Source: Bacteriovoracia bacterium (GTDB lineage: Bacteria > Bdellovibrionota > UBA1018 > JBFWNL01). From it: DNA of 64,000 nucleotides. The stretch is taken from contig JBFWNL010000004.1 of NCBI GenBank assembly GCA_050251055.1, positions 256,001 to 320,000 of the forward strand. Direction: 5' to 3'. The number at the start of each line of letters is the position of its first letter. Position 1 is the stretch's first letter. The notes beneath the pieces are model-generated. The model ran no database searches and was not told the DNA's origin. It was given only the letters and a program-made list of their open reading frames with translations. Positions 1-64,000 of the stretch are shown piece after piece. The position numbers were made by a program, and so were the translations under genes.

Positions 1-1
1 A

Positions 2-184
2 GGGTCCGACGGTGGGTTTACCGACCAGGTCATCTACGACTTTAAGCTCAGCCATCCCGACTATAAGCTCCAATTCACGAAGACCACGGTTTTCAACCGC
101 GCTGGAACCACGAAGAAGTACGCAGCCAAACTCGACCACGGCGACGACACCGTCTACTTTAAATGCCATGTGGAAGAAAAATAA
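2..184 (+). CDS. 3' end of a hypothetical protein (truncated by window edge)
   Basis: Open frame from position 2 (GSDGGFTDQVIYDFKLSHPDYKLQF...YFKCHVEEK*) ending at TAA 182-184 and overlapping the start of the next gene. Confidence 0.55.
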   Translation, partial: GSDGGFTDQVIYDFKLSHPDYKLQFTKTTVFNRAGTTKKYAAKLDHGDDTVYFKCHVEEK

Positions 185-884
185 ACTCGTCCTAAGCTCG
201 ATCCTCCTGGGACTCCTGGTCTCGGGAGGATTTTTTTTGCTCGCGGCCGATCCCACCTCCGTATCTTTTCGTTCCTGGGAGTCCCAAACGACCGGTGGGC
301 ATCCGGTCTACAACGAGATCCGCTATTTTTTGGGATCCCGCCAAGATGTTTGGATGATGCGGCAAAGCCGCGCGGGCCTGAACCCACCCAAGTCCAGGTG
401 GGACCGCCTGGCCATCGTCGTCGATAAAACCACCCAACCCCCTACCGCGGAGTTTCGCCAGCTCCCTCCAGGGGAGTTAGCTTGGGATCCTTCCGTGAAA
501 GCGATCACGCCCCGGGTGAGCTGCCTCGTCTGCCATGTGAATGGTCCGCGGGCGATACGTCCCGACGCAAACGAGCTCCCGCTTTCCGTTTGGGATCAGG
601 GGCGGGTCCTGATCTGGAATCTACGAATCAAGGCGTACGGTCGGGTGCGGACCAAGACGGACGTCGCTCTCGACGCGCCCCTCGCCGGTCTCTCCACGCG
701 GAAGCTCGGCGTGAAAACCTGCAGGTACTGTCACCGGGAATCGCCCTGGGGAAGGGGAGAACTCACCGCGCGAAACCGGGGTACGATTGAGTTCATGGTG
801 AAAAATGGCCAAATGCCACCCTTGGGATTCTGGCTGGGGAGGGCGGACCAGCGGGAGCTAGACAAATTTCTCGCCGGCTTTTAG
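168..884 (+). CDS. Exported/membrane-anchored di-heme c-type cytochrome of unknown function
   Basis: ATG at 168 gives MWKKNKLVLSSILLGLLV (signal/anchor); two CxxCH motifs (CLVCH, CRYCH) and a distal GQMPP Met-ligand motif. Confidence 0.7.
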   Translation: MWKKNKLVLSSILLGLLVSGGFFLLAADPTSVSFRSWESQTTGGHPVYNEIRYFLGSRQDVWMMRQSRAGLNPPKSRWDRLAIVVDKTTQPPTAEFRQLPPGELAWDPSVKAITPRVSCLVCHVNGPRAIRPDANELPLSVWDQGRVLIWNLRIKAYGRVRTKTDVALDAPLAGLSTRKLGVKTCRYCHRESPWGRGELTARNRGTIEFMVKNGQMPPLGFWLGRADQRELDKFLAGF

Positions 885-1639
885 AACCGGCGTGTGGCCT
901 TGCCCTGAGCGACCCGTGGTTTCCTTGCCGCCCTAAAAAACGGGTAGTAAAGATCACTTTCGAGTGGAATCGTGAGTTCGGTACGAAAAAGTGGATCATC
1001 CTCCCTTAAAAAGACAAGATCCTCCATTTCAATACAAGCTAGGGGTCGGCTCTCGTTGGATTCGCCCATTCGGAGCGTGGCCGCCGCCGCCAAGGCATCG
1101 GCAACATTCACCGTGGTCATCTCCATCTTTCGCCCGAATAGATCAGGCTGACCTATGAAATCCCGCAGGCCCCGGAACCCCCAGTGCGCGAGGGAAACTC
1201 CGGTGACGCCTCGGCGCAAGGGCGTGGTGTGAGAGTCCGTGACCAAGATGCCAAGCTTCTCAAGACCCCACGCCCGCCTCAACCCTTTGCCCAATCTTTC
1301 CGCGCTGCGGAAAGGGTCTCGCGGATAGAGTATATAGTGACCGTGTTCGGAATTAGATTCATCGATGCCCGCCGTGGGAATAAAGAGACCGTGCTTGATC
1401 GTGAGGTAGCATCCATATCCCACCTCCCCGAAGTTATGATCCGCCTCTTGGTCCACCAGATCAGCTTTGTCGATGGAGGCCTTCGCGACCAAACGATTCT
1501 CCGCCAAGCTCATGATTTTTGAAGTCACGGCTAGCACCATTCCTTCGCGAATGAGTGGCTTGGGGACCTCGTCCAGAACGAACCGCGTGAGATCTTCCCC
1601 GGCCCGAAACACGCGCGTCTGAATCGGTTGAACATTCAT
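881..1639 (-). CDS. CofE-like gamma-glutamyl ligase (alternative folylpolyglutamate synthase, Chlamydia CT611/FolC2 type)
   Basis: Motifs VTSKIMSLAE, AGIDESN, VTDSHTTPLRRG, DLFGR, ADALAAAA..MGE; ATGA-coupled to folKP. Confidence 0.85.
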   Translation of the reverse strand: MNVQPIQTRVFRAGEDLTRFVLDEVPKPLIREGMVLAVTSKIMSLAENRLVAKASIDKADLVDQEADHNFGEVGYGCYLTIKHGLFIPTAGIDESNSEHGHYILYPRDPFRSAERLGKGLRRAWGLEKLGILVTDSHTTPLRRGVTGVSLAHWGFRGLRDFIGQPDLFGRKMEMTTVNVADALAAAATLRMGESNESRPLACIEMEDLVFLREDDPLFRTELTIPLESDLYYPFFRAARKPRVAQGKATRRF

Positions 1640-2889
1640 AACCATTCTCCTTGATAGCGACGAAAGTCGTGCACTCGTATGATGTCTACGCCGGTTCGGG
1701 CAAGCCGCCGAGACCAGCGGAAAGTCGCTTCATCTAGCGCAGGAATCGACATAACCTCGCCCTCGCGTAGGCACGACTTACGGGAATGCCCGACAAGTAG
1801 CCGAATTGGTAAATCGGATAGTTCTTCGAATCTTTGCAGGATCTCGAGCGACTGCGCCTGGGTTTTTCCAAATCCGATTCCGGGATCAAAAATCACCCGA
1901 TCCGCATCTATCCCGGCAGTCACTAAAAGCTCCATCTTCCGAAAAAACCATGACTTCAGCTCCGCGATGGGATCGACCTGACTTTGCCAGGTCAATTTTG
2001 GATCGGCCGGGACCGTAAGACTGTGCATGAGGATATACTGGGCGTGACACCCGGCCAGCACTTCGATCATGCGCGGGTCGGAAAGGCCCCCCACATCGTT
2101 GACGATGTCCGCGCCCATAGCCAAGGCCCGGTCAGCCGTGGATGCGTGGCGGGTATCCACGCTAATCCATGGGCGAATCGTTTGGCTTCGATAGAATTCC
2201 CGTAAATACGTGAGTACGGGTTCTAGCCGCGCCCACTCTTCTTCTATTTCAACTCGGAAAGCTCCCGGCCGGGTCGATTCCGCGCCCAGATCTAAGATCT
2301 GCACTCCCGCCGCATCTGCGGCCTGGACTCGCGCGACCCATTCGGCTTTCGTCGATAGCGCGCCACCATCCGAAAAAGAATCTGGTGTTAAATTGAATAT
2401 CGCCATCGTCAAAGGTCGATGGCCGGGTAAGGCCCTCGCGTGATTCACCACGGGCCAAGCGCAACCCGGGACGGTTAACCCGGGCGCGAGGTCTTTTAGG
2501 GGATCCAATACAAATGACCGCTCATGGATTCGGGCGTGCGGCACCTGTAATGTTTCGTCATGTATACGCTCCTGACCCAAGAGTAAGAGATCAAGATCGA
2601 TTTTTCGCGGAGACCAGCGCTCGGTTGAATCACGACCTAGCTCGCATTCGATGTGCTTTAAGCGATGCAGTAACAATTCCGCGGTCCCACTCCAATCCAA
2701 CTCGCATACTGCGTTCAAATAAGGCCGGTTCCAGTCGAATGGGGCCCCCGGCGGCAAGAGAGCAGGCGTTTCATAAACCGGAGACATCCGGATCGTTCCC
2801 GAAGAGATTTCGTGGAGTTTACGGACCGCAAGATCTAGATGCGCCCGACGATCCCCGAGGTTCGATCCCAAAGCGATGAAACACTTCAC
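1636..2889 (-). CDS. folKP: Bifunctional HPPK-dihydropteroate synthase (FolK-FolP fusion)
   Basis: FolK: ALGSNLGD, YLNAV, PRKIDLDLL, PHARIHERSFVL. FolP: NLTPDSFSDGG, GAESTRPG, DPGIGFGK, GHSRKS, RVHD. Confidence 0.95.
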   Translation of the reverse strand: MKCFIALGSNLGDRRAHLDLAVRKLHEISSGTIRMSPVYETPALLPPGAPFDWNRPYLNAVCELDWSGTAELLLHRLKHIECELGRDSTERWSPRKIDLDLLLLGQERIHDETLQVPHARIHERSFVLDPLKDLAPGLTVPGCAWPVVNHARALPGHRPLTMAIFNLTPDSFSDGGALSTKAEWVARVQAADAAGVQILDLGAESTRPGAFRVEIEEEWARLEPVLTYLREFYRSQTIRPWISVDTRHASTADRALAMGADIVNDVGGLSDPRMIEVLAGCHAQYILMHSLTVPADPKLTWQSQVDPIAELKSWFFRKMELLVTAGIDADRVIFDPGIGFGKTQAQSLEILQRFEELSDLPIRLLVGHSRKSCLREGEVMSIPALDEATFRWSRRLARTGVDIIRVHDFRRYQGEWL

Positions 2890-3260
2890 GGAAAATCTCC
2901 GGCCCGGTAAACCACCCCGCCTAGTAAGCCCGGCACTGGAGGATGAACCTTGTGAATCTCCACCACGACCTCGGCTCGTTCTTCGACGAATCTTCGAGTG
3001 GCGGCGAGAATATCCGTGCCTAGCCTTTCCACCAGCTGGTACTCCCGTTCCTGCGCCACCTGAGTGACGAGCTCACTTAATCGCGCGTAGCAAAGCGTAT
3101 CCGAGAGCCGATCGGTAACCGAACCCCGAGGAGCCCGCGGAAACCGAATTTCGATGCTCACCCGCACGGATTGGGGATGGGCGCGCTCTTCGGCCTGGCA
3201 ACCCAGGCGCACGGCAACCTCGAGTTCGCTTAAACGAAGCGAAGTGAAATCCGCCTCCAC
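2886..3260 (-). CDS. folB: Dihydroneopterin aldolase
   Basis: LGCQAEERAHPQ, TDRLSDTLCY, LVERL, IHKVHPP. GTG at 3260 overlaps the upstream TAG. Confidence 0.88.
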   Translation of the reverse strand: MEADFTSLRLSELEVAVRLGCQAEERAHPQSVRVSIEIRFPRAPRGSVTDRLSDTLCYARLSELVTQVAQEREYQLVERLGTDILAATRRFVEERAEVVVEIHKVHPPVPGLLGGVVYRAGDFP

Positions 3261-3907
3261 TATGCGGACCTTTGCCCCGGTGGTTCGTGGGCATCGGTCA
3301 AGAAGTCCCAAAGCGCTTGGCCCGCTTCATCGGCCGCTTCCTGCGCCTCACGGCGCTCATCCGCCGAGAAACCCTCGAGAATTTCCCCGAGCGCCTGCCG
3401 ATGGGCTACATCCGCGTGGCGGTGTACTTCAAAAAATGAAAGGGAACGTTCGTCGAGCAAACGAAAATGCCGCCGTAGCCCTTCGATCTTGGATGCCGCG
3501 ACCTCGGGCACCTGCGCCTCATATGCATAAATTGCCCCCAGGGCTTTAGGCAGCGACCCCTGCGTCAGCCGATAAAACGTCGAAACGACGTTTTGAATCG
3601 CATTGCGTTTACGGGCGCACATTACGACCTCCCGCGAACATCCCAAGCCTTCGGCGAAGCGCAACCAAAGCTCAGGATGCGCCACCCCATAGGTCGTACC
3701 GTTTTCTTCGGCTAAGTTCTCCTCCAATATCGCCCGTGTGTGGACATGCGGGCAGAGTTGAATGGCGCTTTTCAGGTACGACGGGAACGCTTCCACGTGG
3801 GCATAATACTGCTCGGCGTAATTTCGCAGCGTCTCCCACTTAAGCTTTCCTTCCATCCAATCTCGGTAAAACGGGTGCTGCAGCAACGGCTTTTCGATTC
3901 GTAGCAT
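3260..3907 (-). CDS. CADD/CT610-family heme-oxygenase-like dimetal protein (self-sacrificing p-aminobenzoate synthase)
   Basis: HPFY..W..G (sacrificial Tyr), ENLAEE, HPELW, YAYEAQVP..A.SKIEGL (Glu ligand and amine-donor Lys), FFEVH..AD..H; heads a folate operon. Confidence 0.9.
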   Translation of the reverse strand: MLRIEKPLLQHPFYRDWMEGKLKWETLRNYAEQYYAHVEAFPSYLKSAIQLCPHVHTRAILEENLAEENGTTYGVAHPELWLRFAEGLGCSREVVMCARKRNAIQNVVSTFYRLTQGSLPKALGAIYAYEAQVPEVAASKIEGLRRHFRLLDERSLSFFEVHRHADVAHRQALGEILEGFSADERREAQEAADEAGQALWDFLTDAHEPPGQRSA

Positions 3908-3943
3908 CAGGAATCCTCCTGACGCCGACTTTCCCGGATTTGC

Positions 3944-3963
3944 ATTGATAAGAAAATCTCAAT
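3944..3963. promoter_or_regulatory. Putative LysR binding site in the divergent CADD/LysR intergenic region
   Basis: ATTGATAAGAAAATCTCAAT: ATTGA/TCAAT dyad containing a T-N11-A core. Confidence 0.45.
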
Positions 3964-3982
3964 TCGCTAATCAGTTGGTTAA

Positions 3983-4876
3983 GTGAATCTAAACAACCTG
4001 GATTTCAATAAACTTGCCGTGTTCGCTCAAGTCGTGGAAGCAGGGAATTACCAACGGGCTTCCGAAACCTTGCATGTGACGCCATCCGCGATTAGCCAAA
4101 CGATCACCGCGCTCGAGCACTCTCTAGGAATCCCCCTTTTTTACCGCCTCGGGAAACGCCTGGTTCCCACCGAGCTCGGGCTTAAAATCCAGCGCGAATT
4201 TCAATCTCATCACACGGCCTTCACCCAGACCCTGACGCAAATCGCGGGCAAACAACTACGAGTGACGGGCAGAATCCAAGTCGGCGCCTATTTGGAATTC
4301 GCCAAGTTTCAACTCGCGCCGCTGCTGACGGATTTTCAGGGTAAACACTCCGACGTACAGATAAAGCTCACCTTCGATACGCCCAGCCGGCTGCATCGTT
4401 TGCTTGCTGCCGGGAAGCTCGACGTTTGCTTTTCGATTTACCCGGAACGCGACAGCCCCCTGATCCAATCTCAGGCGGTCTGCCACGAAGAGCTAGTGCT
4501 GGTGGCGCCGACGGGGATGCTAAAAGAAAAACCCACGTTTGATGCGGTGATGGCAGCCCCCATGATTGAGTACTACTTGAATCACCAGCCGATCCGTCGT
4601 TGGATCGCGCTTCATTACCGGAAGAAACCGCGGCACCTGCCGATCCGAACCTTCGCCGCCACGGCGGAAATGGTGCTAAGCCTAGTTCGCTCGGGAATGG
4701 GGATCGGAATCGTACCCGGATACCTTCTTACCGAAACGGCCGGCGTTTCCGTCATTCGGCCCAGCCATCGCAGATTAATGGATCACATTTGGATGCTTCA
4801 GCTGAAATCCCAGCCCCGCTCCCTGGCGGTCGACCTGTTTACAAGGGAAGCCCACCGGAGACTGAATGGAAATTAG
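3983..4876 (+). CDS. LysR-family transcriptional regulator
   Basis: N-terminal HTH (ASETLHVTPSAISQTITALEHSLGIPLFYR), substrate-binding domain, 297 aa, divergent from the folate operon. Confidence 0.95.
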   Translation: MNLNNLDFNKLAVFAQVVEAGNYQRASETLHVTPSAISQTITALEHSLGIPLFYRLGKRLVPTELGLKIQREFQSHHTAFTQTLTQIAGKQLRVTGRIQVGAYLEFAKFQLAPLLTDFQGKHSDVQIKLTFDTPSRLHRLLAAGKLDVCFSIYPERDSPLIQSQAVCHEELVLVAPTGMLKEKPTFDAVMAAPMIEYYLNHQPIRRWIALHYRKKPRHLPIRTFAATAEMVLSLVRSGMGIGIVPGYLLTETAGVSVIRPSHRRLMDHIWMLQLKSQPRSLAVDLFTREAHRRLNGN

Positions 4877-5294
4877 AGTGATGTCCACCTCCTCCGAGCT
4901 GGATCAAGCCTATGGGCTTCTGAAGGATCTCCGACCGCAGCTGACCTTAGAAAATTTTCATTCGCTTTATCGGTCGGCAAAATCCAAGGATGACTACACG
5001 CTGGTGGGAGCATATCTCGAAGGCCAGTGGGCGGCGGTCATGGGATACCGAATCTTGTTCGACTTCGCGCATGGCAAGCATGTTTATGTAGATGATCTCA
5101 TCGTTGGCCCTGCTTTTCGCTCCCGGGGTGTCGGCGCTCGGCTACTCAAGTACGCGGAAAAGGTAGCGGGTGATTTCGGATGCCAAGGGCTTAGGCTCTG
5201 CGCCGGGGTCGAGAACACGGCCGGGCAGCGGTTTTATGCGCGTGAAGGCTGGAAAGGTCGGGCGATCGCTTTTAAGAAGACGTGTCAGCCCTGA
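4866..5294 (+). CDS. GNAT-family N-acetyltransferase
   Basis: VYVDDLIV...FRSRGVGARLL acetyl-CoA motif A; N..GQRFY..EGW. Confidence 0.9.
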   Translation: MEIRVMSTSSELDQAYGLLKDLRPQLTLENFHSLYRSAKSKDDYTLVGAYLEGQWAAVMGYRILFDFAHGKHVYVDDLIVGPAFRSRGVGARLLKYAEKVAGDFGCQGLRLCAGVENTAGQRFYAREGWKGRAIAFKKTCQP

Positions 5295-5440
5295 CACACC
5301 CAAAACCACCTTCCAGCACACGCCAGCACACATGAACACCGCCCTTTTTTCGATCCAAATGTAACCCCGACGAACGTTCGTGTAACTTCGTTCTTGTAGC
5401 AGGGGATTTTCAACTCAAACAAACCAAAAGAGGGCATAAC

Positions 5441-5713
5441 ATGAAGACCGTATCTAAATTTGTATTCGCCGTTGCCGTGATCCTGGCCGCTAACACCAAC
5501 TTCGCCAATGCCGCAAATAGCGGCGTAAGCACCACGCAAGCACTGGAATGCCTCAACCGTCTCATCGGTCGCCTCCAAGTCTGCGCCAACATTCCGCCCC
5601 AGGTGGATTACTTTAAAGAGTGCCCTCGCAACGCACAGGCTGATTACGATCGCTGCATGAAAGGCGAAGATAAGCTACCTGTCTTTTCTCAAGACGCGAT
5701 CTTCGTCGACTAA
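5441..5713 (+). CDS. Small secreted Cys-rich protein (CX10C-X12-CX10C)
   Basis: GAGGG RBS, Sec signal ending ANA, four Cys, followed by a terminator. Confidence 0.75.
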   Translation: MKTVSKFVFAVAVILAANTNFANAANSGVSTTQALECLNRLIGRLQVCANIPPQVDYFKECPRNAQADYDRCMKGEDKLPVFSQDAIFVD

Positions 5714-5732
5714 ATCGAAATTCAAGTCAGTG

Positions 5733-5764
5733 AAAGGGCCTCACTTCGTGGGGCCCTTTTTTTT
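5733..5764 (+). terminator. Rho-independent terminator
   Basis: AAAGGGCCTCAC-TTC-GTGGGGCCCTTT hairpin followed by a T run. Confidence 0.85.
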
Positions 5765-5784
5765 AACAAACCACAGGGGCAAAA

Positions 5785-6129
5785 ATGAAAAAACTATACC
5801 AATCGGTAATCGTAGGGGTGTTTCTTGCGTCGGCGACACTGCCGACGGCCAGCGCGAAAACCAATTCCGAACTCATCAACCTGATCAACCGCCAGGTTGT
5901 GGAGTTAGTGACTTCGAATCCGGAAAACTTCGCGGCTTATGCGCAACTGTCTCCCGAGCATCGGTTTGCGCTAGGTGCCGCCATCGGCAAGCGCCTGGCG
6001 AAATGCTATTCCGTTCGTCATCGCCTTTGCACGATCCAAGAGGCCGTGCAGATTCCAGAAATTACTTCGGACATGAAGCCATTCTTAAAAGAATTCGAGC
6101 GACTCACCCGTAAGGTCGTGGGTAACTAA
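5785..6129 (+). CDS. Secreted hypothetical protein
   Basis: AGGGG RBS, signal peptide MKKLYQSVIVGVFLASATLPTASA, CX7C pair. Confidence 0.75.
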   Translation: MKKLYQSVIVGVFLASATLPTASAKTNSELINLINRQVVELVTSNPENFAAYAQLSPEHRFALGAAIGKRLAKCYSVRHRLCTIQEAVQIPEITSDMKPFLKEFERLTRKVVGN

Positions 6130-6139
6130 GGAGAAGACT

Positions 6140-6670
6140 ATGAAGACGACTTTAAAGAAACTAACGCGTTTCGCATTGATCATCACGTTGCCACTTTATC
6201 TGGCCCAAACTCCGACCAGTCAGGCGGTTACCTCGATTCCTGGGCTGGCCGGAGCGATCGGCATTCGATTCGGAATCAATACCGTCGGCTTGAGTGAAGC
6301 CCAGTATCTGATGTGGCTCATGGCGGGGTCTCCCGGTCTCTATGTCACGCTTCACGGCGTCGCGGTCACCGAAATCGCGGCGCTCGGTGGAGGTGCGGTA
6401 GCTATCGCGGCGGCCGAAATTGCCGCGGCAGCGGCCATCGGATTCGCGGCCGGAGCCGGGATCTACATGCTCGCCACCGGCGACGATCTGGACACCACGC
6501 TTCACAATATGGCGGAAGGCCTGGACGTGATCGGCGACAGCATCGTCTCGGCGGCACAAACGGTGGGCGGATGGATCAGTGGGCTTTTTGGGTACTGGCG
6601 TCCCGCGCGTCCAGGACTTGCCCAACTACTTGCCGGCGAAGTGAACTATCGCTTTCCGGTTGTGACTTAA
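6140..6670 (+). CDS. Secreted Gly/Ala-rich membrane-inserting hypothetical protein
   Basis: AAGGAG RBS; signal peptide; long hydrophobic Gly/Ala segment and amphipathic C-terminal helix. Confidence 0.75.
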   Translation: MKTTLKKLTRFALIITLPLYLAQTPTSQAVTSIPGLAGAIGIRFGINTVGLSEAQYLMWLMAGSPGLYVTLHGVAVTEIAALGGGAVAIAAAEIAAAAAIGFAAGAGIYMLATGDDLDTTLHNMAEGLDVIGDSIVSAAQTVGGWISGLFGYWRPARPGLAQLLAGEVNYRFPVVT

Positions 6671-6682
6671 GGGGATTCGAAA

Positions 6683-7618
6683 ATGAAAACTCTAAAGCCA
6701 CTTTTATTTATTGCGGCTTTGCTGACGGTCGTCGCGCCCCAGGGCTTCACCTGGGCCGCGACGGCCCAAGGCGATGGTTGTAGCAAAACCGACAAGGAGC
6801 TCTGGGATCAGTTTTTGACTGATTTTGACGGGACCAACTCGGTGGGATTCGATAACTTCACCGATCACGGTGTGTGCTGGGGGATGGCGAAGTTCCAACT
6901 TTTAGCGAGTACCTTGGCTCGTTTCGACCCGAACTCACCCGTTCCGACGGACCCGAAGGAAGTGAAAAAACTGGTTCACGATATGACGTTGGGCCAGTAC
7001 GTCTACAATGGCTATATCTCGAGCCAAGTCACCACGTTTCCCGGCGTTTCCAACGTGGAGGAACTGACCAATAGCCCAGTCTACGGGCCAGTGATCCACG
7101 ATGTTATTGAAGCGATGTGGCAAGGCGCATTCATCAATCCACGCAATCTAGGCCAGGTCGGCGTAAATAGCCCCTCCGGGAATTTGTCGGTCATAGAAGA
7201 GATGGAAGGCTATCTCTCCCAGGGAATCAAACCCTTGCTTCAACTGCAGTTCAGCGTGGGGAATCAACACATCGTTATCGCCACCGAAGTGAAGCGAAAC
7301 CCGGACGGAAGCATTATCGTCGTAACCAAGGACAACAACTACAACACCTCCGGTAATCCGCCGAACTCCACGAAATCGGAATTCAAGTACGATTCGACCG
7401 GAAAACCGATCTACGATGGCGACCCGTCGGATCCAAATAATATCAACGGCAACAGCAGCTATTGTTCGAGTAAAAGTAAGTGCGGTCTGCGTAACCCATC
7501 CTTGAGTGACACCTTCTACCGTACGATCACGAAGGCGTTGCGCAAAGAATGCGCGGAAAAAGAACGCGAAGCCAAGGAACAAAAGAAAAACGCGGCCCCC
7601 GCCACGGCTCAAAACTAA
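6683..7618 (+). CDS. Secreted protein with a putative papain-like Cys-His-Asp triad
   Basis: AAGGGG RBS; signal peptide; F.N..GVCWGM, QHIVIA, TKDNNY motifs in papain-fold order. Confidence 0.7.
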   Translation: MKTLKPLLFIAALLTVVAPQGFTWAATAQGDGCSKTDKELWDQFLTDFDGTNSVGFDNFTDHGVCWGMAKFQLLASTLARFDPNSPVPTDPKEVKKLVHDMTLGQYVYNGYISSQVTTFPGVSNVEELTNSPVYGPVIHDVIEAMWQGAFINPRNLGQVGVNSPSGNLSVIEEMEGYLSQGIKPLLQLQFSVGNQHIVIATEVKRNPDGSIIVVTKDNNYNTSGNPPNSTKSEFKYDSTGKPIYDGDPSDPNNINGNSSYCSSKSKCGLRNPSLSDTFYRTITKALRKECAEKEREAKEQKKNAAPATAQN

Positions 7619-7633
7619 AAAAGGGAACGAACC

Positions 7634-8176
7634 ATGAAAAAACGACTATTCAGCTTCGCAGTCTTAGCCGCGATGGCGACTACGGCCATGGCCACCGCTC
7701 AAGCAAAAGAAGAAGGCATGTTCGAAGGAAACCCGTATGCTCCGGCCCTCCGGCATGTGGTCGACGAAGACTATCCTGCCGCCCTCAGCGTATTGGATCA
7801 AATTCAACAGGCGTCACCCGACATCGCGGGCGCTGACCTTCTCCGGGGGATGATCCTCGCGCGCATGGGGAAAGAGCAAGCCGAACCCGCGCTGGAAGCC
7901 CTCCGCAATGTACCCTCGAAGCAAGTGACTCCAGTCGTGATTGCCGCGCGCGCGCGTCAAGGCCGGGAGCTGGAGCGGATGCAGCCCGACCCAGTACTAA
8001 GGCAAGAAATCACGTCCGACTACCTTTCCCTCACCAAACAGTCGGAAGCACCTTCCAGGGATTTGCTCACCAGCAGCGTGGAATGGGCAAACCGGGTTTC
8101 CGAACCTACGCTTAGACAAAGTGCCTGCGCCCGGGCAGCGAAGCTGCGGTACGTGATTTCAGGTTGTGGTCGTTAA
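7634..8176 (+). CDS. Secreted helical-repeat (TPR-like) protein
   Basis: Signal peptide ending AQA; DYPAALSVLDQIQQASPDIAGADLLRGMILARMGK..AL is TPR-like. Confidence 0.7.
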   Translation: MKKRLFSFAVLAAMATTAMATAQAKEEGMFEGNPYAPALRHVVDEDYPAALSVLDQIQQASPDIAGADLLRGMILARMGKEQAEPALEALRNVPSKQVTPVVIAARARQGRELERMQPDPVLRQEITSDYLSLTKQSEAPSRDLLTSSVEWANRVSEPTLRQSACARAAKLRYVISGCGR

Positions 8177-8181
8177 GAAGT

Positions 8182-8216
8182 AAAAGCGGTCCTGGCAAAA
8201 AGCCGGGGCCGCTTTT
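8182..8216. terminator. Bidirectional rho-independent terminator
   Basis: AAAAGCGGTCCTGGC-AAAAA-GCCGGGGCCGCTTTT between convergent genes. Confidence 0.85.
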
Positions 8217-8222
8217 GCGGGC

Positions 8223-8789
8223 CTAGCTCAAGATCATATCCCCGATCAAGATTCCGACTCCAAACAAGATAAACAACGCACTCGCTATCCTGCGAACCAT
8301 CTTCATCGACACCTTCTCGGTGAATTTACTTCCGAATAGAACCGCTAGCCCATCGGCGGCAAGCATTCCCAAGGTGGTACCCGCCGTAACGGCGAGCGGT
8401 GAAGTGTATTTCGCCCCGAGCGCCACGGTGGCCAGCTGGGTTTTGTCGCCCATTTCCGCAAAGAAAAACACGACGGCGGTCGTTACGAAAGGACCCCATG
8501 CATAGTGCTTTTCACCTTCGGCCGGCGCGTCCGGGACGAGGATCCAAACGCCAAAACCGATGAAAATCGCCGCAAGCGCCCACCGCAAAACATCCGGGGC
8601 CACATAGTCAGTGACAAAGGCGCCGGCATAACTAGCCAGGCCGTGGTTGAACACGGTCGCGACCAAGATGCCGGCTAAGACGGGAAGGGGTCGCTTAAAG
8701 CGGGCGGCAAGCACGAGCGCGAGGAGCTGGGTTTTATCCCCCATCTCACTCGCGAAGACCAGTAGTGCCGAATTCCAAAACACACCCAA
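8223..8789 (-). CDS. TMEM165/GDT1 (UPF0016) family cation (Mn2+/Ca2+) exporter
   Basis: Two copies of the EMGDKTQL signature in a small multi-TM protein. Confidence 0.93.
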   Translation of the reverse strand: MGVFWNSALLVFASEMGDKTQLLALVLAARFKRPLPVLAGILVATVFNHGLASYAGAFVTDYVAPDVLRWALAAIFIGFGVWILVPDAPAEGEKHYAWGPFVTTAVVFFFAEMGDKTQLATVALGAKYTSPLAVTAGTTLGMLAADGLAVLFGSKFTEKVSMKMVRRIASALFILFGVGILIGDMILS

Positions 8790-8812
8790 GCCCCGTTAAT
8801 CACTACAGCGGT

Positions 8813-9160
8813 TCAGAGATTTTTCCCGTCATAACTCTGGATAGTAAGCGCCGACAAATCCACTCCGTCCAAGCAGCGAACGTTAATCGCGGCCATTTTG
8901 GTCCCGTCCGGCATCGCCCCCCGGCTGAAGGAGGTTACGCCGCAGCTCTTGCAGAACAAGTGGTGAACGACGTGCTTATTGAATTGATAGTCTTGTAGAT
9001 TATCCTCTCCCGAAAGCAATCTAAAGTTCGACGCCGGAACGAAATCCAACAGCGTCCCTTTCTTCATGCACATCGAGCAATTGCAGCTGATCGCTTTCTG
9101 CACGTTCATATCAACTTCGTACTTTACCTTGCCGCAGTGGCAACCACCGGTGTGTTTCAT
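8813..9160 (-). CDS. GFA family (glutathione-dependent formaldehyde-activating/CENP-V-like) Zn protein
   Basis: GGCHCG, CNCSMC, FCKSCG, NVRCL. Confidence 0.92.
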   Translation of the reverse strand: MKHTGGCHCGKVKYEVDMNVQKAISCNCSMCMKKGTLLDFVPASNFRLLSGEDNLQDYQFNKHVVHHLFCKSCGVTSFSRGAMPDGTKMAAINVRCLDGVDLSALTIQSYDGKNL

Positions 9161-9375
9161 CTGGATATCCTACTATTCAATAAATCTGGTTTCAGCTTGA
9201 ATCCCATTCGTGAGACATTCAAAGAGAGACAAGACGCCTACCCACTTCAAAATCAATTAACCCAAACACAACCCAGTTTGCCCCAGGGTTCTTCTTCGCA
9301 CAATACTACTCGCGCGCGGTCGTTCGATTTTGCTCCGGGCTTCCAGCCCTCCGCAACATCTCTAGGGAAGTCGCG

Positions 9376-9524
9376 CCGCCATGTATTCTTTTTTCGCGTC
9401 TTTTAAAAACAAAAAGCTAAGAGGGGGCGTGTACCCGGGCCAGGATGGCGCTGAGGGGACGAGCCCATGGATGGGCGTCCCCCTCTTGGCTTTTTGTTTT
9501 TAAAAGACGCGAAAAAAGAATACA

Positions 9525-9530
<6 letters not shown>
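9376..9530. repeat. Long inverted repeat (52-bp arms, 1 mismatch) overlapping the tRNA-Ser 3' end; MITE/REP-like
   Basis: 9376-9427 matches the reverse complement of 9479-9530 except at one position; the 51-nt spacer holds two small hairpins. Confidence 0.9.
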
Positions 9531-10959
<1,429 letters not shown>

Positions 10960-10968
10960 CTACCCTTA

Positions 10969-13900
10969 TCATTGATACTGTTCAAAGTCAGCGCGATCCT
11001 CCGCGTCAGGCGCTAATTCCAGATACTTTCGGAAATTTTCGGCCGCGTTCAGCGGGTCGCCCACCGAACGGAAGGCCAGCCCCAGGCGCTTATAAATAAC
11101 CGGGTTTCCCGGGTCAATGCGAATGGCCGCGGTATAGAGCGCGATCGCGCCCCGGGGGTTGTTGAGCAGGAAGTTCGCGAAGCCGGCCTGGTGCTTGGCT
11201 TCGGCGTTTCGGGGATCCACCGCCATGGCTTTGGTGAAATACTCCAACCCTTTACGGTAGTCCCCCAGATTCACCATTTCCTTGCCCATGGCGATGAGAC
11301 CCACGGTGTTATTAGGATGGTTCGCGAGCTCGCGCTTGAACTCTTCCACGGCCAGATCCGGGCGCTTGGCCAACGAATAGAGGTTGCCCTTGTAGTAGTG
11401 CAGATTGGGGTACCTCGGATACAGTCCATAAATCTTGTCGAGCTCCTCCAAAGCCTCCTTGAACTTCTTCTGCTTGATGAAGATCTCGTGCCGTTTCAAG
11501 TACCCGGAGGGATCGGAAGGATTGCGGTCGGAATAGGATTTGTAAGCCTGCGCCGCTTCTTCCAGTGCCTGTTTATTGCGTTCTTCCTGGGAAAGGAAAA
11601 TCTCCGCCTGCACCTTCCAAGGTAGCGCGTAATCCGGGCTCAAGGCCATGGCCTGCTTCACGTTGTTCTGGGCCTCGTCGTATTGCCCTTTCTTTACTTG
11701 GAACTCAGCGATCGCGGTTAGCAACTCGGGCTTCAGGCCTTCCGACCGATCGACCTCTTCCTGCAACATGATGATCGCCTGCTCGATGGACTCTTTCTCG
11801 GCGATACAGGTGGCGGTGCCCAGGATGGCCTCGACGTTCAAGGGATCAAAGCGGCGGGCGAGGGCGAAGAAGAAGGGCGCGTCGTCATACGCCTTGCCCG
11901 TCATCAACGCCCGGGCGTAGGAAACGTAGACGTCCGAATCGATGCTGTCGCGATCCATCGCTCGTTTATAGAAGGTAAGCGCCTGCACCAGCTGGCCTTG
12001 ATGAAAGAAAACGTCGCCCCTTAGCTTGTCGACCGAGCTTTTCGCATGGGGGTATTTCTTCAGCCGGTTGATTTGTTTTTCCGCGTTTTCCCACTCGTAG
12101 CTCAAAATCAGGGACTTGATGTACTTCGCGAGGACGCGGGTATCATCCGCGGAAATCTTCGCGGCCTTGCCGTAGTTGATTTTTGCGTTCGGGATGTCGT
12201 TGAGCTTCATGAACGTGTCGCCGATTTTGGAGTAGGGCAGGGCCGAGTCCCGGTAGGCGTGGGATGCGTCCATAAAGGCGATCAGCGCGTCCTGGTGCTT
12301 GCCTTCCTGGTAAAGCTTTTCGCCTTCACCCAGGAAGTAATACATGCGCGCTTTCTTTCGAATGGAATCCACCTTGTCCCCGGCGCGATAACGCAAGGTG
12401 AATAGCTCCAACATGTAATCGTGATTGTTCGGGTCGAGTTTCACCGCTACTTCGATATCTCCCAAGGCCTGCTGCACGTTTTTCTTCAGGTCGTTCACCA
12501 GGCTGCTGAGGTAATAGGAGCGGGCCAGATCTTCCGGCGAGAGCAGATGCGGATTCGTTTTTAGGAAGTTGAGATGGGATTCCGCCTTCAACAGTTCCGA
12601 CTGTCGACGGTAGATATCCGCCAAGGTCAAGCGGCTTTTCGCGTGGTTTCGATACACCTTGAGCGCCTTCAGGTACTGCTGGCGGGCCTCTTCCAAGGTG
12701 CCGAGTTTTTCCGCGATCTGCCCCCGTAGGTAGTAGATGCGGGGGATCTGGATTTTTTCCTCGGGAATTTGGGCCACGAACTTGGCCGCGTCGCGGTAGT
12801 TGCCGCGCTTATAGAACACGTAGGCGAGGTAGTAGAACATCTCTACGCCGTAGGTGGTGTGGGTGCTCGTGAAGTCCACGATACGCTTTTGGGCGGCGGC
12901 CCCGCGGCCCACCGTCAGATAAAACTCCACGTCGGCGATCACGGTTTCCTGCAAATCAATGGACTTCGCCCGGGAGCGCTCGATCACGCTCGAGATCACC
13001 TGGAAATACTTGTCGTCTTTATTGGAAGAATCGATCAAATTCAAATAGCACGAGGCCAGCAGCGCCATGGCCTTCACGTTGTTGTTGTCGAGGCTTGCCG
13101 CCCGCAAAAGGTTTTTTGCCGCATTTTTGTAGCCCGACACCGTGTCCTGAACGTAATACTTCAGGGAGGCCTTAAACAAGAGCTCGCTCTGCGCGGCATC
13201 GACGGACTCGGAAGAGAACGCCGGCAGGGCCGGCTTGAACGGCGGCACCCGCCAGGTGATCTCTTCCTCTTTTTCTGGAATCAGCACCTCCAAGGCCAAC
13301 GCGATGAAGATGGCGATAATCGCGCCCCGCTTGAGTTTACTGGATTTGCGGGGAACCAGGTCATTGAGACTCGGGGCGCGACCCCGGCCTTGGAAAATCA
13401 CGGTTTCCTCGTTCGTTACGTCCCGCATGGGCGCATGCGTGGATAGCTGCGCGGAAGACGTGAGCCCGTGCTGGGTGGGATCCTCGAAGTCCATTTTCCC
13501 CTGGGTGGCGAGCTTAAATGAAGGATTCGATGCCAAAACCGTCTTCTCGCCGTCGTCATCGAGATCGCCCTCGCCTTTTGACGCATCGTCGTCGTCAACC
13601 AGCTTCACGTGGGCGGGTTTCAGCTCGGCCTTGGCGTCGGCCTGCAGATCTTCGTCTTCCGGCAAGTCCTTGGCCTTACGTTCGTCCAGGATCGCCTTTT
13701 CCTGTTCCGTGAGAAATCCGCTATCGAGGGATACGTCGGACAGCTCGGAGATGGCCTGACCCGAAGTAACGGCTTCCATGCCGGGCAAGGGCTTTCCGGT
13801 TTCGTCGAGTTTCACGGTGACGCCGCCCGGGTCCACCGCCGTCTTCGTGGCATCGCCACGGATCAAAGTCGATTTTGATTTTCCTTCGAGCTTGGCGATG

Positions 13901-14076
13901 ATCAGATCCGCCAGGTCGGTATACTGATTGATATCTTTCCACTCGCCACGCGGGTGCTCGCGCGCTTCTTCAGTGCCCAGGATCTGGTCTCGTTTAATGA
14001 GGAGGGCGATTCGATCCAGGTCCAGGGGACCCACGATGCGGCCGGAAGCGAGCTTGATCTTGTATTTTTTCGCCAA
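10969..14076 (-). CDS. Large TPR protein with N-terminal GYF_2-like domain, acidic linker and a single TM helix
   Basis: GRIVGPLDLDRIALLI...GEWKDI (GYF_2-like), D/E-rich linker, KLKRGAIIAIFIALALEV TM, then roughly 750 aa of TPR repeats. Confidence 0.85.
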   Translation of the reverse strand: MAKKYKIKLASGRIVGPLDLDRIALLIKRDQILGTEEAREHPRGEWKDINQYTDLADLIIAKLEGKSKSTLIRGDATKTAVDPGGVTVKLDETGKPLPGMEAVTSGQAISELSDVSLDSGFLTEQEKAILDERKAKDLPEDEDLQADAKAELKPAHVKLVDDDDASKGEGDLDDDGEKTVLASNPSFKLATQGKMDFEDPTQHGLTSSAQLSTHAPMRDVTNEETVIFQGRGRAPSLNDLVPRKSSKLKRGAIIAIFIALALEVLIPEKEEEITWRVPPFKPALPAFSSESVDAAQSELLFKASLKYYVQDTVSGYKNAAKNLLRAASLDNNNVKAMALLASCYLNLIDSSNKDDKYFQVISSVIERSRAKSIDLQETVIADVEFYLTVGRGAAAQKRIVDFTSTHTTYGVEMFYYLAYVFYKRGNYRDAAKFVAQIPEEKIQIPRIYYLRGQIAEKLGTLEEARQQYLKALKVYRNHAKSRLTLADIYRRQSELLKAESHLNFLKTNPHLLSPEDLARSYYLSSLVNDLKKNVQQALGDIEVAVKLDPNNHDYMLELFTLRYRAGDKVDSIRKKARMYYFLGEGEKLYQEGKHQDALIAFMDASHAYRDSALPYSKIGDTFMKLNDIPNAKINYGKAAKISADDTRVLAKYIKSLILSYEWENAEKQINRLKKYPHAKSSVDKLRGDVFFHQGQLVQALTFYKRAMDRDSIDSDVYVSYARALMTGKAYDDAPFFFALARRFDPLNVEAILGTATCIAEKESIEQAIIMLQEEVDRSEGLKPELLTAIAEFQVKKGQYDEAQNNVKQAMALSPDYALPWKVQAEIFLSQEERNKQALEEAAQAYKSYSDRNPSDPSGYLKRHEIFIKQKKFKEALEELDKIYGLYPRYPNLHYYKGNLYSLAKRPDLAVEEFKRELANHPNNTVGLIAMGKEMVNLGDYRKGLEYFTKAMAVDPRNAEAKHQAGFANFLLNNPRGAIALYTAAIRIDPGNPVIYKRLGLAFRSVGDPLNAAENFRKYLELAPDAEDRADFEQYQ

Positions 14077-14078
14077 TA

Positions 14079-15575
14079 CTAGAGGCTCCCCACCACCTTC
14101 TTGGCCAGATCAACCAAAGCGGAAGGCAGTATCCCTACCTGGAGGGTCACGAGGGCCATGACCGCGACCGTGGCCGCGGAAAAGAAGGAAATGCGGGGAT
14201 GCGCGTTCTCCGTGGCGGGCTTCATATACATAAACACCAGCACGCGCAGGTAGTAGTAAGCCGAGATCGCGCTGCAAAGCACGCTAAGCACGACCAGCCA
14301 TATTTCGCCGGCTTGTACCGCCGAATAAAAGAGCAGGTACTTCGTAACGAAACCCGCCGTGGGGGGGACACCCGCCATGGAAAAGAGAAACACCGCCATC
14401 GCGAAAGCGAGCCACGGATGACGCTTGGCCAGGCCCGACATATCTTGGAGCTGCAAGCCCTCGTCGCCCTTGCCCGAGATAATGCTCAGAATCGCGAAGG
14501 CGCCCATGTTCATGACCGCGTACGAAACCAGGTAGAGCACCAACGCGGAATATCCAATTTCGCTGCTCGAGCCCGAAAGCAGACCCACCATCAGATAGCC
14601 CGTATGGGCGATCGACGAATAGGCGAGCATGCGTTTCAAATTCGTCTGCTGGAGCGCGATCACGTTGCCGAAAAGCATCGTCAACACGGCCGAGATCCAA
14701 ATCAGGTCGTGTAGATGCATCTGCACGCCCGCGACCAGGCTCTTGCCGTAGCCAAAAGAAATAAACACGCGCAGAAACACGGCGAAGGAAGCCGCCTTGA
14801 TTCCCGTGGTCATCAGTCCGGTCACCGGGGTCGGCGCGCCTTCGTAAACATCCGGCATCCACATATGGAACGGGACCGAGGCGACCTTGAACAAGAACCC
14901 GACCAGGACTAGCCACGCTCCGACCGAGAAGAGCACCGGAAGCGCGCCGGCATTTTGGCCGACGTAGGCGAGGATGTCGCGAATGTTGGTCGAACCCGAA
15001 AGTCCGTAAAGCAGCGCCGTACCGTAAAGCAGGATCGCGGAGGCCGCTCCGCCCAAGATGAAATACTTCATGGAAGCTTCGTTCGCGCGGCGGTCCGCCC
15101 GGCGGAATCCCACGAGCGAGTAGGCCGTGAGCGACATGAGCTCAAGCGCGATAAAGATCACGATCATGTCCAGGCTGCACGCCAGAAACATCATGCCGAG
15201 CGCGCAAAACAACACCAGGATGTTGTACTCGGGGAACTGGAGCGACTCCTTGTCGAGATACCGGAAGGAGCTCAAAACCGTGAATAGCGCCGAACCGAGG
15301 AAAATCAGATTGAAGAAGTTGGAATAGTCGTCGCCCACCATCATGTTATTGAAGAGGGTAACCGAAGGCGTGCCAATACCCGTGAAGCTAGCCCAGAGGC
15401 CAGCCGCGACGGTCAGCACCGATACCACGAACACGGACCACTTCGGATTGAGGGACTTCACGACCGAAAGCAGGATGGCAAGCGTCGCGCCGCCCATCAC
15501 GATCAGATAAGGCATTAGCGCGGAGATCTGCTCCGCGGTAACTTCGAGATGCTTGGGATCGATAATCAGATTCAT
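14079..15575 (-). CDS. nuoN: NADH-quinone oxidoreductase subunit N (canonical copy)
   Basis: IALELMSL, FKVASVPFHMWMPDVYEGAP, GIKAA, KRMLAYSSIAH, GFVTKY. Confidence 0.97.
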   Translation of the reverse strand: MNLIIDPKHLEVTAEQISALMPYLIVMGGATLAILLSVVKSLNPKWSVFVVSVLTVAAGLWASFTGIGTPSVTLFNNMMVGDDYSNFFNLIFLGSALFTVLSSFRYLDKESLQFPEYNILVLFCALGMMFLACSLDMIVIFIALELMSLTAYSLVGFRRADRRANEASMKYFILGGAASAILLYGTALLYGLSGSTNIRDILAYVGQNAGALPVLFSVGAWLVLVGFLFKVASVPFHMWMPDVYEGAPTPVTGLMTTGIKAASFAVFLRVFISFGYGKSLVAGVQMHLHDLIWISAVLTMLFGNVIALQQTNLKRMLAYSSIAHTGYLMVGLLSGSSSEIGYSALVLYLVSYAVMNMGAFAILSIISGKGDEGLQLQDMSGLAKRHPWLAFAMAVFLFSMAGVPPTAGFVTKYLLFYSAVQAGEIWLVVLSVLCSAISAYYYLRVLVFMYMKPATENAHPRISFFSAATVAVMALVTLQVGILPSALVDLAKKVVGSL

Positions 15576-17155
15576 TTACGCACCTCTTTCGCAATCACGG
15601 CCGCACCTGACGACGCACGCGCGGTAGCGGGCGTCGTAACCGCCGCCTGGCTCGAGCGAGCCAGGAAGTTTTCCACTGATTTCTCCATCTTCGCGAAGAA
15701 GAAGTTGGGCGCCACGCCCATCACGAACACCGCGATCACCAAGGGGGCTAGGACGACGCCTTCGCGCAGGTTCAAATCGCTCAGTTCTTTATTTTCTGGG
15801 TTTTCGAGCTTACCGAACATCACGCGCTGGAACATCCAAAGCATATAGACGGCGCCGAAGATGACGCCCAAGCCCGCCACGCCAGCCACCCAAGGATTCG
15901 TCTTGAAGGTGCCGAGCAGGATCAGGAATTCACCGATGAAGCCGTTTGTACCCGGCAGGGCGACCGACGACAGGGTGATGATCAAAAACACGATCGTGAA
16001 AAGGGGCATTACCTTGGCGATACCGCCGAAATCCTTGATTTCCCGGGTGTGACGACGCTCGTAGATCATGCCGACGAGCAGGAACAGCGCGCCCGTGGAG
16101 ATCCCGTGATTGAGCATCTGATAGACCGAACCCATGGCGCCCAGCGAATTCATGGCAAACAAGCCAATTACCACGTAGCCCATGTGGCTGACCGACGAGT
16201 AAGCGACGAGCTTCTTGATGTCCGGCTGGACCATCGCGACCCAGGCGCCGTAGACGATGGCCACGCCCCCCAGGGCGAGGAAAAACCCTTGGTAAGTCGC
16301 CACCGCTTCCGGAAACATCGGGAAGGCGAAGCGGATAAAGCCGTAACCGCCCATTTTCAACAGCACGCCGGCCAGGATGACGCTGCCCGCGGTAGGCGCC
16401 TGCACGTGCGCGTCCGGCAGCCAGGTGTGAAGCGGAAAGAGCGGAACCTTGATGGCGAACGCAAGCGCGAACGCCAGGAACAATATCTGCTGGGTGCCGA
16501 ACCAGCCGCCGCCTTCGAGCTTGAGTTTATAAAGGTCGGTGACGAGCGTGGAGTAGGTGCCGAACTGGACCTTATGCTGGTGGGCGAGATAAAAAATGGC
16601 GACCAACATCAAGAGCGAGCCCACGAGCGTGAACAGGAAGAATTTCATGGCCGCGTATGTACGATCCTTGCCGCCCCAGATGCCAATCAAGAAGTACATC
16701 GGAATGAGCATGGCTTCCCAGAAGACGTAGAACAGGAAAACGTCGAGCGCCACGAAAGCTCCCAACATCCCGGTTTCGAGCGCCAAGAGCAGAAAGTAGT
16801 ATTCCTTGAGGCGGTCTTCGACCGCCGTGAACGAGCCCAGGATCACGATCGGCGTGAGGAACGTCGTGAGCAAAATCAGCCATAGGCTGATCCCGTCCAT
16901 CCCGAGCGCGTACTGCACGCCTAGGTAGGGAATCCACGACGCCGTTTCCGTAAGCTGGAATTCGGCGCCGGTGGCCTGGAAGCGTTGATAGAGCAGGAGG
17001 GATAGACCGAAGACGACGAGGCTCGCGACCAAGGAAAAGACCTTGATCATCTGTTTTCCGCCATGGGTGTTCCCCGGCATGAAAAGCACGAGGCCCGCCA
17101 GGACCAGCGGCGCGAAAACGATCGTCGTTAAGATATGTTCATCAAACCATGCCAT
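15572..17155 (-). CDS. nuoM: NADH-quinone oxidoreductase subunit M (canonical copy)
   Basis: FWEAML, IKVPLFPLHTWLPDAH, LLKMG, YSSVSHMG, FIGEF. Confidence 0.97.
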   Translation of the reverse strand: MAWFDEHILTTIVFAPLVLAGLVLFMPGNTHGGKQMIKVFSLVASLVVFGLSLLLYQRFQATGAEFQLTETASWIPYLGVQYALGMDGISLWLILLTTFLTPIVILGSFTAVEDRLKEYYFLLLALETGMLGAFVALDVFLFYVFWEAMLIPMYFLIGIWGGKDRTYAAMKFFLFTLVGSLLMLVAIFYLAHQHKVQFGTYSTLVTDLYKLKLEGGGWFGTQQILFLAFALAFAIKVPLFPLHTWLPDAHVQAPTAGSVILAGVLLKMGGYGFIRFAFPMFPEAVATYQGFFLALGGVAIVYGAWVAMVQPDIKKLVAYSSVSHMGYVVIGLFAMNSLGAMGSVYQMLNHGISTGALFLLVGMIYERRHTREIKDFGGIAKVMPLFTIVFLIITLSSVALPGTNGFIGEFLILLGTFKTNPWVAGVAGLGVIFGAVYMLWMFQRVMFGKLENPENKELSDLNLREGVVLAPLVIAVFVMGVAPNFFFAKMEKSVENFLARSSQAAVTTPATARASSGAAVIAKEVRK

Positions 17156-19130
17156 AGATCATGTATCCCAGAGATAAGAACAAACCCAAAAGCAATACAA
17201 ACGCGTAAACCTGGAGCGAGCCCGTTTGAACCACCCGCGACTGCTGGCCGGTCCAGGCCGAGATGCGGCCGAAGCCAAGCACGATGCGGTCGATCACGCC
17301 CACATCGAACAAGGTCCAAAGCTTTTTGGAGAACGCGATGAGGGGCTGCACGATGATGGCGTTGTAGATTTCGTCCACGTACCACTTGTTCTCGAGCAGC
17401 TTGTGGAGCGAGGCCCACTTCTGCTTCATGCGTTCCACGGCCTTTAGATCCGAATAAAGTTTCAAGCCCAGGAAAATCCCGATACCGGCGCCGGTTAAGC
17501 TCAAACCCATGAGCACCCATTCCATCGCGGGCATGGGGCCGTGGGCATGGGCCGGAATTACCTGCGCGAGCCAATGCTCGAGCCAGCTAGCGTGCGGAAT
17601 ACCCATGAAGCCGCCGATCGCGCTCAGGAGCGCCAGCACCATGAGCGGAATCACCATGACGTTCGGGCTTTCGTGCACTTCATGATGGCCATGATCCCCA
17701 TGATCATGGGCGCCGTGCTTGGCGTGCCCATGTCCATGGTCGCCGTGGTCGTGCGCCCCGCGGTGCTGCCCCAAAAACGTGAGCGAGAACAGGCGAGTCA
17801 TGTAAAACGCCGTCATGACGGCGGTGAGCGCCCCGATCATCCATAGGAAAATCGAGCCGTGCTCCGAGCTATAGGCAAGCCAGAGAATCTCGTCTTTCGA
17901 GAAAAAGCCGGAGAAAGGCACGACCCCGCAGATGGCGAGCCAGCCGATCATGAAGACGAGATAAGTACGCGGCATTTTCGACTTCAGTCCGCCCATCTTC
18001 AAGATGTTCTGCTCGTGATGCATGCCGTAGATCACGCTGCCCGCACCCAAGAACAGAAGCGCCTTGAAGAACGCGTGGGTGATCACGTGGAACACGCCCG
18101 CGGTATAACCCGCCACGCCGCAGGCCAGGAACATGTAGCCCAGCTGCGATACCGTCGAATATGCCAAAACTTTTTTAATGTCGGTCTGGGCGATCGCCAT
18201 AGTGGCGGCGAAAAGCGCGGTGAGCGCGCCCACCCAAGCCACGACCATGAGCGCGACGTCGGACATCGAGTAAAGGAAGTTCAAGCGTGCCAGCAGGTAA
18301 ATCCCCGAGGTCACCATGGTCGCCGCGTGGATGAGCGCGGAAACCGGCGTGGGGCCGGCCATCGCGTCGGGCAGCCAAACATAGAGCGGAATCTGCGCGG
18401 ACTTACCCGTGCAGCCGATGAACAAAAATAGGCAGATCAAGGTGATCGTCAGCCCCATCCCGTCGGGCAGGCCCGCACTGAACTTGGACGCCACGGCTTG
18501 CTGGATTTCGTGGAACTCCAAAGAGCCAAAAGTAGTGAAGATCAGGAACATCCCGAGCAAAAAGCCCAAATCCCCGATACGGTTGACGATGAACGCCTTC
18601 TTCCCGGCGCTCGCCTTTTCGTCGTCTTCGTACCAGTAGCCAATCAGGAGGTAGCTGCAAAGGCCCACGCCTTCCCAGCCTAGGAACATCACGGGCAGGG
18701 ACGAGCCCAGCACCAGGATCAACATCGCGAAGCAAAAGAGATTCAGGTAGCTGAAGTACTTCGCCGGGGTCGCGTCGTCGTGCATGTAGCCGATCGAATA
18801 AACATGGATCAGGAAACCCACGCCCGTGATCACGAGGCAGAAGAGGGAAGAGAGTGGGTCCATCACGAGCGAGAAGTTCAAATTAAACGACCCGATCGTC
18901 ATCCACGGAAAGAGCGTCTGCTCGATCACGCGTTGGCCTTCGGGCATGCCCGAGAGGGTCAAGAACCCGTTTAGCGCGACGAGAAAGGAAACCAGGAGCG
19001 CGCCCGAGGCGATGATGCCGGGGACGGTGGCGCCTACCGGCTTCTGGTTCTTTCCGGTCTGGAAGAAAGCGTACCAGCTTCCATTAATAAGGAATCCGAT
19101 CAGGGGAACTAACGGTATCAGTGCTAACAT
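17142..19130 (-). CDS. nuoL: NADH-quinone oxidoreductase subunit L (canonical copy)
   Basis: GWEGVG, NRIGD, GKSAQIPL, PTPVSALIHAATMV, HAFFKALLF, FFSKDEI. Confidence 0.97.
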   Translation of the reverse strand: MLALIPLVPLIGFLINGSWYAFFQTGKNQKPVGATVPGIIASGALLVSFLVALNGFLTLSGMPEGQRVIEQTLFPWMTIGSFNLNFSLVMDPLSSLFCLVITGVGFLIHVYSIGYMHDDATPAKYFSYLNLFCFAMLILVLGSSLPVMFLGWEGVGLCSYLLIGYWYEDDEKASAGKKAFIVNRIGDLGFLLGMFLIFTTFGSLEFHEIQQAVASKFSAGLPDGMGLTITLICLFLFIGCTGKSAQIPLYVWLPDAMAGPTPVSALIHAATMVTSGIYLLARLNFLYSMSDVALMVVAWVGALTALFAATMAIAQTDIKKVLAYSTVSQLGYMFLACGVAGYTAGVFHVITHAFFKALLFLGAGSVIYGMHHEQNILKMGGLKSKMPRTYLVFMIGWLAICGVVPFSGFFSKDEILWLAYSSEHGSIFLWMIGALTAVMTAFYMTRLFSLTFLGQHRGAHDHGDHGHGHAKHGAHDHGDHGHHEVHESPNVMVIPLMVLALLSAIGGFMGIPHASWLEHWLAQVIPAHAHGPMPAMEWVLMGLSLTGAGIGIFLGLKLYSDLKAVERMKQKWASLHKLLENKWYVDEIYNAIIVQPLIAFSKKLWTLFDVGVIDRIVLGFGRISAWTGQQSRVVQTGSLQVYAFVLLLGLFLSLGYMIYGMV

Positions 19131-19131
19131 T

Positions 19132-19443
19132 CTATTCCCTCAGCAGCCGGATATCGTCGGTATCCACGCTGCGCAAAGTTCTGAACATGGCGATCACCAA
19201 ACCCAAACCCACGGCGGATTCCGCCGCGGCCACGGTAATGATGAAAAAGGCCGACATCTGGCCGCCCATGTGATCCAAGGTCTTCGAAAAAACGATAAAA
19301 GTGAGATTCACAGCGTTGAGCATGAGCTCGATGCACATGAGTACGATCAGGATATTCCGCCGGATCATCAGGCCCACGAGGCCGATGCAGAAGATCGCCG
19401 CCGCGAACGAAAGCACGATCCAAGGTTCTACCGTATTCATCAT
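19132..19443 (-). CDS. nuoK: NADH-quinone oxidoreductase subunit K (canonical copy)
   Basis: RRNI, CIELMLNA, AAAESAVG. Confidence 0.96.
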   Translation of the reverse strand: MMNTVEPWIVLSFAAAIFCIGLVGLMIRRNILIVLMCIELMLNAVNLTFIVFSKTLDHMGGQMSAFFIITVAAAESAVGLGLVIAMFRTLRSVDTDDIRLLRE

Positions 19444-19447
19444 TTCG

Positions 19448-20008
19448 CTACCCATGGGCCTTCTCCCCACTCCCTTGGCCTTTGCCGTGACTCTTGCGCA
19501 TGGCGATGGCCACTACCGCGACGATCGCGCCCAGGAGCAGGGCCGAGGTCAGCTCGAACGGCAAGACGTATTCCGAGAACATCAGCTGCGAGATCACCTT
19601 CGTGTTGCCGCCGCCGTTTTTCACGACCTCTGCCGTATGCTTTCCTAAAGATTTGAATTCGCCCGAATTCTTAAACGCCCAAACCAGCAGGCAGAAAAAC
19701 CCGATGCCCGCGGCACCGATCATGGCTTGCAAGCCCTTGTGCGGACGCAGAAAATCGAAAGACGGGACATCCGCGGCGAGCAGCATGATGACGAACACGA
19801 AGAGCACCATCACCGCCCCCGCGTAAACCAGGACCTGCAAACCGGCGAGTAGGTGCGCGTCCATCATGGCGTAAATGCCGGCGAAGGCGAAAAAGACGAA
19901 GACCAAATTGAACGCGCTCGAAACGGGATTCTTCTTAAAAACCACGAGCAGGGCACAGGCGATCGCCAGGATCGCGAAGGCGTAGAAGAAAATCGGGTGG
20001 ATGGCCAT
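19448..20008 (-). CDS. nuoJ: NADH-quinone oxidoreductase subunit J (canonical copy)
   Basis: NPVSSA, QVLVYAGAVMVLFVFVIML, PFELTS. Confidence 0.96.
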   Translation of the reverse strand: MAIHPIFFYAFAILAIACALLVVFKKNPVSSAFNLVFVFFAFAGIYAMMDAHLLAGLQVLVYAGAVMVLFVFVIMLLAADVPSFDFLRPHKGLQAMIGAAGIGFFCLLVWAFKNSGEFKSLGKHTAEVVKNGGGNTKVISQLMFSEYVLPFELTSALLLGAIVAVVAIAMRKSHGKGQGSGEKAHG

Positions 20009-20019
20009 GCTTGCGTTCC

Positions 20020-20469
20020 TTACTTGTTCCCGCGCTGTTCCATCAAAAACTCCTTATCGTAGACCACGCGCGATTGGGTCTGCGACATTTCGTAAATATT
20101 GCTGAGCTTGATGGCGTCCTTCGGGCAGGCTTCCTCGCACATGCCGCAGAAGCAGCAGCGCAGGACGTCGATCTCGAATTTCACCGGGTACTTCTCCTTG
20201 TCGGAACGCTCGCCCGCCTCGATGTGAATGCATTCCGCCGGACAAACGGTCGGGCAAAGCATGCAGGCCGTGCAGTTTTCCACGCCGTTGACGGCCTTGA
20301 TGTAATGCTGGCCGCGGAACCGGTCGGAGTAGTTGCGACGCTCCTCGGGATACTGGATCGTGACTTTCTTTTCGAAGAGCATGTTCCGCATCGTGATGAG
20401 CAATCCCTTCACGATATCCGGGAAGAATATATGGTGGAGGACCCCTAGTTTTTTCTTCTGTTCAAGCAT
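20020..20469 (-). CDS. nuoI: NADH-quinone oxidoreductase subunit I (canonical copy)
   Basis: TIQYPEE, CTACMLCPTVCP, CCFCGMCEEACP. Confidence 0.96.
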   Translation of the reverse strand: MLEQKKKLGVLHHIFFPDIVKGLLITMRNMLFEKKVTIQYPEERRNYSDRFRGQHYIKAVNGVENCTACMLCPTVCPAECIHIEAGERSDKEKYPVKFEIDVLRCCFCGMCEEACPKDAIKLSNIYEMSQTQSRVVYDKEFLMEQRGNK

Positions 20470-20478
20470 CAATCCTCC

Positions 20479-21567
20479 TTACCGCAGCCAATAAATGACG
20501 ACGGCGGTAACAAACACGTTCGCCAACGCCAGCGGCAACATTACTTTCCAACCCAGGTTCATCAGCTGATCGTAGCGGAAACGCGGCAACGTCCAACGCA
20601 CCCAAACGAAGAGCCACATGAAAAAGGCCACCTTGGTCACGAACGAGGTGACCTCGAGGCCGATGCGCAGCCACTCGAACGCCATGCCCGTCAAGCCGCT
20701 GTTCTCCAGGATCCAGGTGAACGGCCAGAAGAGCTGCCACCCCCCGAAAAAGAGCGAGACCAGGAGTCCGGACGCGGTCGTCATATTCATGTATTCGGCC
20801 ATCATGAAGACGGCGAACTTCATGGGCCCGTACTCCAGGTGATAGCCCGCGACGATCTCGCTTTCCCCTTCGGGCAAGTCAAACGGCAGGCGATTCGTTT
20901 CGGCGAAGGCCGCGGTCATGAAGATCAGGAAGGCCAAAGGCTGGGTGAAAACGCCCCAGGCCGGTAGCGGCAGCGCGGTGCCGGCGATCGTCAACGCCTG
21001 CCCCTGGGCGCGCACGATTTCATTCAGGTCGATGCTCGAGAACATGAGCACGACCCCGATGATGGAGAGGCCCATGGAAAGCTCGTAGCTGATCATCTGC
21101 GAAGAGCTGCGCAGGCTGCCGAAAAGCGCGTACTTGCTGTTCGATGCCCAACCACCCATGATGATGCCGTAAACCCCGAGCGAGGACACGGCCAGGATAT
21201 AGAGCAGACCGATGTTCAGGTTGGCCACCTGGAAACTGACGACTGTACCGTCTCCCAAGGTGATTTGGCTGGCGAACGGGATCACGGCGAAGGTGATGAA
21301 GGCCGGAACGACCGAGATCATCGGCGCCATCATATAAAAGACTTTATTGACGTGGCCGGGAGCGCGCTCTTCCTTCCAGATGAACTTCACGGCGTCGGCC
21401 AGGGCCTGGATCAAGCCGAAAGGTCCCACGCGGTTGGGGCCCAGGCGCTTCTGCATCCAGGCCGACCCGCGGCGTTCGACCCACATCATGATCGGCGCCA
21501 CCTGCAGCAGCGCGATCACGATCAACAGCGACTTACCCACCATCAGGGCGGTTTCTAGCATGCTCAT
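20479..21567 (-). CDS. nuoH: NADH-quinone oxidoreductase subunit H (canonical copy)
   Basis: ERR, GPNRVGPFG, ISYE, AETNRLPFDLPEGESE, PRFRYDQLM. Confidence 0.97.
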   Translation of the reverse strand: MSMLETALMVGKSLLIVIALLQVAPIMMWVERRGSAWMQKRLGPNRVGPFGLIQALADAVKFIWKEERAPGHVNKVFYMMAPMISVVPAFITFAVIPFASQITLGDGTVVSFQVANLNIGLLYILAVSSLGVYGIIMGGWASNSKYALFGSLRSSSQMISYELSMGLSIIGVVLMFSSIDLNEIVRAQGQALTIAGTALPLPAWGVFTQPLAFLIFMTAAFAETNRLPFDLPEGESEIVAGYHLEYGPMKFAVFMMAEYMNMTTASGLLVSLFFGGWQLFWPFTWILENSGLTGMAFEWLRIGLEVTSFVTKVAFFMWLFVWVRWTLPRFRYDQLMNLGWKVMLPLALANVFVTAVVIYWLR

Positions 21568-22964
21568 GCGTTCTTCCAAACCATCAGGATTTCCGAGAGC
21601 GCCTTGCAGGAACGCGGCGGCAGGATCGCCCGCTTGAGCTTCTGCTCGCGATTCTCGAAGTTAAAGATCGTCCCGTCTTTTTCGGCGAAGGTCGCGCCCG
21701 GCAGCACGCTCGCAAACGAGGCCGCCTCATCCTTCATGAACACGCCCACGCCCACGGTCGGGACGTTGCCGAGTTTCGGGAGCTCGGCGCGGCCACCGCG
21801 CACCAGGAACACGCCCGTCGTGCCGGCCGGTAACTGCGTGAAGGGCTTAAGGCCCAGTTTTTCGGCGCCATTCAGGTTCGAGGTCTTGCTTTTGCGCTTG
21901 AGGATTTTGTCGGCCGGCGCGTCGTCCTGGGTCGTCGCGACGCCCGCGGTGCCGAAGTGGAAAACCTCCGCGCCGCCTAGATTCGACTGCGCGAAAGCCT
22001 GCAACATCTGCAGCTCTTCCTGGGTGAGGTCGGATCCAGCCAACACGGCTACTTTCTTGCCCTTAAGCGCCGTCTTGGCCGAAGTCAGCGCCGCGTCCCA
22101 ATCCGTCATGCTGAGTGCGCCCGAACCCGCCACCGCAGGTTCGATCACGCGATCCTGATCGTGCACGTAGTTGTAGTTGAAGCGGCCTTCGTCGCACATC
22201 CAGTACTTGTTCACTTCCATGTTCGTGCGCGGGACGCAGCGATACATGACGTTGGCGTCCTGCTGGATCTCCATATTGCAGCCGCGCGAACAGCCTTCGC
22301 AGACCGTCGGCGTCTTCTTGAGCATCCACGCGCGTTTATGGAAGCGGAAGTCTTTCAGGGTGAGCGATCCGGTCGGGCAGATGTCGGAATAATTTCCGGC
22401 GTAATCTGTTTCAAGCGGACGGCCATCGAGCGTCGTGATCTCGGTGTTGTTCCCGCGTTGGAGGGCGACCATCTCGCGCACGCCGGCTACCTCATCGCCA
22501 AAGCGAATACAACGCGTGCAATGAATGCAGCGATTCATGTTCTTCTTGATCACCGGACCCATGTCGAGGTCAAGGTACGTGCGGCGCTCTTCGGTGTAGC
22601 GCATGTACGCGTTACCATGACTGTAGGAGCTGTCTTGCAGGTCACACTCGCCCGATTTGTCGCAGATCGGGCAATCCAGCGGGTGGTTGATGAGCAGGAA
22701 TTCCATCACCGAGGCGCGGTTCTTCTTCACCTTCTCGCTCTGGGTGTGCACGATCATGCCTTCGGTGGCGGCCGTGGAGCAGGCCGTCTGGAGCTTGGCC
22801 ATCTTCTCGACTTCCACCGTGCACATGCGGCACTGGGCGACGACCGACAGTCCCGGATGATAACAAAAGATCGGGATCTCTATTCCTACGCGCTTGGCGA
22901 TATCGACCAGGTTTTCCCCGGGCTTGAACTCCGCTTCTTTGCCGTCAATTAAGCATTTGGGCAT
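21564..22964 (-). CDS. nuoG: NADH-quinone oxidoreductase subunit G (compact, 466 aa)
   Basis: FCYH..CRMC, HPLDCPICDKSGEC, CIHCTRC, CEGCSRGC..MCD. Confidence 0.94.
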   Translation of the reverse strand: MPKCLIDGKEAEFKPGENLVDIAKRVGIEIPIFCYHPGLSVVAQCRMCTVEVEKMAKLQTACSTAATEGMIVHTQSEKVKKNRASVMEFLLINHPLDCPICDKSGECDLQDSSYSHGNAYMRYTEERRTYLDLDMGPVIKKNMNRCIHCTRCIRFGDEVAGVREMVALQRGNNTEITTLDGRPLETDYAGNYSDICPTGSLTLKDFRFHKRAWMLKKTPTVCEGCSRGCNMEIQQDANVMYRCVPRTNMEVNKYWMCDEGRFNYNYVHDQDRVIEPAVAGSGALSMTDWDAALTSAKTALKGKKVAVLAGSDLTQEELQMLQAFAQSNLGGAEVFHFGTAGVATTQDDAPADKILKRKSKTSNLNGAEKLGLKPFTQLPAGTTGVFLVRGGRAELPKLGNVPTVGVGVFMKDEAASFASVLPGATFAEKDGTIFNFENREQKLKRAILPPRSCKALSEILMVWKNA

Positions 22965-24235
22965 TTGCGACCTCGGATGTGGGCTTCAAAATCGGATTTG
23001 AACTTCTTCACGAAGCTCGAGACGGGACCGGCGGCCGCGTCGCCGAGCGCGCAGAGGGTCTTACCGTTAATGTTGTCGGCGATATCGAGCAGCATCGGCA
23101 GATCGGTATCCCGGCCTTCGCCGTGCTCGATGCGCTCGATGATCTTCTCCATCCACAGGCAACCTTCGCGGCAAGGCGTACACTGCCCGCAGGACTCGTG
23201 GGCATAAAACTTGGTGATCCGCGCGAGCAGCTTCACGACGCAGTAATCTTCGCTGACGACCATGATGCCCGCCGAACCCAGCATGGACCCGATTTTCATC
23301 AGGGGTTCGATGTCGACCACGACGTCGATCTCGTCCGGCGTGAGCACCGGCGCGGAAGACCCGCCCGGAATGACGGCCTTGAGCTTCTTGTCGTCCAAGA
23401 TGCCGCCGCAGTAATCATAGATCAGCTCGCGCATGGTCACGCTGCCCGCCGGCAGTTCGTAAAGACCGGGCTTTTTCACATGGCCCGACACGCAGAATAG
23501 CCGCGTGCCTCCGGACTTCTCGAGCTTGCCCATTTTTGCGAACCACTCGCCGCCCTTATTCACGATGAACGGAATGGAAGCGAGCGTCTCCACGTTATTG
23601 ACGATGGTCGGACCCGCGAACGCGCCCTGGATCGCCGGAAACGGCGGCTTCACGCGCGGCTCGCCGCGCTTGCCTTCCAGGGAATTCAGGAGACCGGTCT
23701 CTTCGCCGCAGATGTAAGCGCCGGCGCCCCGGTGCACGGTAATGTCGAAGTTATGTCCGCTCCCGTAGATATTCTTACCGAGGTGGCCGGCCTTATAGGC
23801 CTCCTCGATCGCTTCGTTCAAAAGCTTCGCTTCGGCGACGTACTCACCGCGGATATAGATGTAGCCAATCTGGGAACCGATGGCGTGGCCCGCGATCACC
23901 ATGCCTTCGAGCAGCACGTGCGGGGTGTAGCGCATGATATCCCGATCCTTGAAGGTGCCCGGCTCGGATTCGTCGGCGTTACAGACGACGTACTTCGGCT
24001 TTTTTGCTTCCTTCGGGATGAAGCTCCACTTCATGCCCGTGGGGAACCCCGCGCCGCCGCGACCACGCAGGTTGGACTTTTTCACCTCGTCGGTGATTTG
24101 GTCGGGCTTCATCGCCAGCGCCTTCTTGGCTGCCGTGTAGCCTTCCATTTGCCGCAAGTAATAATTCAAACCCCGCGCTTCTTCGTTGCCGAAGTGCTGA
24201 ATGAAAAGAGTTTCGTTTTCCATTTCCTCGTTCAT
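22949..24235 (-). CDS. nuoF: NADH-quinone oxidoreductase subunit F
   Basis: LRGRGGAGFPTG, NADESEPGTFKDR, GAGAYICGEET, ESCGQCTPCREG. Confidence 0.98.
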   Translation of the reverse strand: MNEEMENETLFIQHFGNEEARGLNYYLRQMEGYTAAKKALAMKPDQITDEVKKSNLRGRGGAGFPTGMKWSFIPKEAKKPKYVVCNADESEPGTFKDRDIMRYTPHVLLEGMVIAGHAIGSQIGYIYIRGEYVAEAKLLNEAIEEAYKAGHLGKNIYGSGHNFDITVHRGAGAYICGEETGLLNSLEGKRGEPRVKPPFPAIQGAFAGPTIVNNVETLASIPFIVNKGGEWFAKMGKLEKSGGTRLFCVSGHVKKPGLYELPAGSVTMRELIYDYCGGILDDKKLKAVIPGGSSAPVLTPDEIDVVVDIEPLMKIGSMLGSAGIMVVSEDYCVVKLLARITKFYAHESCGQCTPCREGCLWMEKIIERIEHGEGRDTDLPMLLDIADNINGKTLCALGDAAAGPVSSFVKKFKSDFEAHIRGRKCPNA

Positions 24236-24248
24236 GACTGATCTCCGC

Positions 24249-24740
24249 TCACTTCCCGCTCATCCGATCTAGGATCTGGTCCATCTTTTTTACGTCGAGG
24301 TTTTCGTGATAACCCTCGCCGGTCATCATCGCCGGGGCGGTTCCGCAGGCCCCCAGGCATTCTTCCTCGTTCAAGGTGAACTTCATGTCCGGCGTGGTCT
24401 CGCCGCAGCGGATCCCCAGGCGCTTCTCGCAATGTTCGACGAGCTTTTCCGCCCCGCGCAGGGCACAGGCGACGTTCGTGCAGATGCGCAGGTGATTTTT
24501 CCCCACCGGCTTGAGGTTGTACATGGTGTAAAAGCTCGCCACCTCGCGGACCTGGGCCGGGTGGATACCGATGTACTGGGCAATCTCGTCCATCACTTCG
24601 CCGGGGAGCCAGCCATATTCGTCTTGGGCGGCATGCAAAGCCGGCAAGAGGAGCGCCACCTTGGTCGGGTAGCGCGGCTCTAATTTTTTCATTTCGCCGT
24701 AGAATTTTTCGGACAGATTTTTCATATTTCCCTGGGCCAT
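24249..24740 (-). CDS. nuoE: NADH-quinone oxidoreductase subunit E
   Basis: VASFYTMY, CTNVAC, CLGACG. Confidence 0.96.
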   Translation of the reverse strand: MAQGNMKNLSEKFYGEMKKLEPRYPTKVALLLPALHAAQDEYGWLPGEVMDEIAQYIGIHPAQVREVASFYTMYNLKPVGKNHLRICTNVACALRGAEKLVEHCEKRLGIRCGETTPDMKFTLNEEECLGACGTAPAMMTGEGYHENLDVKKMDQILDRMSGK

Positions 24741-24753
24741 ACTTGCCGCCTTA

Positions 24754-26037
24754 TTACCGATCCAACTCGCCCGCGATGATGTTGATACTTCCCAAAGACG
24801 CCACCAAATCCCCGATGAATTCGCCTTCGCACATGGGATCCAGTCCCTGGAAATGCCAGAACGATGGGCTACGGATGCGCATGCGGTGCGCGCGCGGGGC
24901 GTTTTTGCTGACGATATAAAAACCCAGCTCGCCGTTGGCAGCCTCGAACGGCGTGTAAGCCTCGCCGTCCGGGACGTCGAAACCCGTCATGAAGAACTTG
25001 AAGTGGTGGATGAGGCCTTCCATGGTGTTGAAGACCACTTCCTTATCCGGAATGCGCACACGCTTGTCTTCCGACCAAATCGGGCCCGGCTTAATTTTGT
25101 CCGCGCACTGGATGATGATGTTGAGCGACTGCTGGATTTCTCGCAGGCGCACCAAGAAGCGGTCGTACACGTCGGCGTTCTGGAAAACCGGGACGTCGAA
25201 ATCGACGTCTTTATAGAACATCGGCGAATAGTCGCGACGGATGTCTTGATCGATGCCCGCCGCGCGCGCGATGGGGCCCGTCCAGCTGTACTGCAGGCAC
25301 TGCTCCTTGGTGAACGTGCCCACGCCCACCGTGCGCATCAGCCAAATCTTGTTGGTATTAAGCAGGCGATCCATCTCCGCGATCACCTCGCGGGTGCGCA
25401 TCGCCCATTGCTTCGCGTCCTTCTCCCAGCCTTCCGGCGCGTCGGCCATGAGGCCGCCGATCCGCGTGTAGGACGTGGTGAGGCGCGCGCCGCAGAGCTT
25501 TTCAATGAGCGTGTACCCTTCCTCGCGTTGGTGGAAGCCATAAAGAAAGTAGGAAAACGCGCCCATGTCGACGGCGCCGATACCAATGCAGACCAGGTGG
25601 TCGATGATGCGGGCAATCTCGCTCGCCATCATCCGGATCCAAACCGCGCGCGGCGGGACCTCGACGCCCATGAGCTTCTCGACGGCCATCGAGTAAGTCA
25701 CGTTGTTAATGAGCGCCGAGCAATAGTTCAGGCGGTCGGTGTACACAACGAACTGGTGATAGGTGCGGTTCTCGCCGAGCTTTTCCTTCGCGCGGTGGGT
25801 GTAGCCGAACTCGCAGTAGGATTTCTCGATGATCTCGCCATTCACCTTCGCCATCATCCGGAGCGCGCCGTGCATCGCCGGGTGCGTCGGGCCGATGTTG
25901 ACGAGCATCCGCGATTCGTCCCAGAGGTCGTCCGGGTCGTGCTTAGCCGACTGGGTGATGTCGACGCTCATGTTTCGAGGCATCCCGAAACGTTGGATAT
26001 CTTTGGGGAGCTTCTTATTCGTGGATTCTTCGCGCAT
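24754..26037 (-). CDS. nuoD: NADH-quinone oxidoreductase subunit D (canonical copy)
   Basis: GPTHPAMHG, YTDRLNY, AVDMGA, IAGELDR. Confidence 0.97.
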   Translation of the reverse strand: MREESTNKKLPKDIQRFGMPRNMSVDITQSAKHDPDDLWDESRMLVNIGPTHPAMHGALRMMAKVNGEIIEKSYCEFGYTHRAKEKLGENRTYHQFVVYTDRLNYCSALINNVTYSMAVEKLMGVEVPPRAVWIRMMASEIARIIDHLVCIGIGAVDMGAFSYFLYGFHQREEGYTLIEKLCGARLTTSYTRIGGLMADAPEGWEKDAKQWAMRTREVIAEMDRLLNTNKIWLMRTVGVGTFTKEQCLQYSWTGPIARAAGIDQDIRRDYSPMFYKDVDFDVPVFQNADVYDRFLVRLREIQQSLNIIIQCADKIKPGPIWSEDKRVRIPDKEVVFNTMEGLIHHFKFFMTGFDVPDGEAYTPFEAANGELGFYIVSKNAPRAHRMRIRSPSFWHFQGLDPMCEGEFIGDLVASLGSINIIAGELDR

Positions 26038-26049
26038 CGCTTTATCCGC

Positions 26050-26619
26050 CTATTTCAACAGTTCTGGATCCAGAGGTTCCGCGGTCGGGAAGATCTGGTA
26101 GCCACGCAGCGGGTAATCCTTCCGCAACGGGTGGCCTTCCCAGCGCATGTCCATCAGGATTCGCCGCAGATCTGGGTGGCCCGCGAACTTGATCCCGAAC
26201 ATGTCCCACACTTCGCGCTCGGCCCAGTTCGCGCCTTGCCAAAGTGAAATCAGGGTCGGCACGGTATCGTTCTCGGCCACGGGGGCCTTCACCCGGAGGC
26301 GCCAAAATTTTCCGGGCGCCGCGAGGTTATACACGACGTCGAATCGCGGTTCGCGTGGGGACTCATCGGTCGCCGTCAAATCGGCAAGGAAGCCGTACTC
26401 GAAGCCCGGCTCGTTCTTCAAAAAGGTCATGATCTCGACGATCGACTGCTTGTCGACGGTGATAATCGGCACGTCCGTGCGGCTTTCCCCCGGCATCTGG
26501 ACGCCGAGGATTTTCGCGCCGAATTTGGCCTTTAGCTGCGTGACTTGCGTCTTCCACGTTTCGCCAAAGCGCGTGGGCCAGTCGCCGTAAATCGTGGGAA
26601 CGGGGGTCCGGACGTCCAT
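26050..26619 (-). CDS. nuoC: NADH-quinone oxidoreductase subunit C (canonical copy)
   Basis: ANWAEREVWDMFGIKFAGHPDLRRIL, GHPLRKDYPL. Confidence 0.97.
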   Translation of the reverse strand: MDVRTPVPTIYGDWPTRFGETWKTQVTQLKAKFGAKILGVQMPGESRTDVPIITVDKQSIVEIMTFLKNEPGFEYGFLADLTATDESPREPRFDVVYNLAAPGKFWRLRVKAPVAENDTVPTLISLWQGANWAEREVWDMFGIKFAGHPDLRRILMDMRWEGHPLRKDYPLRGYQIFPTAEPLDPELLK

Positions 26620-26626
26620 GTCGGTT

Positions 26627-27133
26627 TTACTCCTTCACCGTCTTGAAAATTCCGTGCTCTTTGCGCTGCGCCTGGGTCGCGCCCTTCGCGATGAGGTCCT
26701 GCAGCCGCATCAGCCCGTGCAATACGCCTTCCGGCGCGGGCGGGCAGCCCGGTACGTAGACGTCCACCGGAATGATGGTGTCGATCCCTTGGGTGACGCT
26801 GTACACGTTGAAGATCCCGCCCGAGGAAGCGCACGCGCCGAAGGACATGACCCACTTCGGGTCGGACATCTGGTCGTAAACATTGCGCAACACGGGCGCC
26901 ATCTTGGCGTTGATGATCCCGGCCACGATCATCAGGTCGCTCTGGCGGGGCGAAAAGCGAATCACTTCCGCGCCGAAGCGGGCCATGTCGTAGTCCGCGC
27001 TCAGCGTGGCCATCATTTCGATCCCGCAACAGCTGGTGCCGAAGGGCAGGGGCCAGAGCGAGTTCTTGCGCGCCCAATTGATGACGACGTCGAGTCGCGT
27101 AGTGAGATACTCTGAAGAACCGTCTTTACTCAT
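26627..27133 (-). CDS. nuoB: NADH-quinone oxidoreductase subunit B (canonical copy)
   Basis: [26 protein letters not shown]. Confidence 0.97.
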
Positions 27134-27154
27134 GGCTGACTCCTGGCTTTCCCA

Positions 27155-27514
27155 TCAATCCCATTCCAGCGCACCCTTGCGCAGGATGTAGACGTAACCC
27201 ACGAGCAGAATCACCGCGAAGGTGCCCATCTCGAGGAGAATGAACGAGTTAATTTCGAGAAACTTTTTGTAAACGATCGCCCACGGAAAAAAGAAGACCG
27301 CTTCCACGTCGAACAGCAGGAAGAGGATGGCGACCAGATAGAACCGAACCGACACGCGTTGCTGGGCGTTACCATGCGCTGGCACGCCGCACTCAAATGG
27401 GGATTCTTTCTGTGGATTCTTGGATTTAGGACCGAAGAGTTGCGACAGAATAAGCGCGCCGCCGCCAATGACTGCACCAGCCCCCATCATGATCAAAATC
27501 GGAATGTAATCCAT
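27155..27514 (-). CDS. nuoA: NADH-quinone oxidoreductase subunit A (canonical copy)
   Basis: PFECG, FYLVAILFLLFDVEAVF, KGALEW. Confidence 0.96.
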   Translation of the reverse strand: MDYIPILIMMGAGAVIGGGALILSQLFGPKSKNPQKESPFECGVPAHGNAQQRVSVRFYLVAILFLLFDVEAVFFFPWAIVYKKFLEINSFILLEMGTFAVILLVGYVYILRKGALEWD

Positions 27515-27546
27515 CACCTATTTATAAACGTCTAAATGGGTGAGGG

Positions 27547-29028
27547 CTACCCTAAAATCAGCTCGAGAGAGCGGCCCGTCCAATACAAAATCGGTTCGGC
27601 GAAGATGCTGAGCAAGCCGACGGGTACAAGCAAAAGAATCAAGAACGCGCGCTGTCGCGGAACAAATGCGAGGGGTGGGTTCGTATTTCCCACGTACTCC
27701 CGATACTGTCCCATGAGCTGGAAACAGAGCCGGCCGAAGACCGCGACCGACACCAAACTCGAACCCACCGCGAGCGCCGCGAGACCAAACCACTCCCGTT
27801 CGACGATGGCGTCGACGAGCGCGAAGCGACCGATGAATCCCGGCAATGGCGGGAAACCCACAAAGCTCGCCAGAAAGAACACTAAACACAAGCATTCTGG
27901 TAAGGATTTGGCGAGCATTCCTCGAAAATCAGAAAGTCGATCAGATCCTAACCGATCGAAAAAGAAGGAAAATACCCCAAAAATTCCAGCCAGAGAAAAA
28001 AGATCAACCAAAAGACAGTAGAGCAGTGCGGCAACTCCACTGTGATTCAATACTAAGAGGCCCATCATTAAGAAACCCATGTGCGCCACGAGCAGGGCAC
28101 TCACCAGGCGCTTCGCGCCTTGTTGCCGAAGCGCCAGTAACGACCCAACCACCATCGTCGTCCCCGACACGAGCGCCACGATCTGCGGCCACTCCGTCAA
28201 AAGCTGACCGCCGGATGCCGCCACATCGGCGGCGCCCGGCCCGCCGAACACGACGAGAAAGAAACGAATCGCAACGGCGATCCCCACGGTCGGAATTCCC
28301 AAACCCAGATAAATCCCCGAAGGCGTGGGCGCGCCTTCAATCACGTCCGGTACCCAGAGGTACATCGGAAAAACCCCGGCGAAGAAACTCAGCGCGAGAA
28401 AAATCAGCACGAAGACCAGCAAGCCCGTCTCGCGCGGGATAGGATTCGCGGCCAGTGCGGCGTGAATCTCGTAAATATTTAACGTATGCGTGAGCGTAAA
28501 GAGGATGGCGATGCCGAACAGGAAGAAAACCGAAGCCACGGCGCCGAAGACCAGGAACTTAATGGCCGCCTCCGTCGAGCGCACCTCCTCCTTCGCGTAC
28601 CCGGCGGCGAAATAGCCGATCACGCACATGAGCTGGCACCCCAGGAAAATCAGGAGCAGATCGACCGAACAAACGACCAGGCACATCGCGAGCGCGGCCG
28701 CGACGAGGAACACGAAGTACTCCGTGCGCCGGCTTTGCCGGATTTCGGCGGAAAAATAAACCGTAATGGCCGCGAGCACCGCCAGCACGAGCAAGAAGAG
28801 CTTGAAGAAGATGGAAATACCGTCGATGACGATCGAACCGCCGAAAAGTTTCGTCCCCAAGCTTTTATAAGTAAAGAGCACCTGGATAAAAGCGGTACCG
28901 AGCCCCAGCAAGGTGGTGCCCACCACGACCCGGGTGCGTTCGCCCCGATAAGCGATTTCGGCGAAGACTAGCCCCGCCAAGGTCAGCAGCAGGTAGGCCT
29001 CGGGCATGAAAAGCAGAAATTCCTGCAA
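27547..29028 (-). CDS. nuoN: NuoN-like subunit of the divergent 11-subunit complex I paralog
   Basis: EAAIKFLVFG, WVPDVIEGAPTP, KRLV..AHMG, GFPPLPGFIG; full length, conserved Glu/Lys replaced. Confidence 0.88.
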   Translation of the reverse strand: MQEFLLFMPEAYLLLTLAGLVFAEIAYRGERTRVVVGTTLLGLGTAFIQVLFTYKSLGTKLFGGSIVIDGISIFFKLFLLVLAVLAAITVYFSAEIRQSRRTEYFVFLVAAALAMCLVVCSVDLLLIFLGCQLMCVIGYFAAGYAKEEVRSTEAAIKFLVFGAVASVFFLFGIAILFTLTHTLNIYEIHAALAANPIPRETGLLVFVLIFLALSFFAGVFPMYLWVPDVIEGAPTPSGIYLGLGIPTVGIAVAIRFFLVVFGGPGAADVAASGGQLLTEWPQIVALVSGTTMVVGSLLALRQQGAKRLVSALLVAHMGFLMMGLLVLNHSGVAALLYCLLVDLFSLAGIFGVFSFFFDRLGSDRLSDFRGMLAKSLPECLCLVFFLASFVGFPPLPGFIGRFALVDAIVEREWFGLAALAVGSSLVSVAVFGRLCFQLMGQYREYVGNTNPPLAFVPRQRAFLILLLVPVGLLSIFAEPILYWTGRSLELILG

Positions 29029-29057
29029 GAAACTCCCCTTCTATTTACTTCCGGCCC

Positions 29058-30581
29058 TTAGGCCGACAACGCCGCCAAAAGCTGGGCGACCGACGGGCGA
29101 ATCACGTCCAACAACGGTTTGGGATAGACCCCGAATACGATCAACAATCCTACGATCGGCGTGAAGCAAAGTTTTTCCCGCCAGGTCAGGTCAAAGACCC
29201 GTTTGGATTCACCCCGCTCGTGCCCCAGGAATATCTTCATGAACACCTGGAACAAGCCGTACACGAGCACCACGAAAGATGCTCCAATCACCAAGACGGA
29301 AAACACCGAAACTCCGAAACCGCCGATCAAGATCAGCGACTGTCCGACGAAACCGCCCAGCCCCGGCACGCACAGCAAAGCGCCCAGAATTAAGCTCACG
29401 GTTAAGGTGAGCACGGGTGAGTGGCGAACGACGCCCCCGAAATGCGGTTGGCCATCGTCGCCCAGGAAGCTCGTCTTCTCCGTGCGTTCGCGCAGCAAAC
29501 CAAAGAAAAGACCGAAGCCCGAAAGCGCGAGGCCAAACGCGAACTCGTGGTAGAGCGATCCCACGACGCCGGCGGAGCCGCCCGAAGCGATGCCCACCAG
29601 GGAAAGACCGATCTGGTTCATACAAAGATACGCGAAGACCATGCGCAGCTCGCGCTGGGCCACGCATAGGATGGCCGAAAAAATAAATCCCACTTCGCCA
29701 ATGGCCAAAATCCAAGGCTGGAAATGCGACATTTCCATCGGAAAAATGAGGTATCCCAGCTTTGTAAAAAGATAGAGCGCCACGGGGACGAACACGCCGC
29801 CGAATGCGATCGCCACCGAGGCCGGCGCCTGCGTCATCGCGTAGGTGAACCATCCGTGGATCGGCCAGATCGGAATGCGCAGCATGAACGAAAGCGCGAA
29901 AAGCAGAAAGGCCAGACGCGAGACCGGCATATCCAGGCCGAGCATCGACACCTCGCCCTTCCAGAACTTGCCCCCGAAAAGCTCCTTGATCGAAAAACTA
30001 TTGGGATCCACCGAGTAATAGATCAGGATCAGGACCACAAAAAACAGCGCGCTGCCCGCCGAGGCGGTGACGAAAAACCGGAAGCCGGCTTTTTCCCGGG
30101 CTTCATCGCCCCAGATGATGAATAGGAAGTAAAACGGCAAGGCGCTGAGCAGCCAGAAGAAGCAAACCAGGAATAGATTTTGGGCGGTCACCACCCCGAT
30201 CAGCGTCGCTTGCAGCAATAGAAAAAGGGCCTGCATGCCCATGCGCCCGCTCGGCTGCTTCCACTCCGCGCCGATCAGGATCGGGAAGATCACGGCGATC
30301 AGAAGCACGAGCGGGGCGTTCAACCCGTCCAGGCCGACCGCGTAAGCAATGGAATACGAGTCCACCCAGGAAAGCGATTCCAACCCCTGAAACAGCGTCG
30401 CGCCCTTATTAAACTGGGCCAACAGCGCGAAGGCGCACAGACTGGACAGGATGCTCGACACGAGCCCGATCCACTTGATCCACGGCACGGATTTGGAGTT
30501 GGAAAAGAGCGGCGAAAGCCCCAGCCCGAGCACGCCCAACAACGGAAACAAGATAGTGAGACTGCAAAGGTAGTTCAACAA
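29058..30581 (-). CDS. nuoM: NuoM-like subunit of the divergent paralog
   Basis: GLDGL, IPIWPIHGW, QAP, PGLGGFVG, DLTWRE, GVYP. Confidence 0.88.
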   Translation of the reverse strand: MLNYLCSLTILFPLLGVLGLGLSPLFSNSKSVPWIKWIGLVSSILSSLCAFALLAQFNKGATLFQGLESLSWVDSYSIAYAVGLDGLNAPLVLLIAVIFPILIGAEWKQPSGRMGMQALFLLLQATLIGVVTAQNLFLVCFFWLLSALPFYFLFIIWGDEAREKAGFRFFVTASAGSALFFVVLILIYYSVDPNSFSIKELFGGKFWKGEVSMLGLDMPVSRLAFLLFALSFMLRIPIWPIHGWFTYAMTQAPASVAIAFGGVFVPVALYLFTKLGYLIFPMEMSHFQPWILAIGEVGFIFSAILCVAQRELRMVFAYLCMNQIGLSLVGIASGGSAGVVGSLYHEFAFGLALSGFGLFFGLLRERTEKTSFLGDDGQPHFGGVVRHSPVLTLTVSLILGALLCVPGLGGFVGQSLILIGGFGVSVFSVLVIGASFVVLVYGLFQVFMKIFLGHERGESKRVFDLTWREKLCFTPIVGLLIVFGVYPKPLLDVIRPSVAQLLAALSA

Positions 30582-30584
30582 AGC

Positions 30585-32519
30585 TTATGTCCCCAAATAG
30601 AAGTGCCCGAGCAAAGCGACGACAAAAAACAAGACCAGCAACAAATACCATTGCAGATCACCGTTTTGTACCACCTGCACGACTTTGGCTGGCACTATCA
30701 TACTCTGCTTGAGTACCCAATCAATCGATTTTGCCGAGACCCGGTCTATTTTCGCGAATCCGCGCGCGGTATGCTCCAGGCTTTTCCCGGCGAAATCCGC
30801 CATTTTTTTCTGCCACAATCGCCGGGCAAACACGGCATCGAGCGCGATCGAAGCGCGCGCGATCGAGTTCCACGCTTTCCCCACCCCTTCATCGACGAAG
30901 AAGCCTTGCGCCACAAAGCGATAAAAGGGGGGACGCTTCTTCTCCCACTTAGCGAAGACGTTACGCATCCAGTAAGCGATCAACAGGCCCGCGAGAACCG
31001 CGGCGAGCTGCGTGGGAACGATGCGCTGGACCGAATCCAACGTCAGGTGCCGGGCATCGATCAGCTCCTTCGGATACTCCAGCAAGCTAAACTGAAAGAG
31101 ACGGTCACTCCCGTCGCGAAGCAGATCGCCCGTCAGGGTGCCCGACCAAGTCAAAGTCAGCACCGAAACCAACGCCAGCCAAACGAAAACATTCAGACTC
31201 CAATGCATCAGCGGCGTCGAGAGTCGACGCCACGACGCCAGGAGGATGCGAAAGAACGAAAAGCCCAAGGCAAGGTAGAGAATCACGGCCGTCGCGAGCG
31301 CGGGCGGATTCTCCCAAAGCGCGCCCAACAACGGCACGGCGCCCAGGGTACCGACCCAGCCCGGCAGGCCCAAAGCGGCCCCCACGGCAAAAACGGCGGC
31401 GACCTTGTTCATCACCGAACCCGATGCCGCTTTCGTTTCCTTCGGCTTGCCGCGCTCGTCACCAAAAAGCAGGGCAAACAGCACGAGAGCGCCCAATGTC
31501 GCGGAAACGAAAACCATGAAGCCGGCGCCGGCGCCCACGAATGCGAGCGCCGTGAGCGAGCCGCACTGAGCGGCGTTTAACCAGCAAGCCAGGCCACGCT
31601 TGGCGTTCTCTTGAAACCCCGCCACCAAAGCGGAAATCATTCCCGACGCCGCCCCGACGTAACCCAGCACGGGAAGGATACCCACTTCCCGCAGATGCGG
31701 CTCGAGTCGATAAAGCAGGCAAAATGCAGACGAAGCCAAGAACACCTGGCAAACCAGCGTTCGCGGCAGCACCAACGCTTCCGGGGTGGCGGCGATCCAG
31801 TTCAACCAGGGGAAGCCGCGCAACAAAAGATAAGCCCCTAGTACGAGCAGGGTCGCACCGAACTCCACAGAACCCAGCTGCGGCCAAGCCCCGTATACGT
31901 CGTACCGCAAGGAAGCGCCGGCATGCACCAAAACGCCCGCCCCCACCGCTACCACGAAAATACCGAGCACCGGCTCGGAGAGCTGTCGCACGGGGAAGGT
32001 TTCGGACTCTTCGCTGGCGGTGGCCACCAGCGCCAGCCCGGCGGCCAACACGCAGCCCGCGACGCCAATCAAGGTCATCCAAGGAGTAGAGGACTGCCAG
32101 GCGATGCCACTGCCGATCGCGCCGCACAGCAAAGCCGTCGCAAGTTTACGGGTCGGCTTGGCGGACTCGCCGGAAATAACGAACGTCAACACCGTGAGCA
32201 AAATTCCGAGCAGGATCCAGCTTTGCCCCACGACATCGTAGGCGAACCCGACCTGAATACCGACGGGGGAGGACGTAGGGTCGATCCATCCACGCATCCA
32301 ACTTAACGAGCCGCCTTCCCTTAAATTTTCCCAAAGGAGCAAAAAGGCACGGACGTTCAAACCAAAAGTCAACGCCGCGACGATTCCAAAGCCCCATCGG
32401 ACAAATGCCAGACGCCCTCCCGGGGTGAGGCGCCCGGCGAAATAAAATGCCCAAGCCACTGCAACCAAGGAGAGGGTGGGCAAAACGGCGGTGACGAGCG
32501 AGGTGCTTTCGAATCTCAT
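30585..32519 (-). CDS. nuoL: NuoL-like subunit of the divergent paralog (highly diverged)
   Basis: Lies between the K-like and M-like genes; multi-TM; GLPGWVG, FFVDE lateral helix, C-terminal VQNGDLQWY matches VQTGSLQVY of the canonical NuoL. Confidence 0.8.
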   Translation of the reverse strand: MRFESTSLVTAVLPTLSLVAVAWAFYFAGRLTPGGRLAFVRWGFGIVAALTFGLNVRAFLLLWENLREGGSLSWMRGWIDPTSSPVGIQVGFAYDVVGQSWILLGILLTVLTFVISGESAKPTRKLATALLCGAIGSGIAWQSSTPWMTLIGVAGCVLAAGLALVATASEESETFPVRQLSEPVLGIFVVAVGAGVLVHAGASLRYDVYGAWPQLGSVEFGATLLVLGAYLLLRGFPWLNWIAATPEALVLPRTLVCQVFLASSAFCLLYRLEPHLREVGILPVLGYVGAASGMISALVAGFQENAKRGLACWLNAAQCGSLTALAFVGAGAGFMVFVSATLGALVLFALLFGDERGKPKETKAASGSVMNKVAAVFAVGAALGLPGWVGTLGAVPLLGALWENPPALATAVILYLALGFSFFRILLASWRRLSTPLMHWSLNVFVWLALVSVLTLTWSGTLTGDLLRDGSDRLFQFSLLEYPKELIDARHLTLDSVQRIVPTQLAAVLAGLLIAYWMRNVFAKWEKKRPPFYRFVAQGFFVDEGVGKAWNSIARASIALDAVFARRLWQKKMADFAGKSLEHTARGFAKIDRVSAKSIDWVLKQSMIVPAKVVQVVQNGDLQWYLLLVLFFVVALLGHFYLGT

Positions 32520-32523
32520 GGGT

Positions 32524-32811
32524 TCAGTGCCGCAGCTTTCTGAACGTTTCAATATTCACGTTCTTCTTTAGATAAAAAAGCCGGGTCGCGAGCGAAAACA
32601 CCACGAGTAGCTGCCCGCAGCCCGCGACGATCACGAAAAACCCGTACACGTGTCCCTGCGACTGCAGGCCCGCCAACACCCCGCCGACCGAAAAACAAGC
32701 CGCCGCCGCGTAAAATAACAAGACGATCCCAATGGCCATCCCAATCAGGTTACGCTTCAAAAGGAGGCAAAAAAATCCAATGGCCGCCAGCGCGACGGGA
32801 ATGGCGATCAT
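32524..32811 (-). CDS. nuoK: NuoK-like subunit of the divergent paralog
   Basis: IGFFCLLLKRNLI, three TMs, GHVYGFFVI, C-terminal NIETFRKLR. Confidence 0.85.
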   Translation of the reverse strand: MIAIPVALAAIGFFCLLLKRNLIGMAIGIVLLFYAAAACFSVGGVLAGLQSQGHVYGFFVIVAGCGQLLVVFSLATRLFYLKKNVNIETFRKLRH

Positions 32812-33281
32812 TCCGACTTTCCCTCCGATCGCGAAACCACGCCCACCCCCAGCATCACCAGGAACAGCGTGAGCGCGAGTATCTCCAGCGGAAGCAGCTG
32901 GGAGCCGAACAACGTCGCGCCGAACTGAACCACCTCATTCGGAGGAAACGCGACTTCGCCGCCCTCAGGCAGGTAACGTACCGCGAGACCCGTCACCGTC
33001 GCCAGGCAGGCGGCGGCCAGGAGGGCCGTCGCGCGATAAAAGAAATTCGCCGGGCGTTCCCGCGACCCGAAAAGCACCACGTAGAACAAGAACACCACGG
33101 CGCAAACCGACGTAATCACCCACTGCGAGACCGCCAGGAATTCCGATCCTGTCGCGAGGAAGCTCGCGCCCAAGGCCATGCCGCAAACCCAAAGGGAAAA
33201 CAGCGCGAGCCGATAGTTCGCCGCCATCGCCGCCACCAGCGCCGCCGCGACCGCCAAAATCCCAAAGCTCCAAAAGACCAT
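32808..33281 (-). CDS. nuoJ: NuoJ-like subunit of the divergent paralog
   Basis: SEFLAVSQW, FGATLF..LLPLEILALTL; TGATG-coupled to the nuoI-like gene. Confidence 0.82.
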   Translation of the reverse strand: MVFWSFGILAVAAALVAAMAANYRLALFSLWVCGMALGASFLATGSEFLAVSQWVITSVCAVVFLFYVVLFGSRERPANFFYRATALLAAACLATVTGLAVRYLPEGGEVAFPPNEVVQFGATLFGSQLLPLEILALTLFLVMLGVGVVSRSEGKSE

Positions 33282-33817
33282 CAATCCTCCATGTTTTCGC
33301 GTTGGCGCGCCTGGATCCACTTTTCCCTCTGCTCGGGCGAAATTCGCCCCCGGCCGAAGGTGGTCACCAGATTCGATACATCATAGACCGCGCCCTCGAA
33401 TTGCTTGGTGTGCACCAGGGAACCCGGGTGGCAAGCCTCCACGCAAAGGCCGCAAAAAATGCATTGCCCGAAGTCGATGTCGTAGACCGAAACCCACTTT
33501 TTCGACGGATCCGGGCCATGCTCGGTCTCCACGGTAATGCACTTCACCGGGCAGATCCGCTCGCATTCCTGGCAACCCGTGCAGCGGTCGATGTCGTTGA
33601 ACAACAATCCGCGCGTGCGGGGCGGCAGATCGTCCTCGGTGCGCGAAGACACCGGATCGGGGTACTGCTCGGTGATCTCCTTACGAAGCTCGCCCGTGTT
33701 AAAAAGATAGTGAAAACCGCTAACGGCGGAAACGAGCACCGACCGCACGCCGGCGCCCACCTGGACTGCGTAAGACATCAGCGTGGAAATCAATGTGTCT
33801 TTCATAGGTATCGACAT
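33281..33817 (-). CDS. nuoI: NuoI-like 2x[4Fe-4S] subunit of the divergent paralog
   Basis: TEQYPD, RTRG, CTGCQECERICP, CIFCGLCVEACHP. Confidence 0.92.
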   Translation of the reverse strand: MSIPMKDTLISTLMSYAVQVGAGVRSVLVSAVSGFHYLFNTGELRKEITEQYPDPVSSRTEDDLPPRTRGLLFNDIDRCTGCQECERICPVKCITVETEHGPDPSKKWVSVYDIDFGQCIFCGLCVEACHPGSLVHTKQFEGAVYDVSNLVTTFGRGRISPEQREKWIQARQRENMED

Positions 33818-33827
33818 CCGCTCGTGC

Positions 33828-34892
33828 TCAAAACAAACTCCGTCCTCCGAGCCAGAGGCACTCGATCAGTAGCGCTCCCAACGCGCAGGGTCCCAGGATC
33901 CGCCAGCAAAACTCCGTCGTTTGGTCCGAGCGCGGCTTCGGCAAGGACCCCACCACCCAATGCGTCGCAAACATCAACAAAAAGACCTTCATCACAAGAT
34001 TCACGAGCTGCACGACCTGCAGAAGCAAACCCTCTCCCGTCAGGCTCACCGCCCAGCCCGGCAGCTTCCAACCCCCAAGAAAGGTGACCGTGGTGGCAAG
34101 CGCCCAAAAAAAACCGCCGTAGAACCGCAGCAAGCGCGTGATGGAAAGACTGGGCCCGGCCACTCCCTGAAAAAAACCGCCTTGGAGATCCGCCCGGGAA
34201 AATCCCGCGTCGAAAGGCGAAACCGAAAACACAACCAGGCCGCCCAGGTAATACGCCAGGAAAACGATGGTAAAGAGAGGCCACGGCTGTTGAAAAACCA
34301 GCCACGAGCCTGGCCAGAAACCCTGATGTTCGAGGATGGCCTGCCACCGGTAACCGCCCACGGCCAGTCCCACACAGAGGATGGAAACCATCACCACGAA
34401 TCCCCCCGATAGGGCCTGGGCGGTGTTGCGGATCATTCCGACCCAGCCTTGGGCGTCGCGCCGGTAAAACCCGTAGAACAAAAAGAAAAAGCTCAAAATA
34501 ATCCCGAAGATCAGCGGCACGAACGCGCTCATATCGGTGTCGAATAGATTAAAGCGTGAGGAGAGCGGGATCGTGAGCACGGACGCGAGCGCCACGCACA
34601 GCAAGGTTCCCAGCCAGAAAAGCTCAGCACGGCGAGGCTTGTGAGCGGGTGACTTCTGGATCAGCTTGAAAAAATCCGCGAGTGGCTGGAAATAGCCGCG
34701 CGGCCCGGCCTCCGCAGGGCCCACGCGAGCTTGCAGGTCCGCGAAGAATTTCCGACGGACGTAAACATCCAAATAAGCCATGGGAACGAGCAGAAGCGCA
34801 ACCACGGCGAGGAAAAAACAAAACAGGAAAAGAATATCCGGCAAGCCGGCGAACATTCCCAAGGTTTGGCGAAGCTCCGGGAGTGCGTTCAT
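33828..34892 (-). CDS. nuoH: NuoH-like subunit of the divergent paralog
   Basis: QARVGPAEAGPRG..QPLADFFKLIQK, SPFD, FLGGW, LPKPRSDQ. Confidence 0.9.
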   Translation of the reverse strand: MNALPELRQTLGMFAGLPDILFLFCFFLAVVALLLVPMAYLDVYVRRKFFADLQARVGPAEAGPRGYFQPLADFFKLIQKSPAHKPRRAELFWLGTLLCVALASVLTIPLSSRFNLFDTDMSAFVPLIFGIILSFFFLFYGFYRRDAQGWVGMIRNTAQALSGGFVVMVSILCVGLAVGGYRWQAILEHQGFWPGSWLVFQQPWPLFTIVFLAYYLGGLVVFSVSPFDAGFSRADLQGGFFQGVAGPSLSITRLLRFYGGFFWALATTVTFLGGWKLPGWAVSLTGEGLLLQVVQLVNLVMKVFLLMFATHWVVGSLPKPRSDQTTEFCWRILGPCALGALLIECLWLGGRSLF

Positions 34893-36034
34893 CGATCGGC
34901 TTCTCCCACCGAGATATCCAGACTAGCAAGGATCAAAGGGAAATCGCCCACCCACTGTCCGACCAGGATCTCGGGCACCGCCTGTAAGAGCGCCTTGCTC
35001 CCTCCCCGGACCTGCAAGCGATAAGGGGTATTTCCGCCGTCGGAGACCGCATGGACGGCCAGGACTCCGCGTGCCCCTTCGACGCGCGAATACGCCTCGC
35101 CCTCGGGCACCTTGAAATCGAAAAGCTCCTTCACGGCGCGGTATTCGCCCACCGGAATATTCTCGATCGCCTGGCGGATTATGTCGACGCTCTGGACGAT
35201 CTCACGCAGCCGCACGACCACGCGGTCGTGCACGCCGCCCAGCCGATCGCCCTCTCCTGATCCCACCGGCACCTGAAACTCGAACTCTTCGTATCCACTG
35301 TAGGGCGCGGACTTTCGCATGTCCGACACGACCCCGGACGCACGCGCGTCCGGGCCCGTGATGCCGTACCGGCGCACGACCTCCGGGTGCAGGAGCCCCA
35401 CGCCGGCGGACCGGCGCTGAAAAATATGATTCGACGTGAAAAGGTCCTGATACTCGCGTACCCGCGTGCGAATCAGGTCGCACACTTCCGAGACCCGCTC
35501 GATAAATCCGTCGGTGATATCGGTGGCCACCCCGCCGAAGCGGAAATAATTCAGGTTAAAGCGCGAACCGCTGATCAGCTCGAAAAGATCCAGGATTTTT
35601 TCGCGGTCGCGCAGGACGTAATGCATCACCGTCTCGAGCTCCACGGTCTTCGCGATCCGTAGTAGCGCGCCCAAATGGGCGCTGATTCGGTTCAGCTCGC
35701 AGAGCGTGACGCGGATCCGGTTGGCGCGAGGGGAGACCTGCAGGCCGGCGATTTCCTCCACCGCCAGGCACACCGCCAATTCGGTAAATAGCGCGGTCTC
35801 CGAATCGATCCGGTCGGCGTAGGGCATCACGCTGTACCACTGCTGAAGCTCGATGGCCTTTTCCACGCCCCGATGAAAAAAACCTGATTCGCAGTGCACG
35901 CCGGTGATCATCTCGCCGTCGAGCTGCAGCTTCAGCGCCATTGGCCCCGGCAGTCCCGGATGGAATGGCCCCAGCTCCCACGCCGTCTGCACGGTGCTAA
36001 ACAGGTCGGGGCGGTCGTTCTCCATTTCCACCAT
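34889..36034 (-). CDS. nuoD: NuoD-like subunit of the divergent paralog
   Basis: LGPFHPG, GFFHRGVEK, ELNRISAH, GITGPDARASG, VEGARG, DISVGEADR; no NiFe CxxC motifs; ATG at 36034 follows the nuoC-like stop. Confidence 0.92.
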   Translation of the reverse strand: MVEMENDRPDLFSTVQTAWELGPFHPGLPGPMALKLQLDGEMITGVHCESGFFHRGVEKAIELQQWYSVMPYADRIDSETALFTELAVCLAVEEIAGLQVSPRANRIRVTLCELNRISAHLGALLRIAKTVELETVMHYVLRDREKILDLFELISGSRFNLNYFRFGGVATDITDGFIERVSEVCDLIRTRVREYQDLFTSNHIFQRRSAGVGLLHPEVVRRYGITGPDARASGVVSDMRKSAPYSGYEEFEFQVPVGSGEGDRLGGVHDRVVVRLREIVQSVDIIRQAIENIPVGEYRAVKELFDFKVPEGEAYSRVEGARGVLAVHAVSDGGNTPYRLQVRGGSKALLQAVPEILVGQWVGDFPLILASLDISVGEADR

Positions 36035-36036
36035 GG

Positions 36037-36534
36037 CTAGATTTCCTCGCTTCGCCGCGGACGCGGAATTTCCGGCAGACGGAACTCGCGCCGGAGGGGG
36101 TAGCCCGTGATCTGCTCCGGCACCGGCCGGAAGGAGACGTTTTTTTCCGTGGGATGCGTGAAATCGATCCCTAGGAGCGCCTGCAGTTCCGACTCGAACT
36201 GCCACGCGGACGGGAAGATCGGCTGAATCGAAGGGATCGCGTAAAGTCCGCCGGAATCGGCTTCCAAGCGCGTCCGGAAGATCACCCGCTGCTGGGTACG
36301 CTGGGACACCAGGAAGTATGTCAGCACCATCTTCGACTTCTCTTCGTAGCCGGAGATGCACTCAAGGAAATCCGCCTCGGTTTCGGCGTCCTCACGGCAA
36401 GCCCGCACCGCGACTTCCACCGCGTCCGGGCGCAAAGTGAAAAACGGCACCTGGGCCGCCCCGAAGGTCCCCACCGAGACCACGCCTCCCGAACGGCGAT
36501 CGTTAATAGACGTCTTTAAATTTTTTAGATCCAA
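36037..36534 (-). CDS. nuoC: NuoC-like subunit of the divergent paralog
   Basis: IPSIQPIFPSAWQFESE...GIDFTHP, GYPLRREF. Confidence 0.88.
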   Translation of the reverse strand: MDLKNLKTSINDRRSGGVVSVGTFGAAQVPFFTLRPDAVEVAVRACREDAETEADFLECISGYEEKSKMVLTYFLVSQRTQQRVIFRTRLEADSGGLYAIPSIQPIFPSAWQFESELQALLGIDFTHPTEKNVSFRPVPEQITGYPLRREFRLPEIPRPRRSEEI

Positions 36535-36973
36535 TGATCTTCTCCTGGAGGGTCAAAAGCCCGTTCATCACCGCTTCGGGTCGCGGTGGACAGCCGGAAA
36601 CGAAAACATCGACCGGAATCAGTTTCTCCACGCCGGGCACGACGGAATAACTGATGCCCGGGGAAAACGCGCCGCCGGTGCACGCGCATCCACCAACGGC
36701 CAAGACGTACTTGGGCGAAGGCATCCGATCGTAAAGTTCCTTCAAAACCGGCGCCAGTCGGTAAGTGATCGCGCCGCTCACGATCAGGAGGTCCGCCTGC
36801 AGCGGATCGACCTGCGGCAGGCTGCCGAAACGTTCGAGGTCGTAGCGGCAACCGAAGGCGTTCGTCACCTCATCCGAGCAGCAGCCGGTGCCGACGGAAA
36901 AATACCAAAGCGATTTCGCGCGAGACCACTTCAGCAACGAATCCACGGACGTGACCTTGAAGAATGCGCTCAC
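36503..36973 (-). CDS. nuoB: NuoB-like [4Fe-4S] N2 subunit of the divergent paralog
   Basis: GCCSDE, YDLERFG, QADLLIVSG, GGCACTGG, SGCPPRPE; GTG at 36973 overlaps the nuoA-like TGA. Confidence 0.93.
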   Translation of the reverse strand: MSAFFKVTSVDSLLKWSRAKSLWYFSVGTGCCSDEVTNAFGCRYDLERFGSLPQVDPLQADLLIVSGAITYRLAPVLKELYDRMPSPKYVLAVGGCACTGGAFSPGISYSVVPGVEKLIPVDVFVSGCPPRPEAVMNGLLTLQEKIIGSKKFKDVY

Positions 36974-37362
36974 GCCTCGTCTTCCTTTCGGAAGGACTTC
37001 AGCCATTCGAGATCGCCCTTGCGGATCGCGTAGAAGAGCCCCAGGCCCAGAAAAGCTCCGATAGAAACGATCGCGGCCAATCCCCGCAATCCGGTTTCGG
37101 CGGAGGAGGAATTCAACGATTCGCGGAACGCCGCCACGCAGGGAGCGAGCACCAATACCAAGAGCACGAGCAATGTCGCGATGTTACCGAATAAAGAGAT
37201 ACGGGGGTTCAGCTTCGCATCCCAAACGATCGGCTTTAGCGGCGTCGCAGTTCCACCGAGCGGCCCGCCATCCCGACGAAAGAATCGCCCCATCAGCAGC
37301 ACGAGGATCGGCACACAGATGCTAAATAGAGCGCATATAATGATAACTACATACGAGCCCAA
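36970..37362 (-). CDS. nuoA: NuoA-like subunit of the divergent paralog
   Basis: Three TMs, C-terminal YAIRKGDLEW; probable TTG start at 37362 after a GGGGA RBS. Confidence 0.8.
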   Translation of the reverse strand: MGSYVVIIICALFSICVPILVLLMGRFFRRDGGPLGGTATPLKPIVWDAKLNPRISLFGNIATLLVLLVLVLAPCVAAFRESLNSSSAETGLRGLAAIVSIGAFLGLGLFYAIRKGDLEWLKSFRKEDEA

Positions 37363-37411
37363 GCCGTCCCCCGCGAAAGTTACCCCAAAAGTCGAACAAA
37401 ATTCGAACTTT

Positions 37412-37440
37412 AGGCTACTGAAGTTGAAAACCAGTGTCAA
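37412..37440 (-). promoter_or_regulatory. Sigma70-type promoter for the tandem nuo clusters
   Basis: Minus strand TTGACA (37440-37435) - 17 nt - TAGCCT (37417-37412). Confidence 0.7.
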
Positions 37441-37460
37441 GGTTGGGTAAGGTCGATTGA

Positions 37461-40400
37461 ATGAATTCGGGTGAACTGCCCCTCATCTTGAAACAGATGG
37501 GTACCCTACCGGTTTTCCGGCTGGGCGGCGCATTACCTTCGGCCCAAGCCTACCTTTGCCGCCAACTTCCGCATTCGCTTTCCATCGTCGTCTGCCAGGA
37601 CGAGGACGCCGCGACGGTCTTCGCGCAGAACTTACAAGCCCTGAGTTTGGAAGATTCGGACGCCCCGCTTGTTTTGTCACTACCCAGCTGGGAGCAATCC
37701 CCTTACAGCGCGATCTCGCCGTCAATCCAGGTGCGTCAATCCCGCGCCCGCGCGCTCGCGCACGTCCTCGAAAATCAAGACGGCGGAAGCGGGCGTGGCC
37801 TGCTTGACCCGACATCGCGTGGCCTCATCGTCGTCACGACCCTGGTCGCCCTGAGCCAACGTACCTGTCCGCCTTCGCTCTTTCGGGAAGCTCGCATCGT
37901 TTTGGAAAAAAACGGGGTGGTTGGTCAACGCGAGCAGCTCACCTCCCGGCTGCGAGACGCGGGCTACCTGCAGGTGGATCCGGTGGAAGATCCGGGCACG
38001 TTCGCGGTAAGGGGCGACATCGTCGACGTGTACCCTCCCCAAGCCGAGGCGCCTCTCAGAATTGAGCTCTTCGACGACCAGGTGGAACGCATCCGGGAAT
38101 TCGATCCCGCCACCCAACGCACAAGGACCGGTGTCGAACACGCGCGCTTCGTGATTTATCCCGCCCGCGAAGTCCTGATCCACCCCTCCAACCGCGAGGC
38201 CTTCCGTCAGCGCCTCAAACAGCGCGCCGATGACTTGGGCATCCCTCGCCAAACCCGCGATCCCGTCCTGGAAACCCTCGCTAACGGATTCTATCCCGAG
38301 GGCGCGGACTACTGGTCCGCACTGGCGTATGAAGGAAAACACGTTTTTCGTGATTTCCTCGGGAAAAATGCGACTTTTTTCTTCTCCGACGAGTTAGGCT
38401 GCCGGCAAGCGTTTGAGGCTTTCCAAGTCCGCCAGCGTGAACTGTCCGAGGAGGCAAAGGGCTCCGGTCGGGTGGTTCTGGATTTTCCGGACATATTTTC
38501 GAAGGTCGATGCGGAAGCCGCAGCGTTCGATAGTTACCGGCGGGTTTACTTCGATGCCTTGGAGCTCGCCGACCGCGCGCTCGACGTGCGCGTGGAAACT
38601 TCGCCGATCGTGGCGAACTCCCCCGACACCGCCCGTGGCGCCGAACGAATGGCTCAGTTCGCGGCCCGGATTAAATCCCTGGGCGCATCGCCCACGCTGC
38701 TGGGTTTCGCATCCACCCAAAGCCAGATCGATCGCATGCAGTACCTTTTCCAAGAGAACGGGTTGCCTCCGGCGCGTTGGCGGATCGGAGCGTGGGGCGA
38801 GGGCTTCGCCTGGCCAGCGCAAAACCTCGCGGTATTCTCTCAGGCCGATGTCTTGGGCGAGACCAAGAAACCTTCGACGACTGCACCCAAGCAATGGTCG
38901 GGGCTGCAGAACCTCTCGGACCTGAACGTGGACGACACGATCGTTCACGTCGAACACGGGATTGGCGTTTACCGCGGGATATCGCGGCTCCAGATCATGG
39001 GGGGCGCTTCCGACTTCCTGCTGATCGAATACGACGAACAAGCGAAGCTTTACTTGCCCGTCTATCGCATCAATCTCATCCAGAAGTACGTGGGTGGCCG
39101 CGAGGGAATGAAACTCGCCAAGCTCGGCGCCGGCGCATTCGAAAAGACGAAGGCGAAGGTGCGGGATTCGGTGAAGAAACTCGCCATCAACCTTCTCGAG
39201 GTCTATGCGCAGCGAAAAATCCAAAAAGGCCTGCGTTTCCCGGCCCGGGACGCGATTTTTCAAGAATTCGAGGACCGCTTCCCTTTCCAGGAAACCCCGG
39301 ATCAGACGCAGGCGATCGAGGATTCGTTCCGGGACCTCGAATCGGGACGCATCATGGACCGCTTGATCTGCGGTGACGTAGGGTTCGGCAAGACGGAGGT
39401 CGCGATCCGCGCGGCTTTCCAAGCCGTGATCAGCGGCAAACAGGTGGCCGTGCTCGTGCCGACCACCATCCTCTGCATCCAGCACGAACAGACGTTCAAG
39501 AACCGCATCCAAAAGTTCCCGATTCGCGTGGAGTCTATCTCGCGCTTCAAAACCCGTCCCGAGCAGCAGAAATTACTGCAGGAGCTCGCGGAGGGAAAAA
39601 TCGACGTTCTCATCGGAACGCACCGCCTATTATCAAAGGACGTGAACTTCAAAAAGCTCGGGCTCATCATCGTCGACGAAGAGCACCGCTTTGGTGTCGA
39701 GCACAAAGAGAAGCTGCGCGCCATGAAGGCCAACACCCACGTAATGACGTTGACGGCGACCCCCATCCCGCGAACCTTACATATGGCGCTCGCAGGGATC
39801 CGCGACATCAGCCTCATGACCACGCCGCCCGTGCATCGGTTGCCGATCAAGACTTTCGTCGCGAAGTACGACGAAACCCTCATCAAGCAGGCGATCGAAA
39901 CCGAGCTGGCGCGCGACGGCCAGGTCTTTTTCCTCCATAACCGGGTGCAGACCATCTTCCGCCAGGCCGAAAAGATCCAAGCTTTGGTGCCCGCGGCGAA
40001 GGTGCGGGTCGGCCACGCCCAGATGACGGAAAAAGAACTCGAAGACACAATGCTGGCGTTCTATCGCAAGGAATTCAACGTTTTGGTCTGCACGACCATC
40101 ATCGAATCGGGGTTGGATATCCCGTCCGCGAACACGATCCTCATCAATCACGCCGATCGCTTCGGGCTCGCCCAGCTCTACCAACTGCGCGGGCGCGTCG
40201 GCCGCAGCAACCAACGCGGGTACGCTTACCTACTGCTGTCGAATGACCTCGCCCTTACCGAGGATGCCAAACGAAGGCTGGAGGTCATCCAGCGTTTCGT
40301 GGAACTCGGCAGCGGCTTCCAAATCGCCTCGCATGATCTCGAAATCCGTGGTGGAGGGAACGTGCTAGGCCCCGAGCAGTCGGGCAACATCGCCTCCGTG

Positions 40401-40922
40401 GGCTTCGAGCTCTATACCGAACTTTTGGACGAAGCGATCCGCGAGCTGCAAGGGAAGGGGACTCCGCTCGAGGACCCCGGTAAGGAACCCGAGATCAAAA
40501 CTCCGTTCCCGGCTTTTTTGGATGACCGCTACATTCCGGACGTACACCAACGCTTATCGGTTTACCGCCGACTTGCCGGCGCCGCCGAAGAAGCCGAACT
40601 CGTGGCGATCGAAGAGGAACTCGCGGACCGCTACGGGAAGCTGCCGACCGAGGCCGAAAATCTGCTTTGGGTCATTCGCTTAAAGCAGCTCTTGAAACGC
40701 TCCCAGATCGAATCCATGACCGTCGGCGACCGCAAGTACACGCTTAAACCAGGCGCCGGCCACCGGTTCGACCCCCAGAAAATCCTGCAGGCCGTGCGCG
40801 CGGAAGCGGGTCGCATCCAAGTCATGCCCGACTCCCGCCTCGTGGTGGCTTTGCCCCCCGAACAAAAAAACTCCATCAAAGATTTGGCGTTCCACCTGGA
40901 AAAAACTCTCGCGAATTTCTAA
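37461..40922 (+). CDS. mfd: Transcription-repair coupling factor
   Basis: FAVRGDIVDVY, VHVEHGIG, CGDVGFGKTEVA, DEEHRFG, LTATPIPRTL, QLRGRVGR. Confidence 0.97.
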   Translation: MNSGELPLILKQMGTLPVFRLGGALPSAQAYLCRQLPHSLSIVVCQDEDAATVFAQNLQALSLEDSDAPLVLSLPSWEQSPYSAISPSIQVRQSRARALAHVLENQDGGSGRGLLDPTSRGLIVVTTLVALSQRTCPPSLFREARIVLEKNGVVGQREQLTSRLRDAGYLQVDPVEDPGTFAVRGDIVDVYPPQAEAPLRIELFDDQVERIREFDPATQRTRTGVEHARFVIYPAREVLIHPSNREAFRQRLKQRADDLGIPRQTRDPVLETLANGFYPEGADYWSALAYEGKHVFRDFLGKNATFFFSDELGCRQAFEAFQVRQRELSEEAKGSGRVVLDFPDIFSKVDAEAAAFDSYRRVYFDALELADRALDVRVETSPIVANSPDTARGAERMAQFAARIKSLGASPTLLGFASTQSQIDRMQYLFQENGLPPARWRIGAWGEGFAWPAQNLAVFSQADVLGETKKPSTTAPKQWSGLQNLSDLNVDDTIVHVEHGIGVYRGISRLQIMGGASDFLLIEYDEQAKLYLPVYRINLIQKYVGGREGMKLAKLGAGAFEKTKAKVRDSVKKLAINLLEVYAQRKIQKGLRFPARDAIFQEFEDRFPFQETPDQTQAIEDSFRDLESGRIMDRLICGDVGFGKTEVAIRAAFQAVISGKQVAVLVPTTILCIQHEQTFKNRIQKFPIRVESISRFKTRPEQQKLLQELAEGKIDVLIGTHRLLSKDVNFKKLGLIIVDEEHRFGVEHKEKLRAMKANTHVMTLTATPIPRTLHMALAGIRDISLMTTPPVHRLPIKTFVAKYDETLIKQAIETELARDGQVFFLHNRVQTIFRQAEKIQALVPAAKVRVGHAQMTEKELEDTMLAFYRKEFNVLVCTTIIESGLDIPSANTILINHADRFGLAQLYQLRGRVGRSNQRGYAYLLLSNDLALTEDAKRRLEVIQRFVELGSGFQIASHDLEIRGGGNVLGPEQSGNIASVGFELYTELLDEAIRELQGKGTPLEDPGKEPEIKTPFPAFLDDRYIPDVHQRLSVYRRLAGAAEEAELVAIEEELADRYGKLPTEAENLLWVIRLKQLLKRSQIESMTVGDRKYTLKPGAGHRFDPQKILQAVRAEAGRIQVMPDSRLVVALPPEQKNSIKDLAFHLEKTLANF

Positions 40923-40979
40923 TCACAACGCATAGCGATAAGATTGCTAATACATAGGGTGCCTGCTACTCTTTAATTC

Positions 40980-41801
40980 ATGAAGAATATGAAATACTTG
41001 ATGGCTCTGGGTGTGTGCGTTGCATTCTCGAACGTGGCGACGGCCGCGGTCGTGGCGGAGATCAACAACAAGCAAATCACCCTCGATTACTTCAACGAGA
41101 AGTATCAAGAGAGCGTGAAGTTCTACCAATACAACCCGCCCACGAAGGCGAACGTGCTCGACGAAATCATCAAGCGCGAGCTCGGCATCCAAGAAGCCGT
41201 GAAGATGGGCCTCGATAAGGATCCGGAAGTGATCGACCGGATGCAGACCGTGCTCTACCGCGCCCTGCTGGATCGGCGCCTCGGCAAGGAGATGGAAAAG
41301 ATCGAAGTCACCGATGGGGAAGCCAAGAGCTTCTACGATAAGAATCCGGAAATCCGCACCAGCCATATTTTCATCGCGCTCGCGCCGAACGCGACGCCCG
41401 CGCAGGAAAAAGAAGCCCGCGCGCGCCTGCAGGATATCAAAACTAAGTTCCTGGACCCGGGCAAGATGAGCTTCGCCGAAGTGGCCCAACGTTACTCGCA
41501 AGGCAGCGCGGCCCCGATGGGCGGCGACCTGGATTACCAGACCAAGGACAAGCTCGATCCCAAATACTACGAAACCGCCGTGGCCCTCAGGAATCCGGGC
41601 GCCGTCAGCGGAATCGTACGCACTCGCTTTGGTCTGCACATCATCAAGCTCACCGCCGTCCGCAAGTGGAACGACGCCGACAAGGCGAAATTCAAGCGCC
41701 TGGTATTCGAAGAACAACGCACCGAGATCTTCGAGAAGTTCATGAAGAGCTTGCGCGGCAAGTCCAAGGTCTCGGTTAACGCCGCGTTAATCAAAGAATA
41801 A
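40980..41801 (+). CDS. Exported PpiC-type (parvulin) peptidyl-prolyl isomerase
   Basis: Signal peptide; IRTSHIF, FAEVAQRYS, GGDL, VRTRFGLHIIKL. Confidence 0.9.
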   Translation: MKNMKYLMALGVCVAFSNVATAAVVAEINNKQITLDYFNEKYQESVKFYQYNPPTKANVLDEIIKRELGIQEAVKMGLDKDPEVIDRMQTVLYRALLDRRLGKEMEKIEVTDGEAKSFYDKNPEIRTSHIFIALAPNATPAQEKEARARLQDIKTKFLDPGKMSFAEVAQRYSQGSAAPMGGDLDYQTKDKLDPKYYETAVALRNPGAVSGIVRTRFGLHIIKLTAVRKWNDADKAKFKRLVFEEQRTEIFEKFMKSLRGKSKVSVNAALIKE

Positions 41802-41841
41802 GCTCGCAAAAGTGCGGGAAATCACGGTAGATTAGCGGCAA

Positions 41842-42822
41842 ATGCGCCGCTTAATCTCGTTTGCCCCGTTGTCGCTCGCAACCCTAATGATCGCCGGTTT
41901 TCCTTGCTCGGCGGCACATGCCAAGGGCGTCGTGCTGGACCGGCTCGAAGCCTCGGTCAATAACTCCCTCATCTTCCTCTCCGACGTCACCCAGTTCCGA
42001 AAAACGATCGCCTTACGCGGTCAGCTCGATCCCCTGTTCTCCGGATCTTCCTTCGCCAACTCGGCCGCGAGCGCATCCGATCACGACATCGTGCAGTTTC
42101 TCGTAGACGAGAAAGTCATCACCAGCCAATTCCCGGTGAAAGATCCCGAGGTCGAGCAGGAAATCAATTCCATCCAGGCGAACAACCGCATCTCGCGCGA
42201 CAACCTGAAGGCCGCGCTCCGTCAGCAAGGTTTCGCTTTCGAGGATTACTTCGAGCTGATCCGGGCCAGCATCAGCAAACGCGGACTGATCGAACGCGAC
42301 ATCCGCACCAAGGTGTTCATCTCCGACGACGACGTGAAGAATTACTTTTATAACCAGAATCCTTCCACTGGGAAGAACGTGTCGTACCGGATCAAGATCA
42401 TCACCGTGACCCCGGGCAACTATAAGACCCAAGCCGACGCCCGCAAGGCGATCCAAAAGGCACACGCGGCCGTTCAAGCGGGCGAGCCCTTCGAGGAAGT
42501 CGCCAAGCGCATCAGCGACGATCCGTCGTCGGCCACGGGTGGTGAGCTCGGCACGCTTTCCGAGGAAGAGATGTCCGCGCAGATCCGCAAGGAGATCAAG
42601 CCGCTGAAAGTCGGCCAAACCAGCGGAATCTTGGGTTCGGACTCCACGTCTTATTTCATCTTGAAGCTCGTCGATATTAAGTCGAGCCAAGACGACAAGC
42701 TGAACGCCCTGAAGGAGCAGCTCCGCGGGCAACTGGCCGCGAAGGAATACGCGCACCAAATCGAGCTCTGGATCCAGCGCGAGCGGCAAAAGGCCTTCAT
42801 CCACATCGCGCATGCCAAGTAA
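41842..42822 (+). CDS. surA: SurA-like chaperone/PPIase
   Basis: LDRLEASVNNSLI SurA N-terminus; FEEVAKRISDD..GGELG parvulin domain; lies upstream of pdxA. Confidence 0.85.
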   Translation: MRRLISFAPLSLATLMIAGFPCSAAHAKGVVLDRLEASVNNSLIFLSDVTQFRKTIALRGQLDPLFSGSSFANSAASASDHDIVQFLVDEKVITSQFPVKDPEVEQEINSIQANNRISRDNLKAALRQQGFAFEDYFELIRASISKRGLIERDIRTKVFISDDDVKNYFYNQNPSTGKNVSYRIKIITVTPGNYKTQADARKAIQKAHAAVQAGEPFEEVAKRISDDPSSATGGELGTLSEEEMSAQIRKEIKPLKVGQTSGILGSDSTSYFILKLVDIKSSQDDKLNALKEQLRGQLAAKEYAHQIELWIQRERQKAFIHIAHAK

Positions 42823-43846
42823 TCCACCCCTCCCTCCGGTGGTGTTGATCACCCCCGGCGATCCCAACGGGATCGGGCCGGAGGTCGTGGCCAAGGTTTT
42901 CCGAAAATCCAAATTCCCAAAGTCTGTCCGCTTCGTCTGCGTGGGGGCGGAGGCGCCGCTGAAAAAACTAAGGGTGAAATACCGTATCCCTGGCTCGCAC
43001 GCCGAACTGGGCGGCATCCGCCGCGCGAAACCCGGAACCCTTTGGCTCTTACCCACGCCCAACCCGCCGGCGGGATTTACACGTACCGCGAAAGCGGGTT
43101 TTCAGTCCGGGTGGTCTATCAGCGCGAGCGTGAAGCTCCTCCAGGCGGGTTCCGCCGATGCGCTCGTCACCGGTCCCATCAGCAAGGAAAACCTGCAGGC
43201 CGGGGGTTTTCCCTATCATGGCCACACCGACTTCTTGGCCGACCTCGCGCGGCCGAGCCCCGAAGCCCACGCGGTCGAGGTCACGATGATGTTGGCCAAT
43301 TCCCAACTTCGCGTCTCGCTCGTAACCGTCCATCAATCCTTGCGGCAGGTGCCCGATTCCCTCACGCGCGAGGGGATCGTACGCGCGGTAATGCAAACCT
43401 GGGAGCACCTCACGGGATTTTGCGGCATCTCGCGGCCCAAGATCGCCGTCACGGCACTCAATCCCCACGCGGGAGAAGCGGGCATCTTAGGTCGGGAAGA
43501 AATCGAGATCATCACTCCCGCGCTAGACGAACTCCGCGCGAAACTGGGAAGAAAATGCGAACTCACGGGCCCGCACCCGGCCGACACGCTGTTTGCGATG
43601 AACCAGCTCGCGAAACCCAAGGAACGGGTCGACGCGGTGGTTTGCATGTACCACGACCAGGGATTGATTCCGGTGAAGCTCTTGGATTTCCCGAATACGG
43701 TAAACCTTACCCTCGGGCTGCCCTTTATTCGCACCTCAGTGGATCACGGGACTGGTTTTGACATCGCCGGACGCGGAATAGCAGACCCTTCCAGTATGGA
43801 AAGCGCGATTTGGCTCGCGCTCGACATGATCCAAAAAAGTCGCTAA
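42812..43846 (+). CDS. pdxA: 4-hydroxythreonine-4-phosphate dehydrogenase
   Basis: TPGDPNGIGPE, GHTDFL, NPHAGE, MYHDQG, RTSVDHGT. Confidence 0.96.
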   Translation: MPSNPPLPPVVLITPGDPNGIGPEVVAKVFRKSKFPKSVRFVCVGAEAPLKKLRVKYRIPGSHAELGGIRRAKPGTLWLLPTPNPPAGFTRTAKAGFQSGWSISASVKLLQAGSADALVTGPISKENLQAGGFPYHGHTDFLADLARPSPEAHAVEVTMMLANSQLRVSLVTVHQSLRQVPDSLTREGIVRAVMQTWEHLTGFCGISRPKIAVTALNPHAGEAGILGREEIEIITPALDELRAKLGRKCELTGPHPADTLFAMNQLAKPKERVDAVVCMYHDQGLIPVKLLDFPNTVNLTLGLPFIRTSVDHGTGFDIAGRGIADPSSMESAIWLALDMIQKSR

Positions 43847-43884
43847 AAAGAACGGTTCATAAAACGTTTTTTGGAGCCACGCCT

Positions 43885-45300
43885 ATGAAAGTTAATGCTT
43901 CCATCTTCCGCGAGTACGACATCCGCGGCATCGCCGCCACCGACCTTTCGGCCGAGTTCGCCGAGAACCTGGGCCTCGCCTACGCGCGCTTCCTACGCGA
44001 GCAGCTGCCGCAGCAAAAGCAGTTCAACGTCTCCGTCGGCCGCGACTGCCGCCTCACCGGCGACCTATTGGCCAACGCGTTGATCTTGGGGATGCGCAAA
44101 GGCGGGCTCAACGTCGTATCCATCGGCGTATGCCCGACGCCGCTCACTTATTTCAGCCTCTTCGAGCTCAGCCTCGACGGGGGAATCATGGTGACGGGCT
44201 CGCACAACGCCTCCGAATACAACGGCTTTAAAATCTGCGTCGGCCGCTCCACCATCCATGGCGAGCAGATCCAAGTCCTCCGGAAGTACATGGAGCAGGG
44301 CACGCCACCCGCCGCGGAGATGGGGTCTTTCCGTGAAACCAATCTCATTCCAGAGTACATCGATTACGTCGCCGCGCGTTTCCCAGGTTTGCAAAAAAAG
44401 AAAATCGTCCTCGATGCCGGAAACGGTACCGCCAGCACGGTGGCACCGGAGCTCTTTAAGCGCTTGGGCGCGGACGTCGTTCCACTTTACTGCGAGCTCG
44501 ACGGCCGCTTCCCCAATCATCATCCGGACCCCACGGTCCCCGAAAACCTTCAAGACCTAATTGCCGCCGTGAAGCGGGAGAAAGCCGACTTCGGCGTGGG
44601 CTTCGACGGCGACTCGGACCGCATCGGGCTGGTCGACGAAAATGGGCGTATTGTCTACGGCGATGAGCTGATGATTATCTTTTCCCGGGACATCCTTAAA
44701 TCCATTCCCGGTTCCACGATCATCAGCGAAGTGAAGTGCAGTCACCGCTTGTATGAAGACATTGCTAAGCACGGCGGGAATCCCATCATGTGGAAAACCG
44801 GTCACTCCCTCATTAAATCCAAAATGAAGGAAACCAAGGCCGCCCTGGCCGGCGAGATGTCCGGGCATATTTTCTTCGCCGATCGTTATTTCGGCTTTGA
44901 TGACGCCATTTACGCGGCCGTACGGGTATTCGAGATCTCCTCAAAAACCAACCAGAAGATATCTTCGCTCATCTCCGACCTGCCCCAGGTCGTCGCCACC
45001 CCGGAAATCCGGGTGGACTGCGAAGAAGACCGGAAGTTCGCGCTCGTGGCGGAAACCAAGCGCCTATTGAGCCAGTCCTTCAAAACGATTGATATCGATG
45101 GCGTCCGGGTAAACTTCACCGGGGGCTGGGGCTTGGTGCGGGCTTCCAACACCTCGCCAGTGCTCGTGCTCCGCTTCGAGGCGCCCGACGAAGCCAAGAT
45201 GATAGAGTTCAAGACCACCGTTTACACCGCGCTCAACACGGCGGCCAAAACCGTGGGGCACCCCGCGATCTCCCAGGCCTCGGGAGCCCATGGCCACTGA
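43885..45300 (+). CDS. Phosphomannomutase/phosphoglucomutase (AlgC-like)
   Basis: [32 protein letters not shown]; ATG at 43885. Confidence 0.95.
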
Positions 45301-47866
45301 AAATCTCCAAAATGACGAGGCCATCGTCATCAAGGGGGCCAAGGTCCACAACCTAAAGAACGTGGACATCACGATCCCGCGGGGAACTTTCACCGTCATC
45401 ACCGGTCCTTCGGGTTCCGGGAAATCCTCGCTCGCATTCGACACCATTTACGCCGAAGGCCAGCGCCGCTACGTCGAGAGCCTCTCTGTATACGCCCGGC
45501 AATTCTTGGAGCAACTCGGCAAGCCCGATGTCGAATCCGTGTCGGGTTTGAGCCCGACCATCTCCATCGAACAGCGCACGACCAGCCTCAACCCGCGCTC
45601 CACCGTGGGCACGGTCACCGAGATCTATGATTATCTGCGCCTGCTGTACGCGCGCATTTCCAAGCCGTTTTGCTATAACTGCGGGAAACCCATTCAATCC
45701 CAGTCCCAACAACAGATCGTCGACACGATCCTGGCTTCCGACGAAAACACCAAGCTCGCCATCCTGGCGCCCGTGATCAAGGGCCGTAAAGGCGAGCACC
45801 AGAAGGAGATGCTGCAGCTTCGGCAGCGCGGTTTCGTGCGCGTCCGGATCGACGGCGAGATGAAGGATCTTTCGGAGGACTTCGTCGTCGATAAGAATAA
45901 AAAGCACGACATCGAGGTCTACGTCGATCGCCTCATCGTTAAAGGTGATCGGAGCCTGCTCTCCTCGCGCGTGAGCGACTCGGTCGAGCTCGCGTTAAAC
46001 CTCGGCGCCGGCGCATTGATTCTAGAAGCCCACGCAGGGGAAAAGAAGCACGACACCCTGCTCTCGGAGAAATTCGCCTGTACCGACTGCGGAATTAGTT
46101 ACCCCGAGCCCGAGCCCCGTACCTTTTCGTTCAATAGCCCCATGGGGGCATGCCCCCGTTGCGATGGACTCGGGTTTGACCCCGACTTCTTGTCCGAAGA
46201 GGCGGACGCGGACGCGGAGATCCCGGAAATCGTGGTGCCAAAAACACCACCCCCCTGCGTGGAGTGCTTGGGCACGCGCCTACGCAAGGAAAGCCGCTTT
46301 TACCGCCTGGGCAAACAAAGCATCGCCGATCTTTGCGATCTAGCGATTTTGGATCTGGGGAAATTTTTCCAGGACCTGAAGCTTAGCCAGCGGGAAACCC
46401 TGATTGGCGAGCGCATCGTAAAGGAAATCGCCGAACGCCTGCGGTTTTTGAATCGCGTGGGCGTGGGTTACTTGAGCCTGAACCGCTCCGCCCGTACGCT
46501 CTCGGGCGGGGAAGCCCAGCGGATTCGCCTGGCCACGCAAATCGGCAGCTCGCTCGTGGGTGTGATTTACATTTTAGACGAGCCCAGCATCGGCCTCCAC
46601 CCCCGCGATAACCACATGCTACTGGGCACGTTGACGGATTTAAAAAACCTCGGGAATACCGTGCTCGTCGTCGAACACGACCGCGAAACCATGGAAGCCG
46701 CCGACTGGATCGTCGACATGGGTCCTGGCGCCGGCACCAAAGGCGGCGAGGTCATCGCGGAAGGACCCTTGAAAGCCATCACGGGGAACAAGCAAAGCGT
46801 GACCGGGAAGTACCTCAAGGGGACGCTTGAAATTGCCGTACCACCGCAACGCCGCGCCTGGAGCAACCAAAAGGCCATTACCTTAAAAGGCGCCAGCGGG
46901 AATAACCTCAAAAACGTTTCCGCCACTTTTCCGTTGGGGGTGCTCACCTGTGTGACCGGTGTTTCGGGCAGCGGCAAGAGCACGCTGGTGATCGACACGC
47001 TCTACCGGCTCTTGCTCCAAAAGGTCTATAAGATCGACGCAAGCGACGTGAAGGTCGGCGGCGTGCAAGGACTCGAGCACATCGATAAGGTGATCGACAT
47101 CGACCAAAGCCCCATCGGCAAGACCCCACGCTCCAATCCATCCACCTACATCGGGCTATTTAGCCTCATTCGCGATCTCTTCGCCAATCTGCCGGATAGC
47201 CAAATCCGTGGTTATAAGCCGGGCCGTTTTTCCTTTAACGTGAAGGGCGGCCGCTGCGAAACGTGTGAGGGTGACGGCGTCACCAAGATTGAAATGCACT
47301 TCCTGCCGAACGTGTACGTGAAGTGCGATACTTGCCAGGGTAGGCGCTACAACCGAGAAACGCTCGAGATCCGCTACAAAGGGAAAAATATTTCAGACGT
47401 GCTTTCCATGACTGCGCTCGAGGCGCTCGAGTTCTTCGACGCCGTCCCACAAATCAAGTGGCGGTTAAGCGTACTCAACGACGTCGGCCTGTCCTACATC
47501 ACGCTCGGGCAAGCCGCGACGACCCTCTCGGGCGGAGAAGCCCAACGCATCAAGCTCGCCAAGGAGCTCTCCAAGCGCGCTACCGGAAAGACGGTTTATA
47601 TTCTCGACGAGCCGTCCACCGGCCTTCACTTCGACGACGTGAAAAAACTCATTCAGATCCTCCAGCAGCTCGTCGACCAGGGCAACACCGTGATCGTCAT
47701 CGAGCACAATCTCGACATCATCAAGGTCGCCGATCACGTCCTCGACATCGGACCCGAAGGGGGAGGCGCCGGGGGGCGGGTGGTCGCTACCGGCACTCCT
47801 GAGGAAGTCGCTGCGCATGAAAAGAGCGAAACGGGGCGTTTCTTGAAACCTTACCTAAAGGAATAA
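45290..47866 (+). CDS. uvrA: Excinuclease ABC subunit A (lacking the insertion domain)
   Basis: [23 protein letters not shown], two LSGGEAQRI signatures, GVSGSGKS, C-terminal Zn finger. Confidence 0.97.
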
Positions 47867-47983
47867 AGACAATAATTACAAATAGTTAATACGATTAAAA
47901 TATTTGTTGATTAATTAAGTCAAATAATTTAAACCCATCTTCGATCAGGGCATGAAGGGCAAACTTTATTTAAAGGAGTTCTC

Positions 47984-48682
47984 ATGTCTTCTATCTCTTA
48001 CGTTGGATTGTGTTTAACTCTGATCCTAAGTCTCACTTCCGCCTACGCCGGCGAGACCATCCATAAAAAGACCGTAGCCGAACGATTGATTCACTTCCTG
48101 GGAGACTATGAGCTCACTTCCCATCGCGCGGACTCCTACCATGCCGGCATCACTGAACAGGACGGCTGTCCCGTCGCCGTCCGCACCCTGATCGAAGAGG
48201 ATGAATTCGAGGGAAAATCTCGCACGAATATTCGCTTAATTGCCATCGACCCAAAAACCAGGGAACGCGACATGCTTGCGTTCATCTCCGATTCGATGAC
48301 CATTCGCGGCGTCGGTGAGCCTACTACCATTTCAAAGGTATGGTTTTCCAGCCCAGGTCCGATCGACGCGGCTTTCGGTAACGGACGCCACGAGCTTCTG
48401 CCGACACTGATGAAAATCGAACGCTCGTGCTCTTTGTCTCCGGACGATAAGACCATCACTCTCGCGCAAAAGACGAGTGCGACTTATAGAATCGGCACCG
48501 AGAAATTCAGCATTCCGGCTTGGAGCCAAGGCTCTGAAAGCGTGCTCACCACCCTCACCGAAGAAAACCAAGTGATGACTTTTAACCTATCTTTCCCCAA
48601 GGAGAAGAAGGGAAGGGTGCTCGTCCACGAATGCGTTTACAAGCGGCTTCCCGAACTCGCTAAGGACTCCGCCGAAAAATAG
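47984..48682 (+). CDS. Secreted hypothetical protein
   Basis: AAGGAG RBS, signal peptide ending AYA, followed by a terminator. Confidence 0.78.
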   Translation: MSSISYVGLCLTLILSLTSAYAGETIHKKTVAERLIHFLGDYELTSHRADSYHAGITEQDGCPVAVRTLIEEDEFEGKSRTNIRLIAIDPKTRERDMLAFISDSMTIRGVGEPTTISKVWFSSPGPIDAAFGNGRHELLPTLMKIERSCSLSPDDKTITLAQKTSATYRIGTEKFSIPAWSQGSESVLTTLTEENQVMTFNLSFPKEKKGRVLVHECVYKRLPELAKDSAEK

Positions 48683-48714
48683 CCTTTTGGCAGACGGCTA
48701 GATATCTAGAAATA

Positions 48715-48750
48715 AAAAGCCCGCCCCGGCTTACGCTAGGGCGGGCTTTT
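48715..48750. terminator. Bidirectional rho-independent terminator
   Basis: AAAAGCCCGCCC...GGGCGGGCTTTT between the convergent orphan and atpE. Confidence 0.88.
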
Positions 48751-48789
48751 AGAATTTCGATCCGTTCTGATCGACGTCGTTAAGGACGA

Positions 48790-49104
48790 TTAGTACTTAA
48801 TGAGCGCGATGATGAACGAGAAAATCACGAGGGACTCGGTGAGCGCCATCGCGATAATCATGGGGCCTTGGAGGTTGGCTTGCGGGTTGCGAGCCATGCC
48901 TTCGAGAGCGGCCGAAGCGGAACGGCCTTGGCCGAGACCGCAGCCGAAAGCGGCGAGGCCGATGGCCAAAGCGGCGCCCAGGGCTCCGATGCCTTCCTTC
49001 GCGCCGGCGGCGGGAGCGTCGTTTGCCATGGCAACCGACGAAACCATCATCGCCAAGCAAGCAACCGTAAACAGGACCGACTTTTTGTTTTTCAAGAAGT
49101 TCAT
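48790..49104 (-). CDS. atpE: F0 ATP synthase subunit c with N-terminal signal-like extension
   Basis: GxGxGxG-type helix, ARNPQ loop, ALTESL carboxylate. Confidence 0.95.
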   Translation of the reverse strand: MNFLKNKKSVLFTVACLAMMVSSVAMANDAPAAGAKEGIGALGAALAIGLAAFGCGLGQGRSASAALEGMARNPQANLQGPMIIAMALTESLVIFSFIIALIKY

Positions 49105-49117
49105 GAGATACCCTTTC

Positions 49118-49831
49118 TTAATGATCATGAGCCGTTGATAACGAAATATAGACCATTGTCAATATCGTAAAGACAAAGGCCTGGATGAAACAGACGAACG
49201 CGCCCAACCCGTAGAAGATCGTTGGAACGATATACGGGGTGAGTTCGCTGAAGACCGACAACACCATGTGGTCGCCGAAAATGTTCCCGCGCAGACGCAG
49301 TCCGAGCGAGATCGGGCGCACAAAGTGCGAGATCACTTCGATCAAGAAGATCATGGGGGCGATCCACCAGACCGGGCCCATGAAGTGCTTGAGATAAGCC
49401 ATGCCGTTTTCCTTGAAACCCAGGTAATTGTAATAAACGAAAACGATCGTGCCCAAAGCGACGGTCGTGTTCAGGTCATCCGTCGGCGGACGAAAACCGG
49501 GCAACAGGCCAAGGAGATTCGAAATGAAGATGAAGAGAAACAAGCTGCCGATGAAGGGATAGAAGCGTTTCGTCTGGTGCTCGCCCAAAATGCCCTCGGC
49601 GAATGAGTAAAGCTTCTCGGCCATGATTTCGAAGAAATTCAAAAAAGTCCAACGCGGCGCCGGGACCAATCCGCCGTCGACAGATTGCATCGACCGCTTC
49701 AGCTGCAGACGAGCGATCCAGGTCACGGCGATCAGCATCACACCCACGAAGAGCGCGGACACGACGTGAATCGGAAGTCCCGCTAGAAATGGGATTTGGT
49801 GAAACCAAAGAAATCCATGATTGTCATGCAT
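49118..49831 (-). CDS. atpB: F0 ATP synthase subunit a
   Basis: NLLGLLPG, PTDDLN, RPISLGLRLRGN, FIQAFVF. Confidence 0.96.
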   Translation of the reverse strand: MHDNHGFLWFHQIPFLAGLPIHVVSALFVGVMLIAVTWIARLQLKRSMQSVDGGLVPAPRWTFLNFFEIMAEKLYSFAEGILGEHQTKRFYPFIGSLFLFIFISNLLGLLPGFRPPTDDLNTTVALGTIVFVYYNYLGFKENGMAYLKHFMGPVWWIAPMIFLIEVISHFVRPISLGLRLRGNIFGDHMVLSVFSELTPYIVPTIFYGLGAFVCFIQAFVFTILTMVYISLSTAHDH

Positions 49832-49837
49832 TCGCGA

Positions 49838-50251
49838 CTAACCTCGACGTACCTTACCCAACCACAACAGCCCTACCGCTCCGAAAAGGGGCACGACTAT
49901 CAGAGTCACCAGACCGATCGAAACCGCGGCAACTGGGATGTTTTTCTTCAGAAAAACGGATGTGCCAATACCTACTAGACAAGCTATTTTTAAGAAACCC
50001 CAAAATACCCAAGTTCTTCGATTTTCCTCGTTCCGCTCGGTCATTAAGAGCGCGGTCTTAAAAAGCAAAAACAGATTCAGAACGCTCAACCCCCAGTACA
50101 GGAAGAACCAACCGTAGTTTCCGGTGGCGGTCGCCTCTAAAATTTCTGTGAGAAAAACCCCGATCGGCACCCAGGCCAAGGCTACGAAACCGAAAACTTT
50201 GAAAACTTGGGAAGCGGTGAAGCCCCCCATCGACGGCGGGGGAGAGTTCAT
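49838..50251 (-). CDS. AtpI-like small membrane protein
   Basis: About four TMs, directly upstream of atpB. Confidence 0.6.
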   Translation of the reverse strand: MNSPPPSMGGFTASQVFKVFGFVALAWVPIGVFLTEILEATATGNYGWFFLYWGLSVLNLFLLFKTALLMTERNEENRRTWVFWGFLKIACLVGIGTSVFLKKNIPVAAVSIGLVTLIVVPLFGAVGLLWLGKVRRG

Positions 50252-51069
50252 TTTTTCTGAGTTTTTCTGGAGTTACGCATGGATACACGCTGTTTAAGGC
50301 GCGCGAGCTTAGTTTCTATTACCTGAGTAGATGGGTATTCTTTTAGAAGCTCTTCGTATCGGGGAAGAGCTTCTTCCAGCAGGTTTTGTTCTTCCATGCA
50401 GTTGGCGATACCGAATCGCGCGAAGGTCGCCAAGTCGCTCTGCGGATACTTTTCCAAAAAAGCCTCGTAGGCATCGATCGCGTGTTGGTAGGCGTCCGCG
50501 CCATCTTGGGCCCGATCGCCCATCGTAAAGTAAGTCACGCCGAGCTCGTAGGCTGACTTCTCGGCGTAGTTTGAACCGCCGTAGCGGCTGATGATTTCCT
50601 GGTAGGTCTCGATCGCTTTCTCAAAGTCCCAAAGAAAAAACTGGCTCTTGGCAATCCTGTACAAAAACTCGGGCGCCTCCGGCGCATAAGGCTTCTTACG
50701 CAAGAGCGCCTGGTAATGAGTAAGCGCGGTTTCGTAATGATTTAGTTTTAAGAAAAGAATTTCCCCAATGGCTTTATTCGCCGACCAGGCGCTCACGTCC
50801 TCGCCGCCGATGTCGATGTAGGTTCGGAATTTTTTTATCGCGTCGTTGTACTCGGCCAAAAAGAGATTTTGAGTCATCGCCGCCCGGAAAAGCGCCTGCA
50901 GCCCGAGCTTGCCCTTAGGGTCGCGCGAATAAACCTGTTCGAACTCGGCGACCGCGGCTGAATATTTCCCATTCTCCCACAGGTTTTCGGCCAAGATATA
51001 ACGGCGTTTGGTGTTGTCGATCGTACACGCCGCGACGAGGACCATGCCCATGGAAAGGGCGATTCCCAT
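50248..51069 (-). CDS. TPR lipoprotein (BamD/YbgF-like fold)
   Basis: Lipobox VLVAAC after ATG at 51069; repeated TPR motifs (YP.S..A). Confidence 0.85.
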   Translation of the reverse strand: MGIALSMGMVLVAACTIDNTKRRYILAENLWENGKYSAAVAEFEQVYSRDPKGKLGLQALFRAAMTQNLFLAEYNDAIKKFRTYIDIGGEDVSAWSANKAIGEILFLKLNHYETALTHYQALLRKKPYAPEAPEFLYRIAKSQFFLWDFEKAIETYQEIISRYGGSNYAEKSAYELGVTYFTMGDRAQDGADAYQHAIDAYEAFLEKYPQSDLATFARFGIANCMEEQNLLEEALPRYEELLKEYPSTQVIETKLARLKQRVSMRNSRKTQKK

Positions 51070-51091
51070 TCGAGTTCGCGCCGTACGCCGC

Positions 51092-53632
51092 TTAGTGGGT
51101 AGTGGGTTCTTTGGCAGGCGAGCCGTCCTTCGCGCCGTTCGAGCCGCTTCCATCGCTTCCGGTTTCGACCGATTCGGTTGCCTCCGCGATATACTCGAGC
51201 GCCACGACCTTCTCGTCGTCCGACATGGTCATCAAACGCACGCCTTGAGTCACGCGCCCGAGCTCGGAAATCTCGCTCACGCGGATACGGATCATCTTAC
51301 CCTTGTCGGACACGATCATCACGTCATCCTTCGGCAGCACCTGCTTGGCGGCTACGATCTTGCCGTTGCGATCGGACAACTTCATGGAGAGCACGCCCTT
51401 GCCGGCGCGACTCTGCAGCCGGTATTCCTCGACCGGCGTGCGCTTGCCGTAGCCGTTCTCGGTGACGGTGAGGATCTCGCGGCCGGTGGCGTCCTTCTCC
51501 AGGGTCGCCATCGCCACGACTTGATCCTTGTCTTCTAGGGTCATGCCCGTCACACCGCGAGCGGCGCGGCCCATCGCGCGCACGTTGTCCTCGGGGAACC
51601 GGATGCACTTGCCGTCCGACGTGCTGATGAAAATATCCTTGTTGCCGTCCGTGACGCTCGCGCTGACCAGCTGGTCGCCTTCCTGCACGCCCATGGCGAT
51701 GATACCCGAACTACGCACGTTGCTGAATTCGCTGAGCGAGGTCTTCTTGATCACGCCCTGGAGCGTGACCATGACGATGTACTCGTTGTCCTTGAACTCG
51801 CGGACGGGCAGCACCTGCTTAATCCGCTCGCCCGGCGCGAGCTGGATCAGGTTCACGATCGCCTTGCCTTTGCCCGTACGGGAAATTTGCGGGATCTTGA
51901 ACACCTTCAGCCAGTACAAGCGGCCTTTATCGGTGAAGCACAGCAGGTAGCTCAGGTTGGTCGTGCGGTAGATCGCGTTGACGAAATCGTCGTCCGCAGT
52001 CGTCACGCCCTTCATGCCCTTGCCGCCGCGGTGCTGGCTCTTGAACTCGCCCAGGTCCAGCCGTTTGATGTAGCCGCGGTGGGTGATAGTGACCAGCGTC
52101 TCTTCGTCCGCGATGAGATCTTCGGCCTCGAACGCGCTCACTTCCGACATCACGATCTGCGTGCGGCGTTTATCGCCGTAGCGGTCTTTGATCTCCGTGA
52201 GTTCCTTCGAGATGATTTCGTATACCAGCGCTTCGCTGCCCAGGATCTTCTTGAGCTCGCCGATGAGCTTCATCACTTCGGCGTAGTCGTTGATGATCTT
52301 GTCGCGCTCGAGTCCCGTGAGGCGCTGCAGGCGCATGTCCAAGATGGCTTGGGCCTGGATCTCGGTGAACTGGAACTTAGCGATCAAGCCTTCCTTCGCT
52401 TCCGCCGGACCCTTGGCGCCACGAATCAGGGCGATGACGGCGTCGAGATTCTCGACCGCGCGCTTCAAGCCTTCCAAGATATGGGCTTTTTCCTCGGCCT
52501 TGCGCAGTTCATAGACGGTGCGACGGAGGACGACGTCCTTGCGATGCTCCACGAAGGCCCAGATCATCTGCTTCAAATTCATGATCTTGGGTTGATTGTG
52601 GTGAATCGCCAGGAAGGTAATACCGAAATTTTCCTGCAGGGAAGTGTGCTTGTAAAGCTGGTTCAAGATGACGTTGGAATTCTCGCCCTTCTTGATTTCG
52701 ATCACGATGCGCATGCCCGTGCGATCGGACTCATCGCGCAGATCGCCGATGCCTTCGACTTTCTTGTCGCGTACCAAATCGGCGATGCTTTCGATGAGCT
52801 TGGCCTTATTCACCTGGTAGGGGAGCTCCGTCACGATGATGCGCTGACGGTCGTTCTTCATCTCCTCGATCTCGGTCTTGGCGCGCATGGTGATCGAGCC
52901 ACGGCCTTCACGATAGGCTTGCTTTAGTCCGCTACCGTCGAAAATAAAGCCAGCGGTCGGGAAATCCGGGCCTTTCACGAACTTCAGAAGATCGTCCACG
53001 CCCAATTGCGGGTTCTGCACGAGCGCGATCGTGGCATCCACGATCTCGGTCATATTGTGGGGAGGAATATTGGTCGCCATCCCGACGGCGATACCGCTGG
53101 AACCGTTGACGAGCAGGTTCGGGAAACGTGACGGCATGACGAGTGGTTCTTTTAAGCTGTCGTCATAGTTGGGACCGAAATCGACCGTCTCTTTTTCCAG
53201 ATCCGCGAGGAGCTCGTCGGTGATCCGGGACATGCGGACTTCCGTATAGCGCATGGCCGCCGCGAAATCGCCGTCGATGGACCCGAAGTTCCCCTGGCCA
53301 TCCACTAACGGGTAGCGAAGCGAGAAGTCCTGCGCCATACGGACAATCGTGTCGTAGACGGCGGTGTCGCCGTGCGGATGGTACTTACCGATGACGTCCC
53401 CGACCACGCGGGCGGACTTCTTGTAAGGTTTATTGTACGTGTTGCCGAGCTCGTGCATCGCGTACAGGACGCGGCGGTGCACCGGCTTCAAACCGTCGCG
53501 CACGTCCGGGAGCGCGCGCCCGATGATCACGCTCATGGCGTAATCAAGATAGGCTCCCCGCATTTCGTCTTCGATTTTCACGTCGACGGTGTTCGAGATG
53601 GGAGCGGAAGGAGGAGTAGTCAGTTCAGCCAT
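51092..53632 (-). CDS. gyrA: DNA gyrase subunit A
   Basis: [22 protein letters not shown], GyrA-box QHRGGKG. Confidence 0.98.
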
Positions 53633-53641
53633 AGATCACGT

Positions 53642-54661
53642 TTACCAGCGCATCAGCATCGAGCCCCACGTGAAACCGCTACCGAAAGTAGCGGAACACA
53701 CGAGCATGCCGCGCTTCAATTTCCCTTCTCTCACCGCCGTATCCATCCCCAACGGGATGGTCGCGGCGGTCGTGTTCGCGAATCGATCAATCGTATTGAA
53801 ACATTTATCAGCTGGGATCCCCAGCTGCTTGGCCACCATCTCGTTGATGCGCAGATTAGCCTGGTGGAAGATGAAGAGATCCACTTCCTCGATCTTCTTT
53901 CCGTTCGCGGCCAGTGCTTCCAGCACCGCTTCAGGCATGCGCTTGGAGGCGTGCACGAAAACCGTCTTGCCGTTCATCTTCGGAAAAATGTCCCGGTCTT
54001 CCACCATCTTCGGATGAAAACGGGCGCCGTACTCGAAATCCATCCCTAAGCCCGGCAGCCAGAGCTCCTTGCGGTATTTGCCGTCGGCATGCAGATGCGT
54101 GGAGTAGATGTAAGAATCTTTCTGATCATCCTTCACTTCGCAGGCGCCCAGCACGGCGGCCGAAGCGGCATCGCCAAAGAGCACGGACACGTCGCGGCCA
54201 TGGTCGGAAAGGTCCAGGCCCTTGGAGTGAACTTCCGCGCCCACCACGAGCACTTTTTTATACATGCCCGTACGGATGAATTGATCGGCGATCGAAACGC
54301 CATAGATAAAGCCGGAGCACTGTTGGCGAACATCCAGCGCCGGGATTTCCGGCACCCCCAGCTTGTCTTGAAGGGCACAGGCCGTACCGGGAAACTCGTT
54401 ATCCGGGCTGAGGGTGGCCAAGATAATCAGATCGATCTCTTTCTTGTCGATCTTCGCATCCGCGATGGCCTTTTCGGAGGCCATGAGGGCCAGATCCGAG
54501 GTCGTCGTTTCTTTTTTATCCACCCAATAACGTTGCTTGATCCCGGTGCGCTGCTGAATCCACTCGTCGGACGTATCCATGTACTGCTTGAGGTCGTCGT
54601 TCTTCACGACCCTGGGCGGCAGGTAAGATCCGGTTCCGAGAATGCGCGAACGCGTTTTCAT
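53642..54661 (-). CDS. fabH: FabH-like 3-oxoacyl-ACP synthase III
   Basis: DTSDEWIQQRTGI, QQCSGF (Cys), HQAN (His), ANTTAA (Asn), FGSGFTWG. Confidence 0.93.
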   Translation of the reverse strand: MKTRSRILGTGSYLPPRVVKNDDLKQYMDTSDEWIQQRTGIKQRYWVDKKETTTSDLALMASEKAIADAKIDKKEIDLIILATLSPDNEFPGTACALQDKLGVPEIPALDVRQQCSGFIYGVSIADQFIRTGMYKKVLVVGAEVHSKGLDLSDHGRDVSVLFGDAASAAVLGACEVKDDQKDSYIYSTHLHADGKYRKELWLPGLGMDFEYGARFHPKMVEDRDIFPKMNGKTVFVHASKRMPEAVLEALAANGKKIEEVDLFIFHQANLRINEMVAKQLGIPADKCFNTIDRFANTTAATIPLGMDTAVREGKLKRGMLVCSATFGSGFTWGSMLMRW

Positions 54662-54680
54662 AACTCCTTCAAACAGCTCC

Positions 54681-57113
<2,433 letters not shown>

Positions 57114-57334
57114 TTAAGCGATGCGGAAGTCGGTGAAAATTTTCTTATCTTTAGTTATCCAGGTGTAGCGACGGCGGATGGCAAAGTCCAGGGAAATTAG
57201 TAAATTCAACCCCTCGTTATCATTTAAAAAAATGGCTGATTCTCTGCGTTTTTTTTCACTCAAAATGAGTCTGGATTCTGGAGACAACAACACGTCGCAT
57301 TAATAGATCTTATCTCTAAAACATATGTGGTGCG

Positions 57335-58588
57335 TTAGTTAGCGGATTCGGCAGAGGAGATAAATTCGGCCGCCCTGCCGGCGCTGACGCGAAATTTTTT
57401 CCCGGAAGTTCCCAACGCGATGGGCTCTCGAGGAGTAATCCACTCCACGTCTTCCGTGGTGGTCACGAAAACCTGCAAGCTCGTCTCGAGGAGCATCTCG
57501 AGTAGGAAGGTGCGGCGGTCCCGATCGAGCTCCGACGAAAAGTCATCCAACAGAAGCAGGGGATTCAAGCCGGTGGCCTGCCGGAACATCTGGATTTCGA
57601 CGAGTTTCAGCGCCAGGAGCACCGATCGAGTCTCTCCCTGCGATCCGTAACCCTTTAAAGCCTGGCTTCCGATTTGAAAAAGCCAATCATCGCGATGCGG
57701 GCCAGCCAGGGTCGTGCCGGCGCGCCACTCGGCGCTTTCGAGTTTCGTCAGCTCAGCGGCCAATCGATTCCGAATACGTCCCAGAGCGTCTGCGGGGTCC
57801 AAATCAGGAAGCTGAACTCGATTTAAGTCGTCGCCCCCCAATGCCAATCCGTTTTCCTTCGCCAGCCACTTGGAACTGTAGAACGCATCGGTGGAATTCT
57901 GGGTGGGCGCGATTCGCTGCAGCACTGGTTTGATGTTCTCGTTTACGCGCTTGAGCCACTCAAGGCGCTTGAGGGTGATTTCAGAACCGCTCTCAACCAA
58001 TTCTTGGGTGAATTCTTGAAAAATGGTCCGAACGGAGGTCTCAGGCGATTTTAAAATCGCATTACGCTGCTCTAATGCCCGTTTATAGCGACGAAGTGCC
58101 GTCAGGTAGTCCAGGTCTTCGGATCCGATGACTTGGTCCAGGTAGGAGCGCCGAATAGAAGGTTCGCCCCGAACCAATTGGTGGTCGGAGGGATTGAAAA
58201 CGATCGCATGAAACCCTTTGAGAAATGATTCGAAGCGTTGGCTCACATAAGCGAGCGCACTTCGACAAGGTTTGTCATTGATAAACGCGGACTGCGTGCT
58301 TCGCTTCCGAAGGAGATCTTTTCTTTCGAAGACGACCTGGAAGCGACTTATGGAATCATCCTGGATGATCTCGCAGCCGATCTCGCCCGTCATGGTTTCA
58401 TTTTGGATCAAGTCATCCACCTTCGCCCCCCGGAAGGAGCGGAGCGTAGCAAGCAGATGAATCGCCTCAATGATACTGGTCTTGCCTTGGGCGTTCGCCC
58501 CGATGAAAAAATTCAACCGCCCATCGGGCTCGATCGTGAGCTCGGCGATGTTCCGGAAGTTCCGAAAGTAAAGCTTCTGGAGTCTCAC
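57335..58588 (-). CDS. recF: DNA replication/repair protein RecF
   Basis: FRN, GANAQGKT, GPHRDD, GSQGE, LLLLDDFSSELD. Confidence 0.96.
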   Translation of the reverse strand: MRLQKLYFRNFRNIAELTIEPDGRLNFFIGANAQGKTSIIEAIHLLATLRSFRGAKVDDLIQNETMTGEIGCEIIQDDSISRFQVVFERKDLLRKRSTQSAFINDKPCRSALAYVSQRFESFLKGFHAIVFNPSDHQLVRGEPSIRRSYLDQVIGSEDLDYLTALRRYKRALEQRNAILKSPETSVRTIFQEFTQELVESGSEITLKRLEWLKRVNENIKPVLQRIAPTQNSTDAFYSSKWLAKENGLALGGDDLNRVQLPDLDPADALGRIRNRLAAELTKLESAEWRAGTTLAGPHRDDWLFQIGSQALKGYGSQGETRSVLLALKLVEIQMFRQATGLNPLLLLDDFSSELDRDRRTFLLEMLLETSLQVFVTTTEDVEWITPREPIALGTSGKKFRVSAGRAAEFISSAESAN

Positions 58589-59694
58589 TAGATCCGCATT
58601 GGCATGACGATATAAGTGTGGCTTTTTTGCTCGGCGCCTTGGAACACGCCGGGATTCAGGCGGTCTTTGAATTTAAATTCCACCTTCGAGGATTGCAGCA
58701 CCGGCAGGCAATCCAGGAGATACTTGGCGTTGAAGCCAATTTCCACGGGCTCGCCTTTGTATTCGATATCGAGCTCCTCGCGGGCTTCACCCATGTCCGG
58801 ATTGCTGGAAGTAATCACCATCATGCCGTTTTCGACGGCGAACTTGATGCCGCGACTTTTTTCGTGCGCAAGCAAGCTCACGCGGCGGACGGCAGCGGTG
58901 AGCGCTTCGCGATCTACGAAAGCAGAACGGTCCACGGCTTTCGGAATGACTTGCTTGTAATCCGGATACTCGCCTTCGATCAGGCGAACGAAAAGGTAAG
59001 TGTCGTTCAAATGGGCGAAGATATAACCGCGATCAAACGCTAGACCGATGGTTTCACCGCCTTCGTCGAGCATCTTCTTCAGCTCGCCCAAGCCCTTCTT
59101 CGGAATAATCATTCCGCGCTTCATCTCCGGAGCTTTCAGAAAGACTTCTTGGTCGATGAACGAGAGCCGATGCCCGTCCGTGGCCGTCATTCGCATCAAA
59201 TTATTTTCCAAAGGCTCGAAAAACACGCCGCTCAGATTGTAACGGGTGGCGTCCGTCGAAACGGCGAAGGAAGTTTTATTCACCATGTCCGAGAGAGTCG
59301 CGACCTTGGCTTGAAAATATTCTTTTTCTTCGTAATTCGGTAAGGCGGGGTATTCGTCGGCCGACAGGCTTACGACGTTGAACTTGGATTTACCGCAAAC
59401 GAGCTCGATCCAATCGTTATTCTTACGGGAGATCTCCAAAGGCTTGCTAGGGAGTTCCTTGACGATGTCCAAGAAGTTCTTGGCGGAGAGGGTGATACGA
59501 CCATCTTGCGAAGCTTGCACGGGGAGAGTGACCTTCACGCCGACTTCCAGATCGGTCGCTTGCAATTCCAAACGTCCGTCTTTCACATGGCAGAGAATAT
59601 TGGCCAGGATCTGAACGGTGTTCTTCTTTTCCACGACGGATTGAACCTTCTGGAGCGCGTTCAATAACTGATCCCGATCGATGGTAAACTTCAT
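58588..59694 (-). CDS. dnaN: DNA polymerase III beta clamp
   Basis: ATDLE, ATDGHRL, RLIEGEYPDY, FNAKYL, MPMR. Confidence 0.98.
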   Translation of the reverse strand: MKFTIDRDQLLNALQKVQSVVEKKNTVQILANILCHVKDGRLELQATDLEVGVKVTLPVQASQDGRITLSAKNFLDIVKELPSKPLEISRKNNDWIELVCGKSKFNVVSLSADEYPALPNYEEKEYFQAKVATLSDMVNKTSFAVSTDATRYNLSGVFFEPLENNLMRMTATDGHRLSFIDQEVFLKAPEMKRGMIIPKKGLGELKKMLDEGGETIGLAFDRGYIFAHLNDTYLFVRLIEGEYPDYKQVIPKAVDRSAFVDREALTAAVRRVSLLAHEKSRGIKFAVENGMMVITSSNPDMGEAREELDIEYKGEPVEIGFNAKYLLDCLPVLQSSKVEFKFKDRLNPGVFQGAEQKSHTYIVMPMRI

Positions 59695-59749
59695 CTCGAA
59701 CTTCCCCTTACTGAAATGGAATTTGGTGGTCTAACCCCGAGCCCTCTTC

Positions 59750-60245
59750 TCATAAGAATATATATATATAAAGATAGTAGTCGTAGTAGAGGACCCGTTT
59801 TTGTGGATAACCTAATTAACCCCTGAATACCGCAAGTCATTTGGGTTTCAAAACCCCGTTGAAAACCCTGGGGATGGTTTTGATGATTTTGGGGATAAGT
59901 TTTAAAAACCGGACTTCCGGCGGTTATCCCCAGATAAAATTCAAAATCGCCGGGATAAGTTTTAGTACTCGGAAGTATTTCTCAAATATTTGGCGTTTCT
60001 TGCGTGCGCTTTCAGATTTATCCCCCGCTATCCACAAGGGTTGCCGGTTTTCCACACCGATTTTTTCGGAAGTTTGTGTATAACGAGCTGGGGATAAGTG
60101 GGTAAATGAAAATTCTTTTTTCTTTCTATAGGTTATCAAAATAAGCCCTGTGGATAGTCAGGGGATAACTCTGAATAGTGGATATCTTTTCCAGGTGGAA
60201 TACAGACTTATCCACGTGGATTACCCAGGTTTATCCACGTAAATT
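59750..60245. other. Chromosomal replication origin (oriC) between dnaN and dnaA
   Basis: AT-rich (TA)n tract at ~59756-59772; DnaA-trio array at 59774-59789; consensus DnaA boxes at 59802, 60048, 60075; near-consensus boxes at 59890, 59924, 60028, 60089, 60149, 60208, 60231. Confidence 0.92.
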
Positions 60246-60320
60246 TCTTACCTGATAAAATCAAACCAGCCATCGGATCGGTTGGACGGACAGAATCGGG
60301 GTTTTTATGACGCAGACGGT

Positions 60321-61757
60321 TTAGAGTTGGTTTTGCAGGGCTTCGACGGCGGAACGGATTTCCGTGTCGTTGGAGACGCCTTCTTCGATCTTGTTGCAGG
60401 CGTGCAGGATCGTCGTGTGATCCTTGCCGCCGAAGAAGTTGCCGATCTCCTTGTAGCCCAACCCCGTGTACTTGCGGATGAGGTACATGGCGATTTGACG
60501 GGGCATCGCTACCTTCTGCGCGCGGCTCGTGGATTTCAGATCCTGCACGCGAATGTGGTAGTGCTTGGCGACCACGTTTTGGATGGTCTCGATCGTGATC
60601 TGCGAGCTCTTTTCCGGGATGCTCGCTTTGATCTCTTGCTTCGCCATTTCGAGCGAGATTTCCGCGCCGGTGAGCGAGGACTGCGCTTGGAGACGGATCA
60701 AGATACCCTCGAGCTCGCGCACGTTAGACTTAATGTGCGTGGCGAGGAAGATCGCCACGTCGTCGGGAAGATAAATATCGTCGCGCTCGGCTTTCGCCTT
60801 TAAGATCGCGATCCGCGTTTCGATTTCGGGCGGGTTGATGTCCGACACCAAACCCCATTCGAAGCGGGTGCGAATACGTTCCTCGAGCTTCTCGATTTCC
60901 TTCGGTGGACGGTCGCTGGTGACGACGATCTGCCGTTTTGCCCCGTAAAGCGCGTTAAAAGTATGGAAAAACTCTTCTTCCGTCTGCTTCTTGCCGGCGA
61001 TGAACTGGATATCGTCGATCAAGAGCACGTCGTAGCTGTCGCGGTACTTCTTCCGGAACTGCGGCATGCGCTGGTGCTGGAGCGAGTCGATCAACTCGTT
61101 CACGAAGCTTTCGGCCGAAAGGTAGGCCACCCGGGCCTTGGGATTATGCGAGGTCACGTGATTGGCGACGGCATGAAGTAAGTGAGTTTTTCCGAGGCCT
61201 GGCGGGCTGTAGATGAAAAGCGGGTTGTATTGCGCGCCCGGTTTTTCGGCGACGGCCACGGCCGAAGCGTGGGCGAACTGGTTGCTGTTCCCGATCACGA
61301 AATTTTCGAACGTATAGCGGGCATCAATCGGTAAGTGCTCAAAAGCCCGGCGGTCTTCCGCGTGCAAAACCACGCCGCGGGCGATCTCGGGCGTGGATTC
61401 CAGAGGAGAGGACGTCGGCGGCTGGCTGTACGCGACCGCGGGCGGGAGATCTGTATTCAGATCGGAGCGCACCTTCGGTCCGGCCGTCAATTCCAGGCGG
61501 CAAGGCTTGCCCGTGACCTGCACGAGCGCCGACTCGATGAGGTTGCGGTAGTTGTCGCGCACCCAACCCACCGTGAAATCATTCGCGGCGGAAAGGTGGA
61601 AGACGATCTCGGTGAGGTTTTCCTCGGTCTTTTGGAATTCAAGCGGTTGGATCCAAGCCTTGAGTTGGCTTTCGACCGCGTTTTGCTCCATGATCCGATA
61701 GGCTGCCTGCCAGACTTCGGGCCATTTCGATGAATCTTGTTCCAGTGAAGTTCTCAT
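60321..61757 (-). CDS. dnaA: Chromosomal replication initiator DnaA
   Basis: YNPLFIY, GLGKTHL, DDIQF, EEFFHTFN, NVRELEG, KDHTTILHA. Confidence 0.98.
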   Translation of the reverse strand: MRTSLEQDSSKWPEVWQAAYRIMEQNAVESQLKAWIQPLEFQKTEENLTEIVFHLSAANDFTVGWVRDNYRNLIESALVQVTGKPCRLELTAGPKVRSDLNTDLPPAVAYSQPPTSSPLESTPEIARGVVLHAEDRRAFEHLPIDARYTFENFVIGNSNQFAHASAVAVAEKPGAQYNPLFIYSPPGLGKTHLLHAVANHVTSHNPKARVAYLSAESFVNELIDSLQHQRMPQFRKKYRDSYDVLLIDDIQFIAGKKQTEEEFFHTFNALYGAKRQIVVTSDRPPKEIEKLEERIRTRFEWGLVSDINPPEIETRIAILKAKAERDDIYLPDDVAIFLATHIKSNVRELEGILIRLQAQSSLTGAEISLEMAKQEIKASIPEKSSQITIETIQNVVAKHYHIRVQDLKSTSRAQKVAMPRQIAMYLIRKYTGLGYKEIGNFFGGKDHTTILHACNKIEEGVSNDTEIRSAVEALQNQL

Positions 61758-61877
61758 ACCGCTTGAAGGTGTAGGGGCGTAGCATGGGTTATTTGGCCTG
61801 GCAATGGGGTGCTTGACTTTCCCGGCCTAGTCCGATAATTCGAACATCTAGATTTTCTTTAGGATTTAGGTGCCATC

Positions 61878-62027
61878 ATGAAAAGAACATTTCAACCCAG
61901 CAGAACGAAGCGTCGCCGTACCCACGGGTTCCGTGCGCGCATGAAGACGAAGAACGGCCAGAAGGTTTTGAGCCGCCGTCGCGCCCGCGGCCGCAAGCGC
62001 TTGACCGCCAAGCGCGCCGCTAAGTAA
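61878..62027 (+). CDS. rpmH: 50S ribosomal protein L34
   Basis: [42 protein letters not shown]; 49 aa, too short for the ORF track. Confidence 0.97.
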
Positions 62028-62045
62028 TTTCGTTCACCCGATTAC

Positions 62046-62399
62046 GTGATTTCCGGTTTTGGTACCCAGCGAAAGCTGCGGTTTCGCTGGCAGTTTCGGC
62101 GATTCTTCGGAGAGCGAGAAGTTTTTCGCCTCCAGGAGTGCGTGGTCTTCAGAATTCCCAATAATTTGAATGGCTACCGCCTCGGCATGACTTTCAAGGC
62201 CCGGGCTTCTTCCGTAGACCGCAATAAAGTGCGTCGGCAGGTCCGCGAAACTTTCCGGCAGCTGGAACCATTTCTAGGAAGTTTTGACTATAATGTGGTA
62301 ATTCCCCAGCAGAAATCCATTAGTTACGTTTACGCTCTCCGCTTGAGGGACAACCTGAAACATGAGTTCAAATCGGCGCTCCGCAAGTCGCATCCGTAG
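62046..62399 (+). CDS. rnpA: Ribonuclease P protein component
   Basis: RLGMT, SVDRNKVRRQVRETFR (RNR motif); follows rpmH. Confidence 0.88.
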   Translation: MISGFGTQRKLRFRWQFRRFFGEREVFRLQECVVFRIPNNLNGYRLGMTFKARASSVDRNKVRRQVRETFRQLEPFLGSFDYNVVIPQQKSISYVYALRLRDNLKHEFKSALRKSHP

Positions 62400-62694
62400 C
62401 CAGGCCCAAGGTAAAAAGTCCGGGAAGTCGGGCCGCGCCCAGTCGCGCCAGCGGGCGCGTACGTCGCGGCCAAAACTCCTCGGGGAGCTGGGGGCGATCC
62501 TGGTTATCGCCTATCAAAGTGGGATTTCACCCCTGATCCATATGCTGGCGGGCCCCGGTTTCGGGTGCCGCTTTCAACCCACGTGCAGTGAGTACGCGAA
62601 GTCGGCCCTGCGCGAGCATGGGTTAATTCACGGGAGCTGGCTGGCCGTGCGCCGGATTTCCAAGTGCCAACCCTTTTATCGCGAGGCCGCTTAA
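62362..62694 (+). CDS. yidD: Membrane protein insertion efficiency factor YidD (start uncertain)
   Basis: YQSGISP, CRFQPTCSEYA, RISKCQP. Confidence 0.9.
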   Translation: MSSNRRSASRIRSQAQGKKSGKSGRAQSRQRARTSRPKLLGELGAILVIAYQSGISPLIHMLAGPGFGCRFQPTCSEYAKSALREHGLIHGSWLAVRRISKCQPFYREAA

Positions 62695-64000
62695 ATGGAC
62701 CGTAGAACCATCGTTGCTCTGACTCTCTGCCTGTTGATTTTCGTCGGTTGGCAGGAACTTTACCTGAAAAAACAGGTGGCCCCGGTGCCTCCGCCCGCTC
62801 CCGCGGCGAATACGGCTTCGACCGCTCCGCCGCCGGTAGCTACTGGCGCGGAGGCCGCCGCCCGGTTGGCCCCCGCCATCGAACCCGCAAAGAATCTGCC
62901 GGAAACGAACGAGGCGGTGTCCATGCATACCGGGGAAGCGTTCATCTCCTCCCGGAATGCGGTGCTCTCCAATTGGAGCATGAAGGACTATCAGATGAGT
63001 CAGGCCGCGGATGCGCGCCACGTCGATCTGCACACCCTGACGTTCGAGAGTGAAAATATCCGCCTGGGGTTTGATTCGCCGGAGCTGGCCTATCTGAACC
63101 AAGTGAACGGACGCCTTACGCGCGAAAACGGCGCGTTGATTTGGCTCTACGAAGACGCGAACGTGCGGATTCAACGCGACGTGAAGCACGCCGCGGATGC
63201 GGTGGCGCTCGATCTCACCTGGAATATCCAATTCAAAAAAACCCCGGCGAAGGTCGCGTTCGTATCGATGCTGGGCCAGGCGCCCAAGGATGATCCGGAA
63301 GCGCATGATCGTAAGATCGGGTACTTCCGCAAGGAGCTCCACAAACACGCGCTCAATAGCTTGCCCGAGAAGACGGAGGCGGTGGAAGCGCCCGTGAAGT
63401 GGGTCGCCCTGATGAACCGTTATTTCACGTTGGCGATGGTGAATCAAAGCGCGCAACCTCCCGCCGCGGTTATTCAGCCGCTGGGTGTGCACCAAGTGAT
63501 CGGCAGCTTGGCTTATCCAATTACCGGCAATTCGCTGATCATCCCCTTGAAGGTTTACTTCGGCCCGAAGCACCTGGATCTGTTGCGCGCGGTTGACGTC
63601 TCGCTCGATACCGCCGTGGATTTCGGCTGGTTCACGATCATCGCGTATCCGTTGCTCTGGCTCCTGAAGTGGTTTTACGGATTTTTCCATAATTACGGCG
63701 TCGCCATTATCTGCCTGACGCTGGTGGTCCGCTTGATCACGTTCCCGCTCAACTACAAGAGCATGGTGAACATGAAGAAAATGGCGGTTTTGCAGCCACA
63801 AATCCAGGCCATGCGGGAAAAATATAAAGACGACCCCCAAGCGATGAACAAGGAAATGCTCACGTTCATGCGCACGCAGGGCTACAACCCCGTGGCGGGC
63901 TGTTTGCCGATCCTGGTGCAGATGCCGATTTTCTTCGCGCTTTACCAGGTGCTCTACAGCGCGGTCGAGCTCTACCAGGCGCCGTTCGCGCTGTGGATTC
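62695..64000 (+). CDS. yidC: Membrane protein insertase YidC (runs off the window edge)
   Basis: ATG at 62695, MDRRTIVALTLC; YFGPK, VDFGWF, NYGVAII, LQPQI, GCLPILVQMPIFFALY. Confidence 0.96.
   Translation, partial: MDRRTIVALTLCLLIFVGWQELYLKKQVAPVPPPAPAANTASTAPPPVATGAEAAARLAPAIEPAKNLPETNEAVSMHTGEAFISSRNAVLSNWSMKDYQMSQAADARHVDLHTLTFESENIRLGFDSPELAYLNQVNGRLTRENGALIWLYEDANVRIQRDVKHAADAVALDLTWNIQFKKTPAKVAFVSMLGQAPKDDPEAHDRKIGYFRKELHKHALNSLPEKTEAVEAPVKWVALMNRYFTLAMVNQSAQPPAAVIQPLGVHQVIGSLAYPITGNSLIIPLKVYFGPKHLDLLRAVDVSLDTAVDFGWFTIIAYPLLWLLKWFYGFFHNYGVAIICLTLVVRLITFPLNYKSMVNMKKMAVLQPQIQAMREKYKDDPQAMNKEMLTFMRTQGYNPVAGCLPILVQMPIFFALYQVLYSAVELYQAPFALWI

What the first reader, a model, noticed from the sequence alone, without database searches (positions are those of the whole stretch)
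27547..37362. Intact but apparently pump-dead second complex I: an 11-subunit nuo paralog stripped of its proton-translocating residues
Seen: a complete, in-order A-B-C-D-H-I-J-K-L-M-N cluster (no E/F/G) with full-length frames and mostly overlapping or closely spaced start/stop codons lies directly upstream of a canonical nuoA-N. The canonical copy serves as an internal reference (canonical > paralog). NuoK: CIELML>GIVLLF, AAAESA>GCGQLL. NuoA: FDVE>LVLL. NuoJ: VYAG>WVIT. NuoN: ALELM>GCQLM, FKVA>FFAG, GIKAA>GIPTV, VTKY>IGRF. NuoM: FWEAM>FWLLS, AIKVP>MLRIP, LLKMG>FVPVA, SHMG>NQIG, IGEF>VGQS. NuoL: WEGV>VAGC, HAFFK>ATLGA, FSKD>VGTL. NuoH: VERR>VRRK, SYE>SGG, and the acidic ETNRLPFDLPEGESE loop >FSVSPFDAGFSRAD. 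Established: these Glu/Lys/His residues form the E-channel and central hydrophilic axis and are normally retained in active 11-subunit relatives (Fpo, NDH-1). Inference: about 10 kb with no frameshift, yet concerted loss of the pumping axis, points to a pseudo-enzyme complex I with a new role. Candidates are a structural or dimer partner of the active complex, an assembly template, a subunit-swap off switch, or a redox-sensing scaffold. I know of no description of such a system.
Basis: partly seen in the sequence, partly recalled or inferred. Interest (0 to 1): 0.93.

Follow-up and report, generated by a model that had tools for sequence, protein, structure and literature searches.

The report
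Conserved complex I copy stripped of catalytic residues
A group of uncultured Bdellovibrionota keeps a complete second 11-gene respiratory complex I that has lost the residues known to bind quinone and move protons but keeps its iron-sulfur sites and is still under strong selection, so a whole respiratory machine seems to have been put to another, unknown use.

Summary
On the minus strand, 27547-37440 holds nuoA-B-C-D-H-I-J-K-L-M-N with no E/F/G. It lies 29 bp upstream of a fully canonical 14-gene nuo operon. Alignment to E. coli shows loss of the NuoL/M/N Glu/Lys axis, NuoK E36/E72, NuoA D79/E81, NuoJ Y59 and NuoH E157. All 12 Cys ligands of clusters N2, N6a and N6b are kept.

The same tandem array occurs in 56 related Bdellovibrionota loci (class UBA1018). 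The same sites are neutralised in 33-58 orthologs per subunit. Concatenated dN/dS is 0.05-0.09, against 0.03-0.05 for the canonical genes. At columns invariant in canonical enzymes the copy keeps 159 of 309 residues, but only 1 of 23 catalytic ones.

Other Bdellovibrionota classes carry the orthologous 11-subunit isoform with every catalytic residue intact. This is therefore lineage-specific conversion of a working enzyme, not decay.

My best reading is a non-pumping, iron-sulfur-bearing complex I derivative co-expressed with the active one. Its actual role was not tested. Seven literature searches found no description of it.

The parts
D79/E81 equivalents are V/L.
   Evidence: (Pfam below cut-off)
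36503..37006 (-). nuoB-like gene. All four Cys ligands of cluster N2 and E67 are kept.
36037..36534 (-). nuoC-like gene, strongly diverged.
34889..36037 (-). nuoD-like gene (382 aa from MVEME; frame open up to 36361). H224>P, Y273>S, L274>E, D325>T. It has the ~25-residue deletion typical of the 11-subunit isoform.
33828..34892 (-). nuoH-like gene. E157>G and the acidic TM5-6 loop is largely neutralised. R37, D63, K70, R148 and R293 are kept.
33281..33817 (-). nuoI-like gene. All eight Cys ligands of N6a/N6b are kept.
32808..33320 (-). nuoJ-like gene. Y59>T, G61>V.
32524..32811 (-). nuoK-like gene. E36>V, E72>Q.
30585..32552 (-). nuoL-like gene with no Pfam or NCBIfam hit. Its fold is full-length NuoL with a lateral helix. 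E144, K229, K342, K399 and D400 are all lost.
29058..30581 (-). nuoM-like gene. E144>L, K234>R, K265>P, E407>Q.
27547..29028 (-). nuoN-like gene. E133>Q, K217>F, K247>P, K395>R. E154 and K158 are kept.
27518..27546 (-). 29-bp spacer between nuoN-like and canonical nuoA. No terminator-like site lies in it.
14079..27517 (-). canonical nuoABCDEFGHIJKLMN. All scored catalytic residues are present. NuoG is only 466 aa.
37461..40922 (+). mfd, divergently transcribed. It marks the upstream end of the array, and this synteny is kept in 41 related loci.

Best explanation
The eleven genes encode a complete, L-shaped, complex-I-type assembly of their own. It descends from the 11-subunit (no NuoEFG) second complex I isoform of Bdellovibrionota. 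In the UBA1018 lineage it has lost canonical quinone reduction and redox-driven proton pumping, yet it has been kept under purifying selection.

Shown here:
- All frames are intact.
- The Fe-S ligands for N6a, N6b and N2 are invariant.
- The quinone-head ligands (NuoD H224, Y273, D325), the E-channel acids (NuoH E157, NuoA D79/E81, NuoK E36/E72) and the TM5 Glu and TM7/8/12 Lys of NuoL/M/N are replaced, mostly by conserved neutral or non-titratable residues (Gln, Pro, Arg).
- The array sits 6-264 bp upstream of the active nuo operon in 56 loci.

Inferred:
- It is co-transcribed with the active enzyme.
- The peripheral arm still carries electrons from a cytoplasmic donor, either a ferredoxin/flavodoxin-type carrier or the shared NuoEFG module, down to N2.
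- The membrane arm now serves as an anchor rather than a pump.
- Electrons leave at a remodelled site (Pro224, Pro/Ser273-Glu274, His at E. coli position 333) to an acceptor that is not bound in the canonical way. Alternatively the cluster chain acts as a redox-sensing store.

In short, it is a non-pumping, Fe-S-bearing derivative of complex I that works beside the pumping one.
For: Gene content and order.

Residue losses against E. coli numbering were checked on the sequence. Passages of PMC8357420 name D-Tyr273, D-His224, K-Glu36, K-Glu72, N-Glu133, A-Asp79, H-Glu157 and J-Gly61.

Family-wide counts:
- NuoL: E144, K229, K342 and K399 kept in 0 of 50.
- NuoM: E144 kept in 0/54, K234>R in 54/54, K265>P in 50/54.
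- NuoN: E133>Q in 38, >L in 16 and >F in 4 of 58.
- NuoK: E36>Q in 34/38, E72>Q in 31/38.
- NuoD: H224>P in 35/41, Y273>P in 36/41, acidic residue at 274 in 40/41.
- Fe-S ligands: NuoB Cys in 40-41/41, NuoI eight Cys in 51/51.

An independent alignment to T. thermophilus Nqo4 puts Pro opposite H38.

Selection: concatenated dN/dS for the copy versus the canonical genes is 0.056 vs 0.053 (3137 and 2724 codons), 0.050 vs 0.033, and 0.094 vs 0.035 in three pairs.

The loss is selective: NuoD keeps 50/54 other canonical-invariant columns but 0/3 quinone-site ligands; overall 159/309 vs 1/23.

The Fe-S subunits are the best conserved. Median identity to the window is B 60, I 57, D 51, against L 26, C 28, A 32.

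Synteny: 12 of 13 loci and 56 loci with nuoN-like followed by canonical nuoA.

Sister classes: both membrane sets and the separate B-C-D-I cluster keep every scored residue. Trees place the copy with that isoform on a long branch.

The genome has no other NuoD, NuoF or antiporter-like genes. In one family (L139) the membrane genes are shorter and no longer recognisable, while B, D and I keep all their Cys.
Against: No expression, protein, activity or structural data exist. No RNA run holds the sequence, so co-transcription and assembly are inferred.

Loss of function is read from sequence only. Methanosarcina FpoD also has Pro at H224 and lacks D325, yet belongs to a working pump. Two families of the order keep Y273.

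Some charged axis residues persist: NuoM R234; NuoN K158; R247 in 49/58; K or R at 395 in 57/58; E at position 305 in 26/58; and E at NuoM 322 in 31/54. A reduced or altered ion path in NuoN/M is therefore not excluded.

Fe-S ligands may be kept only because NuoB and NuoI cannot fold without their clusters. That would fit a purely structural role. The electron donor and acceptor are unknown, and no conserved neighbour gene points to either.
Confidence: 0.6

Rival explanations
1. It is a whole-complex pseudoenzyme with no catalysis of its own. The dead complex I is a structural, assembly or regulatory partner of the active complex I made from the same transcript (heteromeric pair, membrane organiser, or a decoy for the NuoEFG module).
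For: The tandem array has short spacers in 56 loci, which implies linked expression. All catalytic residues are lost, but the fold and subunit set are kept. Selection acts on all eleven genes, including NuoL at dN/dS 0.09-0.13. There is only one NuoEFG set in the genome.
Against: The 12 Fe-S ligands are invariant, and B, I and D are the most conserved subunits. In family f11 the membrane genes shrink while B, D and I persist, which is hard to square with a membrane-arm scaffold. No contact surface is known and no binding test was run.
Confidence: 0.2
2. It is still an energy-converting enzyme. It would use a different acceptor or binding mode (as Fpo does for methanophenazine) and a reduced or rewired ion path through NuoN/NuoM using the remaining Lys/Arg/Glu.
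For: FpoD of Methanosarcina has Pro at position 224 and lacks D325. NuoN keeps K158 in 58/58, R247 in 49/58 and K395 in 46/58. NuoM keeps R234 in 54/54. Y273 is kept in two families.
Against: TM5 Glu is absent from all three antiporter-like subunits (0/50, 0/54, 0/58). Both NuoK Glu, NuoA D79/E81 and NuoH E157 are neutral. NuoL has no conserved charged residue in the membrane. The substitute residues at NuoM 322/407 and NuoN 217/305 vary among orthologs. Arg cannot shuttle protons (general chemistry, recalled).
Confidence: 0.12
3. Individual subunits of the copy swap into the canonical complex to make hybrid, down-regulated enzymes (a subunit-swap switch).
For: The genes are co-located and the subunit folds are homologous.
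Against: All eleven subunits are kept together in every complete locus and have diverged together (26-60% identity to the window, against 58-79% for the canonical ones). Interfaces have therefore probably drifted apart. The sister-class isoform is a separate full set.
Confidence: 0.05
4. It is a decaying, non-functional duplicate on its way to loss.
For: It diverges fast over the long term, and NuoL falls below family detection. The set is shrunken in family f11.
Against: There are no stops in any match. dN/dS is 0.05-0.09. It is retained in all families sampled for it: the NuoL profile hits f1, f4 (55/58), f5, f6, f7 and f12, and a second NuoD is found in 5 of 5 genomes of f2, f8, f9, f10 and f11. 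The replacement residues are themselves conserved.
Confidence: 0.03

Closest known systems
The intact 11-subunit second complex I isoform of other Bdellovibrionota classes (nuoAHJKLMN upstream of the second membrane set, plus a separate nuoB-C-D-I cluster). The nuoAHJKLMN cluster is mentioned in PMC13147790 (passages read).
   Same: It is the same isoform by descent. NuoH and NuoM trees join the two, and NuoD shares the ~25-residue deletion. The subunit set is the same 11, and it sits directly upstream of the other nuo set.
   Different: In those classes every scored catalytic residue is present and the genes are split over two loci. Here all eleven genes are in one cluster and the quinone ligands, E-channel acids and antiporter Glu/Lys are replaced.
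11-subunit complex I relatives without NuoEFG: Fpo of Methanosarcina, cyanobacterial or plastid NDH-1, and bacterial 'Nuo11' (PMC11238625, abstract only).
   Same: The subunit composition matches. The best PDB matches of NuoD are Nqo4 (1e-74) and cyanobacterial NdhH (2e-73), and of the NuoL profile NdhF. FpoD also lacks His224.
   Different: Those enzymes keep the membrane-arm charges and pump (established knowledge, recalled). This one does not keep them.
Ehr (energy-converting hydrogenase-related) complexes and MBS/Mbx. These are complex-I-like assemblies whose large subunit lacks the Ni-Fe ligands (PMC6349859, passages read; PMC7684303, title and abstract start only).
   Same: The catalytic subunit has lost the ancestral active-site ligands while the Fe-S relay is kept. 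The substrate is unknown or non-canonical. The MBS title reports catalysis by an Fe-S cluster.
   Different: Ehr and MBS branch with group 4 hydrogenases and have other subunit sets. Here NuoD scores far higher to Nqo4 (1e-74) than to the MBH or FHL large subunits (2e-40, 2e-33), and the set is exactly Nuo11. Ehr complexes are thought to translocate ions; this complex has lost the residues for that.
Catalytically dead paralogs that partner active enzymes, e.g. trypanosomatid deoxyhypusine synthase (PMC3663545, search listing only).
   Same: A catalytically stripped homolog is kept under selection beside the active one.
   Different: Those cases involve a single protein. Here eleven subunits changed together, and no partnership has been shown.

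Membership tests
Proton-pumping NADH:quinone oxidoreductase (complex I, Nuo/NDH-1) | Homologs of the 11 core subunits A, B, C, D, H, I, J, K, L, M, N | tested here: met
   Pfam and NCBIfam hits for nine subunits. A is weak (below cut-off). L is assigned by fold only and by a profile hit to NdhF.
Proton-pumping NADH:quinone oxidoreductase (complex I, Nuo/NDH-1) | Cys ligands of Fe-S clusters N2 (NuoB) and N6a/N6b (NuoI) | tested here: met
   12 of 12 in the window. NuoB 40-41 of 41 and NuoI 51 of 51 orthologs.
Proton-pumping NADH:quinone oxidoreductase (complex I, Nuo/NDH-1) | Quinone head-group ligands NuoD His224 and Tyr273 and the partner Asp325 (E. coli numbering) | tested here: not met
   The window has P, S and T. 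Among orthologs His is kept in 0/41, Tyr in 0/41 and Asp in 0/41. Pro lies opposite T. thermophilus H38.
Proton-pumping NADH:quinone oxidoreductase (complex I, Nuo/NDH-1) | E-channel acids: NuoH E157, NuoA D79/E81, NuoK E36/E72 | tested here: not met
   Kept in 0/50, 0/33, 0/33, 0/38 and 0/38 orthologs.
Proton-pumping NADH:quinone oxidoreductase (complex I, Nuo/NDH-1) | TM5 Glu and TM7/TM8/TM12 Lys (Glu in NuoM) of the three antiporter-like subunits | tested here: not met
   NuoL keeps none of 4 in 50 orthologs. NuoM has only Arg at 234. NuoN has lost E133 and K217; K395 is kept in 46/58 and K247 in 2/58.
Proton-pumping NADH:quinone oxidoreductase (complex I, Nuo/NDH-1) | NADH-oxidising module NuoE, F, G | tested here: not met
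   The cluster holds no such genes. The genome has a single NuoF, in the canonical operon. Sharing that module is not excluded.
11-subunit complex I relatives (Fpo / NDH-1 / Nuo11) | Eleven-subunit set without EFG, with an intact charged axis in the membrane arm | tested here: not met
   The subunit set is met and the axis is not. The orthologous isoform of sister classes meets both.
Ehr / group 4 hydrogenase-related complexes | The large subunit groups with group 4 [NiFe] hydrogenases and lacks the Ni-Fe ligands | tested here: not met
   NuoD-like matches Nqo4, NdhH and NuoCD at 1e-74 to 1e-66, but the MBH and FHL large subunits only at 2e-40 and 2e-33. In the tree it lies on a deep branch apart from both the canonical clade and the hydrogenase-labelled representative. 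Taxon labels for most representatives are missing.
Pseudogene cluster | Frameshifts or stops and dN/dS near 1 | tested here: not met
   No stops inside any match. dN/dS is 0.05-0.09 when concatenated and 0.00-0.16 per gene.

The most novel reading that the evidence does not exclude
An entire 11-subunit respiratory complex has become a pseudoenzyme and has been kept for class-level evolutionary time as an obligate partner of the active enzyme. The 25-gene transcript would yield one live and one 'charge-frozen' complex I (Glu>Gln, Lys>Arg/Pro). The two would pair in the membrane. The dead copy would shape, gate or sense the live one through its Fe-S chain and would compete for the single NuoEFG module.
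Probability: 0.15. Interest if true: 0.95.

Novelty: new variant of a known kind. Interest (0 to 1): 0.82.

Why it matters
[quoted passage not shown] Nature has here done a concerted mutagenesis that no laboratory has done. Every residue of the quinone site, the E-channel and the lysine/glutamate axis is neutralised across eleven subunits, while the fold, the Fe-S chain and selection are kept.

Sister lineages hold the unaltered ortholog as a built-in control. If the complex assembles, it offers three things:
- a natural 'frozen' state for structural work on coupling;
- a test of what a complex I chassis can do besides pumping, such as uncoupled electron disposal, a new reductase activity, sensing, or partnering the active enzyme;
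- a rare case of pseudoenzyme evolution at the scale of a whole multi-subunit machine.

It also matters for annotation. Pipelines would count these genomes as having two complex I enzymes, and energy budgets inferred for this class, including the magnetotactic FG-1/FG-2 organisms, would be too high.

Tried and rejected
- A word-based search with NuoL-like found only the protein itself. This reflects the method's sensitivity and is not evidence that the protein stands alone; six-frame searches then found orthologs.
The NuoM alignment was used instead.
- Expression: no RNA holder was listed. Only two DNA runs of one landfill-metagenome study hold the stretch, and they may be its source.
- The promoter and terminator scan gave counts no higher than shuffles (4 vs 2.8; 27 vs 22). 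I used it only to note that no terminator-like site lies in the 29-bp spacer.
- Neighbours of the B-C-D-I cluster in two sister-class genomes gave no hint of an electron donor: an MCP, an RDD protein, a urate-oxidase-like protein, a glycosyltransferase, a rhodanese and several proteins with no family.
- The listing of cluster members gave no taxon for 18 of 20 divergent NuoD representatives. Whether the family reaches beyond Bdellovibrionota therefore stays open.
- The first dN/dS run contained mis-extracted frames: nonsense values for parD in L046/L048 and for parB and parJ in L031/L034. It was redone from tblastn alignments. Genes absent from the shorter contig, or matching only the other paralog (<70% identity), were skipped and listed. 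Pairs with saturated dS (L031/L034, L050/L051, L034/L038, L028/L074) were not used.
- Complex prediction was not run, because no specific contact is claimed and homologous pairs would pass by likeness.
- The hydropathy-based membrane-segment assignment is crude.
- The Atlas feature hits to unnamed clusters of Dormibacterota and Pseudomonadota are untested leads.

Full report
WHAT IS THERE

The minus strand of window 27547-37440 carries eleven contiguous open frames in the order nuoA-B-C-D-H-I-J-K-L-M-N. Neighbours overlap or lie 3-29 bp apart, and there is no room for nuoE, F or G.

Pfam and NCBIfam recognise B, C, D, H, I, J, K, M and N as complex I subunits. Three NCBIfam matches pass the curated cut-off: NuoB NF005012 (188.8 bits, cut-off 116), NuoD NF004739 (361, cut-off 360) and NuoM TIGR01972 (274.2, cut-off 263.8). 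NuoA is below cut-off and NuoL has no hit at all.

NuoL is nevertheless a full-length NuoL by fold:
- The ESM Atlas model of this protein aligns to NuoL clusters at TM 0.76-0.79.
- A profile of 13 orthologs finds cyanobacterial NdhF in the PDB at 1.6e-9.
- My AlphaFold model has moderate confidence (mean pLDDT 67.5, pTM 0.69). It shows a 77-residue helix (553-629) followed by a terminal helix, as expected for the lateral helix and its anchor.
- The best 50 Foldseek PDB hits are all NuoL/ND5/NdhF chains.

Twenty-nine bp downstream begins a canonical nuoABCDEFGHIJKLMN (14079-27517). On the other side mfd is transcribed divergently.

CHECKING THE RESIDUES

I fetched the E. coli K-12 nuo operon as a reference. 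I confirmed on its sequence that the recalled numbering is right. Passages of the E. coli structure paper PMC8357420 name D-His224, D-Tyr273, K-Glu36, K-Glu72, N-Glu133, A-Asp79/Glu81, H-Glu157 and J-Gly61.

The canonical copy has every scored residue. The upstream copy has the following:
- NuoL: E144>A, K229>L, K342>G, K399/D400 lost.
- NuoM: E144>L, K234>R, K265>P, E407>Q.
- NuoN: E133>Q, K217>F, K247>P, K395>R.
- NuoK: E36>V, E72>Q.
- NuoA: D79>V, E81>L.
- NuoJ: Y59>T.
- NuoH: E157>G, and a largely neutral TM5-6 loop.

First, the quinone head-group ligands of NuoD are gone as well: H224>P, Y273>S, D325>T. An independent phmmer alignment puts this Pro opposite H38 of T. thermophilus Nqo4. 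Second, all four Cys of cluster N2 in NuoB and all eight Cys of N6a/N6b in NuoI are present.

IS IT CONSERVED, AND IS IT SELECTED?

A six-frame search with NuoL-like found full-length matches without stops in 15 of 41 related genomes. In 12 of the 13 stretches I fetched, the 11-gene set is followed directly by canonical nuoA. The thirteenth contig ends first.

A scan of one genome per species returned 69 loci. Of these, 65 carry the upstream-type genes. Of those 65, 62 bear Bdellovibrionota-type names, including the magnetotactic FG-1 and FG-2, which PMC13200544 assigns to class UBA1018. The other three bear other MAG labels. The remaining 4 loci, from Anaerolineae and Flavobacteriales, are canonical-type.

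Among the 63 loci L025-L087, 56 hold both nuoN-like and canonical nuoA. The spacer has a median of 34.5 bp and a range of 6-264. mfd lies divergently upstream in 41 loci.

Across 33-58 orthologs per subunit the same sites are neutralised, and the replacements are themselves conserved:
- NuoM: R234 in 54/54, P265 in 50/54.
- NuoK: Q36 in 34/38, Q72 in 31/38.
- NuoN: Q133 in 38/58, R247 in 49/58.
- NuoD: P224 in 35/41, P273 in 36/41, an acidic residue at 274 in 40/41.
- NuoL: none of E144, K229, K342 or K399 in 50.
- Fe-S ligands: NuoB 40-41 of 41, NuoI 51 of 51.

Three unsaturated species pairs give concatenated dN/dS of 0.056, 0.050 and 0.094 for the upstream set. The canonical genes of the same loci give 0.053, 0.033 and 0.035. 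Per-gene values run from 0.00 to 0.16.

At alignment columns invariant among 9-20 canonical sequences, the upstream family keeps 159 of 309 residues but only 1 of 23 pre-chosen catalytic residues. For NuoD alone the figures are 50 of 54 against 0 of 3. The loss is therefore targeted, not a by-product of divergence. The Fisher p of 3.9e-6 overstates independence, because the sequences are kin.

WHERE IT CAME FROM

A NuoL profile gives strong full-length hits only in families of the window's own order: f1, f4 (55 of 58), f5, f6, f7 and f12. In five further families of that order (f2, f8, f9, f10, f11; one genome each, 5 of 5) a second, still more diverged NuoD lies 7.5-10.5 kb upstream of the canonical one. 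In those families the key residues are lost and all Fe-S Cys are kept.

Two variations stand out. Families f2 and f8 keep Tyr273. In f11 the membrane genes are shorter (about 299, 327 and 454 aa) and have no Pfam hit, while B, D and I remain recognisable.

In ten genomes of other Bdellovibrionota families the picture is different. Eight of them carry two membrane-subunit sets in tandem. The first set is nuoAHJKLMN, the cluster noted in PMC13147790. The other two show only that first set; one of these stretches ends at the contig end. All sets found keep every scored residue, with a few deviations at the peripheral NuoH 218 and 303 positions.

Four of five such genomes also hold a separate nuoB-C-D-I cluster (nuoB was not detected in one of the four). 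Its NuoD has the same ~25-residue deletion as the window's copy but keeps H224, Y273 and D325.

FastTree trees of NuoH and NuoM put the window-type clade (support 1.0) next to that first set, on a long branch. They put the window's canonical genes with the second set.

The window's cluster is thus the UBA1018-lineage ortholog of an old, otherwise intact 11-subunit isoform. In this lineage it is gathered into one cluster and stripped of its catalytic residues. The window's genome (93.5% complete) has no other NuoD, NuoF or antiporter-like gene, so no intact version hides elsewhere.

HOW WIDE IS THE FAMILY?

A profile of 30 NuoD-like orthologs was run against 1.84 billion representatives. Among the best 150, 53 have neither His224 nor Tyr273, 8 have Tyr only, 8 have His only, 69 have both and 12 are gapped. 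Of the first 30, 24 have neither. In a tree these form a deep clade apart from canonical NuoD.

Most are unnamed metagenome proteins, so I cannot say whether they reach beyond Bdellovibrionota. One 'Pro224, Tyr273' cluster is Methanosarcina FpoD. This warns that loss of His224 alone does not kill an enzyme.

HOW IT MOST LIKELY WORKS

Shown: the set is complete, selected, bears its Fe-S ligands, and lacks the canonical residues for binding the quinone head group, for the E-channel and for the antiporter axis. The Fe-S subunits and NuoD are the best conserved (median identity to the window 60, 57 and 51%). NuoL, NuoC and NuoA are the least conserved (26, 28 and 32%).

Inferred: the eleven proteins form their own L-shaped complex, made from the same transcript as the active enzyme. 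Electrons still travel N6a-N6b-N2. The membrane arm has become an anchor. Glu>Gln and Lys>Arg/Pro keep the packing but cannot shuttle protons. Electrons either leave at a remodelled pocket or the chain serves as a redox sensor. The pocket residues are Pro224, Pro/Ser273-Glu274 and a His at E. coli position 333. The Glu and His are specific to the stripped lineage when compared with the intact sister isoform.

I put 0.6 on this reading. The rivals are a catalytically silent partner of the active complex (0.2), a still-coupled enzyme with a rewired path (0.12), subunit swapping (0.05) and decay (0.03).

The main weaknesses are these:
- Nothing shows expression or assembly. No RNA run was listed.
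- Fe-S ligands might be kept only for folding.
- NuoN and NuoM retain some positive charges.
- The electron donor and acceptor are unknown.

COMPARISON WITH WHAT IS KNOWN

By descent the cluster belongs to complex I, specifically the 11-subunit type. It fails the defining catalytic features of that family.

It resembles Ehr and MBS complexes in having lost the ancestral active-site ligands while keeping the Fe-S relay (PMC6349859 passages; MBS from title and abstract start only). It is not one of them: NuoD scores 1e-74 to Nqo4 but only 2e-40 and 2e-33 to the MBH and FHL large subunits.

Seven full-text searches found no description of a residue-stripped complex I. Passages of the two Bdellovibrionota genome papers did not mention one either, and the FG-1/FG-2 paper has no occurrence of 'nuo' or 'NADH'. 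A 2025 preprint surveying complex I across prokaryote genomes had none of six terms on Bdellovibrio, paralogs or duplication.

VERDICT

The origin is corrected and the Fe-S/quinone-site picture is added. The function remains open.

Noticed in passing
window 21564-22964 (-): Canonical NuoG is only 466 aa. It has the N-terminal Fe-S domains plus a fragment of the molybdopterin-like domain. The related loci have 455-483 aa. The usual large C-terminal domain is missing throughout this lineage.
   Followed up: partly
L097-L106 (other Bdellovibrionota families): Eight of ten loci hold two complete membrane-subunit sets (nuoAHJKLMN followed by a second nuoA..H-J-K-L-M) in tandem. All sets found have their catalytic residues intact. 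These organisms seem to run two working complex I isoforms.
   Followed up: yes
L139:8476-14814 (family f11 of the same order): The upstream set is shrunken. NuoB is 125 aa, NuoD 335 aa and NuoI 137 aa, all with their Cys. No nuoC was detected. The downstream membrane-protein frames of 269, 116, 80, 299, 327 and 454 aa have no complex I Pfam hit.
   Followed up: partly
L143:7564-10818 and L144:5386-8652: In two genomes (G185, G268) nuoL-like and nuoM-like lie in the same frame with no stop between them. The open frame is 1155-1159 aa, an apparent L-M fusion.
   Followed up: partly
proteins P0002-P0151: There is a deep, diverse clade of NuoD-like proteins without His224/Tyr273 in metagenomes: 53 of the best 150 representatives. 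Most have no taxon label. A further group with the signature H-K-G-I-E includes an Anaerolineales protein named as a nickel-dependent hydrogenase large subunit.
   Followed up: partly
window 30585-32552 (-): By language-model features, the nearest Atlas clusters after the protein's own are unnamed 552-562 aa 'hypothetical proteins', commonest in Candidatus Dormiibacterota and Pseudomonadota. They may be other degenerate NuoL-like proteins.
   Followed up: no
window 37461-40922 (+): mfd is divergently adjacent to the first gene of the array. This arrangement is kept in 41 related loci.
   Followed up: yes
window 10969-14076 (-): A 1035-aa TPR-repeat protein lies directly downstream of canonical nuoN, followed by seryl-tRNA synthetase. 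I did not examine whether it belongs to the operon.
   Followed up: no
window 19448-20008 (-): The canonical NuoJ of this organism has Gln at the position of E. coli Glu55, which the E. coli structure paper lists in the proton-exchange chain. That residue is therefore not universal.
   Followed up: no

Follow-up and report, generated by a model that had tools for sequence, protein, structure and literature searches.

Complex I is usually viewed as one indivisible energy converter, and H38, Y87, and D139 of Thermus thermophilus Nqo4 are the ligands of the quinone head group. Among its relatives, Fpo, the F420H2:methanophenazine oxidoreductase, pumps, and the MBS complex is held to conserve energy. 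The locus analyzed here, nuo2, is an 11-gene operon (nuoA2B2C2D2H2I2J2K2L2M2N2) located at 27547–37440 on the minus strand of a 64-kb window, which is the whole stretch of Bacteriovoracia bacterium DNA that was analyzed. The core subunits of canonical complex I (T. thermophilus Nqo1-14, E. coli NuoA-N) are homologous to those of nuo2, with the same N2, N6a, and N6b ligands. Although the two NuoD proteins, D2 and D1, are just 30% identical, they share the NuoD fold (TM about 0.9); nuo2 differs, however, in having no NuoEFG of its own and in the replacement of the quinone ligands, the E-channel, and the antiporter Lys/Glu residues.

The gene content and order of nuo2 are those of NUO11, the 11-subunit complex presented in the available part of Degli Esposti (2015; PMC4758237), and neither has nuoEFG. 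Operons of the type nuoABCDHIJKLMN are known in Bacteroidota, Calditrichota, Planctomycetota, and Chlorobi, and nuo2 matches their order. Unlike nuo2, the outgroup NuoD sequences of the 11-subunit type carry H34, H38, Y87, and D401 in 31 of 31 cases and D139 in 30 of 31, and this type also sets the conserved pump columns, which nuo2 has lost. In the available portions of two genome surveys, Spero et al. scored only 14-subunit sets (PMC4453560), and the nuo genes reported for Peredibacter form split nuoAHJKLMN clusters and full clusters, nuo2 not being among them (PMC13147790). No published description of the nuo2 operon was found in the literature searched, which included passages of PMC4758237, PMC13147790, PMC6349859, and PMC4453560.

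Ehr, whose redox partner is being sought, resembles nuo2 in having a large subunit without NiFe cysteines or a normal quinone site, according to the available text of two sources (PMC4758237, PMC6349859), the second of which relates it to group 4 hydrogenases and assumes ion translocation via Mrp-like subunits. In contrast, the complex I subunit set is complete in nuo2, its antiporter residues are gone, and Mrp-type antiporter subunits with presumed activity were not found in it. Grouping of NuoD2 with the group 4 hydrogenases was contradicted by the E-value ranking of its PDB matches (Nqo4, 1e-74; NdhH, 2e-73; MbhL, 2e-40; HycE, 2e-33). The MBS/Mbx complex of Pyrococcus furiosus (6u8y) is complex-I-like, with non-quinone, non-H2 chemistry beside its proximal cluster; MbsL matched NuoD2 over its full length (E 5.4e-56), more weakly than NuoD did, and MBS differs from nuo2 in its Mrp-type membrane subunits. 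In Fpo, Y87 is present while H38 and D139 are absent, as given in the available part of PMC4758237, where it is also reviewed that short-chain quinones still react after Y87 mutation. The early-branching nuo2 loci L088 and L090 share the Y87-only pattern of Fpo, whereas the clade of the window lost Y87 too, and neither FpoF nor FpoO was seen with nuo2.

Organization and origin of the operon

Homologues of the complex I core set A, B, C, D, H, I, J, K, L, M, and N are all encoded together in nuo2, each on the minus strand. The span 33281–36973 takes in nuoI2, nuoH2, nuoD2, nuoC2, and most of nuoB2. Pfam matched ten of the 11 subunits, NuoA2 among them only weakly and below the cut-off (36970–37440; Oxidored_q4, E 0.005); nuoA2 occupies an orthologous position in 37 loci, and its length of 156 amino acids is that of the longest open reading frame, the real start possibly lying further in. 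The other matches were nuoB2 (36503–37006; Oxidored_q6, E 2.7e-26), with the N2 cluster ligands present; nuoC2 (36037–36534; Complex1_30kDa, E 1.5e-15); nuoD2 (34889–36034; Complex1_49kDa, E 3e-75), used here as a protein of 381 amino acids, the 490-amino-acid open reading frame being an over-extension; nuoH2 (33828–34892; NADHdh, E 2.4e-43), with the loop glutamates gone; nuoI2 (33281–33817; Fer4_7 and Fer4), with two 4Fe-4S motifs; nuoJ2 (32808–33320; Oxidored_q3, E 4.6e-9); nuoK2 (32524–32811; Oxidored_q2, E 2.6e-7); and nuoM2 (29058–30581) and nuoN2 (27547–29028), both matching Proton_antipo_M (E 3.3e-33 and 1e-41, respectively). The exception was nuoL2 (30585–32552), a NuoL/NdhF derivative recognized by a profile of 30 orthologues matching NdhF (6hum_F, E 3.6e-16), including the C-terminal LQxIQxGDxQWY segment.

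Genomic context analysis revealed that a canonical 14-gene nuo operon (nuoA-N; 14079–27517, minus strand), identified by its open reading frames and Pfam matches, starts 29 nt downstream of nuo2, and the spacer between nuoN2 and the canonical nuoA (27518–27546, minus strand) showed neither a promoter-like nor a terminator-like site. The same arrangement was observed in 34 of the 36 loci that reach nuoN2, where the canonical nuoA follows after a median of 34 nt; nuo2 and the downstream operon are probably co-transcribed. A search of sequencing runs for the locus found three DNA runs from a single study, two of them potential sources of the assembly, and no RNA run. The canonical operon contains the sole NuoF of the genome and a NuoD in which H38, Y87, and D139 are present, and it presumably carries the NADH:quinone work. 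The 11 genes of nuo2 include no nuoE, nuoF, or nuoG, and an earlier sequence-only reading, which had proposed an Fe–S wire with neither a normal quinone site nor an NADH module, holds on the latter point only for these genes themselves. No linked donor or acceptor gene was found inside the operon or upstream of it, where the neighbors are mfd, PPIases, pdxA, phosphoglucomutase, and uvrA, and no sulfur-related genes were found near nuo2.

In the NuoD tree, the nuo2 sequences all lay on one side of the starred branch (99), joined to the 11-subunit-type cluster and not to the nuo14 clade, and the nearest relatives of NuoD2 and NuoI2 outside the clade were likewise of the 11-subunit type (40–42% identity). 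On the best reading of the sequences, nuo2 would descend from an 11-subunit complex I lacking the N-module, with the gene order ABCDHIJKLMN. An alternative identification of nuo2 with the split nuoBCDI clusters that occur in other classes of Bdellovibrionota was rejected, as the NuoD proteins of those clusters keep H34, H38, Y87, and D139.

Iron–sulfur ligands and the quinone site

The Fe–S ligands that the sequence-only reading had assigned to NuoB2 and NuoI2 were confirmed in the window, where NuoB2 contains the motifs GCC (GTGCCSDE), GGC (VGGCACTGG), and GCPP and NuoI2 contains CTGCQECERIC and CIFCGLCVEAC, and they were recovered throughout the clade. Residues C42, C43, C107, and C139 of NuoB2 were present in 45 of 45 sequences, while all eight cysteines of NuoI2 were found by alignment in 47 of 47 and two CxxCxxCxxxC motifs by motif search in 46 of 46; the ligands of clusters N2, N6a, and N6b are invariant across the nuo2 clade. 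Loss of these cysteines in orthologues, which would speak against a maintained wire, was looked for across the clade and its relatives and did not refute it: they were also present in the divergent loci L089 and L090 and in all three miniaturized operons of family f4, which retain CCxxE and two CxxCxxCxxxC motifs, and in L088 seven of the eight NuoI2 cysteines were seen. The cysteines could persist only because NuoB and NuoI need their clusters to fold. Beside the CC motif of NuoB2, an Ile is replaced by D45 (43/45) and an Arg by Q65 (39/45).

At the quinone-ligand positions, NuoD2 has HPGLPG, DRIDS, and AKTVE, as compared to HPAMHG, DRLNY, and AVDMG in the canonical NuoD of the window, and alignment with T. 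thermophilus Nqo4 by phmmer (2fug_4, E 1.1e-74) paired H38, Y87, and D139 with P, S, and T, respectively. These three changes, noticed earlier in the window, proved to be clade-wide in the 46 sequences analyzed, with P in 44 and S in two at H38, P in 43 of 46 at Y87, and A, S, or T (29, 8, and 5 sequences) at D139. The position of F146 is also altered in the clade of the window, D401 is retained, and H138 is a new, near-invariant residue (45/46). As had also been stated, NuoD2 of the window has no NiFe CxxC pairs, its four cysteines forming no CxxC at all. A new metal site formed by C89, C327, and H138 was considered and found unsupported, since C327 is Val in the window and there is no CxxC. 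Of 69 reference columns, defined by conservation of at least 93% among 54 NuoD sequences of the canonical or 11-subunit type, NuoD of nuo2 (46 sequences) retains 43 and has lost only seven, including all three quinone ligands; because of this pattern, loss of the ligands is, judged from the alignment, not due to chance. The AF2 model of NuoD2 (pLDDT 87.6) gave Foldseek TM scores of 0.88–0.91 to 49-kDa/NuoD chains, and the predicted fold is that of NuoD.

These data bear on the alternative that nuo2 is an uncoupled quinone reductase, in which menaquinone or ubiquinone would bind at a displaced or shallow site and serve a non-electrogenic ferredoxin:quinone or NADH:quinone bypass. Such an enzyme would be consistent with D401 and with the cavity-front residues retained at the N-terminus of NuoH2 (R36, K37, R45, D62, K65, and K69 in H1 numbering), and the early-branching members, with Y87 and without H38 and D139, have the pattern of the methanophenazine-reducing Fpo (available part of PMC4758237). 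We nevertheless consider it improbable, given that the positions of H38, Y87, D139, and F146 are all changed in the clade of the window, that replacements there extend to the NuoH TM5-6 loop and to NuoB next to its CC motif, and that the quinone-type outgroups keep H38 and Y87 without exception and D139 in all but one sequence.

Coupling residues of the membrane arm

Replacement of conserved residues was found in every membrane subunit, the alignments of L2, K2, and A2 to their canonical counterparts being at just 20–35% identity. NuoA2 has L and A at the positions of canonical E72 and E96 (A1 numbering), and NuoJ2 has S, A, or T at that of the canonical Tyr (J1 Y62). NuoH2 has lost 37 of 88 conserved columns, including H1 E166, E227, R230, E237, E239, E249, and E262, the last being R in 44 of 47 sequences, and the loss of glutamates was repeated in an independent alignment to NdhA. 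NuoK2 keeps three of 22 conserved columns, with Q replacing K1 E38 in 40 of 45 sequences (V in the window) and E74 in 39 of 45, and NuoL2 keeps six of 146, with E153, D187, K243, H268, K356, and K412 all replaced. In NuoM2, where 49 of 152 conserved columns are kept and 60 lost, M1 E147 is G, A, or S, K236 is R in 37 of 37 sequences, K267 is P in 34 of 37, and E409 is H, N, or Q. In NuoN2 (23 of 70 columns kept, 19 lost), N1 E145 is Q or L, K230 is Q (F in the window), and K260 is R or P, while K412, the TM12 Lys, is kept in 32 of 37 sequences and is R in the window. None of the three antiporter-like subunits retains the TM5 Glu or the TM7 Lys. The TM8 Lys/His and TM12 Lys/Glu are likewise replaced in NuoL2 and NuoM2, and in NuoN2 only the TM12 Lys survives, though not in the window; the TM5, TM7, TM8, and TM12 positions are those which we take to be equivalent in E. 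coli numbering, with matching spacings.

Many of these substitutions (E to Q, K to R or Q, polar to Trp) are of a kind compatible with packing though not with proton transfer, and in the alignments replacement of the coupling apparatus extends over about 47 species of one Bdellovibrionota order. Since the coupling residues of NuoH, A, J, K, L, M, and N are replaced, the reading of nuo2 as a pump that has switched to another acceptor is untenable. The earlier view of a loss centered on the quinone site was right for the canonical ligands and incomplete beyond them, as the E-channel and the antiporter Lys/Glu residues are also replaced.

A hydropathy-based count of conserved buried charges gave two in L2 versus nine in the canonical set, none in A2 versus three, and 11 in NuoN2 versus nine, and NuoM2 has conserved charges in a hydrophobic context at D85, D135, R235, R274, and R313. 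These charges of NuoN2 and NuoM2, together with the strong constraint on both subunits, would be the basis of an ion pump or antiporter that still works via different residues, for example in these two subunits. This we regard as very improbable, given that TM5 Glu and TM7 Lys are gone from NuoL2, NuoM2, and NuoN2 alike, that the NuoK, NuoA, and NuoH acids linking the antiporters to the redox site have disappeared, that the charge count of L2 is low, and that NuoL, M, and N are truncated in family f4. Limited activity is conceivable, the NuoN2 buried charges, the TM12 Lys, the NuoH2 cavity front, and NuoD D401 being kept.

Selection on the operon and its proposed role

All 11 open reading frames are intact in dozens of species, with purifying selection on each. 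In the closest pair, L008/L014 (dS 0.34–0.52), on which the estimates rely because more distant pairs are saturated (dS >1 or undefined), dN/dS was 0.014–0.17 for the nuo2 genes and 0.046–0.099 for the canonical A1–D1; NuoI2 had the lowest value of the peripheral subunits (0.015), and the membrane subunits H2, K2, and M2 had values of 0.014–0.04. Identity to the window sequence was 45–57% for D2 versus 65–79% for D1, indicating that nuo2 evolves faster, and the family comprises dozens of clusters at 50% identity. A decaying duplicate, its genes pseudogenes in the making, would account for this faster evolution and for the lost catalytic residues, but it is scarcely credible for open reading frames kept intact so widely, at such dN/dS values and in so many family clusters, and with the new conserved residue set that the clade alignment revealed around N2 in place of mere drift.

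Sister families have graded or miniaturized versions of nuo2 in which the cysteines are still kept. In L088 and L090, Y87 and most NuoM residues are kept and H38 and D139 are absent, while NuoK and NuoL are already dead; no C gene was found between B2 and D2 in L089, L066, and L093-L095. In family f4 (three genomes), NuoL, M, and N are shrunk to 280–480 amino acids and C2 is absent, while B2, D2, and I2 persist. That this family is without nuo2 was ruled out, as 3/3 genomes examined have the miniaturized version, with D2 26–27% identical. Within the clade, the proportion of columns at least 90% conserved was 37% in B2, 29% in D2, 28% in I2, 9% in C2, and, at the bottom, 3% in L2.

These comparisons also bear on whether nuo2 is a pure scaffold or regulator with clusters that are structural only, acting as a partner, assembly platform, NuoEFG docking site, or membrane organizer for the canonical complex I. 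Such a role would fit the two operons standing in tandem in 34 loci, probably as one transcript, the single NuoF in the genome, the structure-sparing substitutions with many Trp, the conserved C-terminal strap motif of NuoL2, and the low dN/dS of H2, K2, and M2. It remains doubtful, however, because conservation is highest in D2 and the subunits that carry cofactors and lowest in the membrane arm, because B2, D2, and I2 persist in f4 despite smaller membrane subunits and the absence of C2, and because the surroundings of N2 moved to a new conserved set instead of drifting. The sequence-only reading had offered three roles, a relay to a non-quinone acceptor, a sensor, or a structural element, which look alike at the level of sequence; the conservation ranking and the miniaturized relatives would favor, short of proof, a working Fe–S module over pure scaffolding.

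On balance, we consider it probable, if by no means assured, that nuo2 is a retired complex I kept for its membrane-anchored B2-I2-D2 Fe–S module, which would serve uncoupled electron transfer or redox sensing. Both quinone reduction at the canonical site and pumping would have been lost, the lateral helix of NuoL2 would now tie the membrane arm together as an anchor, and selection would target the anchored module, through which electrons most likely still flow. They would come from a soluble carrier of low potential, either a ferredoxin or flavodoxin, as proposed for complexes lacking the N-module, or the co-expressed NuoEFG. Electrons would move from N6a through N6b to N2 and on to a remodeled, more polar pocket formed by P29, P78, E79, E85, and H138 of D2 and D45 and Q65 of B2, where a non-quinone acceptor would be reached or the redox state reported, without energy conservation.

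A more tentative reading, which we hold possible rather than probable, is that a "pseudo-complex I" works with the canonical complex I encoded on one shared transcript; it might borrow the sole NuoEFG or dock beside the canonical enzyme, and so brake the respiratory chain according to redox state, buffer electrons, or give them an outlet other than quinone. If true, this would add a functional class to those known for the complex I scaffold, with natural E-to-Q and K-to-R knock-outs along the whole proton path and with the L-shaped body and three-cluster wire kept. Returning to the retired complex I kept for its Fe–S module, nuo2 keeps wire and architecture under strong selection in tens of species, while from one sister family to the next the quinone site, the E-channel, and the antiporter residues disappear step by step. 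The operon would thereby offer a natural map of residues for assembly versus residues for coupling, and the graded series, from partly active-looking through dead to miniaturized, provides material for testing coupling models; the operon is also a candidate case of a complex I scaffold that has taken on a new role outside bioenergetics.

Public records name the nuo2 genes "NADH-quinone oxidoreductase subunit". The present comparisons suggest that, as a functional statement, this label is wrong for nuo2.

The nuo2 operon and its neighbourhood

The eleven genes nuoA2B2C2D2H2I2J2K2L2M2N2 (nuo2) are located on the minus strand at 27547-37440 of the window, where they overlap or are separated by gaps of at most 29 nt. 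Pfam analysis matched their products to NuoB, C, D, H, I, J, K, M and N, and weakly to NuoA. The 655-aa product encoded between K and M (NuoL2) had no Pfam match, and a profile of 30 orthologues aligned it with cyanobacterial NdhF (E 3.6e-16), including the C-terminal segment after the lateral helix. The canonical nuoA-N operon, which includes NuoE, F and G, occupies 14079-27517 (minus strand) and starts 29 nt downstream of nuo2; no promoter-like or terminator-like site was found in this gap between nuoN2 and nuoA1. These two operons carry the only NuoD homologues of the assembly (3.77 Mb, 93.5% complete), which has one NuoF, and the single NuoEFG, from what is probably the same transcript, may possibly be shared with nuo2.

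The longest ORF of nuoA2 starts only 20 nt from the divergent mfd start (37440-37461); unless the true start of nuoA2 is further in, the two promoters would have to be located within coding sequence. A 490-aa ORF at 34889-36361 represents nuoD2 over-extended across nuoC2. The canonical NuoG (21564-22964, minus strand) has only 466 aa, with Fer2_4, NADH-G_4Fe-4S_3, Fer4_Nqo3 and Molybdop_Fe4S4 domains and the molybdopterin domain reduced to a 50-residue remnant; its orthologues in three loci of relatives (L088-L090) are similarly short (462-467 aa). Directly downstream of the canonical nuoN, a 1035-aa TPR-repeat protein is encoded (10969-14076, minus strand), followed by seryl-tRNA synthetase.

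Residues kept and lost in nuo2

D2 shares 30% identity with the canonical NuoD encoded in the window, and its predicted structure is confidently a NuoD fold (pLDDT 87.6; Foldseek TM 0.88-0.91 to 49-kDa/NuoD chains). The sequence-only reading had proposed a peripheral arm with its Fe-S wire kept and its quinone site erased, and all the motifs it quoted in B2, I2 and D2 were found in the sequences. A phmmer search against PDB (Nqo4 of T. thermophilus, E 1.1e-74) placed Pro at H38, Ser at Y87 and Thr at D139, in agreement with the reported change of the quinone ligands, and D2 contains no CxxC pair, as expected from the reported lack of NiFe cysteine pairs. The Fe-S ligands likewise proved constant among orthologues, with the four NuoB cysteines kept in 45/45 sequences and the eight NuoI cysteines in 47/47.

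For the residue audit, each nuo2 subunit (37-47 sequences) was aligned with its canonical counterpart in the window, with the canonical A-D proteins from the loci that supplied the nuo2 sequences, and with an outgroup of 11-subunit, N-module-less complex I (22-31 sequences); ORFs below 75-80% of the reference length were left out, and columns at least 93% conserved outside nuo2 were scored. Among 69 NuoD columns, 43 were kept and 7 lost, the latter including H38, Y87 and D139, and a new His (H138) appeared one position after F146 in 45 of 46 sequences. In NuoB2, the residue two positions past the CC pair changed from Ile to Asp (43/45) and one conserved Arg became Gln. Quinone reduction by nuo2 at the canonical site would not be expected, and an uncoupled quinone reductase is considered improbable.

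The membrane subunits were altered as well. NuoH2 lost 37 of 88 columns, including E166, E227, E237, E239, E249, E262 and R230 of the canonical NuoH, a Glu series with spacing equal to that of T. thermophilus Nqo8 E213/E223/E225/E235/E248; the loop acids were also gone in an independent phmmer alignment to NdhA. NuoA2 lost both conserved Glu, NuoJ2 its conserved Tyr, and in NuoK2 both membrane Glu were replaced, by Gln in most sequences; the NuoK2 of the window (32524-32811) has Val at the first of them, where most other nuo2 has Gln. In NuoM2, E147 was replaced by Gly, Ala or Ser, K236 by Arg (37/37), K267 by Pro and E409 by His, Asn or Gln, while in NuoN2, E145 became Gln or Leu, K230 Gln and K260 Arg, and K412 was kept in 32 of 37 sequences. 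NuoL2 kept 6 of 146 columns, and the six key NuoL residues were all absent. A second count, of conserved charges in hydrophobic context, leans less on cross-family alignment and gave, for nuo2 versus canonical subunits, 2 vs 9 in L2, 0 vs 3 in A2, 2 vs 4 in K2 and 11 vs 9 in N2, and thus NuoN2 is the least degraded membrane subunit. Although the charges of NuoN2 would leave some room for a pump relying on other residues, we regard this as very improbable, and redox-driven pumping by nuo2 would not be expected.

Distribution, origin and reduced forms

In a search of 5.8 billion proteins, at least 120 were 49-57% identical to D2, and the named relatives among those listed were Bdellovibrionota or Oligoflexia MAGs. 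A locus scan limited to a single genome for each species gave 80 loci, 47 of which (L001-L044, L046, L047, L071) contain the nuo2 gene set. Two of the records, Bdellovibrionota bacterium FG-1 (L021) and FG-2 (L004), bear no MAG label and may come from cultures. Of the 36 loci with nuoN2, 34 lead on to canonical nuoA, B, C and D (median gap 34 nt), which accounts for every locus whose contig extends far enough. Gene order is conserved upstream too, with a divergent mfd (39 loci) and then two PPIases, pdxA, phosphoglucomutase and uvrA. All other loci, from Calditrichota, Planctomycetota and Bacteroidota, were nuoABCDHIJKLMN operons of eleven genes; their NuoD and NuoI are the proteins closest to D2 and I2 outside nuo2 (40-42% identity). 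A survey of 401 genomes of the phylum, with a threshold of at least 45% identity, revealed a D2 match in 52 genomes besides that of the window, all among the 91 genomes of the same order; the other classes had only split nuoBCDI clusters, with the H34/H38/Y87/D139 set intact. A MAG labelled Pseudomonadota also has nuo2-type B, D, H and I genes (L066, 9435-12626), its NuoD reading P, P and Q across the quinone triad and also carrying H138, which may reflect mis-binning or transfer out of Bdellovibrionota.

In the NuoD tree, which is unrooted and has long branches, all 21 nuo2 rows fell on one side of the starred branch (99), which joins a short-branched cluster of the 11-subunit type, and the nuo14 NuoD grouped apart as a clade of their own, set on a long stem. 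By descent nuo2 belongs to the 11-subunit type of complex I, but three functional features that define this family are missing from it; the tree fits both an origin from the split complex I of the phylum itself and arrival by transfer. The window lineage is an outlier within nuo2 (terminal branch 0.97 vs 0.2-0.5 for most others), its D2 (34889-36034) having Ser in place of Pro at Y87 and Val in place of Cys at position 327. An unclassified bacterium (L073) carries an intact 11-gene quinone-type nuo operon with canonical nuoABCD directly after it, in the tandem layout of the window, and its NuoD keeps H38, Y87 and D139; this is possibly a picture of the ancestral state.

Graded versions were found within the order. 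In families f7 and f8 (L088, L090), the 11-gene nuo2 has lost H38 and D139 and kept Y87; NuoM keeps K267, H324, H350 and E409 and NuoN its Glu in TM5; NuoK and NuoL are stripped already. Family f4 had appeared to lack nuo2 in the survey, a view rejected since all three genomes examined (G117, G049, G033) carry a miniaturised version of 6.6-7 kb between mfd and canonical nuoA (L093, 5960-12509; L094; L095), missed by the window D2 search at E 1e-30. Its D2 is only 26-27% identical to that of the window, C2 is absent and the L, M and N products have 280-480 aa. The Fe-S cysteines are retained (CCxxE in B2, CxxCxxCxxxC twice in I2), and D2 has the motif GPxHxWLPGP in L093 and L094, both genomes where it was seen. 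The sole exception seen to Fe-S cysteine retention is nuoI2 of L088 (4544-5527), whose frame in that assembly breaks off within the second 4Fe-4S motif, just past its third Cys, and may represent a frameshift, a sequencing error or a real truncation.

Selection and proposed working

Ratios of dN/dS were obtained from the closest species pair (L008/L014, dS 0.34-0.52), more distant pairs being saturated. The values were 0.16 for A2, 0.05 for B2, 0.17 for C2, 0.04 for both D2 and H2, 0.015 for I2, 0.13 for J2, 0.014 for K2, 0.105 for L2, 0.019 for M2 and 0.049 for N2, compared to 0.046-0.099 for canonical A1-D1. Columns at least 90% conserved within nuo2 were most frequent in B2 (37%), D2 (29%) and I2 (28%) and least in C2 (9%) and L2 (3%). 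Replaced positions are now conserved themselves (D2 P29, P31, P78, E79, E85, H138; B2 D45), and many conserved Trp are new at such positions in L2, H2 and J2. The loss of canonical residues might suggest a decaying duplicate, which is hardly credible beside these values: nuo2 is a functioning gene set with an altered job.

The eleven genes, the fold and the cluster ligands of nuo2 have all been maintained, and canonical quinone ligands, E-channel acids and antiporter Lys/Glu have not. The membrane arm would serve as an anchor, a role consistent with E-to-Q and K-to-R replacements that preserve structure, with the gain of Trp residues and with conservation of the C-terminal strap in NuoL2. The selected function would be seated in B2-I2-D2. 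Most likely, the three clusters would take electrons from a soluble donor and deliver them into a pocket next to N2 that has been remodelled and is more polar, or would report redox state, neither of which would conserve energy. A scaffold or regulator with structural clusters would also account for the maintained ligands and fold, but is the more doubtful reading. From its sequences, nuo2 rates as a conserved complex I paralogue, putatively dead as a pump and at the quinone site, with its Fe-S chain intact.

In how it would work, nuo2 resembles complex I the least and Ehr the most; the latter are poorly understood "hydrogenase-related" complexes, described in two articles as having a large subunit without NiFe and without quinone ligands (PMC4758237, PMC6349859) and as assumed to translocate ions (PMC6349859). 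Membership in Ehr was rejected on that assumed ion translocation, on D2 matching NuoD far better than MbhL or HycE, and on a subunit set and order that are those of complex I. No account of nuo2 was found in the full-text literature searched. When a profile was run against 1.84 billion proteins, the best 150 representatives were scored at the three quinone positions: 76 had at least one changed, 61 kept all three and 13 were gapped, with every one of ranks 1-26 changed or gapped. Triad loss alone is not unique to nuo2, since other NuoD-like groups among the lower ranks also lack H38/Y87/D139 (P0214, P0216, P0223, P0238, P0259, P0263, P0269 and others). The patterns of these proteins differ (e.g., HKGEMD, HNHSYN, HNMFQN), and some are fused to NuoC (530-580 aa).
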